NCBI GenBank assembly: GCA_002269645.1
Contig: NIVC01000914.1
Location: forward strand, 1-64,000
DNA from: Macrostomum lignano
Lineage: Eukaryota
DNA: 64,000 nt
Direction: 5' to 3'
Shown: in pieces, positions 1 to 64,000 of the stretch
Layout of the letters: each line of letters starts with the position of its first letter
Numbering within the stretch: position 1 is the stretch's first letter
Translations under genes and position numbers: made by a program
Notes under the pieces: model-generated
The model's database searches: none
Told to the model about the DNA's origin: nothing
The model's input: only the letters and a program-made list of their open reading frames with translations

Positions 1-231
1 GTTGTCTTACAGTCAGTTGTCTTACAGTCAGTTGTCTTACAGTCAGTTGTCTTACAGTCAGTTGTCTTACAGTCAGTTGTCTTACAGTCAGTTGTCTTGC
101 AGTCAGTTGTCTTACAGTCAGTTGTCTTACAGTCAGTTGTCTTACAGTCAGTTGTCCTGCAGTCAGTTGTCTTACAGTCAGTTGTCTGACAGTCAGTTGT
201 CTTACAGTCAGTTGTCTTACAGTCAGTTGTC
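1..231. repeat. 15-bp tandem repeat (GTTGTCTTACAGTCA)n, truncated by window start
   Basis: About 15 near-perfect copies read directly; the ORF 2..295 (SYSQL)n is its translation. Confidence 0.95.
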
Positions 232-599
232 ACAGGCAATTGCCGTAGAACCGTCATGGACAGCTGAATTAGGACGCTGCGCTAGATTTTCTTAGAAATT
301 ATCTGGAGGCTTGGTAATAAGATCGTATCGCTGGCGCATTTACACGCTTTTCCAGCCAATTTTAATCAGAGTCGTATTCTGTTTAGGAAAAAGAATACAT
401 TCAATTTCTCAGTTCTATAGTTATCAAGCCATGTTATCCAAGCCATGTTCACATCACATGGCTTGGACCACAATACGCCAGGGCCACAGCGCTACAACCC
501 TATGGCCAGACCGCCGCCAAACATTGACAACGCCAATATTGCCAGTGTGTCTGCTAGCCAGTCAACATTGTCAGTCAGTCAGCATTCTGACACCTCGGC

Positions 600-1090
600 G
601 CCCTGGTGATGAACCCGACTGGAGGAACCAGGCCTGGCGCACGTAGCAACTCAGCTGCAGGAGACGACTTGAAGGTGCGCCTGTTCCGCGCGGTCGTACA
701 GCCGACTCTCTTCTACTACGGCATGGAGGCTGTGCCACCGACCGTCACGCGAGAGCGGGCCCTGGACGTGCTCTACCGATCGCTACTGCGCAACGCACTG
801 GGCGTGCTCTAACCGGAGCGCCTGCCGACTAATGCTCTGGTGAGTCGTGACCCACGCTGGAGCCCCGACCCTGAGCGCTACCCTGCGCCGGCGCCGTCAA
901 ATGCTGGTGGGTCACTGCTTCAGGACCTTAGCCGCGGTGCGCCCGTCCCTCTGACCCTGGCTGAACCGGCCGACCGAGCAACTGTGCAGCGGCCAGGCCC
1001 GCACTGCACTCTGACAGACAGTCTCATCGATGACTTGCAGGCCCTCTGCGTCCTGCTCTCAGGAGTCAGCGGAATGGGAATAATTGCCTC
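600..1090 (+). mobile_element. Degenerate 3' fragment of a non-LTR retrotransposon (RTE-like LINE, post-RT region)
   Basis: ORF 606..812 reads LKVRLFRAVVQPTLFYYGMEAVPPTVTRERALDVLYRSLLRNALGV, which resembles the C-terminal RT/thumb region of RTE-clade LINEs (K.RLF.A.V...L.YG.E). It is frameshifted downstream and ends at a (TATC)n tract. Confidence 0.65.
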
Positions 1091-1099
1091 AGCGCTGGT

Positions 1100-1510
<411 letters not shown>

Positions 1511-1803
1511 AACTATCGAGATTCACTGAAAAGCCTCAAGCTACAGATATAAATCTATTTTCCTAAAAAGCCCCCTCCACGGTCAGACACTTCTCCATGT
1601 GATATCGTCATCTCGCCAGATCGTTCGCGTAGAATGCTGGGGTCCGCGCTTTCTTGGCAGCCTCTTTGCTGTCATATCGAACCCCCTTGGTTTCTTTCTT
1701 CAATTTTGGGGGTCGTTTCACAACCCCCCAAGCTCAATCATATAAACCATTTTATTAGAGCTTGTCGCACAAAATATCAGTTTTCAAGCAAAGCTGCAAG
1801 TCG

Positions 1804-3579
1804 TCAAACATCTTGACTTTCACGGAGACAGTCAAGCCGGGATGCGGTCAGCTCAATAACAATTAGAGCCACGACAAGAAGGGCCAGGACGCTCATAAAC
1901 AGCACAAAGAAGCATCTGTCGGCGGCCAGAGCCACAATACGCCATTCGTTACACCGATCGGACTCGGCCGCGCGATTTGCGTCCGCAACTCGTTCGGATC
2001 GATCTGAATTTGGCTGGAATTCCCGACTTGGGCCTGCAAATGGCCAGAGCGGGATTTTTCTAAAGCATGTGGGGCCTTTTTGAATGAGTTAAAATGCTTG
2101 TCGAGAGTCACTCTCACGCAGTTTCCAATTTGCCCTTCAGGACGAATCGATTGAGAAAGAGCGCCCGAACGGCTTTGTTGTCCACGAGAGTGTCGGCTTG
2201 CTGTCGCAGATGGCAGCCCAGAACGAAAACGTTGCCGAGTACGTTCGCCATTGTCATGACAACAGCCAGGCTGTAGTAACCCGCTGTAGTCGGAGACAGT
2301 TATGGTTAATAAAGAAAAAAATAATGAAAATTGTAAACGAAATGACACTCACTAAGCAGGGGAACGGACTCGCTCTGAGTTGGAGTATAGTTGCCAGAGA
2401 GCTGCAGGAACACGCACATGGACAGCACAATGGTGACGCTGAATGACACTCGCTCACCGCACTCTGGCGGCAGTCGGAAGGTGAGAGCGGAGATGGCGAG
2501 CAGCAAGATGCTGGCAGGATGAGGTTCACCAAATAGAATGTAGATCTTCTCTACAATACAACCAGATCACTCGTTAATTAATTAATTTTGAATCGAACCA
2601 ACTACCTTGACCCACTAGTTATTAACCGCAGAGGCAACTCTGAGTTAGCACTATACCTGAAATGTGACACTGAACTCAATGTAGGCGTAGGTAGTCATGT
2701 CCCTCATTCTGTTGCTCATCCGGAGCAGACAGTACTCGTTGCTCTCTGTGAGAAACGTCGTCACAGTGTCGCTTGGATTTAGTGAACCAATTTGCAGAGC
2801 GACGCTCTCGGTGATCATGATGTTGGCCAGCTTCAGGACGCAAGTCTGCCTGTCGTACGGGAAGTTCAGCAGCTTTAGCTGACACTTCGAGGTTACATTG
2901 ACTTCGACTATTTGGTGCACTCTACCGTTGCTGAAAACCTTTGCGGGCGATTTACCGGCGGTCAAGTCCTTAACTTCTATGCTGGAATGGCAGCGGAACG
3001 CGTGTCGATAATTTATAAAAAGATAAAACTTTGTAATGGATTAGAGTTGTCTTACACGTCATAAAATGTGACATCCGGTTGCCAGATCATATTCACGGGA
3101 ACAATTATGCTTTTCACCTGGTCATAGCTGGAATTAAATTTTCCAAGCCACGATAACCGTTGGTCTATCCAGTTCTGAAGTGTAATAAACTTGAAAATTA
3201 AACTAATAACTTCTCATACATTAGATAAAAACTATAAAACTAATTGTGAAATTGTCAAACCATCGATAGCCAAAGTTGCTGAGTCAGATGCTGCGCCGTT
3301 GAGTCCTGAAGAGTAAAAGTTTTGAATAACCAGATCGCGTGAATGACAAATTGATTGACGCTGTCTCACCATTTTGACCAGGCTCGCAAACAGGACAAAA
3401 GCGTTGATTAGGTTGGCGGTGCCATTGTCAGGGGGCGGCCGGGCTCCAGCTACGTAGACTCCGCCCGAGGTCAATCCGAGACCACGCATCAAAACTTCGT
3501 CCGGCGAAGGCGCGAACCCATCTGTCAGGTTGCAGGTGCAGCAGAGAGCCAGAGGGAAAATCACTGGGATGACGCGCAT
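1804..3579 (-). CDS. Cys-loop ligand-gated ion channel subunit A (nAChR-like, non-alpha), 7 exons, about 439 aa if a 1-nt deletion in exon 5 is corrected
   Basis: Exons 3579-3370, 3305-3261 (45 nt), 3174-3056, 2981-2657, 2550-2353, 2283-2118, 2059-1804, all GT-AG. Motifs: signal peptide, WIDQRLSW, IWQPDVTFYD, Cys-loop C-QLKLLNFPYDRQT-C, M2 [23 protein letters not shown]4 EWRIVALAADRCFFVLF. Summed length is 1319 nt, one short of a codon multiple. Confidence 0.88.
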
Positions 3580-4038
3580 CGCAGTAATGAATCGACTGGT
3601 CAGGATTGGCAGCTTAAAGAGTCCGCCGCTGTCTGCTTTTAGTTCAACTAAATGGGCTTATTTGCCACCAGTCTGGGGAGAGGCAAGCATATTTACACGG
3701 CTAAAGTTTGATGAAAATGGCCACCTGACTTAATAAGCGAACCAATGGCTTGCATTGTAGTCCGGGTTTCGACCGGTACCGCGGTTTCCACTTCCAATAG
3801 ACCAGCTGGTGAGCTAGGCTATAGAGGCTCACATTAAATGACAGTTATTTGCTGAAACAGTTTTGCAGGTTTCTCCGAAGTGAAGAGTAACTACGAGCGT
3901 ATTGACTCAGTAGCAGCTTCACTTGCATGTAGAGCAGCGCCAACCATAGAAACGAATTATTCATATTGCGTACTGCATAAATTTCCACAAAAGTGGAAAT
4001 GACATAACACAGCATGTAAAGTATTGCGTTCGAGTTGG

Positions 4039-4290
4039 GGGGCCGTAGCCCAGCGGTAGCGCAGCTGCTCTGGTGTGCCAGCGACCCAGGCTCGATTCCA
4101 AGTGCAGTCACATTAATTTGGGGCTGAATTGGAATCTCGGCTTGGCTCTGCTCGTGCAATTAACGGCCTTGAGAGCCAACCCCCCAAGGCGCAGTGAAGT
4201 GTACATGCCTAACGATAATATAAAGTTAGGGCCGCTGTACACTCCTGTGTGAGTGTGTGCCTGCGTACGTATCCGCGCGCTTGTATGCCT
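4039..4290 (+). mobile_element. tRNA-derived SINE-like element, family 1
   Basis: Head GGGGCCGTAGCCCAGCGGTAG...GGCTCGATTCC has Pol III A- and B-box-like motifs. The body (CATTAATTTGGGGCT...GAGAGCCAACC...TACATGCCTAACGATAA) recurs at about 8865-8990 and 29540-29690. Confidence 0.55.
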
Positions 4291-4425
4291 GCTCAGGGGA
4301 GTCGACGGAATGGACAGTAATGCCTCTCGCCGGTTGTGTGCCTATGTCGCTTAAAGTGCGCCAGGGTGCACATAACCCCCATGCCTCTAATAAAAAAATT
4401 GCGGTCGAGTTGCCACACTATGAAG

Positions 4426-4833
4426 TTATAAAGTGAAACGAGGGATATATGGAAACAGTTTGCAAGAGTTATGAGGCATATTGAACAGCAGAATAGAATC
4501 AACCATGGACAACAACACTAGTACAACCTCTGTCTTCATGTCTTCAATCGGCACATTGCACTCGATTTTCAACTCTTGAAGCCAACGGTTACACACTCCA
4601 ACGGCCCACTTGTTTCGCTTAAGAGTATTCGGCGACTTTGTGTTCAGGTTCAGATCTCTAATGTTGTCCAAGTTGCCGCGATTAACATTCTGATCACGCT
4701 GATCTAGCCCTTCTGCCGAAAGCTGATTAGGGTCGTAGTCTCCAGCGAAGTCTTCACTGAAGTCAACTTCAGTTGGTTTAAAATATAACTTTCTTCCATT
4801 TTTCCTTGCCAGTAAGCTTAGACTTTGCTTCAA
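4426..4833 (-). mobile_element. Possible Crypton/DUF3504-type transposon N-terminal fragment
   Basis: The ORF contains KSPNTLKRNKWAVGVCNRWLQE...PIEDM, resembling the NT.....WAV..F..W helix upstream of DUF3504 tyrosine-recombinase domains. Similarity recalled, not searched; no catalytic domain visible. Confidence 0.35.
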
Positions 4834-5279
4834 GATCAGTCATGGGTTAAAGCCGAGTTAAAGGAGAGGGAGACAGACTAAACAATGCGAATCTCTTTTA
4901 TGTCTATGGTCTCATGTCTTTTCTATCTTCTCAATTAAATACCGTCTTTTCACGTCCAGTAAAATCAAGTTGAAATGTATTCCGATAACTCCCACAAAAT
5001 GAAAGTGGTTTAAAATAATATGTGTGCCATACGTGTAGTTTTGAGGTTGGTATGAATTTCAGTCCCGAGAGCCGGCCGAAACCTCTCGGAAAATGGACTT
5101 CAACATGGTTTAATGGGAGCTTGTAGAGGCGCCACTAGAGAGTAATTCGACACCAAAATTAGTTCCATTAATATTTCGGATAGTATAGAATTTTTTAGAA
5201 AAAAACTAAAACAATTGAAAACTGCGTATTCTGATGTTGCCTTTTTGATTGTTAAATCTTTAATTGACTTGATTTAGCT

Positions 5280-5460
5280 TCAGGAGGTTCCGGGCATCCG
5301 GGTACAGTGGGGAGGCGTCGCCGACCATTTTGCTAACCCCTGGCGACCACGGGCAGCTAGTGCTGCGGTGTCGCGCAGGGAGATCCGGTGGTGCCGGTGT
5401 CCGCAGCGCAGTCCCCCTCCCGAGAGTCCAGAAGGTGGATGGTCGCTCACCCGGTAGCTC
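5280..5460 (-). repeat. Dispersed repeat, inverted partner of 7535-7725
   Basis: The reverse complement matches 7535-7725, including the shared CTGCGCGACACCGCAGCACTAGCTGCCCGTGGTCGCCAGGGGTTAGC. Confidence 0.8.
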
Positions 5461-5600
5461 TAGTTAGCAGACTAACTAGACTAACTAGTAATCAAACACT
5501 GACTGCGCTTAGTCAGACCCTAATCAGACCTTAGTTATGACCATCAGTAAGTACGAGTAAAGTTGTAAAGATAGGCTTGTATGCACTTATGGATGGATGC

Positions 5601-8600
5601 TTAGGCACCCAGACAATCGCTCCTGGAGACGGAGGTTTCAACAACTAGGAGGGCGATGGCGAGAGACATTGTGGCAGCCAGCATGACCAGGAAGAAGCAG
5701 CTGTCTGCCGCAGATGCCACGATCGCGAATTCGTTTTCCAAAACTCCCCGATCGTCCGGAGTTGGCCCGACAGTTTTTCTGTCGTTGCTGATTCCGCAGA
5801 GCGCCAGCCGGTTGAGAAACAGCAGGCGAATGGCTCGGCTTTGAACGCGCGACTCGCTGAACTGTCGATAATGACAGCTCAGGACGAAAGCGTTGCCAAC
5901 TACGGTTAGAATTGTCATGGCAACCGCCATGCTGTAGTAACAGGCTGCAATTGTTTAATTGTGGTTGTGAATACATGCGTCCATGACATACATCAGGGGT
6001 CGACAAACTCCTGACCGCAAAGCCTCTCTATCCGGCCCTCGGATCCTTTGAAACTTCACAATGCCTCCGGCTCGCTCAAGGTTTGTCTCTTCTCTTCTCT
6101 CTCTATTTTTCTCCACTTTACTCTACTCCACTCTACTCTACTCTACTCTACTCTACTCTACTCCACTCCACTCCACTCCACTCCACTCCACTCCACTCCA
6201 CTCCACTCCACTCCACTCCACTCCACTCCATTCCTCTCCTCTCCTCTCTTCTCCTCTACTCTCCCCTACTCTCGTCTCCTCTCCTTCTCTTCTCTCTTCT
6301 CCACTCCTCTCTCCTCTCTTCCTCGCTCCTGCCATGCGCTAGATTCTCTATCTGGCCTTTGAGAATAAAAGTGTACCGACCCCTAGCATAAATGGAACAG
6401 TAAGCTGTAAAATACCAGCACGCTTACTAAGCAGGGGAACGGACTCGCTCTGAGTTGGAGTGTAGTTGCCAGTGAGCTGCAGAAACACGCACATTGACAG
6501 CACAATGGTGACGCTGAACGAGACTCGCTCGCCGCACTCTGGTGGCAGTCGAAAGGTGAGAGCGGAGATGGCGAGCAGCAGAATGCTGGGCAGGATGAGG
6601 TTCACTACGTAAAACTTGGACATGCGCTGTTGATAAAAAGTGAATTCTGTTTTATGCTTGGCTTCTGTCGTGAGAGCTTTCTTAAATAATCCAACCTGAG
6701 CAATATGGAAGAGCAAACTTGACAGCAAACAGAATCAAAAGTCTCCGGCAAACTTACCTGAAAGCTCACTAAAAACTCAGCGTACTCGTAGCCCACAGCT
6801 GGCACTATACGGAGACTCAAATTCGCAATGCAAAATTCATTGCTCTTGACCAGAAACTCGACCAGCGCTTCGTCCAGAGCTTTTCCGCGCGGCTCAACAT
6901 TCAGCTTGATCTTCTCCGGTCGCTGCATCATCGTGGCCGCTTTGATGATGCAGACCTGCTTATCGTACGGAAAGTGCAGCATTGACATTCCGCACTTCAG
7001 AGTCACTACTTGACCAACTGTGCGCAGGACTTTGCCGCTGCGTTCCAACAGCGCTGGCGCGACTGCAGCGGTGATGTCTTTCACCTCCATTCTGCGCGGT
7101 TCGGTAGGTGCAAAAGGGTGGGAGCGAAATATGAAAATGACTCTTTTGGTGACTATTTGTAGATACTAAAATCGATCACCCCCCACACACACGTGTGTCG
7201 TTGTCACCACTCGGATCAACCAGTGGGTGGCTTTTAAGCACCGGGAGAGGTGGGCTAACGCCCACGACTGCCGGCAATCCCGCGCGGTTGTCCCCTGTCC
7301 TTCCTCAGCCCTGTGCAGGGCCCTGCTTGGACTCAACCGCAGGGACATCAGGGCGGTGACCACCTCTCGGGACATGGCTGTTTTGCCAGGCATCGCCACC
7401 TCCAGGGAAAAATCAGCGGTGAAGAATGTCCATTCTGCATCTCGGCCCAAACCCGGACATCTCCAATGTTTTCTCCTCTCGGACATCTCGGACATCTCGG
7501 ACATCTCCTCTGCCAGCTCGTCCGCTACCTAAGGGCTACCGGGGGGGGGGGTGACAATCCACCTCCTGGACTCTCCGGAGGGGGACCGCTCTGCGGACAC
7601 CGGCACCTCCGGAACTCTGCGCGACACCGCAGCACTAGCTGCCCGTGGTCGCCAGGGGTTAGCGAAATTGGCGGCAACACCTGCATCCGGATGCACGGAG
7701 CCCCCTGCAGCTGAGTCTAAGTCTAAGTCTAATGGAGGCGTGGCGCAGAAGGATGGATAGGTGCATTCGACTTAAGCGAGATTACGTTGTGTCCGAGGCG
7801 CACGCACAGACTTATCAAGCTAGCTTTCCGTGTGAAATGCTACTAAAATAGCTAGCTGAGATAGGCATTTTCCAAACGCATTATGTGTTGTACTCGTAAG
7901 ACACACGAACTCGAATGGTATCTCGAACAAATCTTCAAGTTTAGCCACATTTTGCCTAGTTCGAGCCTCGGGTAGAATTCACCACCGCTGTCGCCTCTGT
8001 GTCCTTGATTTCTTGATGTTGATCAGCGGTCAGTTCAACTAGACTCGATGTGTCGTGACTCTCTTGGTGTCTCTTGTCGAAAGCCCCCGGCCCTAGATCC
8101 AAGTCCGCTCCCCAGTTCGACTGGTGTTTGGTGAAACCCCGAAAAACCCGAAAGTCTCAAAAATTTGTCTATGGTTAGAATACGGGGGCTTCGCTCCCCC
8201 CACCCCAACGGACGCTAGCAGCCGAAACTATCTATGGTAAAGATCGTACTACAAATATGTCTATGGCCTTTGGCAGCTATCAATATCGTCTGCCAATTCC
8301 TCCTCACACATCGTAGAACGCAACATCCGGCATCCAGATTCGTTCTACCGGCACCAGAATGTTGCTAGTTGAATTTGCGGTGGCATTGACTTTGTCCATC
8401 CATGACAGTCGGCTGTCAAGCCATTCCTGCAATGCAGTATAGACAGAGCTAGTATGAGAACATATATGACTGTTTTATTGTAAACTTATTCTCACCAGAG
8501 ATAGCCATAGTTGCAGTATGATCTCTTGTGCAGATGAGTCCTGAGAGTTGAAAAAAAATTATAATTCAATTAGGGAGAAGCAGGTAAGAGCAACCATGAC

Positions 8601-9590
8601 TACAAATCTAACGCCGCTCAATATTAGGCCTTCGCCATGAATTGTACCTACGACAAAGTCAATCATCTGGAGTGACCTCACAGTATCATCAAATCGCATA
8701 CGTTGTACCACTTTGCGATTGCCTCTCTGCGGCTACTTCATCGGTACTGTAAAGCTTTGCTCGAACTTCATTTAGAAATAAAATCCGCTGTTCTGTCTAA
8801 GCCACTCACAGGTAAATGTGTCTGACTCTTGCGCTACGACCCCTGGTTTAATTACGTATTTAATTACATTAATTTGGGGCTAAAATTTTACTGGGGTTGT
8901 CATGTGATTTACTCCCATGAGGGCCAACCACCAACGCACAGAGAGTGTAAATGCCTGATGACTAGAAAGTCAGGGTCATGTGTGACAGCGTGTGCTCATG
9001 CCTGATGACTAGAAAGTCAGGGTCATGTGTGACAGTGTGTGCTCATGCCTGATGACTAGAAAGTCAGGGTCACGTGTGACAGTGTGTGCTCATGCCTGAC
9101 GACTAGAAAGTCGGGGTCACGTGTTACAGTGTGTGCTCATGCCTGATGACTAGAAAGTCAGGGTCATGTGTGACAGTGTGTGCTCATGCCTGACGACTAG
9201 AAAGTCGGGGTCACGTGTGACAGCATGTGCTCATGCCTGACGACTAGAAAGTCAGGGTCAGCACTGGTACTTAGGACGATGTCGCGGAAAGCGAAGGCGT
9301 GGAGACGGTCCCTGCTGCAAAAATTCATCCATATAATTCATAAAGCGTCATAGCAAGCGACGGTTTTTGCTCACCACCTTCACCAGGCTGTTTAGCTGAA
9401 TAAACACTGTCACGATATTTGCCTGCCCGTTGTCAGGCGGTGGCCGAGCATCCCTGTTGTAGGAACCGTTGCGCAGACCCAGCAGGTGCATCGCCAGATC
9501 GTCGAATGAAGCTTTGTCAGACTGTGATGTCGACTGCGACGGGAGTGTGACGAAGCTAACGGCAAAAGTGATAATATGAAGAATGTTCAT
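5601..9590 (-). CDS. Cys-loop ligand-gated ion channel subunit B (nAChR-like, non-alpha), 6 exons, 418 aa
   Basis: Exons 9590-9375, 8540-8496 (45 nt), 8426-8308, 7091-6758, 6626-6428, 5944-5601, all GT-AG with consistent phases (1257 nt). Motifs: [35 protein letters not shown]2 [19 protein letters not shown]4 [16 protein letters not shown]. Confidence 0.93.
6113..6320. repeat. (CTCTA/CTCCA)n pentanucleotide repeat in channel B intron 5
   Basis: Read directly. Confidence 0.95.
7535..7725 (+). repeat. Dispersed repeat, inverted partner of 5280-5460, inside channel B intron 3
   Basis: See 5280-5460. Confidence 0.8.
8865..9262 (+). repeat. SINE family 1 body followed by a 47-bp minisatellite (GCCTGATGACTAGAAAGTCAGGGTCATGTGTGACAGTGTGTGCTCAT, about 6.5 copies)
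   Basis: 8865-8950 matches the body of 4039-4290; units begin at 8953, 9000, 9047 and so on. Confidence 0.8.
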
Positions 9591-10345
9591 GTCTAGTTAC
9601 GGCTAATGAATTTCTGGCTTTCAATTTCGTTGAGTTGGTGAGCCAAAAGCAGTTGGAAGCTGGCGAGAATGGGATAAAAGTAAAACGATTCTGTATTTGC
9701 TTACAGCTGAAACCTCTTCCCCAACCAATATCCGCAAGTGGCATTTAGCATCCCTCATGAACCCACTGCAAACGGCTATGCCACATGCTAGGCAAATAAT
9801 GGTTGGCAAACAGAGGTGAAACACTCCGCCGAGAGCTATGCTACCGGAGTAACACAGATCGGTAGACCGAGACAATCGAGGTTACCGGATCAAATTAGCT
9901 ATTCAATCAGTTTCATTGTAACTTTTCAGCACTTCAGTCTTCAATTCAGTTCGGCTAAACCAGTTTGCCCTTCATTGGCCACATTGAAGAACGGAATGCA
10001 GCCCTGCTATCAAAATTTGCTGTGGCTGCTAAATTTCTAAGTTAGAAACAGTTGCCTGTTTGGATCGATTGCTGCAATATACACCCAGTAGTGTACAATG
10101 GAGGCACTTCAGCTTCTACTCGAAAGAAATCGAACTTGTTGACATTCCACACTTGACTGGTTTGGTTTCACCTCTTCTTTTTCAATTTTTCCCTGCGACT
10201 ACTCGAAACATCCGTCTATATCGTCGGGAAGTGCAACCGCCAACAAACGGAAATGAGACCGCCAAAACGATTGGCACTTGCGACTTGTTTTTGTTTTAGA
10301 CTCGTTAGCAGTGTTGGACAGCGTTATTAAAAAAGTCTAATTCCG

Positions 10346-11232
<887 letters not shown>

Positions 11233-11235
11233 ACC

Positions 11236-11548
11236 GACAGTACGACTCGCCGCTGCTGATGTGGCCTGCAAGCTGGATTCGCCCACGGCGCAACAGATCG
11301 ATTGGACGGACCGGGCTGGCGCGGCGATACAGTGCCTCGTTGGAAATTCGTCGCTTGTCGCAGATCTTGAAGGCGGTGCGCAGCATCCACTTGTTGCTTC
11401 AGCGAGTCCGTCAGCGTCCAGGTCTCAGCGTTGTACAGCAGGACGGTCTCGACCACCGCCTGGAACAGCGCTGCCCTCTGGCGGTCAGACAGGGCCTCGG
11501 ACTGCAGGACTGCCCTCACGGAACGGAAGGCAGCCCAGGCAATGAATT
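11236..11548 (-). mobile_element. RTE-like LINE fragment
   Basis: Translation [55 protein letters not shown] is typical of the post-RT region of RTE elements (YxxETW). Confidence 0.75.
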
Positions 11549-13694
11549 TTAACCTCAATAATAATAATGGCTTCTTTAATCAGGGGTTGTTACCTAAATG
11601 ATGAGATTTCTTCTTAGTGATAATAACTGGCAGACGGTACTTACTACTAGTCTACTTGTGAAGAAACAGTAGACTAATGTGAACACGATCGGTTGCATGA
11701 AAATTTCTAAATGCATGATGACAGGAAGCAGAGCAGTTCAGCGGTAAACGCCTCTGCGTCCGACTCTCCACACGACCCGGACACACATAAAGATTCGAGT
11801 ATTCTGTTTGCTACATTTGATACCCAACGAAATCTTACTTCTGCTTTGATCAATTTGCTTATATTTGTTTCAGATCTGGTACGTAAATGTAGAGTTGATG
11901 AATTCCGAGCAAATGGACTTGTATCCTGAAGAAACAGCTCAGGATTAAATATGATAATAGCCGCGGGAATAGATTTCTACCCCCCTACTTAGGTGAGCAT
12001 TTGTCTAAGTCGATGCAAAGCTATTCGCCTTGAAGCATCTATAATTCCTGCTTCATATGCAGTCTGTTAGCACTTTCTTAAACTTTTGCTGAGCTTCAAG
12101 TGAACTGAAACCCCCGCTTAGCTCCAACAGTTCTTTCTCTTGCTTTCAGCCTAGCTGAGCGCCAGCTTCCACTTTGCCTCCGACTCCCCAGCGCAGTGTC
12201 CAGCGTGTGCTTGAGTCGATTGCTCTCTGGCTATTTGAGCAAGCGGAACTCTCATGAATTGCCGATGAAACCTGTGCCACAATTTGCGGCTGAAGTGACG
12301 AGCCTGCAGAGCAAATATGCTGGCCGCAGAGACCAATAGTGCTGGAACAGGCATCCCCAGAAAGGTCTCATTGAATTCAGCCTCTCCTATTCTTCCTTCG
12401 TTCTATGCAATTTTTAATTAACCAAAAAACCAACCACTGCCACCTGTTGTTGTTGGGATCAAAATTAGAAAGGCGACGAGAGAGAGAGAGGGAGAGAGAG
12501 TTGAGAGATCTCAGGCGGTTGCGTGCCCGGCAGACTGGCTGACCGGGCACAGGAAGAGCCGAGAGCGAGGCCGGGCAGACGTCAGGAGACAGCCGCCCCC
12601 CCCCCTCAGGACGAAAAATGGGAATATTGGGAACTCTGAGTCTCTAAAATGCGAGTCTGAACTCCACCACCCCGGTGAAGTGAGGGGGGGGCAGGCCCGC
12701 GTGAGTGAGGCTGGAGCAGATCCAAATACTACCGAGATTGGCAGACAAGCCACCTGGTGATTTTAGCAAGTGCAAGTTGGGCCACCGAGCCATTGCTCTG
12801 GATGATCCAGCCTTTACTCACACATTGGAGAGAGCTGGGAGTCCAGCCGGGGCTTGGAGATGAAAAAAACCGCTCGCGCATCGAGATGGAGATTCGATGT
12901 CAATTTTTTTTTAAAGCGCAGAGCAAAGTGCAAGCAAACTAGACTCGAACTCAAAACTAAATAGAGCTGCTTCCGACATACAAGTACAGCGAAACATGAG
13001 CTCTGAGTGTCTTCTGCAGCTTAAAAAGGCACTGCGGAGAAATCCTCCGAGCTGTCACTCGCAACTGCAGGTGGGCCCGATACTTACGAGGTAGTTTTCC
13101 CATTTCTCCAGTTGTCCCATGGGGTTCGTCCACTCTCTGGCTGACAGCCCCCCCTGGCCGTGGGTTTTTTGGAGGATTTCTCCTCTGAAATTTACTCCCG
13201 CATTGCAACCTCGGCCTGAAACCTGATCTCTTATCGCCTGCTATTAATGTCCGCATCGGGCCCTACAGATCCATGCATAAATGGGCGCTAATTAGCATAA
13301 ATTATCCGCCCTATCGTCGCCATCGAGGCGGAAATGAACGGCCGCAGGAAAGTCGCACACGAGGGCGAGAACGAACTGAGATTTGCTTGGCCAGCCGCTG
13401 AGAGATTCCATTGATGTTCAGCTTGTATTTTTACTGTGCGTCGGACAGCGGCGCACCTGCTTGGGTCTGTCAATTACGCAAAGAGATGAACGCGGGAGGG
13501 TTACATTTTGTGGCGTGTGGAGGGAGGCGGTGTTTTGAAGGGCTCGCAAGAGCGCTAAAAGACAGCAATTGCTTCTTTCTGTTTCTAAATCCTTAGTCAG
13601 GGAGAGAAAGAGAGTCGCTAGATGGAATCCCGGGTCACTGGGTGCGCTCTCCTGGTTGTTCCGCTAAGTTTGTCGCCGTTTGATCATCTGCTCT

Positions 13695-16600
13695 TTAGAT
13701 GCCCTCGGAGCCGAGGAAGCCGCTATCCACGATGCGACCGAATAGGGCGTAGGCCTCGCGGTAGGCGTCCTCGGGCATGCCGTCCAGGATCAGGTCGAGA
13801 ACGCGGCCGTCGCGGGCGAATTCCATGGTGCGGACGAGTTTGTTGCGCTGCTCGGCGGTCAGGTTGACCTTCTTGGCGTAGTCATCCACGCTGCGCTCCT
13901 CTGTGGGGAGGGTTCAGGATGGGCAGGATGGGTCAGGATGGGTCAGGATGGGTCAGGATGGGTTAGGATGGGTCAGGATGGGCAGGATGGGTCAGGATGG
14001 GTCAGGATAGGTTAGAATAGGTCGAGATGGGTCAGAATAGGTCAGGCCGGGTCAGGGCAGGTCAGAATGCGTCAGGATTGGTCAGGATTGGTCAGGGTGG
14101 GTAAGAGTGGATCAGATGGATCAGGATGGGTCAGGATGGAGGATGGGTCAGAATAGGTCAGGCTGGGTCAGGGTAGGTCAGGATGGGTCAGGATGGGCAG
14201 GATTTGTCAAAGTAGGTCAGGCCGAGTCAGGGTAGGTCAGGGTGGGTCAGGATGGGTCAGGGTGGGTCAGGGTGGGTCAGGGTGGGTCAGAATGGGTCAG
14301 TTGGACTCAAAATAGCTTAGGCGAAGTCATATTAGATCAGAACGGACTAGATCAAGTCAGCTGTGAGATGAGTAGAGTCAGTTAAGTCCCTTATAGCCGT
14401 GAGAATAGTAGCTGAGCAACTTTGATCAATTTCTTCAGCACATGCGGCAGTCTGGTGGATTGCCTGACATATTATTTTTTTGAGTCATGCTATGAATTTC
14501 TGGATGGCAACTGAAAGAACCTGAAAGATCTTTTCTATTTCTTATTCTCTGCGTTGTGGGGGGGGGGGAACATCCAGTTCTGCTGCTGTCTGCAAAGGTT
14601 CTGCGACAGGCTTTGACATTCAATAATAGTTGAAGCAATTCGATTCAAGATGGAACAAAGATTTAGCCAATTTATTGTGTTTTTACTGTTCAAATGTTTG
14701 AGAAGACATAAAAAATGTTCTGGTCAATGTTTCCTGCTTTTGCATTTGCATTGACTTTTCTAATATCTCCTTTTTCGTGTCATTGTTCGTGGTTGACTTT
14801 CTGTGTCTGAGTTCAGGTCTTCTGTGCATTCGTAAGTCGGCTGTTCTCACCCTATCTCACCCTATCTTACTCCATCTACCTCCATCTAACTCTATCTCAT
14901 CCTATCGCATCCCTTCTCACAATGTCTCATCCTATCTCATTATATCTCATTTCATCTCATCCAATCTCACTCTACCTCATCCTTTTTCACCCTATTTCAC
15001 TCCATCTATCCTTATCTAACTCCATCTCATCCCATCTCATCATGTCTCATCCCATCTCATCCCATCTCATCCCATCTCATCCCATCTGACTTTATCTTAT
15101 CCTATCTCATCCTATGTCATCCCATCTCACTCCATCTCATTCCATCTCACTCCATCTCATCCCATCTCATCCCATCTCATCCCATCTCATCCCATCTCAT
15201 CCCATCTCATCCCATCTCATCCCATCTGAATTCATCTTATCCCATCTCATCCTATGTCATCCCATCTCACTCCATCTCATCCCATCTCACTCCATCTCAT
15301 CCCATCTCATCCCATCTCATCCCATCTCATCCCATCTCATCCCATTTCATCCCATCTCATTTCATTTTATCCCATCTCATCCTATGTCATCCCATCTCAC
15401 TCCATCTCATCCCATCTCACTCAATCTCATCCCATCTCATCCTGTCTCATCCCATCTCACTCCATCTCATCCCATCTCATCATGTCTCATCCCATCTCAT
15501 CCCATCTCATCCCATCTCACCACATCTTATCCCATTCAATTCCATCTCACTCCATTTCAATGTCAGCCAAAAGTTCTTCATATTCTGAATTCCTTCATCT
15601 CAATGAATATTTTCCTATTAAATTCTGCCAGTCACGATCGCGAACAGCAATATCTGTTTAACTAAAACAGAAAAAAATTCTGCATTTCTCAGACTCCCAT
15701 TTCGTTCCCTTCAGTGCCGGATTCCCTGCCCGAGTTGCAGCTCTAAAAATGGACTTTAGAGTGTAGAAGCAGGATTGTTAATAATCTCACTCTGTATTTC
15801 CGGGCTCCTCTTGCAGTATTTGAAGAACTTGAAAGCATCTCAGACAGACAGAAAGTGAAATGAGAATTAACGCTAATATATTGTTTGAGAACTTTCGAAC
15901 AGTGACTACTCGATGAGATTGGCTCACCGGTCAGCAGCTTGGACAGGGTGTCCGGGCTGCCCTCGCCCAGGACACCGGGGATGAGCCAGTAGTGGAATCG
16001 TTGGATGAACATCTTCAGGATGATGCTGGCTGGCCGGTCCTCTGAAAGCATAGGAAAGTGCGCGATGTACTTTTGAGAGTGGACTAAACTCATTTAGGGT
16101 TTAGTACTGTAATAGTGCTGGGGTGAACTAGTGTCTGATAGAGGGAGTGAACTAGTGTCTGATAGAGGGAGTGAACTAGTGTCTGATAGAGGGAGTGAAC
16201 TAGTGTCTGATAGAGGGAGTGAACTAGTGTCTGATAGAGGGAGTGAACTAGTGTCTGATAGAGGGAGTGAACTAGTGTCTGATAGAGGGAGTGAACTAGT
16301 GGGAGTATGTTTGATTTTAATATTTGATCAGATATGTTATTATAGTAAATTTTGTCCGAACAGCTCTGATAAGAATTCATCTTACAAAGACAAATTTCAC
16401 CCCCCACAGCGCAGGCCGAGCAGCCCGATGAACTTTTCCCACGCTACCGAAAAATAGGTTTATGCTCTCACAGCACTGCTCAGGGGGCTGCTGCTGGCTT
16501 CCGCCTTCTCCCTTTTTAGATGGGGCATTTTTTTCTGTCCCAAAAGTTTGGCTTCGGCCGCGCGCCCACCACAATGGAGTCCATATTGTGTCCCGCGTGC

Positions 16601-19600
16601 ATTTTTACCTTTCATTTGCCCAATGAATTGCTTGCCCGACCGGGCTGTGATTAATGCTTTCGGGTGTTCGTATATGGTGGCTTCGGTAGTGCTTTCTACG
16701 GTTGTGCCGGGTGTTTTTTTCTGGGCTTTTTTGGGCTGCTAGCGATGTGTTTGACTGCGAGTTCATGTGTGTGCGTGTGTGTGTATGTGTGTGTGCGTGT
16801 GTGTGTGCGTGTGTGTGAAGAATGAAGAAACGTGAACATGAAGAATGAAGCAGCGTGAACATGGAGAATAAAGGAGAATGAACATGGAGAATAAAGGAGC
16901 GTGAACATGAAGAATGAAGGAGCGTGAACATGGAGAATGAAGGAGCGTGAACATGGAGAATAAAGGAGCGTGAACATGGAGAATGAAGGAGTGTGAACAT
17001 GAAGAATGAAGGAGCGTGAACATGGAGAATGAAGGAGCGTGAACATGGAGAATAAAGGAGCGTGAACATGAAGAATGAAGGAGTGTGAACATGAAGAATG
17101 AAGGAGTGTGAACATGAAGAATGAAGGAGTGTGAACATGGAGAATGAAGGAGCGTGAACATGGAGAATGAAGGAGCGTGAACATGAAGAATGAAGGAGTG
17201 TGAACATGAAGAATGAAGGAGTGTGAACATGAAGAATGAAGGAGTGTGAACATGGAGAATGAAGAAACGTGAACATAAAGAATGAAGGAGTGTGAACATG
17301 AAGAATGAAGGAGTGTGAACATAAAGAATGAAGGAGTGTGAACATGAAGAATGAAGAAACGTGAACATGGAGAATGAAGCAGCGTGAACATGGAGAATGA
17401 AGCAGCGTGAGAGAGTTTCTGCTTGCTTGGAGACAGGCGCATGGGAAATCCACTGATTTTGAAAGAAAAAATCAAATCCCAAAAGACATTCATACACAGT
17501 GAGCAAACGGACAATTTTATTTCAAAATGAAATTAGTAAATTCAGAAAATTCTGAAAATTCAGAAAAATCTCGCGCAGTTCCGCTTCGCTCTTGAATCCT
17601 TCAACCCTTGACGGAGTTGAAGAGGCTCAGAATCCATCCGAGTGCCTGCGACACTAAGGTGGGCTGCTGTCAGCTTCAATATATTGACATTTTTGCAGAG
17701 GACCTCACAGTGCGTCACTTATTCCCAGTGTGATTAATTCCTGATGCAGAATATTAGACTGACTTGATGACAAAAAAAAACTTGATAAATACAAATCTCC
17801 AGTTGACAGGTGAATTTACAGAGGCTGTCACCCGGTCGCCTCCAGGTGACGGGAGCTGTGACAGGTTTTTGACACCCCGAAATTTTTAGCTGTCACAGCT
17901 CCTCAAACTGATAATTAAAATCGGTGACCGCTTAGACTGAGAATGAAGGAAATGTCAATCTATGTGAATGTGCATGTGAATCGCTATTTAAATCTCTATG
18001 TCAATCTCTATGTCAATCTCTATGCAAATCTCTATGTCAATCTCTATGCAAATCTCTATGTCAATCTCTATACAAATCTCTATGTAAATCTCTATGTCAA
18101 TCTCTATGCAAATCTCTATGTCAATCTCTATGCAAATCTCTATGTCAATCTCTATGCAAATCTCTATGTCAATCTCTATGCAAATCTCTATGTCAATCTC
18201 TATGCAAATCTCTATGTCAATCTCTATGCAAATCTCTATGTCAATCTCTATGCAAATCTCTATGTCAATCTCTATGCAAATCTCTATGTCAATCTCTATG
18301 CAAATCTCTATGTCAATCTCTATGCAAATCTCTATGTCAATCTCTATGCAAATCTCTATGTCAATCTCTATGTCAATCTCTATGCAAATCTCTATGTCAA
18401 TCTCTATGCAAATCTCTATGTCAATCTCTATGTCAATCTCTATGCAAATCTCTATGTCAATCTCTATGTCAGTCTCTATGTCAGTCTATTCAAATCTCTA
18501 TGCAAATCTCTATGCAAATCTCTATGCAAATCTCTATGCAAATCTCTATGCAAATCTCTATGCAAATCTCTATGTCAGTCTATTCAAATCTCTATGTCAG
18601 TCTCTATGCAAATCTCTATTCAAATCTCTATGTCAATCTCTATGTCAATCTCTATGCAAATCTCTATGTCAATCTCTATGTCAATCTCTATGCAAATCTC
18701 TACGTCAATCTTTATTTAAATATATATATAAATCTCTATGCAAATCTCTATGTGAATCTCTACTCTCACCATGAGATTAAATATAATTGTAGAAGATTCT
18801 GAATCTTAAGATTCTGAAAATTGAGAAGTTAGAAGTCTCACAATCTCACCCTGAGAGATTGAAAAGTGGAAGAACAAGCCCCTTTATCTCACCCTGAGAC
18901 AAAGTAAGCAGAGAGGGCCGGGGCGGTTCCGCCCCCAATAAAACAGATAAATTTGCAGCGCACTGACCTGCAGGACTCAATCAGGCTAATGGAGTCGAGT
19001 TAGTTGTTTGACTGACTATAAACTGAGCGGGAGAATTCCCACCTACTCCAGCAAACAAATGGGCCCTACCCAAGCCCGACCACCTCTGGGTTCACCAGTC
19101 CAGCTAATGGCTAGTATCCAGCTGTAAATTAACATTCCTGCAAAGACTTTTAAAATAGCATCTGGACTGGAAAGTCTGATGCCCGATTTCCATTCCTTTC
19201 GATTAGTTTGTCTCCCGAATCCAGATTCTTCCCGAATCCCAATTCTTTCCGAATCCCAGTTCTTCTCGAATCAGGATTCTTCCCGAATCCCAATTCTTCC
19301 CGAATCCCGATTCTTCCCGAATCCCGATTCTTCCTGAATCCCAATTCTTCCTGAATCCCAATTCTTCCCGAATCCCGATTCTTCCCGAATTCCAATTCTT
19401 CCCGAATTCCAATTCTTCCCGAATCCCAATTCTTCCCGAATCCCGATTCTTCCCGAATCCCGATTCTTCCCGAATCCTGATTCTTCCCGAATCCCGATTC
19501 TTCCTGAATCCCAATTCTTCCTGAATCCCAATTCTTCCCGAATCCCAATTCTTCCCGAATCCCGATTCTTCCCGAATCCCGATTCTTCCCGAATCCCGAT

Positions 19601-22600
19601 TCTTCCTGAATCCCGATTCTTCCCGAATCCCAATTCTTCCCGAATTTCGATTTTTCCCGAATCCCGATTCTTCCCAAATTTCCATTCTTCCCGAATCCCA
19701 ATTCTTCCCGAATCCCAATTCTTCCCGAATCCCAATTCTTCCCGAATCCCAATTCTTCCCGAATCCCAATTCTTCCCGAATTTCGATTTTTCCCGAATCC
19801 CGATTCTTCCCAAATTTCCATTCTTCCCGAATCCCAATTCTTCCCGAATCCCAATTCTTCCCGAATCCCAGTTCTTCCCGAATCCCGATTCTTCCCGAAT
19901 CCCGATTCTTCCCGAATCCCAATTCTTCCCGAATCCCAATTCTTGCCGAATCCCAGTTCTTCCAGAATCCTTCCTAAGTCTTCTGAAATCCCCAAAACTG
20001 TCATTACGATTGTTTTCAAGTCTGAGTTCACAGGACTTCTAAAAAGAGCTCCTGGATAGGTGGCGTCCCTTATCCAACCAGCATATCGGAACTCAACCCC
20101 ATCCAATAAGTCGCAGTTGCAGATGCTGTTGTTGGCAACAAGCCAATGCTTTAATACAAGGCCGCTTCCAGTCCAGATGCTATTTTTAGAAGTCCACAAT
20201 TGGAACAGATCCTTCGCCATTTTTCTATACTCGGAAGGCTACGCATTCCAATAAGGATTTATCAGCTTCTCAGATGGGCTTTTGGCCATAGACAAATGCT
20301 GAGTAATCAACAACGCCGAAGGCTGCTCACTGGCGGTGCACAGCGCCTTGTCCTCGTCGTAGCCGTCGATGCAGTCGGCCCGGCCGTCGCAGATGAAAGC
20401 GAACGAGAGGCACTGGCCGCTCTTGCAGGGCCACGGAGTCGAACGGGGACAGTCGTTGCCAACAACTCCGGGGCCGGCTGCGGGATCCGGTTGGGAGATT
20501 TATGGGAAAACTGGGATTTTTGAAGAACTGGGTTTTGGGAAGAATTCGGACTCGGGAAGGATTGGGATTTGGGAAGAATTGGGATTTAGAAAAAAGGGAA
20601 TTAGAAATTGGGATTTAGGGAAAATCAGGACTTAGGGATAATCAAGATTTAGGGAGAATTGGGATTTAGGGAGAATCGGGATTTAGGGAGAATCGGGATT
20701 TAGGGAGAATCGGGATTTAGGGAGAATCGGGATTTAGGGAGAATCGGGATTTAGGGAGAATCGGGATTTAGGGAGAATCGGGATTTAGGGAGAATCGGGA
20801 TTTAACGAGAATCGGGATTTAGGGACATTCGGGATTTAGGGACAATTGGGATTTAGGGAGGGATTAGGATTTAGAGAGAATCGGGATTTAGGGAGAATCG
20901 GGATTTAGGGAGAATCGGGATTTAGGGAGAATCGGGATATAGGGAGAATCGGGATTTAGGGAGGGATTAGGATTTAGAGAGAATCGGGATTTAGGGAGAA
21001 TCGGGATGTAGGGAGAATCGGGATTTAGGGAGGGATTAGGATTTAGAGAGAATCGGGATTTAGGGAGAATCGGGATTTAGGGAGAATCGGGATTTAGGGA
21101 GAATCGGGATATAGGGAGAATCGGGATTTAGGGACATTCGGGATTTAGGGAAAATCGGGATTTAGGGAGGGATTAGGATTTAGAGAGAATCGAGATTTAG
21201 GGAGAATCGGGATTTAGGGAGGGATTAGGATTTAGAGAGAATCGGGATTTAGGGAGGGATTAGGATTTAGGGAGAATCGGGATTTAGGGAGAATCGGGAT
21301 TTAGGGAGAATCGGGATTTAGGGAGAATCGGGATTTAGGGAGAATCGGGATTTAACGAGAATCGGGATTTAGGGACATTCGGGATTTAGGGACAATTGGG
21401 ATTTAGGGAGAATCGGGATTTAGGGAGAATCGGGATTTAGGGAGAATCGGGATTTAGGGAGAATCGGGATTTAGGGAGAATCGGGATTTAGGGAGAATCG
21501 GGATTTAGGGAGAATCGGGATTTAGGGAGAATCGGGATTTAACGAGAATCGGGATTTAGGGACATTCGGGATTTAGGGACAATTGGGATTTAGGGAGGGA
21601 TTAGGATTTAGAGAGAATCGGGATTTAGGGAGAATCGGGATTTAGGGAGAATCGGGATTTAGGGAGAATCGGGATATAGGGAGAATCGGGATTTAGGGAG
21701 GGATTAGGATTTAGAGAGAATCGGGATTTAGGGAGAATCGGGATGTAGGGAGAATCGGGATTTAGGGAGGGATTAGGATTTAGAGAGAATCGGGATTTAG
21801 GGAGAATCGGGATTTAGGGAGAATCGGGATTTAGGGAGAATCGGGATATAGGGAGAATCGGGATTTAGGGACATTCGGGATTTAGGGAAAATCGGGATTT
21901 AGGGAGGGATTAGGATTTAGAGAGAATCGAGATTTAGGGAGAATCGGGATTTAGGGAGGGATTAGGATTTAGAGAGAATCGGGATTTAGGGAGGGATTAG
22001 GATTTAGGGAGAATCGGGATTTAGGGAGAATCGGGATTTAGGGAGAATCGGGATTTAGGGAGAATCGGGATTTAGGGAGAATCGGGATTTAACGAGAATC
22101 GGGATTTAGGGACATTCGGGATTTAGGGACAATTGGGATTTAGGGAGGGATTAGGATTTAGAGAGAATCGGGATTTAGGGAGAATTGGGATGTAGGGAGA
22201 ATCGGGATGTAGGGAGAATCGGGATTTAGGAAGAATTGGGATTTAGGGAGAATCGGGATTTTGGGACATACGGGATTTAGGGAGAATCTGGATTTAGGGA
22301 GAATCGGGATTTAGGAACAATCGGGATTTAGGGAGGGATCAGGGTTTTGGGAGAATCTGGATTTAGGGAGAATCTGGATTTAGGGAGAATCGGGATTTAG
22401 GAACAATCGGGATTTAGGGAGGGATCAGGATTTTGGGAGAATCGGGATTTAGGGAGAATCCGGGATGTAGGGAGAATCGGGATTTAGGGAGAATCGGGAT
22501 TTAGGGAGGGATCAGGATTTAGGGAGGGATCAGGATTTTGGGAGAATCGGGATTTAGGGAGGGATCAGGATTTTGGGAGAATCGGGATTTAGGGAGAATC

Positions 22601-23992
22601 GGGATTTAGGGAGAATCGGGATTTAGGGAGAATCGGGATGTAGGGAGAATCGGGATTTAGGGAGAATCGGGATGTAGGGAGAATCGGGATTTAGGGAGAA
22701 TCGGGATGTAGGGAGAATCGGGATTTAGGGAGAATCGGGATGTAGGGAGAATCGGGATTTAGGGAGAATCGGGATGTAGGGAGAATCGGGATTTAGGGAG
22801 GGATTAGGATTTAGAGAGAATCGGGATTTAGGGAGAATCGGGATTTAGGGAGAATCGGGATTTAGGGAGAATCGGGATTTAGGGACATTCGGGATTTAGG
22901 GAAAATCGGGATTTAGGGAGGGATTAGGATTTAGAGAGAATCGGGATTTAGGGAGAATCGGGATTTAGGGAGAATCGGGATTTAGGGAGAATCGGGATTT
23001 AGGGAGAATCGGGATTTAGGGAGAATCGGGATTTAGGGAGAATCGGGATTTAGGGAGAATCGGGATTTAGGGAGAATCGGGATTTAGGGAGAATCGGGAT
23101 TTAACGAGAATCGGGATTTAGGGACATTCGGGATTTAGGGACATTCGGGATTTAGGGACAATTGGGATTTAGGGAGGGATTAGGATTTAGAGAGAATCGG
23201 GATTTAGGGAGAATTGGGATGTAGGGAGAATCGGGATGTAGGGAGAATCGGGATTTAGGAAGAATTGGGATTTAGGGAGAATCGGGATTTTGGGACATAC
23301 GGGATTTAGGGAGAATCTGGATTTAGGGAGAATCGGGATTTAGGAACAATCGGGATTTAGGGAGGGATCAGGGTTTTGGGAGAATCGGGATTTAGGGAGA
23401 ATCCGGGATGTAGGGAGAATCGGGATTTAGGGAGAATCGGGATTTAGGGAGGGATCAGGATTTAGGGAGGGATCAGGATTTTGGGAGAATCGGGATTTAG
23501 GGAGAATCGGGATTTAGGGAGAATCGGGATTTAGGGAGAATCGGGATGTAGGGAGAATCGGGATTTAGGGAGAATCGGGATTTAGGGAGAATCGGGATGT
23601 AGGGAGAATCGGGATTTAGGGAGAATCGGGATGTACGGAGAATCGGGATTTAGGGAGAATCGGGATGTAGGGAGAATCGGGATTTAGGGAGAATCGGGAT
23701 GTAGGGAGAATCGGGATTTAGGGAGAATCGGGATGTAGGGAGAATCGGGATTTAGGGAGAATCGGGATTTAGGGAGAATCGGGATTTAGGGAGAATCGGG
23801 ATACTCACACTTGCCAGTCCGCATGAGCTGCCTGTAGGCGGTCGCCGAACCCAGAAGGCACAGAACGACGGCAACGGCAGTTACAAAATTGGCTGCGGGG
23901 GGTGGTTAACATGGTTTTTTGGCAAAGTTTCAAGTTGCAATCAGTGACAAATTTTCTAATACTATTAGATTAACCGGAGACTCACGACTCAT
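13695..23992 (-). CDS. Prohormone-4-like secreted LDLa-domain protein, 5 coding exons, 185 aa
   Basis: Exons 23992-23986 (ATG AGT C), 23892-23809 (signal peptide NFVTAVAVVLCLLGSATA), 20477-20331 (LDLa: CPRSTPWPCKSGQCLSFAFICDGRADCIDGYDEDKALCTA), 16041-15928, 13900-13695 (ends RIVDSGFLGSEGI). All GT-AG, 558 nt. The LDLa plus C-terminal ..GFL pattern resembles arthropod/mollusc prohormone-4 (recalled). Confidence 0.8.
13915..14300. repeat. About 10-bp tandem repeat (GGTCAGGATG)n abutting the last acceptor of the prohormone-4-like gene
   Basis: Read directly. Confidence 0.92.
14850..15560. repeat. (CCCATCTCAT)n 10-bp tandem repeat
   Basis: Read directly. Confidence 0.95.
16126..16300. repeat. 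24-bp tandem repeat (GAACTAGTGTCTGATAGAGGGAGT), about 7 copies
   Basis: Read directly. Confidence 0.97.
16767..17410. repeat. (GT)n followed by a 23-bp minisatellite (CATGAAGAATGAAGGAGTGTGAA)n
   Basis: Read directly. Confidence 0.95.
17960..18765. repeat. 12-bp tandem repeat (AATCTCTATGTC/AATCTCTATGCA)n
   Basis: Read directly. Confidence 0.97.
19215..19975. repeat. 17-bp minisatellite (GATTCTTCCCGAATCCC)n, array A
   Basis: Read directly; its reverse complement GGGATTCGGGAAGAATC is related to array B. Confidence 0.97.
20500..23800. repeat. 17-bp minisatellite (GGGATTTAGGGAGAATC)n, array B, about 3.3 kb, with higher-order block duplications
   Basis: Read directly; fills nearly all of intron 2 (20478-23808). 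Confidence 0.98.
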
Positions 23993-24644
23993 TGCCTGCC
24001 TCAGCTCTTTGCAGTTGCTTTTGTGATGAAGAAAAATCGGTTCCGCCGACTTCCAGAATATCGTGGATTTCTAAAAGATTTGGCGAGCGTTTGTCTTCTC
24101 CTGGGCGACTCTGCTACTGCGGCAGCGGCGGCGGCAGCGGCGGAGGCTGCCGCGCTGGCAGCTCTATGATGAGGCAGGAGGGGAGGCTGGGAGGGGAATC
24201 TGCCACAGCAGCTTGGATAGGGCAGGGCCAGCAGCCAACAGAAATGAATTGCCCGAGCGTAGCAGATCTGCTCCCAACCAGTTCAATGTTGCCACCAAAA
24301 AACTATTGGATAGATAATACAGCACAGCCCAGGTCTCAGTGAGAAGGCTTGAAACGTTTTTTTTAGAATTGAGTAGCAGATAGTCAGCTGGGGATGGGGT
24401 TATAGCGATGAAGCTGCTGGATTCTGGGCCAACTTTTGTCATGCATAATTCAAGTTGCTAGGCTGCTACCCCCTGAGCTACCGATCTGACATTCCAGAGC
24501 CGAGAGGTGTCTGGAGTAGTCGGGCTGGTTGGTGGCCGTCCATCATGCAGTCACTCAATCCGGGGTGCTTCACTCAGTGAAGCCACAGGTGCTGCTCTGA
24601 ATTGATAACTCTACGACTCAAAAAGTGGGATTGCTGCTCCGGCA

Positions 24645-24985
24645 GAGTATGAGAGAGGGGAGAGTAGGGGAAAGGGGACAGTAGGGGAAAGGGGAGAGTA
24701 GGGGGGAGGGAGAGTAGGTTGAGAAGGGAGAGTAGGGGAGAGGAGAGAGTAGGGGAGAGTAGGGTAGAGTAGGGTAGAGTAGGGGAAAGGGGAGAGTAGG
24801 GGGAGGGAGAGTAGGTTGAGAAAGGAGAGTAGGGGAGGGAGAGTAGGGGAGAGTAGGGTATAGTAGGGAGAAGGGAGAGTAGGGGAGAGAGTATGGGAGA
24901 GGGGAGAGTAAGGGGAGAAGGGAGAGTAGGGGAGAGTAGGGGAGAGGGGGAGTAGGGGGGAGGGGAGAGTAGGGTAAAGAGTAGG
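24645..24985. repeat. Purine-rich low-complexity repeat (GGGGAGAGTAGG-like)
   Basis: Read directly. Confidence 0.9.
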
Positions 24986-25589
24986 TATGCGACAGCAGGT
25001 CCCGAGTACTTGGTGCAGCCAATTCCCATTTCTGACCAGCTCCCATTGTGCTGAGCAAGCGGGTCGCATTCCAGCTTTCGCAGTCAGTAACAATGGGCCA
25101 GAAGATTTTATCGAAGACTGCAGGCAGCAAATTGCTAGCCTGAGATCTCCTCAGAAAATTTTCATTATCAATAGAACGTGTCTTTTTTCTTTAAAAAATT
25201 CTTCTCTTTAAGGAAAGAATCAGCCATGCAGCAATTTCCTCTCCCAGTCTCCCCCTGTTCCCCATCAATTGATGCAGCAGCAGTAAGAATCAGATTCTGG
25301 GACGCAACTATTTGATCAGTCGCTGGCCTCTCAGGCCGACAGTCTGAGCAGCAGCCTCGACACTTGAGCTCGCTAAGCCAGCCGAAATCATTTCTTGGTC
25401 TGTTCAAATCTTTGGATTGCTCGGGCGGGAAGCCGCTGCGATTAGGGGGGGGGGGGCAACCAGACCGGCCTAGCAACGAAGTTGGTTCGGGAAAAACTAT
25501 TGTTGCGCTTGGAAACCAGAAGCAATAGGTCGGTGGGAAAAGAAATGAGTCTAAATTTAGAAATGGGGCAAAGAGAAAAAGAATATGGA

Positions 25590-25775
25590 ACTACAGAAGT
25601 GTGAATGGAGTGACTACGGAAGTGTGAATGGAGTGACTGTAGAAGTGTGAATGGAGTGACTGCAGGTGTGAATGGAGTGACTACAGAAGCGTGAATGTAG
25701 TGACTGCAGAAGTGTGAATGGAGTGACTACATAAGTGTGAATGGGGTGACTACAGAAGTGTGAATGGAGTGACAA
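25590..25775. repeat. 23-bp tandem repeat (AGAAGTGTGAATGGAGTGACTAC), about 8 copies
   Basis: Read directly. Confidence 0.93.
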
Positions 25776-26127
25776 CATAAGCAATAATTCAGTGCTAACA
25801 GAAAGTGCGAAGAGGACCAGACATCAATAATAAATAAGTTTCGGGTGAAAACTCTAGCCATTTAAACTTGACCAGACAGAAAGACCTCCCCCCTCACGCA
25901 CCGCTAAATTTTGAATTTTTAAAGTTCATTCAACTGTAAAATATTTCTCGGCAAATTTCTAATAAATGTAATGAGTACAAAAACTGGAGCCAGGGCTTGA
26001 CTAGTCTAAGAGCCTTTGACAGATTTCAAGTCGGTTGCAAAGCTCCTTTGGGATTTGAGGGTGGTAAATTCAAGGGAAAATTATCCCACTAGTCTGGGAA
26101 GAATTTATTTTTTCGCTAGGTTGAACG

Positions 26128-26725
26128 AGAGAGGGTAAAACAGAGGGTTGAAGCAGAGAGGGTAAAACAGAGGTTTGAAGGAGAGAGGGTAAAACAGAGG
26201 GTTGAAGCAGAGAGGGTAAAACAGAGGTTTGAAGGAGAGAGGGTAAAACAGAAGGTAGAAGAGGAGAGGGTAAAACAGAGGGTTCAAGGGGAGAGGGTAA
26301 AACAGAGGGTAGAAGAGGAGAGGGTAAAACAGAGGGTTCAAGGGGAGAGGGTAAAACAGAGGGTAGAAGAGGAGAGGGTAAAACAGAGGGTTCAAGGGGA
26401 GAGGGTAAAACAGAGGGTTCAAGGGGAGAGGGTAAAACAGAGGGTTTAAGAGGAGAGGGTAAAACAGAGGGTTTAAGAGGAGAGGGTAAAACAGAGGTTT
26501 GAAGGAGAGAGGGTAAAACAGAGGGTAGAAGAGGAGAGGGTAAAACAGAGGGTTCAAGGGGAGAGGGGAAACCAGAGGGTTGAAGGAGAGAGGGTAAAAC
26601 AGAGGGTTGAAGCAGAGAGGGTAAAACAGAGGGTTGAAGCAGAGAGGGTAAAACAGAGGGTTGAAGCAGAGAGGGTAAAACAGAGGGTAGAAGAGGAGAG
26701 GGTAAAACAGAGGGTTGAAGGGGAG
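26128..26725. repeat. 27-bp minisatellite (GAGAGGGTAAAACAGAGGGTTGAAGCA)n
   Basis: Read directly. Confidence 0.95.
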
Positions 26726-27090
26726 AAGGAAGGCAATCTACATGACTCATGTAGACTTCGTCAATTCCAGAATAGAAAACCTCTGCACAAGCCGGACGCT
26801 CGCACAAGATTTCCAGCTCTGCGGCCCCCCTCGCCCCAGATTAATTGTTTCTTTGCTAGCTGGAACAACAACAGCAGCAGCAGATTGAGCTGGCGGCAGC
26901 TGCTGGCTGGCTTAGTGGCGCAGAGAGGGAGAAGGGGGAGAGGGACACGTCAGCACAGTTAGAGCCTTTCCGACTTCTTTTCCCTAAATTCTAGGAATAA
27001 ATTCACGAGATCCCCCTGTGGGTCATCGGAGAGTCGAAACATTTCTTTTGCTTTTGTTAGCGTGCAGCGACGAACCAGTTTGTCCCGGCC

Positions 27091-27306
27091 ATGCTGCTGC
27101 TGCTGCCGCTTCTGGCCGGCCTGCTATCACCGATAGGCCCGGCCGAGGCTAAACGGGTGCTGGACATCACGGAGAAGAACTTGGCCAGCGTTGTGGGCAC
27201 CAAGACTCTGGCGCTGGTGCTGTTCTACTCGCCCGGCTGCCAGCCCTGCGTGGAGGTGCTCTCCGTCATGCAGCGGTAAGGCTGCCTGTGCGCCTGTCAG
27301 CCTGAC

Positions 27307-27371
<65 letters not shown>

Positions 27372-27384
27372 TTCTGTCTGTCTT

Positions 27385-27431
<47 letters not shown>

Positions 27432-27432
27432 T

Positions 27433-27489
<57 letters not shown>

Positions 27490-29833
27490 CTGTCCGAGTG
27501 TATGTCTGTCTGCCATTGAGTTCATAAAGCCCCAGAACTCGCAGACACCGAGCCCCGATCCGCCTCGCACCCGCAGCCTGGCCCTGTCCCACTCCGTTTC
27601 GCATCCGGACGTAAAATTCGGCCGCATCGACATCCGCCAGGAGCCGGTGCTGGCCATGCGGTTCCACGCCGATGAAGTGCCGGTGTTGAAGGCCTTCCCT
27701 CATTCGTCGACGCCGATCACCTTCTACGGCGAGGTGACCGAGGAGGCGCTGGTGAAATTCCTGCGCGGCCTTCGCCTGCAGAGTGCCGTCAAGGCCGGCC
27801 TGACGCGCTCCGGCGAGAGTCTCTACGGCGGCGCCTCGCTGGAGACCGCGACCGACGATGGCGGAGCGGCAGACGAAGGCGACTCAGCGAACCCGTGGAC
27901 AACTGGCGCCACGGTGGTGGTGAACGCCAGCAGCTACGCGTCCGTGATCCTGGACAACGAGACCAACGCCATGCTGGCTCTGTACACGCCGGAGTGTGGC
28001 GAGCCGTGCGCGGTCTACGAGAAAATTGCCGACGTCTTCCGGCACGAGGGCCACCACGTGGTGTTCGGCCGGGCGGACGTGACCCGGGAACCTCAGCTGG
28101 CGAGGTTCTTTCAGGCGCAGAGGAACCCGACGCTGCTGTGGTTCCCCAGGGGCGACAAGAATAACATTGTGAGGTGAGGTGCCGAGTTTGAGACTTGCAT
28201 GCTCTACTGCAACCCTTTGACCTAAATCACTAAGCCCATTGGGTGAACAGATGGTCCTCTAATCAGTTAGGCAAAATTTTAGACACGCAACCTTCCAATC
28301 AAACATGCAACCTTCCAATCAAACATGCAACCTTCCAATCAAACATGCAACCTTCCAATCAAACATGCAACCTTCCAATCAAACATGCAACCTTCCAATC
28401 AAACATGCAACCTTCCAATCAAACATGCAACCTTCCAATCAAACATGCAACCTTCCAATCAAACAGGCAACCTTCCAATCGAACATGCAACTTTTCAATC
28501 AAACAGGCAACCTTCCAACCGAACAGGCAACCTTCCAATCAAACATGCAACCTTCCAATCAAACATGCAACCTTCCAATCAAACAGGCAACCTTCCAATC
28601 AAACAGGCAACCTTCCAATCAAACATGCAACCTTCCAATCGAACATGCAGTCTTTCAATCGAACAGACAACCTTGATCCAACAGCTGGGTGTTAACCCCC
28701 AATCGACAATCGTAACGCTCCGGTCAAACAGAACGATCTCGCCAAATCCCCTTAAACCAGATACGGCGGCGACGTGGACCTGCACGAGATTGTCGGTTTC
28801 ATCAACGACATGACCGGGTCGCACCGCCAGCCGGACGGTAAGCTGGAGCCTGGCGCTGGCCGGGTGGCCCAGATCGAACGGCTACTCAGAGACCGAGCGG
28901 CCGACCTGGTGCTCGGCCGGAACCTGCAGCAGCTGTCCGAGGAGGTGGCGCAGGCGGCCAGTGATCTGCCGCACTCCAAGCGCTACGTGTTCTATTATCA
29001 GCGGCTGTTACGCCAGCTAATGAAGGTATCCAGCCAGACCGAATTATACTACTTGCTCAAGTAAATGAGTAGAGTATACAAGATTTTTATTTTATTATTC
29101 TAGAGGGTGCTCGTAGTTTACATAACAGTCCGCGAGTTGAAGCTCATCCTTAGACTAAATAAATCTTCAGAATGTTAAACATAAAGAGTGTGTTTGTCAT
29201 GTGAAATCTATAGAAGGTATATGCGTGGAGACACACACAAGCAATGGCTACAGATTGCTTAAGACAAATAGAAAAGAATATCTACTCAAAACGACGCCGC
29301 ATGATCCTCAAGAAGGCCGGGTTCTCAAGTGTTTAGCGATTACAGTGTCTTTACTAAACCGAGGGTTGAACAGTGCAAACACGCTTTTCGCATCTCTTAA
29401 ATGACTCCGGAATAGATCAAACAATCCGCGATTAAGTGTTGACTACATTGAAGCTTTGCCAGCTGAGTTGAGTAGCGAGGCGCTGACACGTCGGACTCTC
29501 GCGTTAAGGAAAGGTCCATGCATGCTGAGCGGTCTTGTCCGTTTGATTCAAGCCCCTCCAACCACAGGAGGACCAACCTCCAGAGGTCACACTTTTCTAC
29601 ATGCCTGACGATAAGAAAGTCGCGTCTGTTGTACACCCTGTGTGAGCGTGTCTGCGTAAGTATGCGCGCGTGCAGAGGAATGAGTATGACTGCTTGCGGC
29701 TGCACTCGAAGCACCCATGCAGACAGCCAACTAACTAGCAAGTTAAACTAGCTAGCTAACAAACAAACAAACAAACAAATTAACAAACTAACTAACTAGC
29801 TAACTAACTAACTAACTAACTAACTAGCTAACT

Positions 29834-29871
<38 letters not shown>

Positions 29872-29915
29872 CAACTAACTAACTAACTAACCAACTAACT
29901 AACTACTAACTAACT

Positions 29916-29959
<44 letters not shown>

Positions 29960-29982
29960 GCTAACTAACTAACCAACTAACT

Positions 29983-30022
<40 letters not shown>

Positions 30023-30049
30023 GCTAACTAACTAACCAACTAACTAACT

Positions 30050-30099
<50 letters not shown>

Positions 30100-30127
30100 C
30101 AACTAACTAACTAACTACTAACTAACT

Positions 30128-30161
<34 letters not shown>

Positions 30162-31012
30162 CAACTAACTAACTAACTAACTAACCAACTAACTAACTAA
30201 CTAACCAACTAACTAACTACTAACTAACTACTAACTAACTAACTAACTAACTAGCAAATTAAACTAGCTAGCTAACAAACAAACAAACAAACAAATTAAC
30301 AAACTAACTAACTAGCTAACTAACTAACTAACTAGCTAACTACTAACTAACTAACTAACTAACTAACTAGCTAACAAACAAACAAACAAGCTAACTAATT
30401 AGCTAACTAACTAATTAACTAGCCAACCAACTAGCTAGGTAATTAACTAGCTAACTATCTAACTAAAATACGAGTATCGTATACAACTAACTTGTAGTCT
30501 GGCTAGGTGAGAGTGCACTAGTTACCGTTGCAAGTTGAGCATGTCTAGTATGTGGGGCGTCTAACTGCTTAACTAGTAACTTACTAACTAAAATTAGTAA
30601 ATAATCCAACCCAGCTAACTGCTAGCTAATCAATCCTTCCAACACCGCACAACACTCCCCTCGGCAGGGGTCGCCAATCGATCGAGTTCTCGAACGCGAG
30701 AACGCCGCCATCGACCAGCTGCTAAACGGTGGCGGCGGCGGCGGCGGCGGCATCGGCGGCGGCAGCAAGATGAGCAGGGCGGAGCGGGACGAGGCGCACA
30801 AGCTGCACAACATCATCTCCGGGGTGGTGGACATCATAGTCGATCATCTGCAAGGCGAGCGCCAGTCAGCTGAGGCAGCTGCCGTTGCCGAGAAGAGGCG
30901 CCTGATGGAGGAACAGCAGAAGCGGCTTCACGAGGAGGGCGAGTTGGCTGGTGATGAAGAAGAGTTCACTGAGCAGGCGGAGGCTGTGAAAGCGACGAAG
31001 GAGGAGCTGTGA
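27091..31012 (+). CDS. Protein disulfide isomerase family protein (Trx-Trx-ERp29c-like, ER-retained), 4 exons, 463 aa
   Basis: Exons 27091-27275, 27577-28173, 28761-29025, 30668-31012 (1392 nt, GT-AG). Signal peptide; [12 protein letters not shown]; VKFGRID; second fold [11 protein letters not shown]...VVFGRADVT...LARFF....NPTLLWFP; [35 protein letters not shown] resembles the ERp29c junction of PDI-D proteins; C-terminal KEEL. Confidence 0.85.
27306..27510. repeat. (TCTG)n microsatellite in PDI intron 1
   Basis: Read directly. Confidence 0.97.
28287..28675. repeat. 20-bp tandem repeat (AACATGCAACCTTCCAATCA)n in PDI intron 2
   Basis: Read directly. Confidence 0.96.
29540..29690 (+). mobile_element. 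Partial SINE family 1 copy (3' part)
   Basis: CTACATGCCTGACGATAAGAAAGTC...GTACACCCTGTGTGAGCGTGTCTGCGTAAGTAT aligns with 4200-4275. Confidence 0.5.
29727..30470. repeat. (AACT)n microsatellite in PDI intron 3
   Basis: Read directly. Confidence 0.97.
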
Positions 31013-31114
31013 AACTATTTTAACGTGAAAAGATTGCGTGAATCGGAGTGAAAATGACTGAGCGAGTGAATTTCACAGATAATTAGTCAATGTGTGACTA
31101 CAAAGGGACAGTAT

Positions 31115-31700
31115 TCGAAAAATGAGTGAACATAGACTGGAAATGTGTGAAAATGAGTGAACATGGACTGGAAATGTGTGAAAATGAGTGAACATGGACT
31201 GGAAATGTGTGAAAATGAGTGAACATGGACTGGAAATGTGTGAAAATGAGTGAAAATGGACTGGAAATGTGTGAAAATGAGTGAACATGGACTGGAAATG
31301 TGTGAAAATGAGTGAACATGGACTGGAAATGTGTGAAAATGAGTGAAAATGGACTGGAAACATGTGAAAATGAGTGAACATGGACTGGAAATGTGTGAAA
31401 ATGAGTGAACATGGACTGGAAATGTGTGAAAATGAGTGAACATGGACTGGAAATGTGTGAAAATGAGTGAACATGGACTGGAAATGTGTGAAAATGAGTG
31501 AACATGGACTGGAAATGTGTGAAAATGAGTGAAAATGGACTGGAAATGTGTGAAAATGAGTGAAAATGGACTGGAAATGTGTGAAAATGAGTGAACATGG
31601 ACTGGAAATGTGTGAAAATGAGTGAACATGGACTGGAAATGTGTGAAAATGAGTGAACATAGACTGGAAATGTGTGAAAATGAGTGAACATGGACTGGAA
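31115..31700. repeat. 31-bp minisatellite (GGAAATGTGTGAAAATGAGTGAACATGGACT)n
   Basis: Read directly. Confidence 0.97.
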
Positions 31701-32267
31701 TTGGACTGAGTGAAAATAGAGTGGCAGATGTCAATGGCAGACAGACGGTTTTATTAGTTAGTGATTAATGTTAGAAGTAAAAACATTTCGCCTTAAACGC
31801 AATTAGTAACAGGTGTGTTATTAATGCGTAAATAACGGCTTATAAACTGAAGTTTAACGCAATTTCTCAACCCTCACGTCATCATAAAAAAATCGATGCA
31901 CCCTACCCGCCCCATATCGCTTCCACTTAATACGCCAAATAAATATATAAGTCATAAAAACTGAATCAATCGATTCAATTCAAGAATAAACTTGCTAGGA
32001 GTTTAAAATTGTCCAAACAATTCCAATATAAGCAAATTCAAGTAAAAACTGCACCAAGGAATCATGCGCAACACTTGCTGCAGAGAAAAATTTATTGTAT
32101 AATTTGAAATGTTGATTCTAACATTAAAAAATTGCTGAAGATGGGTGCTTAGTGGCTTTTGGAATGGGGAATATAGAAATAGGGATTTGGGAGTTTAGAT
32201 GCAGGGTTTCGACTAGACTTGGAAGCAGATTATGATTAGAAAGCTGCACTGCAAAGGAAGTAGCATA

Positions 32268-32946
32268 AGTCAGTCAGTCAGTCAGTCAGTCAGTCAGTCA
32301 GTCAGTCAGTCAGTCAGTCAGTCACCCATTCACTCAAGACAGTCAGTCAGTCAGTCAGTCAGTCAGTCAGTCAGTCAGTCAGTCAGTCAGTCAGTCAGTC
32401 ACCCACTCAATCAAGTCAGTCAGTCAGTCAGTCAGTCAGTCAGTCAGTCAGTCAGTCAGTCAGTCAGTCAGTCAGTCAGTCAGTCAGTCAGTCAGTCAGT
32501 CAGTCAGTCAGTCAGTCAGTCAGTCAGTCAGTCAGTCAGTCAGTCAGTCAGTCAGTCAGTCAGTCAGTCAGTCAGTCAGTCAGTCAGTCAGTCAGTCAGT
32601 CAGTCAGTCAGTCAGTCAGTCAGTCAGTCAGTCAGTCAGTCAGTCAGTCAGTCAGTCAGTCAGTCAGTCAGTCAGTCAGTCAGTCAGTCAGTCAGTCAGT
32701 CAGTCAGTCAGTCAGTCAGTCAGTCAGTCAGTCAGTCAGTCAGTCAGTCAGTCAGTCAGTCAGTCAGTCAGTCAGTCAGTCAGTCAGTCAGTCAGTCAGT
32801 CAGTCAGTCAGTCAGTCAGTCAGTCAGTCAGTCAGTCAGTCAGTCAGTCAGTCAGTCAGTCAGTCAGTCAGTCAGTCAGTCAGTCAGTCAGTCAGTCAGT
32901 CAGTCAGTCAGTCAGTCAGTCAGTCAGTCAGTCAGTCAGTCAGTCA
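32268..32946. repeat. (CAGT)n microsatellite, beginning at the MVD stop codon
   Basis: Read directly. Confidence 0.98.
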
Positions 32947-34540
32947 GAATCAAACCAAGCGGCCGCCTCCGCCTGTGGAATATCGAGCGCCCCCGGCCGA
33001 GCCGGCAGATCAGCAGCGATTCGATCCGGTGGCGCGCAGTCGCCCCCTCGCCGCCGCTGCCGTCGCCAGCCCAGTCTGAGGGAACCTTCGAATTGTCGGC
33101 CGCCTCGCCTAAGTCGCCGACCACCTGGCCGATGTCGAAGGCCCGCTGCAGACAACCAGCAGCCAGGTGTACATCGGCCGGCTGGGCCAGCAGGCAGACG
33201 TTCGGGCCGGCATCCGCTGTGTAGCCGAGAACGACTCGGCCGGAGGCTTCGTTCAGCCGGTGCACGAAGTCGATGATGGCGCGCGAAGCGTCGGTCAGGT
33301 AGTGCACGGGCGGGTAGGTGTCCGCGCACACCGCATGCAGGCAGTTGCTGTCCCGCATGGACATCTCGGCCAGGCTAGCGAAGTCGCGGCCGGCCACCGC
33401 CTCGCGCACCGCGGCCAGCCTGTCGGGCAGGCAGCTCAGCCTGGCCGGAAGCAGCGAGCTGGTGGCCACGGTCCGCGCCATTGCCTGGGTGGACGGCGCC
33501 GATTTGGCGCCGGCGCCAACTACGCAGACGAGGACGCGCAGGTCCCAGTGGCCGGCCGAGGCCAGCTGGCTGGCGGTCGAGTCCACGCCGTCCGGACGCT
33601 GGCCGGCCGACCATTCGGCGAAGCCGGCGAACAGAGAGCGGCAGGCGGAGCCGGAGCCGAGCCGGGCCACCGTGCTGAGCCAGCGAAGGGTGTCGGCGCT
33701 GACGGTGCGGAGGAAGGGAATGGGTGTACAACTGGGGTGCTAGACTGACAAGATTACAACCATAACTGACAAGACTACAGCCACAGCTGACAAGATAACA
33801 ATCACAGCTGACAAGATAACAATCACAGCTGACAAGATAACAGCCCTAGCTGACAAGATAACAGCCCCAGCAGACAAGATAACAGCCCCAGCTGACAAGA
33901 TAACAACCACAGCTGACAAAATAACAGCTCCAGCTGACAAGATAACAGCCCTAGCTGACAAGATAACAGCCCCAGCTGACAAGATAACAGCCCCAGCTGA
34001 CAAGATAACAACCACAGCTGACAAAATAACAGCCCCAGCTGACAAAATAACAGCCCTAGCTGACAAGATAACAGCCCCAGCTGACAAGATAACAGCCCCA
34101 GCTGACAGCTACACTCACTCGCAGCTGTCCGAACCGCCGTCGCCCACAATTCCGTACAGCCTGGCGACGGCAACCGCAAAGGCGCACAAACCCGAAGAGG
34201 AGCTGGCGAGGCCGGCAGCCGTGGGGAAGCTGTTCCTGGTGGCAACCCGCACCTTCCAGCTGGCCAAGTCCTGGCCCCGCTGGCAACGCTGACGCAGCGA
34301 CTGCAGTACAGCGCGCATCCGGTCAGTAACCTCGACCGGTTTGCCGTTCAACTCAACAAAATCTTCGGCAAATTCTGGCGAAGCCGTTGCCATAGTAACC
34401 GTGCGCATCAGCTGGTCGTCAAGGGTAACGCTGATAGAGTTATTTAGCGGCAGCACCAGCCTGCTGTCTCGCTTGCCCCAGTATTTAATTAGCGCCAAGT
34501 TTGGCGCCGCCGCCGCGTAGGCAATAAAACTTTCGTCAGA
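32936..34540 (-). CDS. MVD: Diphosphomevalonate decarboxylase, 2 exons, 394 codons lacking an ATG
   Basis: Exons 34540-34119 and 33698-32936. Motifs APNLALIKYWGKRD, LPLNNSISVTL, NSFPTAAGLASSSSG, ARLGSGSACRSL, MSMRDSNCLHAVC.DTYPP, YTADAGPNV match the GHMP-kinase MVD family. Confidence 0.93.
33745..34108. repeat. 21-bp tandem repeat (GACAAGATAACAGCCCCAGCT)n filling the MVD intron
   Basis: Read directly. Confidence 0.96.
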
Positions 34541-34629
34541 CTGCAAAATGCACGTAAAATCAAACACTACTATGAGTAGCACTGAATTTTACTATAAATA
34601 GCTTTGTAACTATAAAATGGAATCTATAT

Positions 34630-34915
34630 AATTCCATCCTACTATAAGTAGCATCTCAACTGGAAAACTCGAATTCTATCTTACTATAAGTAGCATCTCG
34701 ACTAGAAAACTCGAATTCTATCCTACCATAAGTAGCATCTCGACTGGAAAACTCGAATTCTATCCTACTATAAGTAGTATCTCAACAGGAAAACTCGAAT
34801 TTTATCCTACCATAAGTAGCATCTCGACTGGAAAACTCGAATTCTATCCTACTATAAGTAGCATCTCGACTGGAAAACTTTCATTCTATCCTACTATAAG
34901 TAGCATCTCAACTAC
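34630..34915. repeat. 42-bp tandem repeat (TACTATAAGTAGCATCTCGACTGGAAAACTCGAATTCTATCC), about 7 copies
   Basis: Read directly. Confidence 0.93.
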
Positions 34916-35772
34916 AAAACCCTAAACACTATTGCAAGCGGGCGTAAATCTAAAGCTAGAAGTTATTTGTAACTTTATATAAGCTGTTGACTTGTACCAT
35001 GGATTAATAAATCAAGGTGAATTAAAAGTAAGCAAACAAACAAGGATCACTTAGTTAATACATAAGAGTATGACAGACTTTCACCCGTAGGCTGTCACAT
35101 TGCCAGTTACATAAGCGCCTTGTATATTTCGCTCAATTGGGAAGTGGACTTTAAGATAACTTCTGTCTAAGAGTGGAGATTTGAGTGTAGCTGAGACAGG
35201 GGAGACACTGGGGCAGTTACCGGTAGTTAAATCCAAAAACCTGTGGTAATTAGACTGAGGGAGGCCAGGGGTTGGGGGCGCAAAAGCTTTAAAACAGTAC
35301 TCGCGCATTAATCTGGTTGAATTTGCTACAGAAACACAGCTGGATACGGCACTGCTATTTGCGCACGGAATTATTAATCAAACGTATTTGTATTTAACAA
35401 TAATAGATGCACACACATATATACTACTGCTATTCTTATCAGTAATCCGCTCAAATAAGTAGTACGTATAGCATGCATAAATAAATGAATAAATAAATAT
35501 TATGAAGACACACAAATTCTCACACTGATTACATAGACCCTGCATACAGGACAGACAGAGAGCAGTCTGGGGGGACCGAGACCCAGCAACCCCGAAGCCC
35601 ATTTGACCCCTAGAAAACGGCGCCTAGAATATATAACATAACAATGATAATAGTTAACAGTATTGTAGCACTGATAAATAGCAGGTACATTCTCCATCGA
35701 GGGGCGAAGAGGGGAGGGCAGGCGTTGGGGCGTCGGCTCCATTAATGCTAAGGAAACACCATCCGCAAAGTC

Positions 35773-35778
35773 TTTATT
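35773..35778 (-). terminator. Candidate poly(A) signal AATAAA of Rab1
   Basis: TTTATT on the plus strand, about 100 nt downstream of the Rab1 stop. Confidence 0.45.
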
Positions 35779-35875
35779 GTATTATTATCATTAATTCTTA
35801 TGATGAGCTGCAAAAACATATGATTAATAGTTGATAATAATAATAACAATAATCATTATTATCATTATCTATAGA

Positions 35876-38800
35876 TTAGCAGCATCCGCCACCGCCAGAC
35901 TTGACCGGCTGAGTGCCCGGGTTGACTTTGATGGCCGGCCGAGTCTTTTGGTCGGCTGTCACAGGCCCCATTCGTGCCTTGATCTCCGAGGCCATGGACA
36001 AGAACGCCTGCTCCACGTTGGTGGCGTTCTTGGCGCTGGTCTCCAGGAATTGAATGCCCAGGGACTCGGCGTATTCCTGGTGGGTTGAGGGGTCAGGTGT
36101 GCAACTGGGTGTACAGTGGGGTCTGTGGGAGTGTGGCAGTGGGTGTACAGTGGGTCTATGGGGTGCGCAACTGGGTGTACAGTGGGGTCTGTGTGGTGTG
36201 CGACTGGGTGTACAGTGGGTCTATGGGGTGCGCAACTGGGTGTACAGTGGGGTCTGTGGGGGTGTACAACTGGGTGTACAGTGGGGTCTGTGGGAGTGTG
36301 GCAGTGGGCGTACAGTGGGGTCTGTGGGGGTGTGAGTGTGGCAGTGTGTGAACTGTGAGGATGACTGGTTGTACAATCGGGTCGGTCTGTGGGTGTACAT
36401 AAAGGGTTTCGAGAACAACCAGAGTACACTGGGATTCAAGGTTAACATCAACAGAAAGTAGCCTCACCTTGGCGGTGGCAAAGTCCACCACCTTGTTGGC
36501 CGTGAGGTCGCACTTGTTTCCCACTAGCAGGCGGTTGACGCTGTCGGAGGCGTAGCGCTCGATCTCCTGCAGCCAGTTCTTCACGTTGTTGAAAGAGTCC
36601 TGGTCGGTGACGTCATAGACTACGATGATGCCGTGGGCGCCGCGATAGTAGGATGAGGTGATGGTGCGGAACCGCTCCTGGCCGGCCGTGTCCCAGATCT
36701 AGAATGATGGTTGCGAAAGCAGAATTATATTTGTATGACCAGATTCTGTTGTGACTGCAATCTAGTCTGACCAGATACTGTTGTGACTGCAATCTAGTCT
36801 GACCAGATTCTGTTGTGACTGCAATCTAGTCTGACCAGATTCTGTTGTGACTGCAATCTAGTCTGACCAGATTCTGTTGTGACTGCAATCCAGTCTGACC
36901 AGATTCTGTTGTGACTGCAATCTAGTCTGACCAGATTCTGTTGTGACTGCAATCCAGTCTGACCAGATTCTGTTGTGACTGCAATCCAGCCTGATTAAAG
37001 ATTATATTGTGACTGCAATCCAGTCTGACCAGATTATATTGTGACTGCAATCTAGTCTGGCTAGATTCTGTTGTGACTGCAATCCAGTCTGACCAGATTC
37101 TGTTGTGACTGCAATCTAGTCTGACCAGATTCTGTTGTGACTGCAATCCAGTCTGACCAGATTCTGTTGTGACTGCAATCCAGCCTGATTAAAGATTATA
37201 TTGTGACTGCAATCCAGTCTGACCAGATTATATTGTGACTGCAATCTAGTCTGGCTAGATTCTGTTGTGACTGCAATCCAGTCTGACCAGATTCTGTTGT
37301 GACTGCAATCTAGTCTGACCAGATTCTGTTGTGACTGCAATCTAGTCTGACCAGATTCTGTTGTGACTGCAATCCAGCCTGATTAAAGATTATATTGTGA
37401 CTGCAATCCAGTCTGACCAGATTCTGTTGTGACTGCAATCTAGTCTGACCAGATTCTGTTGTGACTGCAATCCAGTCTGACCAGATTCTGTTGTGACTGC
37501 AATCCAGCCTGATTAAAGATTATATTGTGACTGCAATCCAGTCTGACCAGATTCTGTTGTGACTGCAATCTAGTCTGACCAGATTCTGTTGTGACTGCAA
37601 TCCAGTCTGACCAGATTATATTGTGACTGCAATCTAGTCTGACCAGATTCTGTTGTGACTGCAATCCAGTCTGACCAGATTCTGTTGTGACTGCAATCCA
37701 GCCTGATTAAAGATTATATTGTGACTGCAATCCAGTCTGACCAGATTATATTGTGACTGCAATCTAGTCTGACCAGATTCTGTTGTGACTGCAATCCAGT
37801 CTGACCAGATTCTGTTGTGACTGCAATCCAGCCTGATTAAAGATTATATTGTGACTGCAATCCAGTCTGACCAGATTCTGTTGTGACTGCAATCTAGTCT
37901 GACCAGATTCTGTTGTGACTGCAATCCAGTCTGACCAGATTATATTGTGACTGCAATCTAGTCTGACCAGATTCTGTTGTGACTGCAATCCAGTCTGACC
38001 AGATTCTGTTGTGACTGCAATCCAGCCTGATTAAAGATTATATTGTGACTGAAATCCAGTCTGACCAGATTATATTGTGACTGCAATCTAGTCTGACCAG
38101 ATTCTGTTGTGACTGCAATCCAGTCTGACCAGATTCTGTTGTGACTGCAATCCAGCCTGATTAAAGATTATATTGTGACTGCAATCCAGTCTGACCAGAT
38201 TATATTGTGACTGCAATCCAGTCTGACCAGATTCTAATGTGACAAAGCTAATATTTGCAGTAAAAAATTGAAGTTCCTAAAAATTGAAAAAAAAACATAA
38301 ATAACCTGCAGCTTGATAGTTTTGCCATCCAGTTCAATAGTTCGAATCTTGAAATCCACGCCAATGGTACTGATGTAGCTGTCTGTGTAAGTGTCATCAG
38401 CAAAGCGCAGCAGAAGGCAGCTTTTACCAACACCCGAGTCGCCAATAAGCAACAGCTTGAACAGGTAGTCGCTGATAGGTTTGGGCAAGGAAGTGAAGGA
38501 AAGTAAGTATTACATTACAGTTTGATTTTTTATCCAAAAAGTACAAATATACTGTAATATACTATTAATAATTGCTTCAAAACTGTCTTTAAGAATTTAG
38601 ATTTTTTGTAAAATATGCTAACAAAAATTCTCAAAAGTCTAGATTAGCATGTCATATTAGTAATTAGATACAATGGTATAATATATCATACTATAACATC
38701 TGCATAATATGCCATATTGCAATAATAATCTTATATAACATAAAGCAGGTAAATTAAGCAGCTTTAAACACTTTAAATGTTTGAACAATCCACTGCACTG

Positions 38801-41039
38801 TTTCACTTGCTATCATTCTAACCCACTCTCTTGTTGCATCATTATGTATCTTCTTGCCCTATGAATTTTATACAGTAATATGTATATAAAATTAATAATT
38901 TATTTATTTATTTATTCCATTTGCCCCAATGTGCAATGGGCAAATGTGCAAAGATCAGCTCAGCTATAGTCTACTGCATGGTGCATCTGAAGGCTGCATA
39001 TGGCTGTTTAGTCCAATGACTAAGGGGTTGCCATGCATACTTTCAATTATCCCAACTAATGCAAGCATCCATTTTACAGCTGGGTGAACTAAAGCAATGC
39101 AGAATTATGTTTTGTTTAAGGATTCAAATAAGATTGGGAATCAAACCCAAAACCTTTTAATCATAAGTCCAATGCTCTAACCACTAGGCTATAACCCCCG
39201 TAATATATATATGCCTTGACTAACTACCTCTAATGCCCAAGGTGCATGCATATCATCATGGGTTTTTTATACGTTGCTCCCCTTAATCATAGAGAGCATC
39301 ATTGCAGGGGTAGATCCAGAAGAGGGGCCAAGGGAGCCATGGCCCCCCTTAGCTGCGGCCAAAGAAATTTTGATCATATTTTTTTGGCCTACTACTATGC
39401 CAAATCTTTTTTATTTTAATTTCCTTTAATTCTAATTTAGTTTATTGGCAAAATAAAATATTTGATTGCTTTGGGACCTACCTTGCTATGTTTATTGTTT
39501 ATACCCCTACTTTGCTCATGTCTACCTCTGTTTTAGACATTGAAATAAATAATAAATAAAGTAATTTAATTTATACAAGTTTAGAAAAATACTTAAGCAT
39601 ATTATATTTCTAATATAATACATGCTATTAATATTTAACAATATATTTTATATTATATTTTATATATTTTATATATTATATTTTATAAAATATATTTTAT
39701 ATTTTATATTATATATAAATAAAATATAAAACTATATCTATATATATAATAGTCTAGCCTATAATAGAAAGAGAAGTTTAAAATTCTTAAAATCTTTTTG
39801 TTTGTCTATTTTATTTATTTAATTAGGCTTATAGCCTAATTTTTTAATATTGATCATTTTAAACAATTAGCTAATCTTTAAATTAAAAAGAAATCTTTAT
39901 TTTGTAGTAGTTACCTACTACATAATAATTTGTCAAGTTATTAACTTAACTGTATATTATTTCAAATGGTTTAAAGATATTATTTTTTTCTAATGGGAAC
40001 ATTATAATATAAAATTAAAAAATAACCAGTAAAACTAAGAAAGTTAACTCAGTGACAACCCATGTCATGTTAACCATTAGGTCTAGCCATTGCAATTTGA
40101 ATATCACAAAAGATACAAATATACAATGGCAGTGCTTATCCCCTCGGTACCGTAGGAATAATTTCTGTCTTATTCCAATGATACCGTGCGAATAATTTTC
40201 TGCTTATCTGCACGGCACACTGACGAGATAGCTGCCCTATCTTCTACATATGCCGTGTGGGAAGTTTAGTACATACGATTTGAGTGCAGTATAACAACTT
40301 TGTTGAATTATTGTTGAATAAGTATACAGAAGGGTATCAGTAAAGCAGAATAACACGCATTTACACATGCATATACTAGTCTAGAACTGATTCAAGTTTA
40401 TACATCATCAAGATCAACAGCTTCTTAGTATCCTCAGTTCAAATTCCCTTTCAATAAGCTATAAACTATTCACGCACAGCATATATATGTAGCAGATAAA
40501 AACCGATAGGGCAGCTAGTAAAGCAGAGGGAATAAAACAGAGGACGTGTAGGGCAGCTATCTCGTCAGTGTGCCGTGCGGATAAGCAGAAAATTATTCCC
40601 ACGGCATATGTAGAAGATAGGGCAGCTATCTCGTCAGTGTGCCATGCGGATAAGCAGAAAATTATTCGCACGGTACCGTTGGAATAAGACAGAAATTATT
40701 CCTACGGTACTGTGGGGATAAGCACTGCCATATTATCATATACAATACTGTCAACACAGATGCTTAAAATACATACATTCATTATCCTTTATGACACCAA
40801 AGCAAGATAGGTAAGCTAAGTTTAATTTTATTTAATATGCAGCATTATCACTTTATATCTTAGCTATATCTTATATTATATATCTGATTTTATATCTTAT
40901 ATCTATACTACTTTAGGTCTAGACTACTATAGATACAAACAAAGTAAAAAAGCATGAGTGTATAACCCAATGAGATAACAGGAAAGCTACTAAATGAGCA
41001 AGGAATAATTCAAATCGTTACTTACTATTCTGGAGTCAT
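35876..41039 (-). CDS. RAB1: Ras-related protein Rab-1, 4 coding exons, 203 aa
   Basis: Exons 41039-41026 (ATG ACT CCA GAA TA), 38471-38306, 36698-36468, 36076-35876 (612 nt). [66 protein letters not shown]-terminal GGGCC. Confidence 0.97.
36095..36355. repeat. Degenerate GGGTGTACAGTGGGGTCTGTGG-type tandem repeat in the last Rab1 intron
   Basis: Read directly. Confidence 0.88.
36736..38235. repeat. 32-bp minisatellite (TGACCAGATTCTGTTGTGACTGCAATCTAGTC)n with higher-order periods
   Basis: Read directly; near-identical ORFs at 36922, 37116, 37440 and 37764 mark 194- and 324-bp higher-order repeats. Confidence 0.97.
38955..39196 (-). mobile_element. tRNA-derived SINE family 2, old AT-shifted copy
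   Basis: Reverse complement GCCTAGTGGTTAGAGCATTGGACTTATG...TTCACCCAGCTGTAAAATGG...GCAGCCTTCAGATGC is colinear with 56281-56530. Confidence 0.8.
39305..39530. mobile_element. Possible degenerate MITE
   Basis: Left end CAGGGGTAGATCCAG...GGGAGCCATGGCCCCCC and right end CATGTCTACCTCTG are imperfectly inverted. Confidence 0.4.
40127..40730. mobile_element. About 604-bp non-autonomous element with about 130-bp terminal inverted repeats
   Basis: TGGCAGTGCTTATCCCC...GCCCTATCTTCTACATATGCCGT (40127-40257) is nearly the exact reverse complement of about 40590-40730; part of the right arm is internally duplicated. No clear target-site duplication. Confidence 0.8.
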
Positions 41040-41410
41040 CTATATGAGTACGGAAATTTAGTTACTAAGTTACAAATACAAAATATTACACAACAATTTC
41101 GATAAGTAAGCTCAAGTAAAAGGTGGTTCCACTTTCAAGGAATCAACATTTAAATCCTAGACAACGCTCGTTGTTTAAAGTAAAACAAAGTGAAAAACAT
41201 CTGCAACAATTTTAGGTAAAAATTACCAGTAAACTTACTTTTTCTATTTTAAAATAAAACATTTTTTTAGTTTGAAAATAACATAGCAAAAAAATGTTTC
41301 GTCTCTCTAGTAACACATAGAACCATGTTCATTTTAAATTACTTATTATAAAACACTATAAGAGGAATCCAAATAGTGAGTGATTAATACGCACCAAAAC
41401 TGTCAACATA
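41040..41410. promoter_or_regulatory. Putative bidirectional promoter and 5' UTR region between Rab1 and AK7
   Basis: Divergent ATGs at 41039 (minus) and 41411 (plus). A minus-strand GTAAGT donor at 41238-41233 and an AG immediately before the Rab1 ATG suggest a non-coding Rab1 exon within this interval. Confidence 0.6.
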
Positions 41411-44400
41411 ATGGCTGCTGAAGCTACCAAGCCAGTTCGGATTTTCGTCAATCATGTTGACGAATATCAGGGATACCATATTTCAAAGGTGAGTTTATAT
41501 TTCTGTTTTGATAAGGGACAGAAAACTATTATTCAAGTTATTTGTATGCTAATTACAGTTGTTTTGATGGTAGAGGTCATAGATATATTGATTTATTAAA
41601 TATGTGATTTTATTATATATCTCTAAAATTACTATTCAGTCTTGCAGTCTTTAAAAACATCCTAGATAATCTCTATTATTTTTAATTTTACTTTTAATAA
41701 ATTTTAAGTTTGCTTTATGATAAAAGTTTATTATGAATTTATGAGCACAATTTAAGTTGATTACTTGATTCCACCTAATAGAGAGCAGAAATTATTATTT
41801 GCTCACTTTTATAATTTCGGTCCAGAAACTAACCTAGAAGTTTAACTCAAAATTTCGCTCTTTTTAATGATTCAATAGCAGAACTGAAAAAGTAAATTCA
41901 TATTACAATCATTTGACTTTCAGTACCTTTCACAATGCGCCGTTGGTGCTACTCTTGAAGACAACGAAGAAGAAGAGGAAGAGGCCGGATCTGTTCTCAG
42001 CGGAGACTTCCCAGTGAAGCCAAAGGAAGGCTGCTATGAAATCCATGGCACTTTGAAAAAGACAGAGGCCAAGCAGCCAGAGTTCGTGAAGGAGATCCTC
42101 AGCGTAAGCTTCTTATTCATTTGGGGTTTTATTCTGATTAGTCTGGAATACTGACGAAGATTTGACCGAATACCATAAATGTTGCTTTTCTAGTACGACA
42201 CCAGGGAGCAGATGTACGAACATCTGGTCGAGTGCGACGTTATTGTATACGACATCACCCAAGATCCGGACCAAATTGAAGAGGCGATGTGGGCTCTCAC
42301 CGAGCTGCATCAAGACATTGAGAAGCTGGAGTCTCAGAAGGTTTTCATCCTCCTGTCCACCGTGATGACGTGGGCTAAGAGCAAACCGGCTGATGAGGTG
42401 AGCCTCGTGTGCAACTAGTAATTAATAATGCTTTTCGTACATCCGTCGAAATCCGAAACCGCATTTGCAGGAGGATCTTGAGAGTCCGCTGACCGAGGAG
42501 GACTATCGCAAACGGAAGCCGCACCAGAACTACAAGGAGCATCTGGCGGCGGAGAAGGCCGCAGTCAAGTATGGAAAAACGGTGAGCTGCCCAGCCGTAT
42601 TCTACCACGTGTCTGTACGCAAAATACACGTGTACCAAGATAGGATATGGTATTAGTACATGTACACCTGTGTCTGTCTGAGCGCTGTGCTAATTAGGGT
42701 CACGTTATCAGTACACATTTGAACACAAGTACATACCCTGTACCAATCGGTCCTCAGTTAAATTAATAATCCAACTAACCACCTCACTCCCATTCGCAGA
42801 AGAAGAGCAGGCTCACAACTTACATTGTGGCCAGCGGTCTGACCTACGGCTGCGGAGAGAACATCTTCCACAGCTTCTTCAAGGCCGCCTGGCACAACGC
42901 CTTCACTCTGCCAGTTTACGGAAATGGTCAGAATGTTCTGCCCATGATTCACATCCGTGATCTGGCCGCGGTGTTGCAGAACATCGCCGACAGCAAGCCG
43001 AAGGTGAAATATCTGGTGGCGGTTGACGACTCGCAGAACATGCTGGATGAAGTTGTCAAAGCAGTGTCTGTCGGCCTCTGCACTGGCAAGATTCGCACGG
43101 TGACAAAGGAGGAGGCCGCCCTATCTAAGGACATCGATGTGAGTGACGGGAATGAATGTTAAATCCTCATTGACTCCAATCTCAACTAAAGCCATCGACT
43201 AATCTCATTCTGAAGTGCTGGACCAGTCGACTCAAAACGCTGAGACATCCTATCCACGTCCCTCCCTTGGGTTTCCGTGGAAATTATGGGATAAACTGAG
43301 GAAAATGACACAATTAGAAACTGTGGAATAGAACCAAAAAGTTTCGTAGTTCCTCAGGGTCGCACACGATCGGACAGAATCGCAGCAGGAATGGCTCGGA
43401 ATTTTCCAGTTTGGCTTCTGTCGTGCTCAAAAAACAGTCTGAAGGGACCGGGTTTTCTCTGTCTAAAATTCAACGATTCGCACTTTTACCATTGTTGCTC
43501 GTAAGTGTCTCAAGTGGACAGCTTTTCCCTCGAAACGCTTTCCATAAAAGTGCGCTGTCAGATCCTATAGGAACAGCATCACAGGGCGCGTCTCTGCGCT
43601 TGGGCGCGAACATCGTAGTCGACAAAACGCCAAGTGCGCAGTCTGTCACCGCCGGTATGATGCTTGCAGTGTAAGCAGCAGCACCTCCTGCAGGCCGGCG
43701 CGGTGAGCTCGTATACAGTGCCGCGTTGGCCTGCCTCGCTCGTTGCTGGTCTTGAAGGCGGCGCGTAGCACGCACGCCGGGTCAAATTGCTGTTTTGAGC
43801 GAGTCCGTCAGCGTCCAGGTCTCAGTGTTCAGGTCTCAGCGTCCAGGTCGCAGGATGGTCTCGACCACCGCCTTCTGGTTGTCACTTAGGGCCTGGGGCG
43901 GAAACCATAAGGCATCACTGCACGAACTGTTTTACTGTTTTCTGGATGGAATCCCTCCGCGTTTCTTGTCGACTGGTACCGAAAGTCGGTCTGGTTAGCA
44001 TCTTGGCTCGGGCTCCGTTCCACTGCTTACGTTGACGTCCCCGTTTTTGATCCCGCACAATGCCCGCGCCCGCCCCGCAGCAAGCCACGCTGGACCAGCT
44101 GATGCTCTCACTGCGTCTTGACGCCATCTACGTGAAGGAGAACTTCAAGATTAACTGGGCCTGCGAAACGGGCATCGTGGAGAACATCGACCAGATCATC
44201 AAGGAGTACAAGAAGGAGCGCGGACTCCAGCCGATCAAGGCGTGCATCCTCGGCCCGCCCGCCTCTGGCAAGTCGGTAATTGTGAAGCAGCTCTGCGACT
44301 TCTACAAGCTGCATCACATCCGGGCTAAGGACGTCATCACGGAGGCCATCGCCAATCTGGTGAGTGCAAGAAGTTTCGGCTTTGGTCAGGCTTGTCAGGG

Positions 44401-47400
44401 CCTTACACGTGTTTTTAAGAGCTCAACTTGGCTGACTCTTGCGGCTTTTAATAACCGATTTTTTTATTCTCAACTCCAGCAACGCAGCGCCGCTCGCGCC
44501 GACGCCGAAGAGGAGGACGACGACGGCAAGGCTGCGGAAGACGCCGAGACGCTCGAGCAGGTCAACGAGAACATGGCCGAGAATAACGACCGATTGGATG
44601 ACAGCTTCGTGATCAGGTATGCGGTCCTGGGAGTCAGTCAGTCAGTTACGAGCTGGTTAGTTGGTTAGTTAGTTAGTTAGTTGCAAATAATTCTCCTCTC
44701 CAATTATTTGCATGGCGCAGGTTCTTCCGAGAGAAGCTGGCCTCCAAGGCGTGCCAGAATCAGGGCTTCATCTTGGACGGCTTCCCGAAGACGAAGCAGC
44801 AGGCTGAGGATCTGTTTGCGCGTGAGTTCAACAGTTCAACTGGAGCGACATTCCGTTTCATACTACTAACTTGATATTTAAGTAGCATGAGATGAGCATG
44901 ATGTGAAATAGCTATATTTCAGATGATAGATGATGAAAAAGTATATTAACTGGCAGTATAAGTGGCATATCCCTGCTACGAGCGTAACCTAGGAAACAGA
45001 TGATAAATTAGAATACCAGAGATAGATTCTGCCATGGACTACTGAAGATGACACCTGGGCGGAAGAGATTTTTGCCAATAATTAATTTACTAATTGGCCT
45101 AAAATAAAAATGTTTTCGATTAGGATAGATCAGATAAAACAGTTATACCATATTTAAAGGGCTTAAATCTAAGGAGCAAAAGTACAAACCGCATGTCGTA
45201 AGCGCGTAACGCCGCTTCTGTCCAGGATTTGAGGCAGTGGCGCCATTCTTTTTACGACTCAAACAGAGAGCAACAATTTTTATTGCCCTAACAAAGAGAT
45301 CAAGCAGAACGACTTGCTTTTTTTGCACTTCCGGACTGTTCTGCTCTGAGAATTCACTGTTGCCTCAATATTGCAGGCCTCTAATCAGCAGATTAGTCTC
45401 TTTGATTTATTGGTTTGAGAGGCAGTTCGAACTTACAGTGCAGAAAAAATTAAGGATTTCTTAAAGAATTTTTGTCTACCGGTGGTTAGGCATCTTGACT
45501 GAGGAGCCGCTATAGATCTAGATCTATAGATATCAGATCTATAGACTGAGGAGCCGCTATAGATATCAGATCTATAGATATCAGATCTAAAGACTGAGGA
45601 GTCGCTATAGATATCAGATCTATAAACTGAGGAGTCGCTATAGATCTAGATCTATAGATATCAGATCTATAAACTGAGGAGTCGCTATAGATATCAGATC
45701 TATAAACTGAGGAGTCGCTATAGATCTAGATCTATAGATATCAGATCTATAAACTGAGGAGCCGCTATAGATCTAGATCTATAGATATCAGATCTATAGA
45801 CTGAGGAGTCGCTATAGATATCAGATCTATAAACTGAGGAGTCGCTATAGATATCAGATCTATAAACTGAGGAGTCGCTATAGATATCAGATCTATAAAC
45901 TGAGGAGTCACTATAGATATCAGATCTATAAACTGAGGAGTCGCTATAGATATCAGATCTATAGACTGAGGAGTCGCTATAGATATCAGATCTATAAACT
46001 GAGGAGTCGCTATAGATATCAGATCTATAAACTGAGGAGTCGCTATAGATATCAGATCTATAAACTGAGGAGTCGCTATAGATATCAGATCTATAAATTG
46101 AGGAGTCGCTATAGATATCAGATCTATAAACTGAGGAGTCGCTATAGATATCAGATCTATAAACTGAGGAGTCGCTATAGATATCAGATCTATAAACTGA
46201 GGAGTCGCTATAGATATCAGATCTATAAACTGAGGAGTCGCTATAGATATCAGATCTATAAACTGAGGAGTCGCTATAGATATCAGATCTAGAGACTGAG
46301 GAGTCGCTATAGATATCAGATCTAAAGACTGAGGAGTCGCTATAGATATCAGATCTAGAGACTGAGGAGTCGCTATAGATATCAGATCTAGAGACTGAGG
46401 AGTCGCTATAGATATCAGATCTAGAGACTGAGGAGTCACCTCCACCTCCACCAATTTCAACAGCCGATGAAGACGATGAAGAGGAAGGCGAGGACGGCGG
46501 CGGCCCCTTCAACAAGCGGCTGATGCCCGACCAGCTGTTTGTGCTGGAAGCCGGCGACGATTTCCTGAAGCGGCGAGTTATGCAGCTCCCCGAAGCTGTG
46601 GTGGCCGGGACGCACAACACCGAGGAGGGCCTGCTTCGCCGACTGGGCGAGTACCGAGCCATCAACACCGAGGACGACTCCGTGGTGATGTACTTCGACG
46701 AGAAGGAAATTCATCCGGACGTATTCGACGTTTCCAAGGACGATTCGACGATGCACGCCGCCCTGGTTGAGCGAATCAAGAAGGCCATCGGCAAGCCGAG
46801 AAACTACGGCCTGACGCCGGAGGAGCAGGAGGAAATCCGGCGGCGGGAGGAGACCGAGCGGCTGGAGAACGAGAAGCGAGAGCGGGACGAGCGGGAGAGG
46901 CGCGAGAGGCAGGAGGCGGACGAGAGGAAGCGGCGCCAGGAGGAGTGGGTGAGTAGCGGGACTCGGTGCTCAATGGAGTGGCTGAGTAGCGGGACTCGGT
47001 GCTCAATGGAGTGGGTGAGTAGCGGGACTCGGTGCTCAATGGAGTGGCTGAGTAGCGGGACTCGGTGCTCAATGGAGTGGCTGAGTAGCGGGACTCGGTG
47101 CTCAATGGAGTGGGTGAGTAGCGGGACTCGGTGCTCAATGGAGTGGGTGAGTAGCGGGACTCGGTGCTCAATGGAGTGGCTGAGTAGCGGGACTCGGTGC
47201 TCAATGGAGTGGGTGAGTAGCGGGACTCGGTGCTCAATGGAGTGGGTGAGTAGCGGGACTCGGTGCTCAATGGAGTGGCTGAGTAGCGGGACTCGGTGCT
47301 CAATGGAGTGGCTGAGTAGCGGGACTCGGTGCTCAATGGAGTGGCTGAGTAGCGGGACTCGGTGCTCAATGAATTGGCTGAGTAGCGGGACTCGGTGCTC

Positions 47401-48180
47401 AATGGAGTGGCTGAGTAGCGGGACTCGGTGCTCAATGAAGTGGCTGAGTAGCGGGACTCGGTGCTCAATGGAGTGGGTGAGTAGCGGGACTCGGTGCTCA
47501 ATGTAGTGGCTGAGTTGCTCGGGTTGGCCACAGACTGGTCTTCAGCCACTCCTGCATCCGCAATCAAATTAGTATAGAACAATCCTGCAGCACTTCTCAC
47601 TCGTGTTTCCCCTAGAAGCAGCAACGCAGCCCTGACAATTCTCAAACTCAAACAAACCACCAACAGGCTGCCAGACTTGAGGAGGTGAAGCGCGAGGAGC
47701 ACGAGCTGCTGGAGATCCGCAGCGAGCCTCTGCGCAACTACCTGATGAAGCACGTGATGCCCAACCTCACCAAGGGCCTCATGGAGTGCGCCAAGGTTCG
47801 CCCAGACGACGCCATAGACTATCTGGTGAGTCAACTGGGGTATAGAAAATCCCATTTGTCTCGAATAGGAGAAAATGGGGAGTCGATTTTTCCCATCGAT
47901 TTTTCCCTTTCCGTCTTCTTCCCCAGCTACTGCTCTCAGGACACTTAAAAAGCATGTGTTTTGAGCGAATGGGAATTGCCACACGGCCGCACAGTTACTC
48001 CCAATGTTCCCAGTCATATAAACTCATTCCCTCATTTCCCTCCCGAGCTCATGCAAGGCGGAAGCGCCCTGATTTATCCACTTTTTCCCTTGCCCAAAAT
48101 CCGTAATCCCAAATCCAAACCAACCGTTTGCACTTTTCCAGGCCGAGTACTTGTTTAGGAACAACCCGCAAGTCGACTGA
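41411..48180 (+). CDS. AK7: Adenylate kinase 7, 11 exons, 703 aa
   Basis: Exons 41411-41488, 41924-42103, 42194-42397, 42471-42581, 42800-43138, 44081-44359, 44480-44616, 44721-44821, 46464-46948, 47667-47825, 48142-48180 (2112 nt, GT-AG). Motifs [35 protein letters not shown] (P-loop), [14 protein letters not shown], and Dpy-30 domain [38 protein letters not shown]. Confidence 0.96.
43670..43930 (-). mobile_element. Degenerate RTE-like LINE fragment in AK7 intron 5
   Basis: Shares GAGTCCGTCAGCGTCCAGGTCTCAG and GGTCTCGACCACCGCC with 11400-11460 (ETWTLTDSL); disrupted by indels. Confidence 0.65.
45505..46438. repeat. 33-bp minisatellite (ACTGAGGAGTCGCTATAGATATCAGATCTATAA)n in AK7 intron 8
   Basis: Read directly. 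Confidence 0.97.
46942..47510 (+). repeat. 33-bp minisatellite spanning the AK7 exon 9 splice donor (GGAGTGG|GTGAGTAGCGGGACTCGGTGCTCAAT), 17 copies
   Basis: Read directly; the unit includes the last 7 exonic bases and the donor. Confidence 0.97.
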
Positions 48181-48672
48181 TGAAGCACAGCAGGGCCACG
48201 GAAGCTGGACGCAAATTTTTCTCTGCACTTTTTGTTGCTTCGCTCCTGACGCGAACTCCGCTGTGTTTTTTGTACTAATTTATTAACCACCAGAAATTGC
48301 CCTCCGTTGACTTGCAGCCCGGGAATTGATGGCATGCTCGTACATTATTTATTATCTGTTGGACTTTTTCCCTCCCACTTGGGACGAGACCTGGCCCTCC
48401 TACCCTACAGCATGTAAGCCGACACTTACTGACTAAAATTAAATTACTCCCATTCACCAACATTCTATGAATATAGTCTCCCTTTGTATCTTAGAAATAG
48501 CGTATACTATAGCGTATTGATGTAATTGAACAAATGCATAGAATAAAAATGACTTCTCTGGCTACAGACGTTTGCTAAACGTTTGCTTTTTCGATAAACG
48601 AGACATTCTCGACAAAATAGACATTTGCAATTAGAGGGGGAAATCAACTAATTCAATAAATTTAATGGCAAA

Positions 48673-50090
48673 TTGGTGGGGCTGGCTCTTAAGATCGTGT
48701 GTACATTGTTGGGGTTGGTCCCAAGGATCGTGTGTACATTGGTGGGGTTGGTCCCAAGGATCGTGTGTACATTAGTGGGGTTGGTCCCAAGGATCGTGTG
48801 TACATTGGTGGGGTTGGTCCCAAGGATCGTGTGTACTTTGGTGGGGTTGGTCCCAAGGATCGTGTGTACATTGGTGGGGTTGGTCCCAAGGATCGTGTGT
48901 ACATTAGTGGGGTTGGTCCCAAGGATCGTGTGTACATTGGTGGGGTTGGTCCCAAGGATCGTGTGTACATTGGTGGGGTTGGTCCCAAGGATCGTGTGTA
49001 CATTGGTGGGGTTGGTCCCAAGGATCGTGTGTACATTGTTGGGGTTGGTCCCAAGGATCGTGTGTACATTGGTGGGGTTGGTCCCAAGGATCGTGTGTAC
49101 ATTGGTGGGGTTGGTCCCAAAGATCGTGTGTACATTGGTGGGGTTGGTCCCAAGGTTCGTGTGTACATTGGTGGGGTTGGTCCCAAAGATCGTGTGTACA
49201 TTGGTGGGGTTGGTCCCAAGGATCGTGTGTACATTGAGGGGGTTGGTACCAAGGATCGTGTGTACATTGGTGGGGTTGGTCCCAAGGATCGTGTGTACAT
49301 TGATGGGGTTGGTACCAAGGATCGTGTGTACATTGGTGGGGTTGGTCCCAAAGATCGTGTGTACATTGGTGGGGTTGGTCCCAAGGTTCGTGTGTACATT
49401 GATGGGGTTGGTCCCAAGGATCGTGTGTACATTGGTGGGGTTGGCTCCAAGTATCGTGTGTACATTGGTGGGGTTGGTCCCAAGGATCGTGTGTACATTG
49501 GTGGGGTTGGCTCCAAGTATCGTGTGTACATTGATGGGGTTGGTCCCAAGGATCGTGTGTACATTGGTGGGGTTGGTACCAAGGATCGTGTGTACATTGA
49601 TGGGGTTGGCTCCAAGTATCGTGTGTACATTGGTGGGGTTGGTCCCAAGGATCGTGTGTACATTGGTGGGGTTGGCTCCAAGTATCGTGTGTACATTGAT
49701 GGGGTTGGTCCCAAGGATCGTGTGTACATTGGTGGGGTTGGTCCCAAGGATCGTGTGTACATTGGTGGGGTTGGTCCCAAGTATCGTGTGTACATTGGTG
49801 GGGTTGGTCCCAAGGATCGTGTGTACATTGGTGGGGTTGGCTCCAAGTATCGTGTGTACATTGATGGGGTTGGCTCCAAGTATCGTGTGTACATTGGTGG
49901 GGTTGGTCCCAAGGATCGTGTGTACATTGGTGGGGTTGGCTCCAAGTATCGTGTGTACATTGGTGGGGTTGGTCCCAAGGATCGTGTGTACATTGGTGGG
50001 GTTGGCTCCAAGTATCGTGTGTACATTGGTGGGGTTGGCTCCAAGTATTGTGTGTACATTGGTGGGGTTGGCTCCAAGTATTGTGTGTAC
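48673..50090. repeat. 33-bp minisatellite (GGTGGGGTTGGTCCCAAGGATCGTGTGTACATT)n
   Basis: Read directly; second array at 58301-58690. Confidence 0.98.
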
Positions 50091-50829
50091 GTGTGTGGTG
50101 TTTTACAGAGTTAAATAAATCACGCAAGAGAATTTATTTAACATTTTTATCTCAACATAGAATATATTTAACACAGGATTATGTTAATATATATTTTTAT
50201 AAGAACTCCAAAACTAATTAGGCGATTTTGTTGACAGATTTATTGCACGACCCAGACAATTTCGAATTTTTAAGAGAATTACGATCTGATCCCATACAGC
50301 ACTAAATACTTCCGCATGCCTCTCTCAACTGTTTAAGCTAAAAAGCAGGGGTCACAAATCAGCAAAGCTCTCTAGCAAACTGTGACTAAATAGTCGGGTA
50401 AAAGCATCTGGGAAGAACGATTTTGAAGACACGGTGAGAAAGAGAAAGATGGAGAGAGCTGGCTACGCACAATGACCACTGTTAGACTAAGCACGGAACC
50501 GATTCAAATCTAATGGGGATCTGGCTATACGTACATTTTGGCGCTTGACTATTATTATGAATATTATGAGAATTTGATGACGCAACAGAATAAGCATCAA
50601 TCTTTCATTGGACGATGTAAAGGGCGCGAATAGGCGGTGCAGTTCAAGTGTGAATCTGCTACGCAATGGTCGAGAGACTGTGCAATGCACTGTTATAATT
50701 TACACAATCTATACATGCAAGAGTATGTCGTAGCTTCTAAAAAATAGCGACCGCCGAAAAGGGCTAAAAGTACAAATAAAAAAATGGCAATTATATTTGC
50801 TTATGAGTACTGAAGAGCTTGAGGCGGGT

Positions 50830-51720
50830 ATGGTCCAGTGTACATTAGAGTTAGGTGGGATTGGCCAAATGGTCCAGTGTACATTGGAGTGACGTGGGGT
50901 TAGCCAAATGGTCCAGTGTACATTGGCGTGAGATGGGGTTGTTCAATGGTCCAGTGTACAGTGGCGTGGGGTGGGGTTGGTCAATGGTCCAGTGTACATT
51001 GGAGCGAAGCAGGGTTGGCCAATGGTCCAGTGTACATTGGAGCGAAGCAGGGTTGGCCAATGGTCCAGTGTACATTGGAGCGAAGCAGGGTTGGCCAATG
51101 GTCCAGTGTACATTGGAGCGAAGCAGGGTTGGCCAATGGTCCAGTGTACATTGGAGCGAAGCAGGGTTGGCCAATGGTCCAGTGTACATTGGCGTGGATG
51201 GGGTTGGTCAATGGTCCAGTGTACATTGGATTGAGGTGGGTTTGGCCAATGGTCCAGTGTACATTGGCGTGAGGGTGGGTTGGTCAATGTTCAAGTATAC
51301 ATTGGCGTGAGGTGGGGTTGGCCAATGGTCCAGTGTACATTGGATTGAGTGGGTTTGGCCAATGGTCCAGTGTACATTGGCGTGAGGGTGGGTTGGTCAA
51401 TGGTCAAGTATACATTGGCGTGAGGGTGGGTTGGTCAATGGTCAAGTATACATTGGCGTGAGGTGGGGTTGGCCAATGGTCCAGTGTACATTGGATTGAG
51501 TGGGGTTGGCCAATGGTCAAGTGTACATTGGCGTGAGGTGGGGTTGGTCAATGGTCAAGTGTACATTGGAGTGAGGTGGGGTTGGTCAATGGTCAAGTGT
51601 ACATTGGAGTGAGGTGGGGTTGGCCAATGGTCAAGTGTACATTGGCTTGGATGGGGTTGGTCAATGGTCCAGTGTACATTGGAGTGAGGTGGGGTTGGTC
51701 AATGGTCCAGTGTACATTGA
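50830..51720. repeat. 38-bp minisatellite (GGTGGGGTTGGCCAATGGTCCAGTGTACATTGGAGTGA)n
   Basis: Read directly. Confidence 0.95.
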
Positions 51721-52384
51721 TGTTGGGCTGTTCCAAAGGCAATTTTAGCACAATGCCAAACTCCCATGCCTATAATAACCAATAAAAACACGAATCAGTG
51801 TCCGGACACAACGAATAGGAAAGCATGGAAAAGTAAAAAAAGAACTGGGAGAACAAAAACTATTTTAAAAAAACACACACATAAGCACTGGATTAGCGCA
51901 GTCTGATGCAAATGAAAAAATATTTCAGCCGACAAATAAATAGCATTTCTTGTCCAAGCAACTTTTTCTTACACAGAGACTGTAATATAGGAGAATGAGC
52001 AATTTGCAGCTAGTGCCGAAATTTTCAATAGTTGCGGCAGCGACAAATATAATAGCAAGGCAACAAAAAGGCGTTTGTTAAATAGAACAATTTACATGCA
52101 GACACAAGTGCTTTAGATAAGGAAAACCCATAGCCAGTTGTCAAAGGTAACGAGAATGAAATCTGTATGGGCCTGAGTAGGCGGCAATATCTGTCAGCGC
52201 TTTATGGATCTGTAATTTTGCGCAACAACCTCTGTCTCGGATTGTGTTAAAATTACAGGTGAACCGTGAAGACTGGAGATTGAGATTACTTCAAGCGCTT
52301 CTGGCTACACCTCCTCATTTAGTCATAAAACTGCTTTGCTGCGTCTGAAAGAGAATTCGCCGCAAGAGTACACAAAGTTCAGGA

Positions 52385-53070
52385 AAGAGAGGCGGGGAAG
52401 GGAGAGAGGCAGAGGGGAAGGGGAGAGGCAGAGGGGAAGGGGAGAGGCAGAGGGGAAGGGGAGAGGCAGAGGGGAAGGGGAGAGGCAGAGGGGAAGGGAG
52501 AGAGGCAGAGGGGAAGGGGAGAGGCAGAGGGGAAGGGGAGAGGCAGAGTGGAAGGGGAGAGGCAGAGGGGAAGGGGAGAGGCAGAGGGGAAGGGGAGAGG
52601 CAGAGGAGAGACAGGGAAAGGGAGGGCGACGGGGGGACAGGGAGAGAGGAAGAGAGGGGGAGAGAGGGGAGAGAGGGGAAGGGAGAGGGTAAAGGAGAGA
52701 GGGAGAGGAGAGAGGGAGGGGGAGTGAGAGGGGGAGAGAGGGTGGAGATGGAGAGGAGAGAGGGAGGGGGAGGGAAAGGAGGAGAGAGGGAGGGAGAGGG
52801 AAAGGAGGAGAGAGGGAGGGAGAGGGAAAGGAGGAGAGAGGGAGGGAGAGGGAAAGGAGGAGAGAGGGAGGGAGAGGGAAAGGAGGAGAGAGGGAGGGAG
52901 AGGGAAAGGAGGAGAGAGGGAGGGGAGGGAAAGGAGGAGAGAGGGAGGGAGAGGGAAAGGAGGAGAGAGGGAGGGAGAGGGAAAGGAGGAGAGAGGGAGG
53001 GAGAGGGAAAGGAGGAGAGAGGGAGGGAGAGGGAAAGGAGGAGAGAGGGAGGGAGAGGGAAAGGAGAGAG
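52385..53070. repeat. GA-rich polypurine tandem repeats
   Basis: Read directly. Confidence 0.93.
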
Positions 53071-53230
53071 GAACACAGATGAATCGATGACAGGAAGCAA
53101 CGTGTTGTCCTCCGCTGAGAGCATCTCTGCAGTGCTAGTGAAATGTTACAGTTTGAAAATTGCGCAACTATTTGGGCGCAACAAAGCCAAGGCTCCGCCC
53201 GCCCGCCCAGCCAGCCAGCCAGCCAGCCAA

Positions 53231-56200
53231 TCAAGCGTGGAAGGCAACGTCGGGCAGGCGGCCCGGCAGGAGGGCGGCGGCGGAATCCGGCAGGCCGAAC
53301 TCGCGCACGGCCCACAGCTGCGCCTGCCTGTGCAGGGCGGCCCGGTCGGCGGCCGGCAGGAGGCCAGCCCGGACGAACAGGCTGCCGGAGAGCAGCTCCT
53401 GGACACGGCGGAGCAGGCTGGCCGCGGTGGCCGGATCGATTGGCGAACAGCCGGGCGGCAGGGTGGCCACGAGGTCCGGGCCGCCGCCGCCGTGGCCGCC
53501 CCACAGACCCGCAGCGGCGGCGGCAGCGGAAGCCGCGTCTGGCGGCGCAACGGCGGCCGGCTGCGGACTGGCCGGTAGACGGCGCGGCGGCTCCGGCGGG
53601 CACTGAGCCAAAGTGAGGTCGCGGGTTCGATCGCTGAGCACGGAGCGAATCTCCTCAAGATGCGGAGCGAACAGCCTGGGATGCCGATAGCCACCGTCGG
53701 ATCCGCCGCCGCCGCCGGCGTGCAGCCAGGCGGCCGGCCGGGACAGCCCGGCGTCCTTCGGCAGCAGCTTCCGCCTGACGGCCTCCTGCAGGCTGTCAGG
53801 GCACAGCAAGTGCTCCAATCGGAGTCCCTGTGACACCAGGTCGCCCAGCACAGAGGACAGCTCCTCTGAGGCCGCCGCTGCCGCTGCTGAACCGGCGGCT
53901 CGCTTCTGCCTGCCGCTGGACAAACCGCCCCCACCGCCAGTTTTGCGCGAGAAGCCTGCAGGTGCGCCCGTCTGTTGCGACTCTGGATATGGAGATGGGG
54001 ATGGGGGTTGCTAGGAAAGAGGAGCGATCCTTGATGAAGCTGGAGGCTGAGGGGCGAATATTGATGGAGCTAGAGGCTGAGGGGCGATTCCTAATAAATC
54101 TGGAGGCTAAGGGCGATTCTTGATGAAGCTGGAGGCTAAAGGGCGATTATAGATTAAGCTGGAGGCTGAGGGGCGATTCTTGATGGAGCTGGAGGCTAAG
54201 GGGCAATTCTTGATGGAGCTGGAGGCTGAAACGGCGATTCTTGATGGAGCTGGAGGCTGAAAGGGCGATTCTTGATGGAGCTGGAGATGTAGAGCAATCC
54301 TCCAGGAAGCAGGAGGTAGGGGGTTGGGGCGATTTTTGCTTGGAATGAAGGACAAATTTTAGTGGAAATTGATGGCTCTAAATCGAACTTCCCCAGAGAG
54401 TGATTTTCTCAATCAAAGTGCCTCAGCTTAGCTTGTTATCTCAACAAAAAATCAGATACCAGTTCTATCGCTAATTAGCCCCAAGCTTAGCCATTCATCT
54501 CTTGTCTCCTCAGGGAGGGGGGCAGTCTACGCCCCCACAGTTTAACCGGCCATGCAGGTAAACACAGCGGGGCAGTTAACTAACTAACCCCAGCTTCCCC
54601 CATCTCTCTCCATCCTTCCTCCCTCAATTCCGCTTCTCCATCTCATTCATTATAAATTTTGCAGCGCCAACAAGCGGCGGTGCGCCTCTGTGTCAAAACC
54701 GCGCCGGCTTCTCAAGCAATTAAAAGAGCGCCAGGCTTCAACCCTAAGCCAGGTGCAGGTAGGCGTAGCATTAGTGCAGCTCAATAGCTGCTTAGAAGCC
54801 GTTCAAAGGGAATAACAGGAGAGGGATCCCCTTTCTAGGCTTGGCTGTTTTTGAAGAAAAAAACGACTTTTAAACATCAACTGTTCCGTTAGCGAAAGTG
54901 CAAGCGGTAGTTTAGCGCTTCTAGCTGTTCTGTTCCTTGCATAATTAGGGTAGTGTTTTTTGCCACGGCGAAAATTTTACTTTAATTTGAATTCCATCTA
55001 TCCACGTACACTAAAATTGAGTTGCTTCTAGGTATCCATGGGGATTTCAAGGGGTCAGCTGTCCGCTTATCATCTTGGTCATGTTTCTTGGGGAAAAATC
55101 TAGTCGATGGCGCTAAAATCTAGTCTGTGGCGCTAAAATCTAGTCTATGGCGCTAAAATCTAGTCTGTGGCGCTAAAATCTAGTGTCTGTGGCGCTAAAA
55201 TCTAGCCGATGGCGCTAAAATCTAGTATATGGCGCTAAAATGGCGCTATAATCTAGCCTGTAGCGCTAAAATCTAGTCGATTGCGCTAAAATCTAGTTTA
55301 GGAACAAAAATCTAGTCTGTGGCGCTAAAATCTAGTCTGTGGCACCAAAATCTAGTCTGTGGCGCTAAAATCTAGCCGATGGCGCTAAAATCTAGTCTGT
55401 GGCGCTAAAATCTAGTCTGTGGCACCAAAAGCTAGTCTGTGGCGCTAAAATCTAATCTGTAGTGCTAAAATCTAGTCTATGGCGCTAAAATGGCGCTATA
55501 ATCTAGCCTGTAGCGCTAAAATCTAGTCGATTGCGCTAAAATCTAGTTTAGGAACAAAAATCTAGTCTGTGGCGCTAAAATCTAGCCGATGGCGCTAAAA
55601 TCTAGTCTGTGGCGCTAAAATCTAGTCTGTGGCACCAAAAGCTAGTCTGTGGCGCTAAAATCTAATCTGTAGTGCTAAAATCTAGTCGATGGCGCTAAAA
55701 TCTAGTCTGTGGAGCTAAAATCTAGTCGACGGTTAGAAAACTAAAAACTAAGTGGTTAATTAACGAGACTTAGGACTGCGACTGGCGCAACTTTTACCAG
55801 ACATTCGACAGAAAGAAAGCAAAGCTTATTGCTTTACTAACAGACCACGTGACCTTAAACTGCGCGTAGCAGATAGCAAAACTCGTTAGTAGGACGTGAA
55901 TCTCCCAAATCCATTGGCAGTCCCGCCATAAATTATGGCCGAAAGCAGCAGTTCGGCATTTGATTCGCTATTTCTGTTGAAGCAATAAAATCCGCAGACT
56001 ACAGACGCGATTGGCAAGCAAGGCAGCAGCAGGTAGGAGCAGAAAATTTTCCAGAACAGTAGTCAATCTTGACATCGCCTTGTTTACTTTATACATCTCG
56101 CCTCACTCTGGCTCCCCTCCATAACACGCGCAGACGCCATGATTGATGAGGGAGGTGGTTAGGGCCAGTCCAGCATCCCGGAACACCTCATCAAGTGCCT

Positions 56201-58300
56201 TCTTTGCCAAGTACAAGAGAAACAAACTGGGGTATAAAAGTGCGGCCAGTTGCCGAAGAGAAGATCATTAACTGGCAAGATGTTAAGCCTAGTGGTCAGA
56301 GCGTCGGACTCGCGACTGGAAGGTCTGGGGTTCGATTCTCGGCCCACTCGGAACAATTTGTGTCCTTGAGCAAGACACTTAACTCTGCATTGCTTCAGTT
56401 CACCCAGCTGTAAAATGGGTGCCAGCATTAGCTGGGATAATTGAGGGTGTGTGTGGCAACCCCCAGTCCTTGGACTGAACAGCCGTACGCAGCCTTCAGA
56501 TGCGCCACGCAATAGCTGCGGCTGAGCTGTCGGTTATTATGGCGAGTGTAGTAAAAAACAACTCGTACTGGACAACCTTCTTATCTAAAGTCAACTCATG
56601 ATGCTCCAGCCTTACCAAATAAGTTAGCTAAGGTCACCGAATCCGCAAAAATATCAAGTCAGTCGTGTCCATCGAAGTAAAATAATTTTAGGGTTAATTA
56701 GGGTCACGAAAGCAAAGAAGCCTAGGACATTTAAGGTCATACAAACCATTGAAATTCTATCCTAAGGTCAGTTAGGGTCATCAAACCCGGGAATCTTCGG
56801 GTCATTAGGGTGACCGAACCATAAAATCCTGGGGTTATTTAAGGTCACAGAAACCTCGCAGAGCCATAGGGTCAATTAGAGCCACCGAAACTAAGCATTC
56901 AAGGGTCAGTTAGGGTCACCGAACTCCGATATCCTAGGGTCCATTAGGGTTTTTCAAAACGCGAGAATCTTCGAGTTAATTAGGGTCACCGAACCACAGC
57001 ATCCCTGGGTCAGTTAGGGTCACCGAACCCCAGATCCAGGGTCAGTAAGGGTCACCGAACCCCAGATCCAGGGTCAGTTAAGGTCACCGAACCACAGCAT
57101 CCAGGGTCAGTTAAGGTCACCAAACCACATCACCCAGGGTCAGTTAAGGTCACCGAACCACAGCATCCAGGGTCAGTTAGGGTCACCGAACCCCAGCATC
57201 CCAGGGTCAGTTAGGGTCACCGAACCCCAGATCCAGGGTCAGTAAGGGTCACCGAACCCCAGATCCAGGGTCAGTTAGGGTTACCGAACCCCAGATCCAG
57301 GGTCAGTTAAGGTCACCGAACCACATCACCCAGGGTCATTTAGGGTCACCGAACCACAGCATCCAGGGTCCATCTCGTAGACATACCCGCGGCAATTTCG
57401 GCAGCCCTGGCGGCCACCTGCGCCTCGCCCCAGGCGATGAGGGCGCTCAGCACGTCAGACTCGGCCGCTTGTAGAAAGTCGGACCGCAGAGCGGCCAGCA
57501 GCTCCCGGCGGCTCAGCTGAGTCAGCACACGCGGCGCCTGGACGGCTAGCGCGGCGAATTCCTCGCACAGGAACAGGCGCGCCTGTCGGTGGACCCAGGC
57601 GGAACCGGTGCCGGCGCCGGACCAGTCCAGGACAGGCACCAGGGTGTCCGGGCACAGGGACTCCACCAGTAGGTCTTCACTAGCCCGGGTGAGACAGGGC
57701 AGCTCAAGGAAACGGCCAATCTCGTGCAGATCCATCAGGTCCTGGGCATGAGCAGACGGAGGGTCACTGATACTACCGGCTAAGTAACTGCGGAACGAGC
57801 AACCCAATCTACCCGAATGCAAAACAAAGACTACTCCAACAGACAAAACAAAGACTACTCCAAAAACTGAAACCAAGGCTACTTCACAAGTCAAAACAAA
57901 GACTACTCTAAAAGACAAAACAAAGACTACTCTAAAAGACAAAACAAAGACTACTCTAAAAGACAAAACAAAGACTACTCCAAAAACTGAAACCAAGGCT
58001 ACTTCACAAGTCAAAACAAAGACTACACTAAAAGACAAAACAAAGACTACTCTAAAAGACAAAACAAAGACTACTCCAAAAACTGAAACCAAGGCTACTT
58101 CAAAAGCCGAAACCAAGACTACTTCAAAAGACAAAACAAAGACTACCCAAAAAGCCAAAACAAAGACAACTTCAAAAGCCAAAAACAAAGACTCACCCGC
58201 AGTGCCAGGCAGTCGGGCAGGCGGTCGGTGTACAGGCAGGTCAGCATAGCCGGCGCCAGGCGGCGCGGCAGCACAGCCTCGTCGAGCACCAGCGCCAAAG
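53231..58300 (-). CDS. BTBD7: BTB/POZ domain-containing protein 7, 3' half only (5'-truncated, possibly a pseudogene copy)
   Basis: Exons about 58300-58197 (LVLDEAVLPRRLAPAMLTCLYTD), about 57741-57387 (acceptor uncertain; DLHEIGRFLE...WVHRQARLFLCEEF...SDFLQAAESDVLSALIAWGE, BACK domain), and 53955-53231 (RHPRLFAPHLEEIRSVL...LWAVREFGLPDSAAALL). These match motifs recalled from BTBD7. The first exon fragment abuts satellite with no acceptor. Confidence 0.8.
53995..54290. repeat. About 32-bp tandem repeat (TTGATGGAGCTGGAGGCTGAGGGGCGATTC-like)
   Basis: Read directly. Confidence 0.9.
55105..55735. repeat. 20-bp minisatellite (GGCGCTAAAATCTAGTCTGT)n
   Basis: Read directly. Confidence 0.96.
56281..56535 (+). 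mobile_element. tRNA-derived SINE family 2, GC-rich well-preserved copy
   Basis: A box AGCCTAGTGGTCAGAG, B box GGTTCGATTCTC, then GTGTCCTTGAGCAAGACACTTAAC...CACCCAGCTGTAAAATGGGT, resembling the conserved central domain of widespread metazoan SINEs (Meta-domain-like, recalled). Confidence 0.8.
56690..57370. repeat. About 32-bp tandem repeat (GGGTCAGTTAGGGTCACCGAACCCCAGATCCA)n, degenerating leftwards
   Basis: Read directly. Confidence 0.92.
57820..58190. repeat. About 24-bp A-rich tandem repeat (AAAGACAAAACAAAGACTACTCTA-like)
   Basis: Read directly. Confidence 0.92.
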
Positions 58301-61300
58301 GTGGGGTTGGTCCCAAGGATCGTGTGTACATTGGTGGGGTTGGTCCCAAGTATCGTGTGTACATTGATGGGGTTGGTACCAAGGATCGTGTGTACATTGG
58401 TGGGGTTGGTCCCAAGGATCGTGTGTACATTGGTGGGGTTGGTCCCAAGGATCGTGTGTACATTTGTGGGGTTGGTCCCAAGGATCGTGTGTACATTGGT
58501 GGGGTTGATCCCAAGGATCGTGTACATTGGTGGGGTTGGTCCCAAGGATCGTGTGTACATTGATGGGGTTGGTCCCAAGGATCGTGTGTACATTGGTGGG
58601 GTTGGTCCCAAGGATCGTGTGTACATTGGTGGGGTTGGTCCCAAGGATCGTGTGTACATTGGTGGGGTTGGCTCCAAGTATTGTGTGTACGTGTGTGGTG
58701 TTTTACAGAGTTAAATAAATCACGCAAGAGAATTTATTTAACATTTTTATCTCAACATAGAATATATTTAACACAGGATTATGTTAATATATATTTTTAT
58801 AAGAACTCCAAAACTAATTAGGCGATTTTGTTGACAGATTTATTGCACGACCCAGACAATTTCGAATTTTTAAGAGAATTACGATCTGATCCCATACAGC
58901 ACTAAATACTTCCGCATGCCTCTCTCAACTGTTTAAGCTAAAAAGCAGGGGTCACAAATCAGCAAAGCTCTCTAGCAAACTGTGACTAAATAGTCGGGTA
59001 AAAGCATCTGGGAAGAACGATTTTGAAGACACGGTGAGAAAGAGAAAGATGGAGAGAGCTGGCTACGCACAATGACCACTGTTAGACTAAGCACGGAACC
59101 GATTCAAATCTAATGGGGATCACAGTCGAAGGCTTTTATAGTTAGTTAAGTTTCCGACTATTCTTAAAACCTTCAAACAGATTCCCAGAGATTTGCAGTG
59201 GATCTTGGCTATACGTACATTTTGGCGCTTGACTAATATTATGATTATTATGAATATTATGAGAATTTGATGACGCAACAGAATAAGCATCAATCTTTCA
59301 TTGGACGATGTAAAGGGCGCGAATAGGCGGTGCAGTTCAAGTGTGAATCTGCTACGCGATGGTCGAGAGACTGTGCAATGCACTGTTATAATTTACACAA
59401 TCTATACATGCAAGAGTATGTCGTAGCTTCTAAAAAATAGCGACCGCCGAAAAGGGCTAAAAGTACAAATTAAAAAATGGCAATTATATTTGCTTATGAG
59501 TAATGAAGAGCTTGAGGCGGGTATGGTCCAGTGTACATTAGAGTTAGGTGGGATTGGCCAAATGGTCCAGTGTACATTGGAGTGACGTGGGGTTGCCAAA
59601 TGGTCCAGTGTACATTGGAGCAAAGCAGGGTTGGTCAATGGTCCAGTGTACATTGGAGCGAAGCAGGGTTGGTCAATGGTCCAGTGTACATTCGATTGAG
59701 GTGGGGTTGACCAATGGTCAAGTGTACAATGGCGTGAGGGTGGGTTGGTCAATGGTCAAGTGTACATTGGAGCGAAGCATGGTTGGCCAATGGTCCAGTG
59801 TACATTGGCGTGAGGTGGGGTTGGTCAATGGTCAAGTGTACATTGGAGTGACGTGGGGTTGCCAAATGGTCCAGTGTACATTGGAGCGAAGCAGGGTTGG
59901 CCAATGGTCCAGTTTATATTGGAGCGAAGCAGGGTTGGCCAATGGTCCAGTGTACATTGGAGCGAAGCAGGGTTTGCCAATGGTCCAGTGTACATTGGAG
60001 CGAAGCAGGGTTTGCCAATGGTCCAGTGTACATTGGAGCGAAGCAGGGTTGGCCAATGGTCCAGTGTACATTGGCGTGGATGGGGTTGGTCAATGGTCCA
60101 GTGTACATTCGATTGAGGTGGGGTTGGCCAATGGTCAAGTGTACATTGGCGTGAGGTGGGGTTGGTCAATGGTCAAGTGTACATTGGAGTGAGGTGGGGT
60201 TGGCCAATGGTCCAGTGTACATTCGATTGAGGTGGGGTTGGCCAATGGTCAAGTGTACATTGGCGTGAGGTGGGGTTGGCCAATGGTCCAGTGTACATTG
60301 GAGTGAGGTGGGGTTGGCCAATGGTCCAGTGTACATTGGAGCAAAGCAGGGTTGGTCAATGGTCCAGTGTACATTGGAGCGAAGCAGGGTTGGTCAATGG
60401 TCCAGTGTACATTCGATTGAGGTGGGGTTGGCCAATGGTCAAGTGTACATTGGCGTGAGGTGGGGTTGGTCAATGGTCCAGTGTACATTGGAGTGAGGTG
60501 GGGTTGGCCAATGGTCCAGTGTACATTGGAGTGAGGTGGGGTTGGCCAATGGTCCAGTGTACATTTGATTGAGGTGGGGTTGGCCAATGGTCAAGTTTAC
60601 ATTGGCGTGAGGTGGGGTTGGTCAATGGTCAAGTGTACATTGGAGTGAGGTGGGGTTGGCCAATGGTCCAGTGTACATTGGAGTGAGGTGGGGTTGGCCA
60701 ATGGTCCAGTGTACATTGGAGTGAGGTGGGGTTGGCCAATGGTCCAGTGTACATTGGAGTGAGGTGGGGTTGGCCAATGGTCAAGTGTACATTGGCGTGA
60801 GGGTGGGTTGGTCAATGGTCAAGTATACATTGGCGTGAGGTGGGGTTGGCCAATGGTCCAGTGTACATTGGAGCGAAGCAGGGTTGGTCAATGGTCCAGT
60901 GTACATTGGATTGAGTGGGGTTGGCCAATGGTCAAGTGTACATTGGCGTGAGGTGGGGTTGGTCAATGGTCAAGTGTACATTGGAGTGAGGTGGGGTTGG
61001 CCAATGATCCAGTGTACATTGGCGTGAGGTGGGGTTGGTCAATGGTCAAGTGTACATTGGAGTGAGGTGGGGTTGGCCAATGGTCCAGTGTACATTGGAG
61101 CAAAGCAGGGTTGGTCAATGGTCCAGTGTACATTGGAGCGAAGCAGGGTTGGTCAATGGTCCAGTGTACATTCGATTGAGGTGGGGTTGGCCAATGGTCA
61201 AGTGTACATTGGCGTGAGGTGGGGTTGGTCAATGGTCCAGTGTACATTGGAGTGAGGTGGGGTTGGCCAATGGTCCAGTGTACATTGGAGTGAGGTGGGG

Positions 61301-64000
61301 TTGGCCAATGGTCCAGTGTACATTTGATTGAGGTGGGGTTGGCCAATGGTCAAGTTTACATTGGCGTGAGGTGGGGTTGGTCAATGGTCAAGTGTACATT
61401 GGAGTGAGGTGGGGTTGGCCAATGGTCCAGTGTACATTGGAGTGAGGTGGGGTTGGCCAATGGTCCAGTGTACATTGGAGTGAGGTGGGGTTGGCCAATG
61501 GTCCAGTGTACATTGGAGTGAGGTGGGGTTGGCCAATGGTCAAGTGTACATTGGCGTGAGGGTGGGTTGGTCAATGGTCAAGTATACATTGGCGTGAGGT
61601 GGGGTTGGCCAATGGTCCAGTGTACATTGGAGCGAAGCAGGGTTGGTCAATGGTCCAGTGTACATTGGATTGAGTGGGGTTGGCCAATGGTCAAGTGTAC
61701 ATTGGCGTGAGGTGGGGTTGGTCAATGGTCAAGTGTACATTGGAGTGAGGTGGGGTTGGCCAATGATCCAGTGTACATTGGCGTGAGGTGGGGTTGGTCA
61801 ATGGTCAAGTGTACATTGGAGTGAGGTGGGGTTGGTCAATGGTTAAGTGTACATTGGAGTGAGGTGGGGTTGGCCAATGGTCAAGTGTACATTGGCGTGA
61901 GGTGGGGTTGGTCAATGGTCAAGTGTACATTGGCGTAAGGTGGGGTTGGCCAATGGTCCAGTGTACATTGATGTTGGGCTGTTCCAAAGGCAATTTTAGC
62001 ACAATGCCAAACTCCCATGCCTATAATAACCAATAAAAACACGAATCAGTGTCCGGACACAACGAATAGGAAAGCATGGAAAAGTAAAAAAAGAACTGGG
62101 AGAACAAAAACTATTTTAAAAAAACACACACATATGCACTGGATTAGCGCAGTCTGATGCAAATGAAAAAAAATATTTCAGCCGACAAATAAATAGCATT
62201 TCTTGTCCAAGCAACTTTTTCTTACACAGAGACTGTAATATAGGAGAATGAGCAATTTGCAGCTAGTGCCGAAATTTTCAATAGTTGCGGCAGCGACAAA
62301 TATAATAGCAAGGCAACAAAAAGGCGTTTGTTAAATAGAACAATTTACATGCAGACACAAGTGCTTTAGATAAGGAAAACCCATAGCCAGTTGTCAAAGG
62401 TAACGAGAATGAAATCTGTATGGGCCTGAGCAGGCGGCAATATCTGTCAGCGCTTTATGGATCTGTAATTTTGCGCTACAACCTCTGTCTCGGATTGTGT
62501 TAAAATTACAGGTGAACCGTGAAGACTGGAGATTCAGATTACTTTAAGCGCTTCTGGCACACCTCCTCATTTAGTCATAAAACTGCTTTGCTGCGTCTGA
62601 AAGAGAATTCGCAAGTACACAAAGTTCAGGAAAGAGAGGCGGGGAAGGGAGAGAGGCAGAGGGGAAGGGGAGAGGCAGAGGGGAAGGGAGAGAGGCAGAG
62701 GGGAAGGGGAGAGGCAGAGGGGAAGGGGAGAGGCAGAGGGGAAGGGAGAGTGGCAGAGGAGAGACAGGGAAAGGGAGGGCGACGGGGGACAGGGAGAGAG
62801 GAAGAAAGGGGGAGAGAGGGGAGAGAGGGGAAGGGAGAGGGTAAAGGAGAGAGGGAGAGGAGAGAGGGAGGGGGAGTGAGAGGGGGAGAGAGGGTGGAGA
62901 TGGAGAGGAGAGAGGGAGGGGGAGGGAAAGGAGGAGAGAGGGAGGGAGAGGGAAAGGAGGAGAGAGGGAGGGAGAGGGAAAGGAGGAGAGAGGGAGGGAG
63001 AGGGAAAGGAGGAGAGAGGGAGGGAGAGGGAAAGGAGGAGAGAGGGAGGGGGAGGGAAAGGAGGAGAGAGGGAGGGAGAGGGAAAGGAGGAGAGAGGGAG
63101 GGGGAGGGAAAGGAGGAGAGAGGGAGGGAGAGGGAAAGGAGGAGAGAGGGAGGGAGAGGGAAAGGAGGAGAGAGGGAGGGAGAGGGAAAGGAGGAGAGAG
63201 GGAGGGAGAGGGAAAGGAGGAGAGAGGGAGGGAGAGGGAAAGGAGGAGAGAGGGAGGGAGAGGGAAAGGAGGAGAGAGGGAGGGAGAGGGAAATGACAGA
63301 GGGAGGGAGAGGGAAAGGAGAGAGGGAGGGAGAGGGAAAGGAGGAGAGAGGGAGGGAGAGGGAAAGGAGGAGAGAGGGAGGGAGAGGGAAAGGAGAGAGG
63401 AACACAGATGAATCGATGACAGGAAGCAACGTGTTGTCCTCCGCTGAGAGCATCTCTGCAGTGCTAGTGAAATGTTACAGTTTGAAAATTGCGCAACTAT
63501 TCGGGCGCAGCAAAGCCAAGGCTCCGCCCACCCAGCCAGCCAGCCAGCCAGTCAAGCGTGGAAGGCAACGTCGGGCAGGCGGCCCGGCAGGAGGGCGGCG
63601 GCGGAATCCGGCAGGCCGAACTCGCGCACGGCCCACAGCTGCGCCTGCCTGTGCAGGGCGGCCCGGTCGGCGGCCGGCAGGAGGCCAGCCCGGACGAACA
63701 GGCTGCCGGAGAGCAGCTCCTGGACACGGCGGAGCAGGCTGGCCGCAGTGGCCGGGTCGATTGGCGAACAGCCGGGCGGCAGGGTGGCCACGAGGTCCGG
63801 GCCGCCGCCGCCGTGGCCGCCCCACAGACCCGCAGCCGCGGCGGCGGCGGAAGCCGCGTCCGGCGGTGCAACGGCGGCCGGCTGCGGACTGGCCGGTAGA
63901 CGGCGCGGCGGCTCCGGCGGGCACTGAGCCAAAGTGAGGTCGCGGGTTCGATCGCTGAGCACGGAGCGAATCTCCTCAAGATGCGGTGCGAACAGCCTGG
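58301..64000. repeat. Segmental duplication, right copy: 33-mer array 58301-58690, 38-mer array 59520-61980, GA-rich repeat 62635-63400
   Basis: Colinear with 48673-53679; array lengths differ between the copies. Confidence 0.95.
63552..64000 (-). CDS. BTBD7: BTBD7 last exon, second copy (continues beyond the window)
   Basis: Translation identical to 53231-53679. Confidence 0.8.
   Translation of the reverse strand, partial: RLFAPHLEEIRSVLSDRTRDLTLAQCPPEPPRRLPASPQPAAVAPPDAASAAAAAAGLWGGHGGGGPDLVATLPPGCSPIDPATAASLLRRVQELLSGSLFVRAGLLPAADRAALHRQAQLWAVREFGLPDSAAALLPGRLPDVAFHA

Follow-up and report, generated by a model that had tools for sequence, protein, structure and literature searches.

Two tandem channel genes in a flatworm raise the question of what a nAChR-like subunit does once the signature of the ACh site is gone. 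Lineage-specific nAChR-like families without the ACh site are found widely among spiralians; to our knowledge, almost all of them are still orphans, and some such channels of the octopus proved to be sensory. The window analysed here is the whole stretch of 64,000 nucleotides from position 1 of contig NIVC01000914.1 (assembly GCA_002269645.1). The original prediction, made from the letters of this DNA, had proposed a flatworm origin. The source is Macrostomum lignano, and the fused UniRef model A0A1I8IAP1 was colinear with the window, its gene-1 unit being 96% identical to gene 1 of the window.

Gene Models and the Frameshift in Gene 1

Manual splice models with GT..AG introns throughout placed two tandem pLGIC genes on the minus strand at 1804-9590, where the original prediction had put them, and the Pfam domains of both proteins agreed with this placement. 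The ATG of gene 2 begins at 9590, and the stop codon of gene 1 ends at 1804 (Table 1). Gene 2 stayed open in frame through all six exons, and its splice sites were canonical. The introns of gene 1 measured 64-106 bp. The placement of its last-intron acceptor (2027) is uncertain; the MAKER fusion model P0012 changes frame at this point and so cannot settle it. Both genes have a 45-bp microexon, and that of gene 2 was also observed in the paralogue locus L001 at 15598-15642. A 45-nt stretch in intron 1 of gene 1, reading DSVNQFVIHAIWLFK, was considered as a relic microexon; as the window held eight other equally good chance matches, this reading is not claimed. TE-like remnants and satellites were observed around and inside the locus. 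No transcript-based NCBI (BOX15_Mlig) model was found for gene 1 or gene 2, only MAKER-type UniRef models.

Table 1. Features of the two tandem genes, in positions of the window.
Feature	Position	Strand	Description	Basis
Gene 2	5601-9590	minus	intact pLGIC subunit gene; 6 exons, 418 aa	manual splice model; Pfam LBD and TM domains
Gene 2 exons	9590-9375, 8540-8496, 8426-8308, 7091-6758, 6626-6428, 5944-5601	minus	last exon includes the stop codon	
Gene 2 microexon	8496-8540	minus	45 bp; β1-β2 loop and β2 strand, with loop-D Trp	
Gene 2 loop B	6923-6943	minus	KAATMMQ; cation-π Trp replaced by Met	alignment to α4, β2, α1
Gene 2 Cys-loop	6950-6994	minus	C160-x13-C174, FPYD motif	alignment
Gene 2 loop C	6773-6808	minus	shortened; no vicinal Cys, distal Tyr retained	alignment to α4, β2, α1
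Gene 2 exon 5 (M1-M2)	6428-6626	minus	homogenised with gene 1 exon 5 (2353-2550)	Nei-Gojobori by region
Gene 2 M2 pore helix	6465-6539	minus	G-2', E-1', R0', L9', Q16', N20'	alignment
Gene 1	1804-3579	minus	pLGIC subunit gene; 7 exons, about 428 aa with frame restored	
Gene 1 exons	3579-3370, 3305-3261, 3174-3056, 2981-2657, 2550-2353, 2283-2118, 2026-1804	minus		
Gene 1 microexon	3261-3305	minus	45 bp (DSTAQHLTQQLWLSM)	
Gene 1 loop B	2813-2833	minus	KLANIMI; Trp replaced by Ile	alignment
Gene 1 Cys-loop	2840-2884	minus	C158-C172 (CQLKLLNFPYDRQTC)	
Gene 1 1-bp deletion	2512-2514	minus	in a C run (CC versus CCC in gene 2); frame shifted inside M1	
Gene 1 M2	2390-2464	minus	single-residue difference from gene 2 (S/T at 18')	

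The predicted location and motifs of gene 1 were correct, but a frameshift in its M1 had been overlooked. Exon 5 of gene 1 reads CTGCC-AGC against CTGCCCAGC in gene 2, with the missing base between 2513 and 2512, resulting in 198 bp compared with 199 bp. Three M. lignano database models of gene 1 (P0004, P0011, and P0012) stayed in frame through M1. The gene-1 unit of the UniRef model P0012 was 96% identical to the window gene 1; P0004 and P0011 differed, by reading, from the P0012 unit at few residues only. In GCA_002269645.1, a single base disrupts gene 1, whereas gene 2 is intact; M. lignano also has intact gene 1 copies. The deletion falls in a homopolymer, and three other database copies of gene 1 lack it; an assembly error or a change limited to this copy may thus explain it.

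The two genes were compared by region (Nei-Gojobori). The dS value was 0.40 in exon 5 and 0.57 in M3, and the remaining exons were above 1.6 or saturated. Exon 5 showed 94% amino acid and 89% nucleotide identity between the genes, whereas the LBD exon was 39% identical. The M1-M2 pore exon gave a dN/dS of 0.10, together with its low dS, and is under strong purifying selection.

These results bear on the possibility that the genes are decaying, non-functional duplicates in a repeat-rich, recently duplicated genome. Pseudogenes would fit the M1 frameshift of gene 1 in the window, the TE-like remnants and satellites around and within the locus, and the finding of no transcript-based model for either gene. 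The open six-exon frame and canonical splice sites of gene 2 argue the other way, as do the dN/dS of the pore exon and the functional motifs, which were invariant in all paralogues of the family alignment. The frameshift itself is a homopolymer deletion absent from the three other copies. We consider decay very improbable.

Domains and Binding-Site Motifs

Both genes belong to the pLGIC superfamily by their Pfam domains and C-x13-C Cys-loop, and the domain matches were far above chance. Neur_chan_LBD was matched with E-values of 5e-28 (gene 1) and 1e-28 (gene 2), and Neur_chan_memb with 2e-17 and 1e-18, respectively, all above the gathering thresholds. The best solved relatives were nAChR α4, β2, and α1 (E 1e-35 to 1e-34), and 5-HT3A (1e-31), in alignments covering the ECD and M1-M3, some of them also M4. 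An AF2 model of the paralogue P0001, built from a 16-row alignment, showed a beta-rich ECD and long M1-M4 helices with moderate confidence (mean pLDDT 61, ECD 60-75). Foldseek on this model gave a tie between nAChR and 5-HT3A (TM 0.4-0.5), so the structure route was uninformative for the subfamily.

Motifs were called by alignment to human α4, β2, and muscle α1, and the expected Cys-loop and GER at -1'/0' of M2 were present in both genes. The gating and pore set was complete, with the Cys-loop FPYD, the pre-M1 Arg, the M2-M3 Pro, the 9' Leu gate, and the -1' Glu ring. Having this Glu ring and lacking a Pro insertion at -2', the filter is predicted to be of cation type in the two genes as well as in every clade member listed. 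The M3-M4 loops, from the M3-end His to the pre-M4 NEF/NEW motif, were short as predicted (45 residues in gene 2 and 56 in gene 1). Gene 2 also has a Cys in the NEFC motif (C214) and one after M4 (C415), a candidate disulphide pair. Gln at M2 16' had been described as unusual; it was present in both genes but is not unique to them, being found in 25 of 173 related channel units. The loop-B Trp was missing in 41 of the 173.

At the ACh site, the vicinal Cys pair was absent from both genes and the loop-B Trp was replaced in both, as had been claimed. The β9-β10 segment had 27 residues compared with 33 in α4 (about 6 shorter), and the proximal loop-C Tyr was missing from the principal face. Loss of the aromatic box held only in part: the loop-B Trp and proximal loop-C Tyr were gone, and Tyr was kept in loop A and at the distal position of loop C, as was the loop-D Trp. 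With the two former residues gone, the subunits would not present a canonical ACh-binding principal face. Nor would they be alpha-type nAChR subunits, since the vicinal Cys-Cys is absent in all clade members.

Family and Phylogenetic Placement

At least 13 paralogous units were observed in tandem arrays, all of them from M. lignano. Besides the array of the window, further tandem arrays were present in the fused models P0009, P0013, P0014, and P0003 and in locus L001. When P0004 (a database copy of gene 1) was scanned against 1.84 billion representative proteins, all matches above 35% identity came from M. lignano; the nearest proteins outside this species were 24-35% identical. The genes are not single-copy, and the proposal of a lineage-specific radiation agrees with this distribution.

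Every clade member lacked the CC pair, had the 27-residue β9-β10 segment, and carried a substitution of the loop-B Trp (I, M, V, Q, A, or R). The C-x13-C spacing of the Cys-loop was invariant in the family alignment. E-1', R0', and L9' were found in each family member listed, M2 was nearly invariant over the at least 13 units, and the loop-D Trp was conserved in all paralogues with an annotated microexon. These data support a lineage-specific radiation in which the pore was conserved while the ligand-binding domain diverged. Literature searches on these genes or on flatworm orphan pLGICs returned nothing specific, and nothing on the site of expression.

The clade was monophyletic in 97/100 NJ bootstraps, and the 5-HT3A references stood apart from it in 100/100. 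The nAChR references excluded the clade in 49/100 bootstraps only, with the clade on a long branch and a tree without an anionic outgroup. In this phylogeny the genes are not β orthologues, in line with the original prediction, and are not nested inside 5-HT3A. The clade is not an orthologue of the conserved β subunits, given its at least 13 units and its close matches in M. lignano only. It is also not a 5-HT3 receptor, as it is separate in the tree and lacks the loop-B Trp that 5-HT3A-like proteins have. The clade is more distant from β subunits and 5-HT3A than these two are from each other.

Two other routes to placement were rejected. Group profiles (nAChR-like and 5-HT3-like) at first favoured nAChR, but the control 5-HT3A proteins scored still higher on the nAChR-group profile (300-350 bits, compared with 198-282 bits for the clade), and profile scoring was therefore rejected as a classifier. 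Word-indexed homologue searches returned only 7-8 proteins, of which the non-flatworm ones were all 5-HT3A-like. This bias probably arose from shared words at the M2 start (GERVSF), so it is no evidence of 5-HT3 affinity.

Proposed Role of the Two Subunits

The motifs described above could also belong to accessory or complementary (β-like) subunits, which would supply a (-) face or a structural position only, with the ACh site coming from conventional M. lignano alpha-type subunits. In favour of this, a missing vicinal Cys pair is what defines a non-alpha subunit, nothing is lost from the pore and coupling elements, and the loop-D Trp occurs in both genes as well as in each paralogue with an annotated microexon. 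A place in ACh-gated heteromers fits the retained loop-D Trp, loop-A Tyr, and distal loop-C Tyr equally well. Human β2 (PDB 5KXI chain B) was among the best solved matches (E 2.5e-34) and shares with the flatworm genes the pLGIC fold, the Cys-loop, the -1' Glu, the 9' Leu, the loop-D Trp, the absence of vicinal Cys, and an E-C/D-C-G-E-K/R start of M2. In vertebrate β2, however, the loop-B Trp and the W-x-P-P motif of β6 are retained and the M3-M4 domain is long, and β2 is part of a conserved orthogroup. All these traits are absent from the flatworm genes, for which M. lignano alone has orthologues above about 35% identity. The clade is orthologous to none of the conserved non-alpha groups, and by the bit scores on the same nAChR-group profile it lies farther from nAChRs than 5-HT3A does. 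A structural role would also not need so many paralogues (at least 13), with extracellular domains that diverge fast. An accessory role is, in our judgement, rather unlikely.

The explanation we prefer, to which we give an even chance, is that the two genes are tandem members of a Macrostomum-lineage-specific pLGIC subunit family in the cation-selective nAChR/5-HT3 branch, in which the canonical ACh site is unused. Judging from the aligned residues, the own (+) face of these subunits would be unable to bind ACh by the canonical cation-π contact. Most likely, cation channels would form from these subunits alone or in combination with other members of the family, and a non-ACh ligand may open these channels at a remodelled, paralogue-specific pocket. 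An internal transmitter or an environmental chemical would be the candidate ligand. Relaxed constraint would equally yield divergence at the former pocket residues.

The pattern is familiar among invertebrates and not surprising; the family itself is newly defined here. The yield is at the level of annotation, with no new mechanism: accurate gene models, a flagged frameshift, a defined family, and its placement. M. lignano is amenable to transgenesis and RNAi. Its compact family of about 13 units, in which the pore is conserved and the binding domain varies, could suit the de-orphanising of such channels.

Comparison with Known Systems

5-HT3A resembles the flatworm genes as a cationic pLGIC (PDB E-value 4e-31), and the flatworm genes share GERVSF in the first half of M2 with the 5-HT3A-like proteins of the word-indexed searches. 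5-HT3A differs from the flatworm genes in retaining the loop-B Trp and in standing apart from the clade in every bootstrap.

The schistosome SmACCs have a Pro-Ala-Arg motif as selectivity filter. They are likewise flatworm nAChR-like subunits with unconventional properties, but they are ACh-gated and anion-selective (PMC4055736), whereas the genes described here have a predicted cation-type G-E-R filter and have lost the ACh box.

Alpo4, an orphan nAChR-like receptor of the annelid worm Alvinella pompejana, shares the absence of vicinal Cys and an unusual 16' residue (Met in Alpo4, Gln here), and showed no response to ACh or 5-HT (PMC10338036). In contrast to the flatworm genes, it has a full aromatic box including the loop-B Trp and is an isolated gene, not part of a tandem family (PMC10338036).

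The nAChR-like families of molluscs and annelids also show lineage-specific tandem duplication and high sequence diversity (Jiao et al. 2019, PMC6896357), in a survey whose scope lay outside flatworms. The mollusc expansions comprise 99-217 genes, often intron-poor via retroposition (PMC6896357), whereas the flatworm genes keep 5-6 introns and the 45-bp microexon.

The cephalopod chemotactile receptors (CRT1, CRB1) are, according to the summary in PMC10338036, nAChR-derived, lineage-specific, tandemly expanded, and devoid of the ACh signature motifs, and ACh gave no response in receptors of this type. Sucker sensory-cell expression and gating by terpenoid and bitter compounds are their own traits; the flatworm genes are known from sequence alone. 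The best 60 of 302 PDB sequence matches included no chemotactile receptor, so no specific sequence relationship to them was observed, and an independent origin is assumed from taxonomy. As a special case of the explanation preferred above, and by analogy with the chemotactile receptors, the flatworm genes might be environmental chemosensory receptors, through an independent co-option of nAChR-like channels, although we find this distinctly unlikely. The genomic pattern is that of the chemotactile receptors (a lineage-specific expansion in tandem, a pore that is conserved, and an LBD that has diversified and lacks the ACh signature), and these receptors and Alpo4 show that binding of sterol-like or terpenoid ligands is possible (PMC10338036). 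However, about 13 units are few compared with typical chemoreceptor repertoires, many invertebrate pLGIC expansions without a known sensory role show the same pattern (PMC6896357), and the solved chemotactile receptors are missing from those best matches. It would be a long shot that the tandem paralogues each respond to their own non-cholinergic compounds, such as diatom or microbial metabolites, and are expressed in ciliated sensory cells at the rostrum or in the epidermis. If the chemosensory reading were true, this would be a second, independent conversion of nicotinic-type channels to contact or environmental chemoreceptors, and the M. lignano family could show whether chemosensory co-option arose more than once.

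Gene Models and Surroundings

Three-frame translation and reading of the DNA gave two genes on the minus strand between 1804 and 9590. Gene 2 has GT..AG borders at all five introns and is open for 418 codons once spliced. Gene 1 has short introns of 64–106 bp; of its junctions, the acceptor of the last intron is the least secure, since an AG 7 bases upstream looks stronger but would be out of frame. Exon 2 of both genes is a 45-bp microexon encoding the β1–β2 loop and the β2 strand, which was also found at the paralogue locus L001 (NIVC01003108.1). Vertebrate nAChR genes typically have a 45-bp exon at this position. No third channel gene was detected in the whole window by tblastn with gene 2 as query.

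The first intron of gene 2 measures 834 bp, compared with 64 bp for the orthologous intron of gene 1, and contains a 47-bp minisatellite (8951–9260, 6.6 copies, 94% identity). Inside gene 1 intron 1, exactly 45 nt (3321–3365, minus strand) translate to DSVNQFVIHAIWLFK, which resembles the next microexon and the canonical D-x-x-N-Q...W-L motif. Eight other places in the window match equally well by chance, so this is possibly a coincidence or a decayed duplicate microexon.

The original prediction did not mention a 1-base deletion in gene 1, which amends its description. The deletion lies in a C run between 2513 and 2512 (CTGCCAGC vs CTGCCCAGC in gene 2) and disrupts the reading frame midway through M1; exon 5 has a length of 198 bp, against 199 bp in gene 2. 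Three database copies of gene 1 are all in frame at this site: UniRef A0A1I8HXL4 and A0A1I8IGV7, with few residue differences from gene 1, and the fused model A0A1I8IAP1, which shares 96% identity with the window gene over its gene-1 unit. Intact copies of gene 1 therefore exist, which leaves two sources for the deletion: an assembly error in a homopolymer, or a change private to one of several near-identical copies in a recently duplicated genome. Pseudogene status, which would apply at most to the window copy of gene 1, is very improbable.

Features of the window (minus strand, −; plus strand, +)
Feature	Position	Strand	Remark
Gene 2, six exons	9590–9375, 8540–8496, 8426–8308, 7091–6758, 6626–6428, 5944–5601	−	
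Gene 1, seven exons	3579–3370, 3305–3261, 3174–3056, 2981–2657, 2550–2353, 2283–2118, 2026–1804	−	
Exon 5 (M1–M2)	2353–2550; 6428–6626		Gene 1; gene 2
Extra Cys sites, gene 2	6830–6844; 5604–5624		NEFC/NEYC; post-M4
Extra Cys sites, gene 1	2729–2743; 1819–1839		NEFC/NEYC; post-M4
15-mer ×15	1–231		
(TATC)×102	1101–1510		
CTCTA/CTCCA arrays	6087–6311		Pentanucleotide
(AGAC)×207	10405–11233		
Short conserved coding-like fragments	4516–4752; 606–812; 11007–11558		First lies between genes 1 and 2
LDL-receptor class A gene	13716–20478	−	Upstream neighbour; PF00057 at 20293–20478, E 1e-6
Thioredoxin-domain protein	27191–28177	+	Pfam, E 1e-10
Diphosphomevalonate decarboxylase	32936–33670	−	MDD_C, E 5e-46
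Weak BACK-domain match	57346–58677	−	Just under Pfam cut-off

Large simple repeats and many satellite-like ORF artefacts over 15–63 kb make the window very repeat-rich; the pentanucleotide arrays sit in gene 2 intron 5. Identical ORF translations and identical 15-mers (53303–53347 = 63624–63668) at ~52300–53950 and ~62500–63970 indicate a segmental duplication with copies ~10 kb apart. The three coding-like fragments had no Pfam matches and are probably transposon remnants; the two outer ones are alike (..LFxAVVxxxLxYxxE.W..), and the one between the genes forms part of A0A1I8IAP1. This MAKER model, whose match to the window is colinear along the minus strand (20478 to 832), wrongly joins the neighbouring LDLa gene to both channel genes; it combines an LDLa-domain protein with the C-terminal half of gene 2 and the entire gene 1.

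Sequence Features of the Subunits

Both proteins scored well beyond the curated cut-offs for the Pfam domains Neur_chan_LBD and Neur_chan_memb. Residues were checked by HMMER alignments to the solved human α4, β2, and muscle α1 subunits and by column mapping on the HMM alignment. The predicted Cys-loop (C-x13-C with FPYD) and cation-type M2 (G-2′, E-1′, R0′, L9′, and Q16′) were confirmed in both genes, as were the absence of the vicinal cysteines and the replacement of the loop-B Trp by Met in gene 2 and Ile in gene 1. The M3–M4 loop is indeed short, with 45 (gene 2) and 56 (gene 1) residues from the M3 end to the pre-M4 motif, and the β9–β10 segment has 27 residues in both genes vs 33 in α4. 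Loss of the aromatic box is partial: the loop-B Trp is gone, but the loop-A Tyr, loop-D Trp, and distal loop-C Tyr are kept. Q16′ is present in both genes but is not the oddity proposed, as 25 of 173 related units sampled carry it; the loop-B Trp is missing in 41 of the 173, and thus its loss is not rare.

Paralogue Family and Phylogenetic Placement

The close database relatives of genes 1 and 2 are only Macrostomum lignano proteins. When all 1.84 billion representative proteins were scanned by HMMER with A0A1I8HXL4 as query, 8106 matched at E ≤ 1e-3 and only 28 at E ≤ 1e-30, and every match above 35% identity was from M. lignano. Mollusc, annelid, brachiopod, hemichordate, and fish proteins followed at 24–34% identity, named “5-HT3A-like” or “alpha-7/9/10-like”; trematode nAChR-like proteins (P0149) were in the scanned library, yet were no closer.

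After cutting fused gene models into units, we counted at least 13 distinct paralogous units, mutually <65% identical, which bears out a lineage-specific tandem family in a flatworm (Platyhelminthes, Macrostomorpha). Besides the window pair, the M. lignano models P0009 and P0003 hold two units each, P0013 three, P0014 three or four, and P0015 one. The P0009 array was confirmed on the Mlig_3_7 contig (L001), where the second tandem pair of the family, P0008 and a P0001-like unit (9962–12647 and 15308–16574), lies downstream of a gene named fibrinogen C-terminal domain-containing in that fused UniRef model; the later exons of its second gene were not found within the 22.6 kb examined. All family units share RPPPDNGxAN opening β1, an equally short loop C, the invariant extra Cys in NEFC at the β9 start, LLFLNR after M3, and a Cys a few residues past M4; all lack the loop-B Trp and the W-x-P-P motif, and their M2, with Q16′, is almost invariant.

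The two extra cysteines stand at the β9 start (NEFC/NEYC, invariant in the family alignment) and 2–6 residues after M4 (..SRSDC and ..SRLDC). A possible disulphide between them, specific to the clade, would anchor the C-terminus on the extracellular domain.

Neighbour-joining analysis of 173 channel units (from the 150 best representatives, with α4, β2, and α1 added from the HMMER alignments) recovered the M. lignano clade as monophyletic in 97/100 bootstraps, with P0160, a more distant M. lignano gene, as its sister in 58/100. The clade was separated from vertebrate 5-HT3A in 100/100 bootstraps, and the nAChR references excluded it in only 49/100. With a profile of 144 nAChR-like units the clade scored 198–282 bits, vs 300–350 bits for genuine 5-HT3A, and with a 5-HT3-like profile the nAChR references outscored the clade. 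The clade thus sits on a long branch within the cationic channels, more distant from the nAChR and 5-HT3 families than those two are from each other. Conserved β subunits are not its orthologues. Structure did not help to choose between the two families: the AF2 model of paralogue P0001 had a mean pLDDT of 61, and nAChR and 5-HT3A came out level in Foldseek.

Exon Divergence

Between genes 1 and 2, protein identity over the M1–M2 exon is 94% and DNA identity 89% (dS 0.40, dN/dS 0.10). The extracellular exons are 38–55% identical, with dS >1.6 or saturated, as is the dS of the M4 exon; M3 has a dS of 0.57. Such a low dS in the pore exon suggests gene conversion between the tandem neighbours, added to purifying selection, and the extracellular domain is free to diverge. 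The former pocket positions (loops A, B, C, and E) vary from paralogue to paralogue, and the loop-D Trp is kept.

Predicted Function and Known Systems

The pore, with its -1′ Glu ring and 9′ Leu gate, and the ECD–TMD coupling elements are intact, and the principal face lacks the cation-π Trp and the loop-C cap. The subunits are predicted to form or contribute to cation channels without binding ACh on their own (+) face. In the reading we put first, at about even confidence, family members would assemble into channels gated by a non-cholinergic ligand at the remodelled pocket. The main rival, in which the subunits would serve ACh-gated heteromers in a β-like complementary or structural capacity, is kept alive by the conserved loop-D Trp, and we consider it unlikely.

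The originally proposed chemosensory role, an analogy with cephalopod chemotactile receptors to which Alpo4-type orphans can be added (PMC10338036), is more doubtful still. Single orphans (Alpo4) have already been characterised, as have sensory derivatives, the chemotactile receptors. Literature searches returned no paper on the Macrostomum channel family. Annotating it correctly is worthwhile, and perhaps also de-orphanising it in a tractable model. Molluscs and annelids offer well-documented examples of tandemly expanded, lineage-specific nAChR-like families without ACh-site residues (PMC6896357), in a survey whose coverage does not extend to flatworms. The Macrostomum family fits this already known pattern and is no surprise to a specialist.
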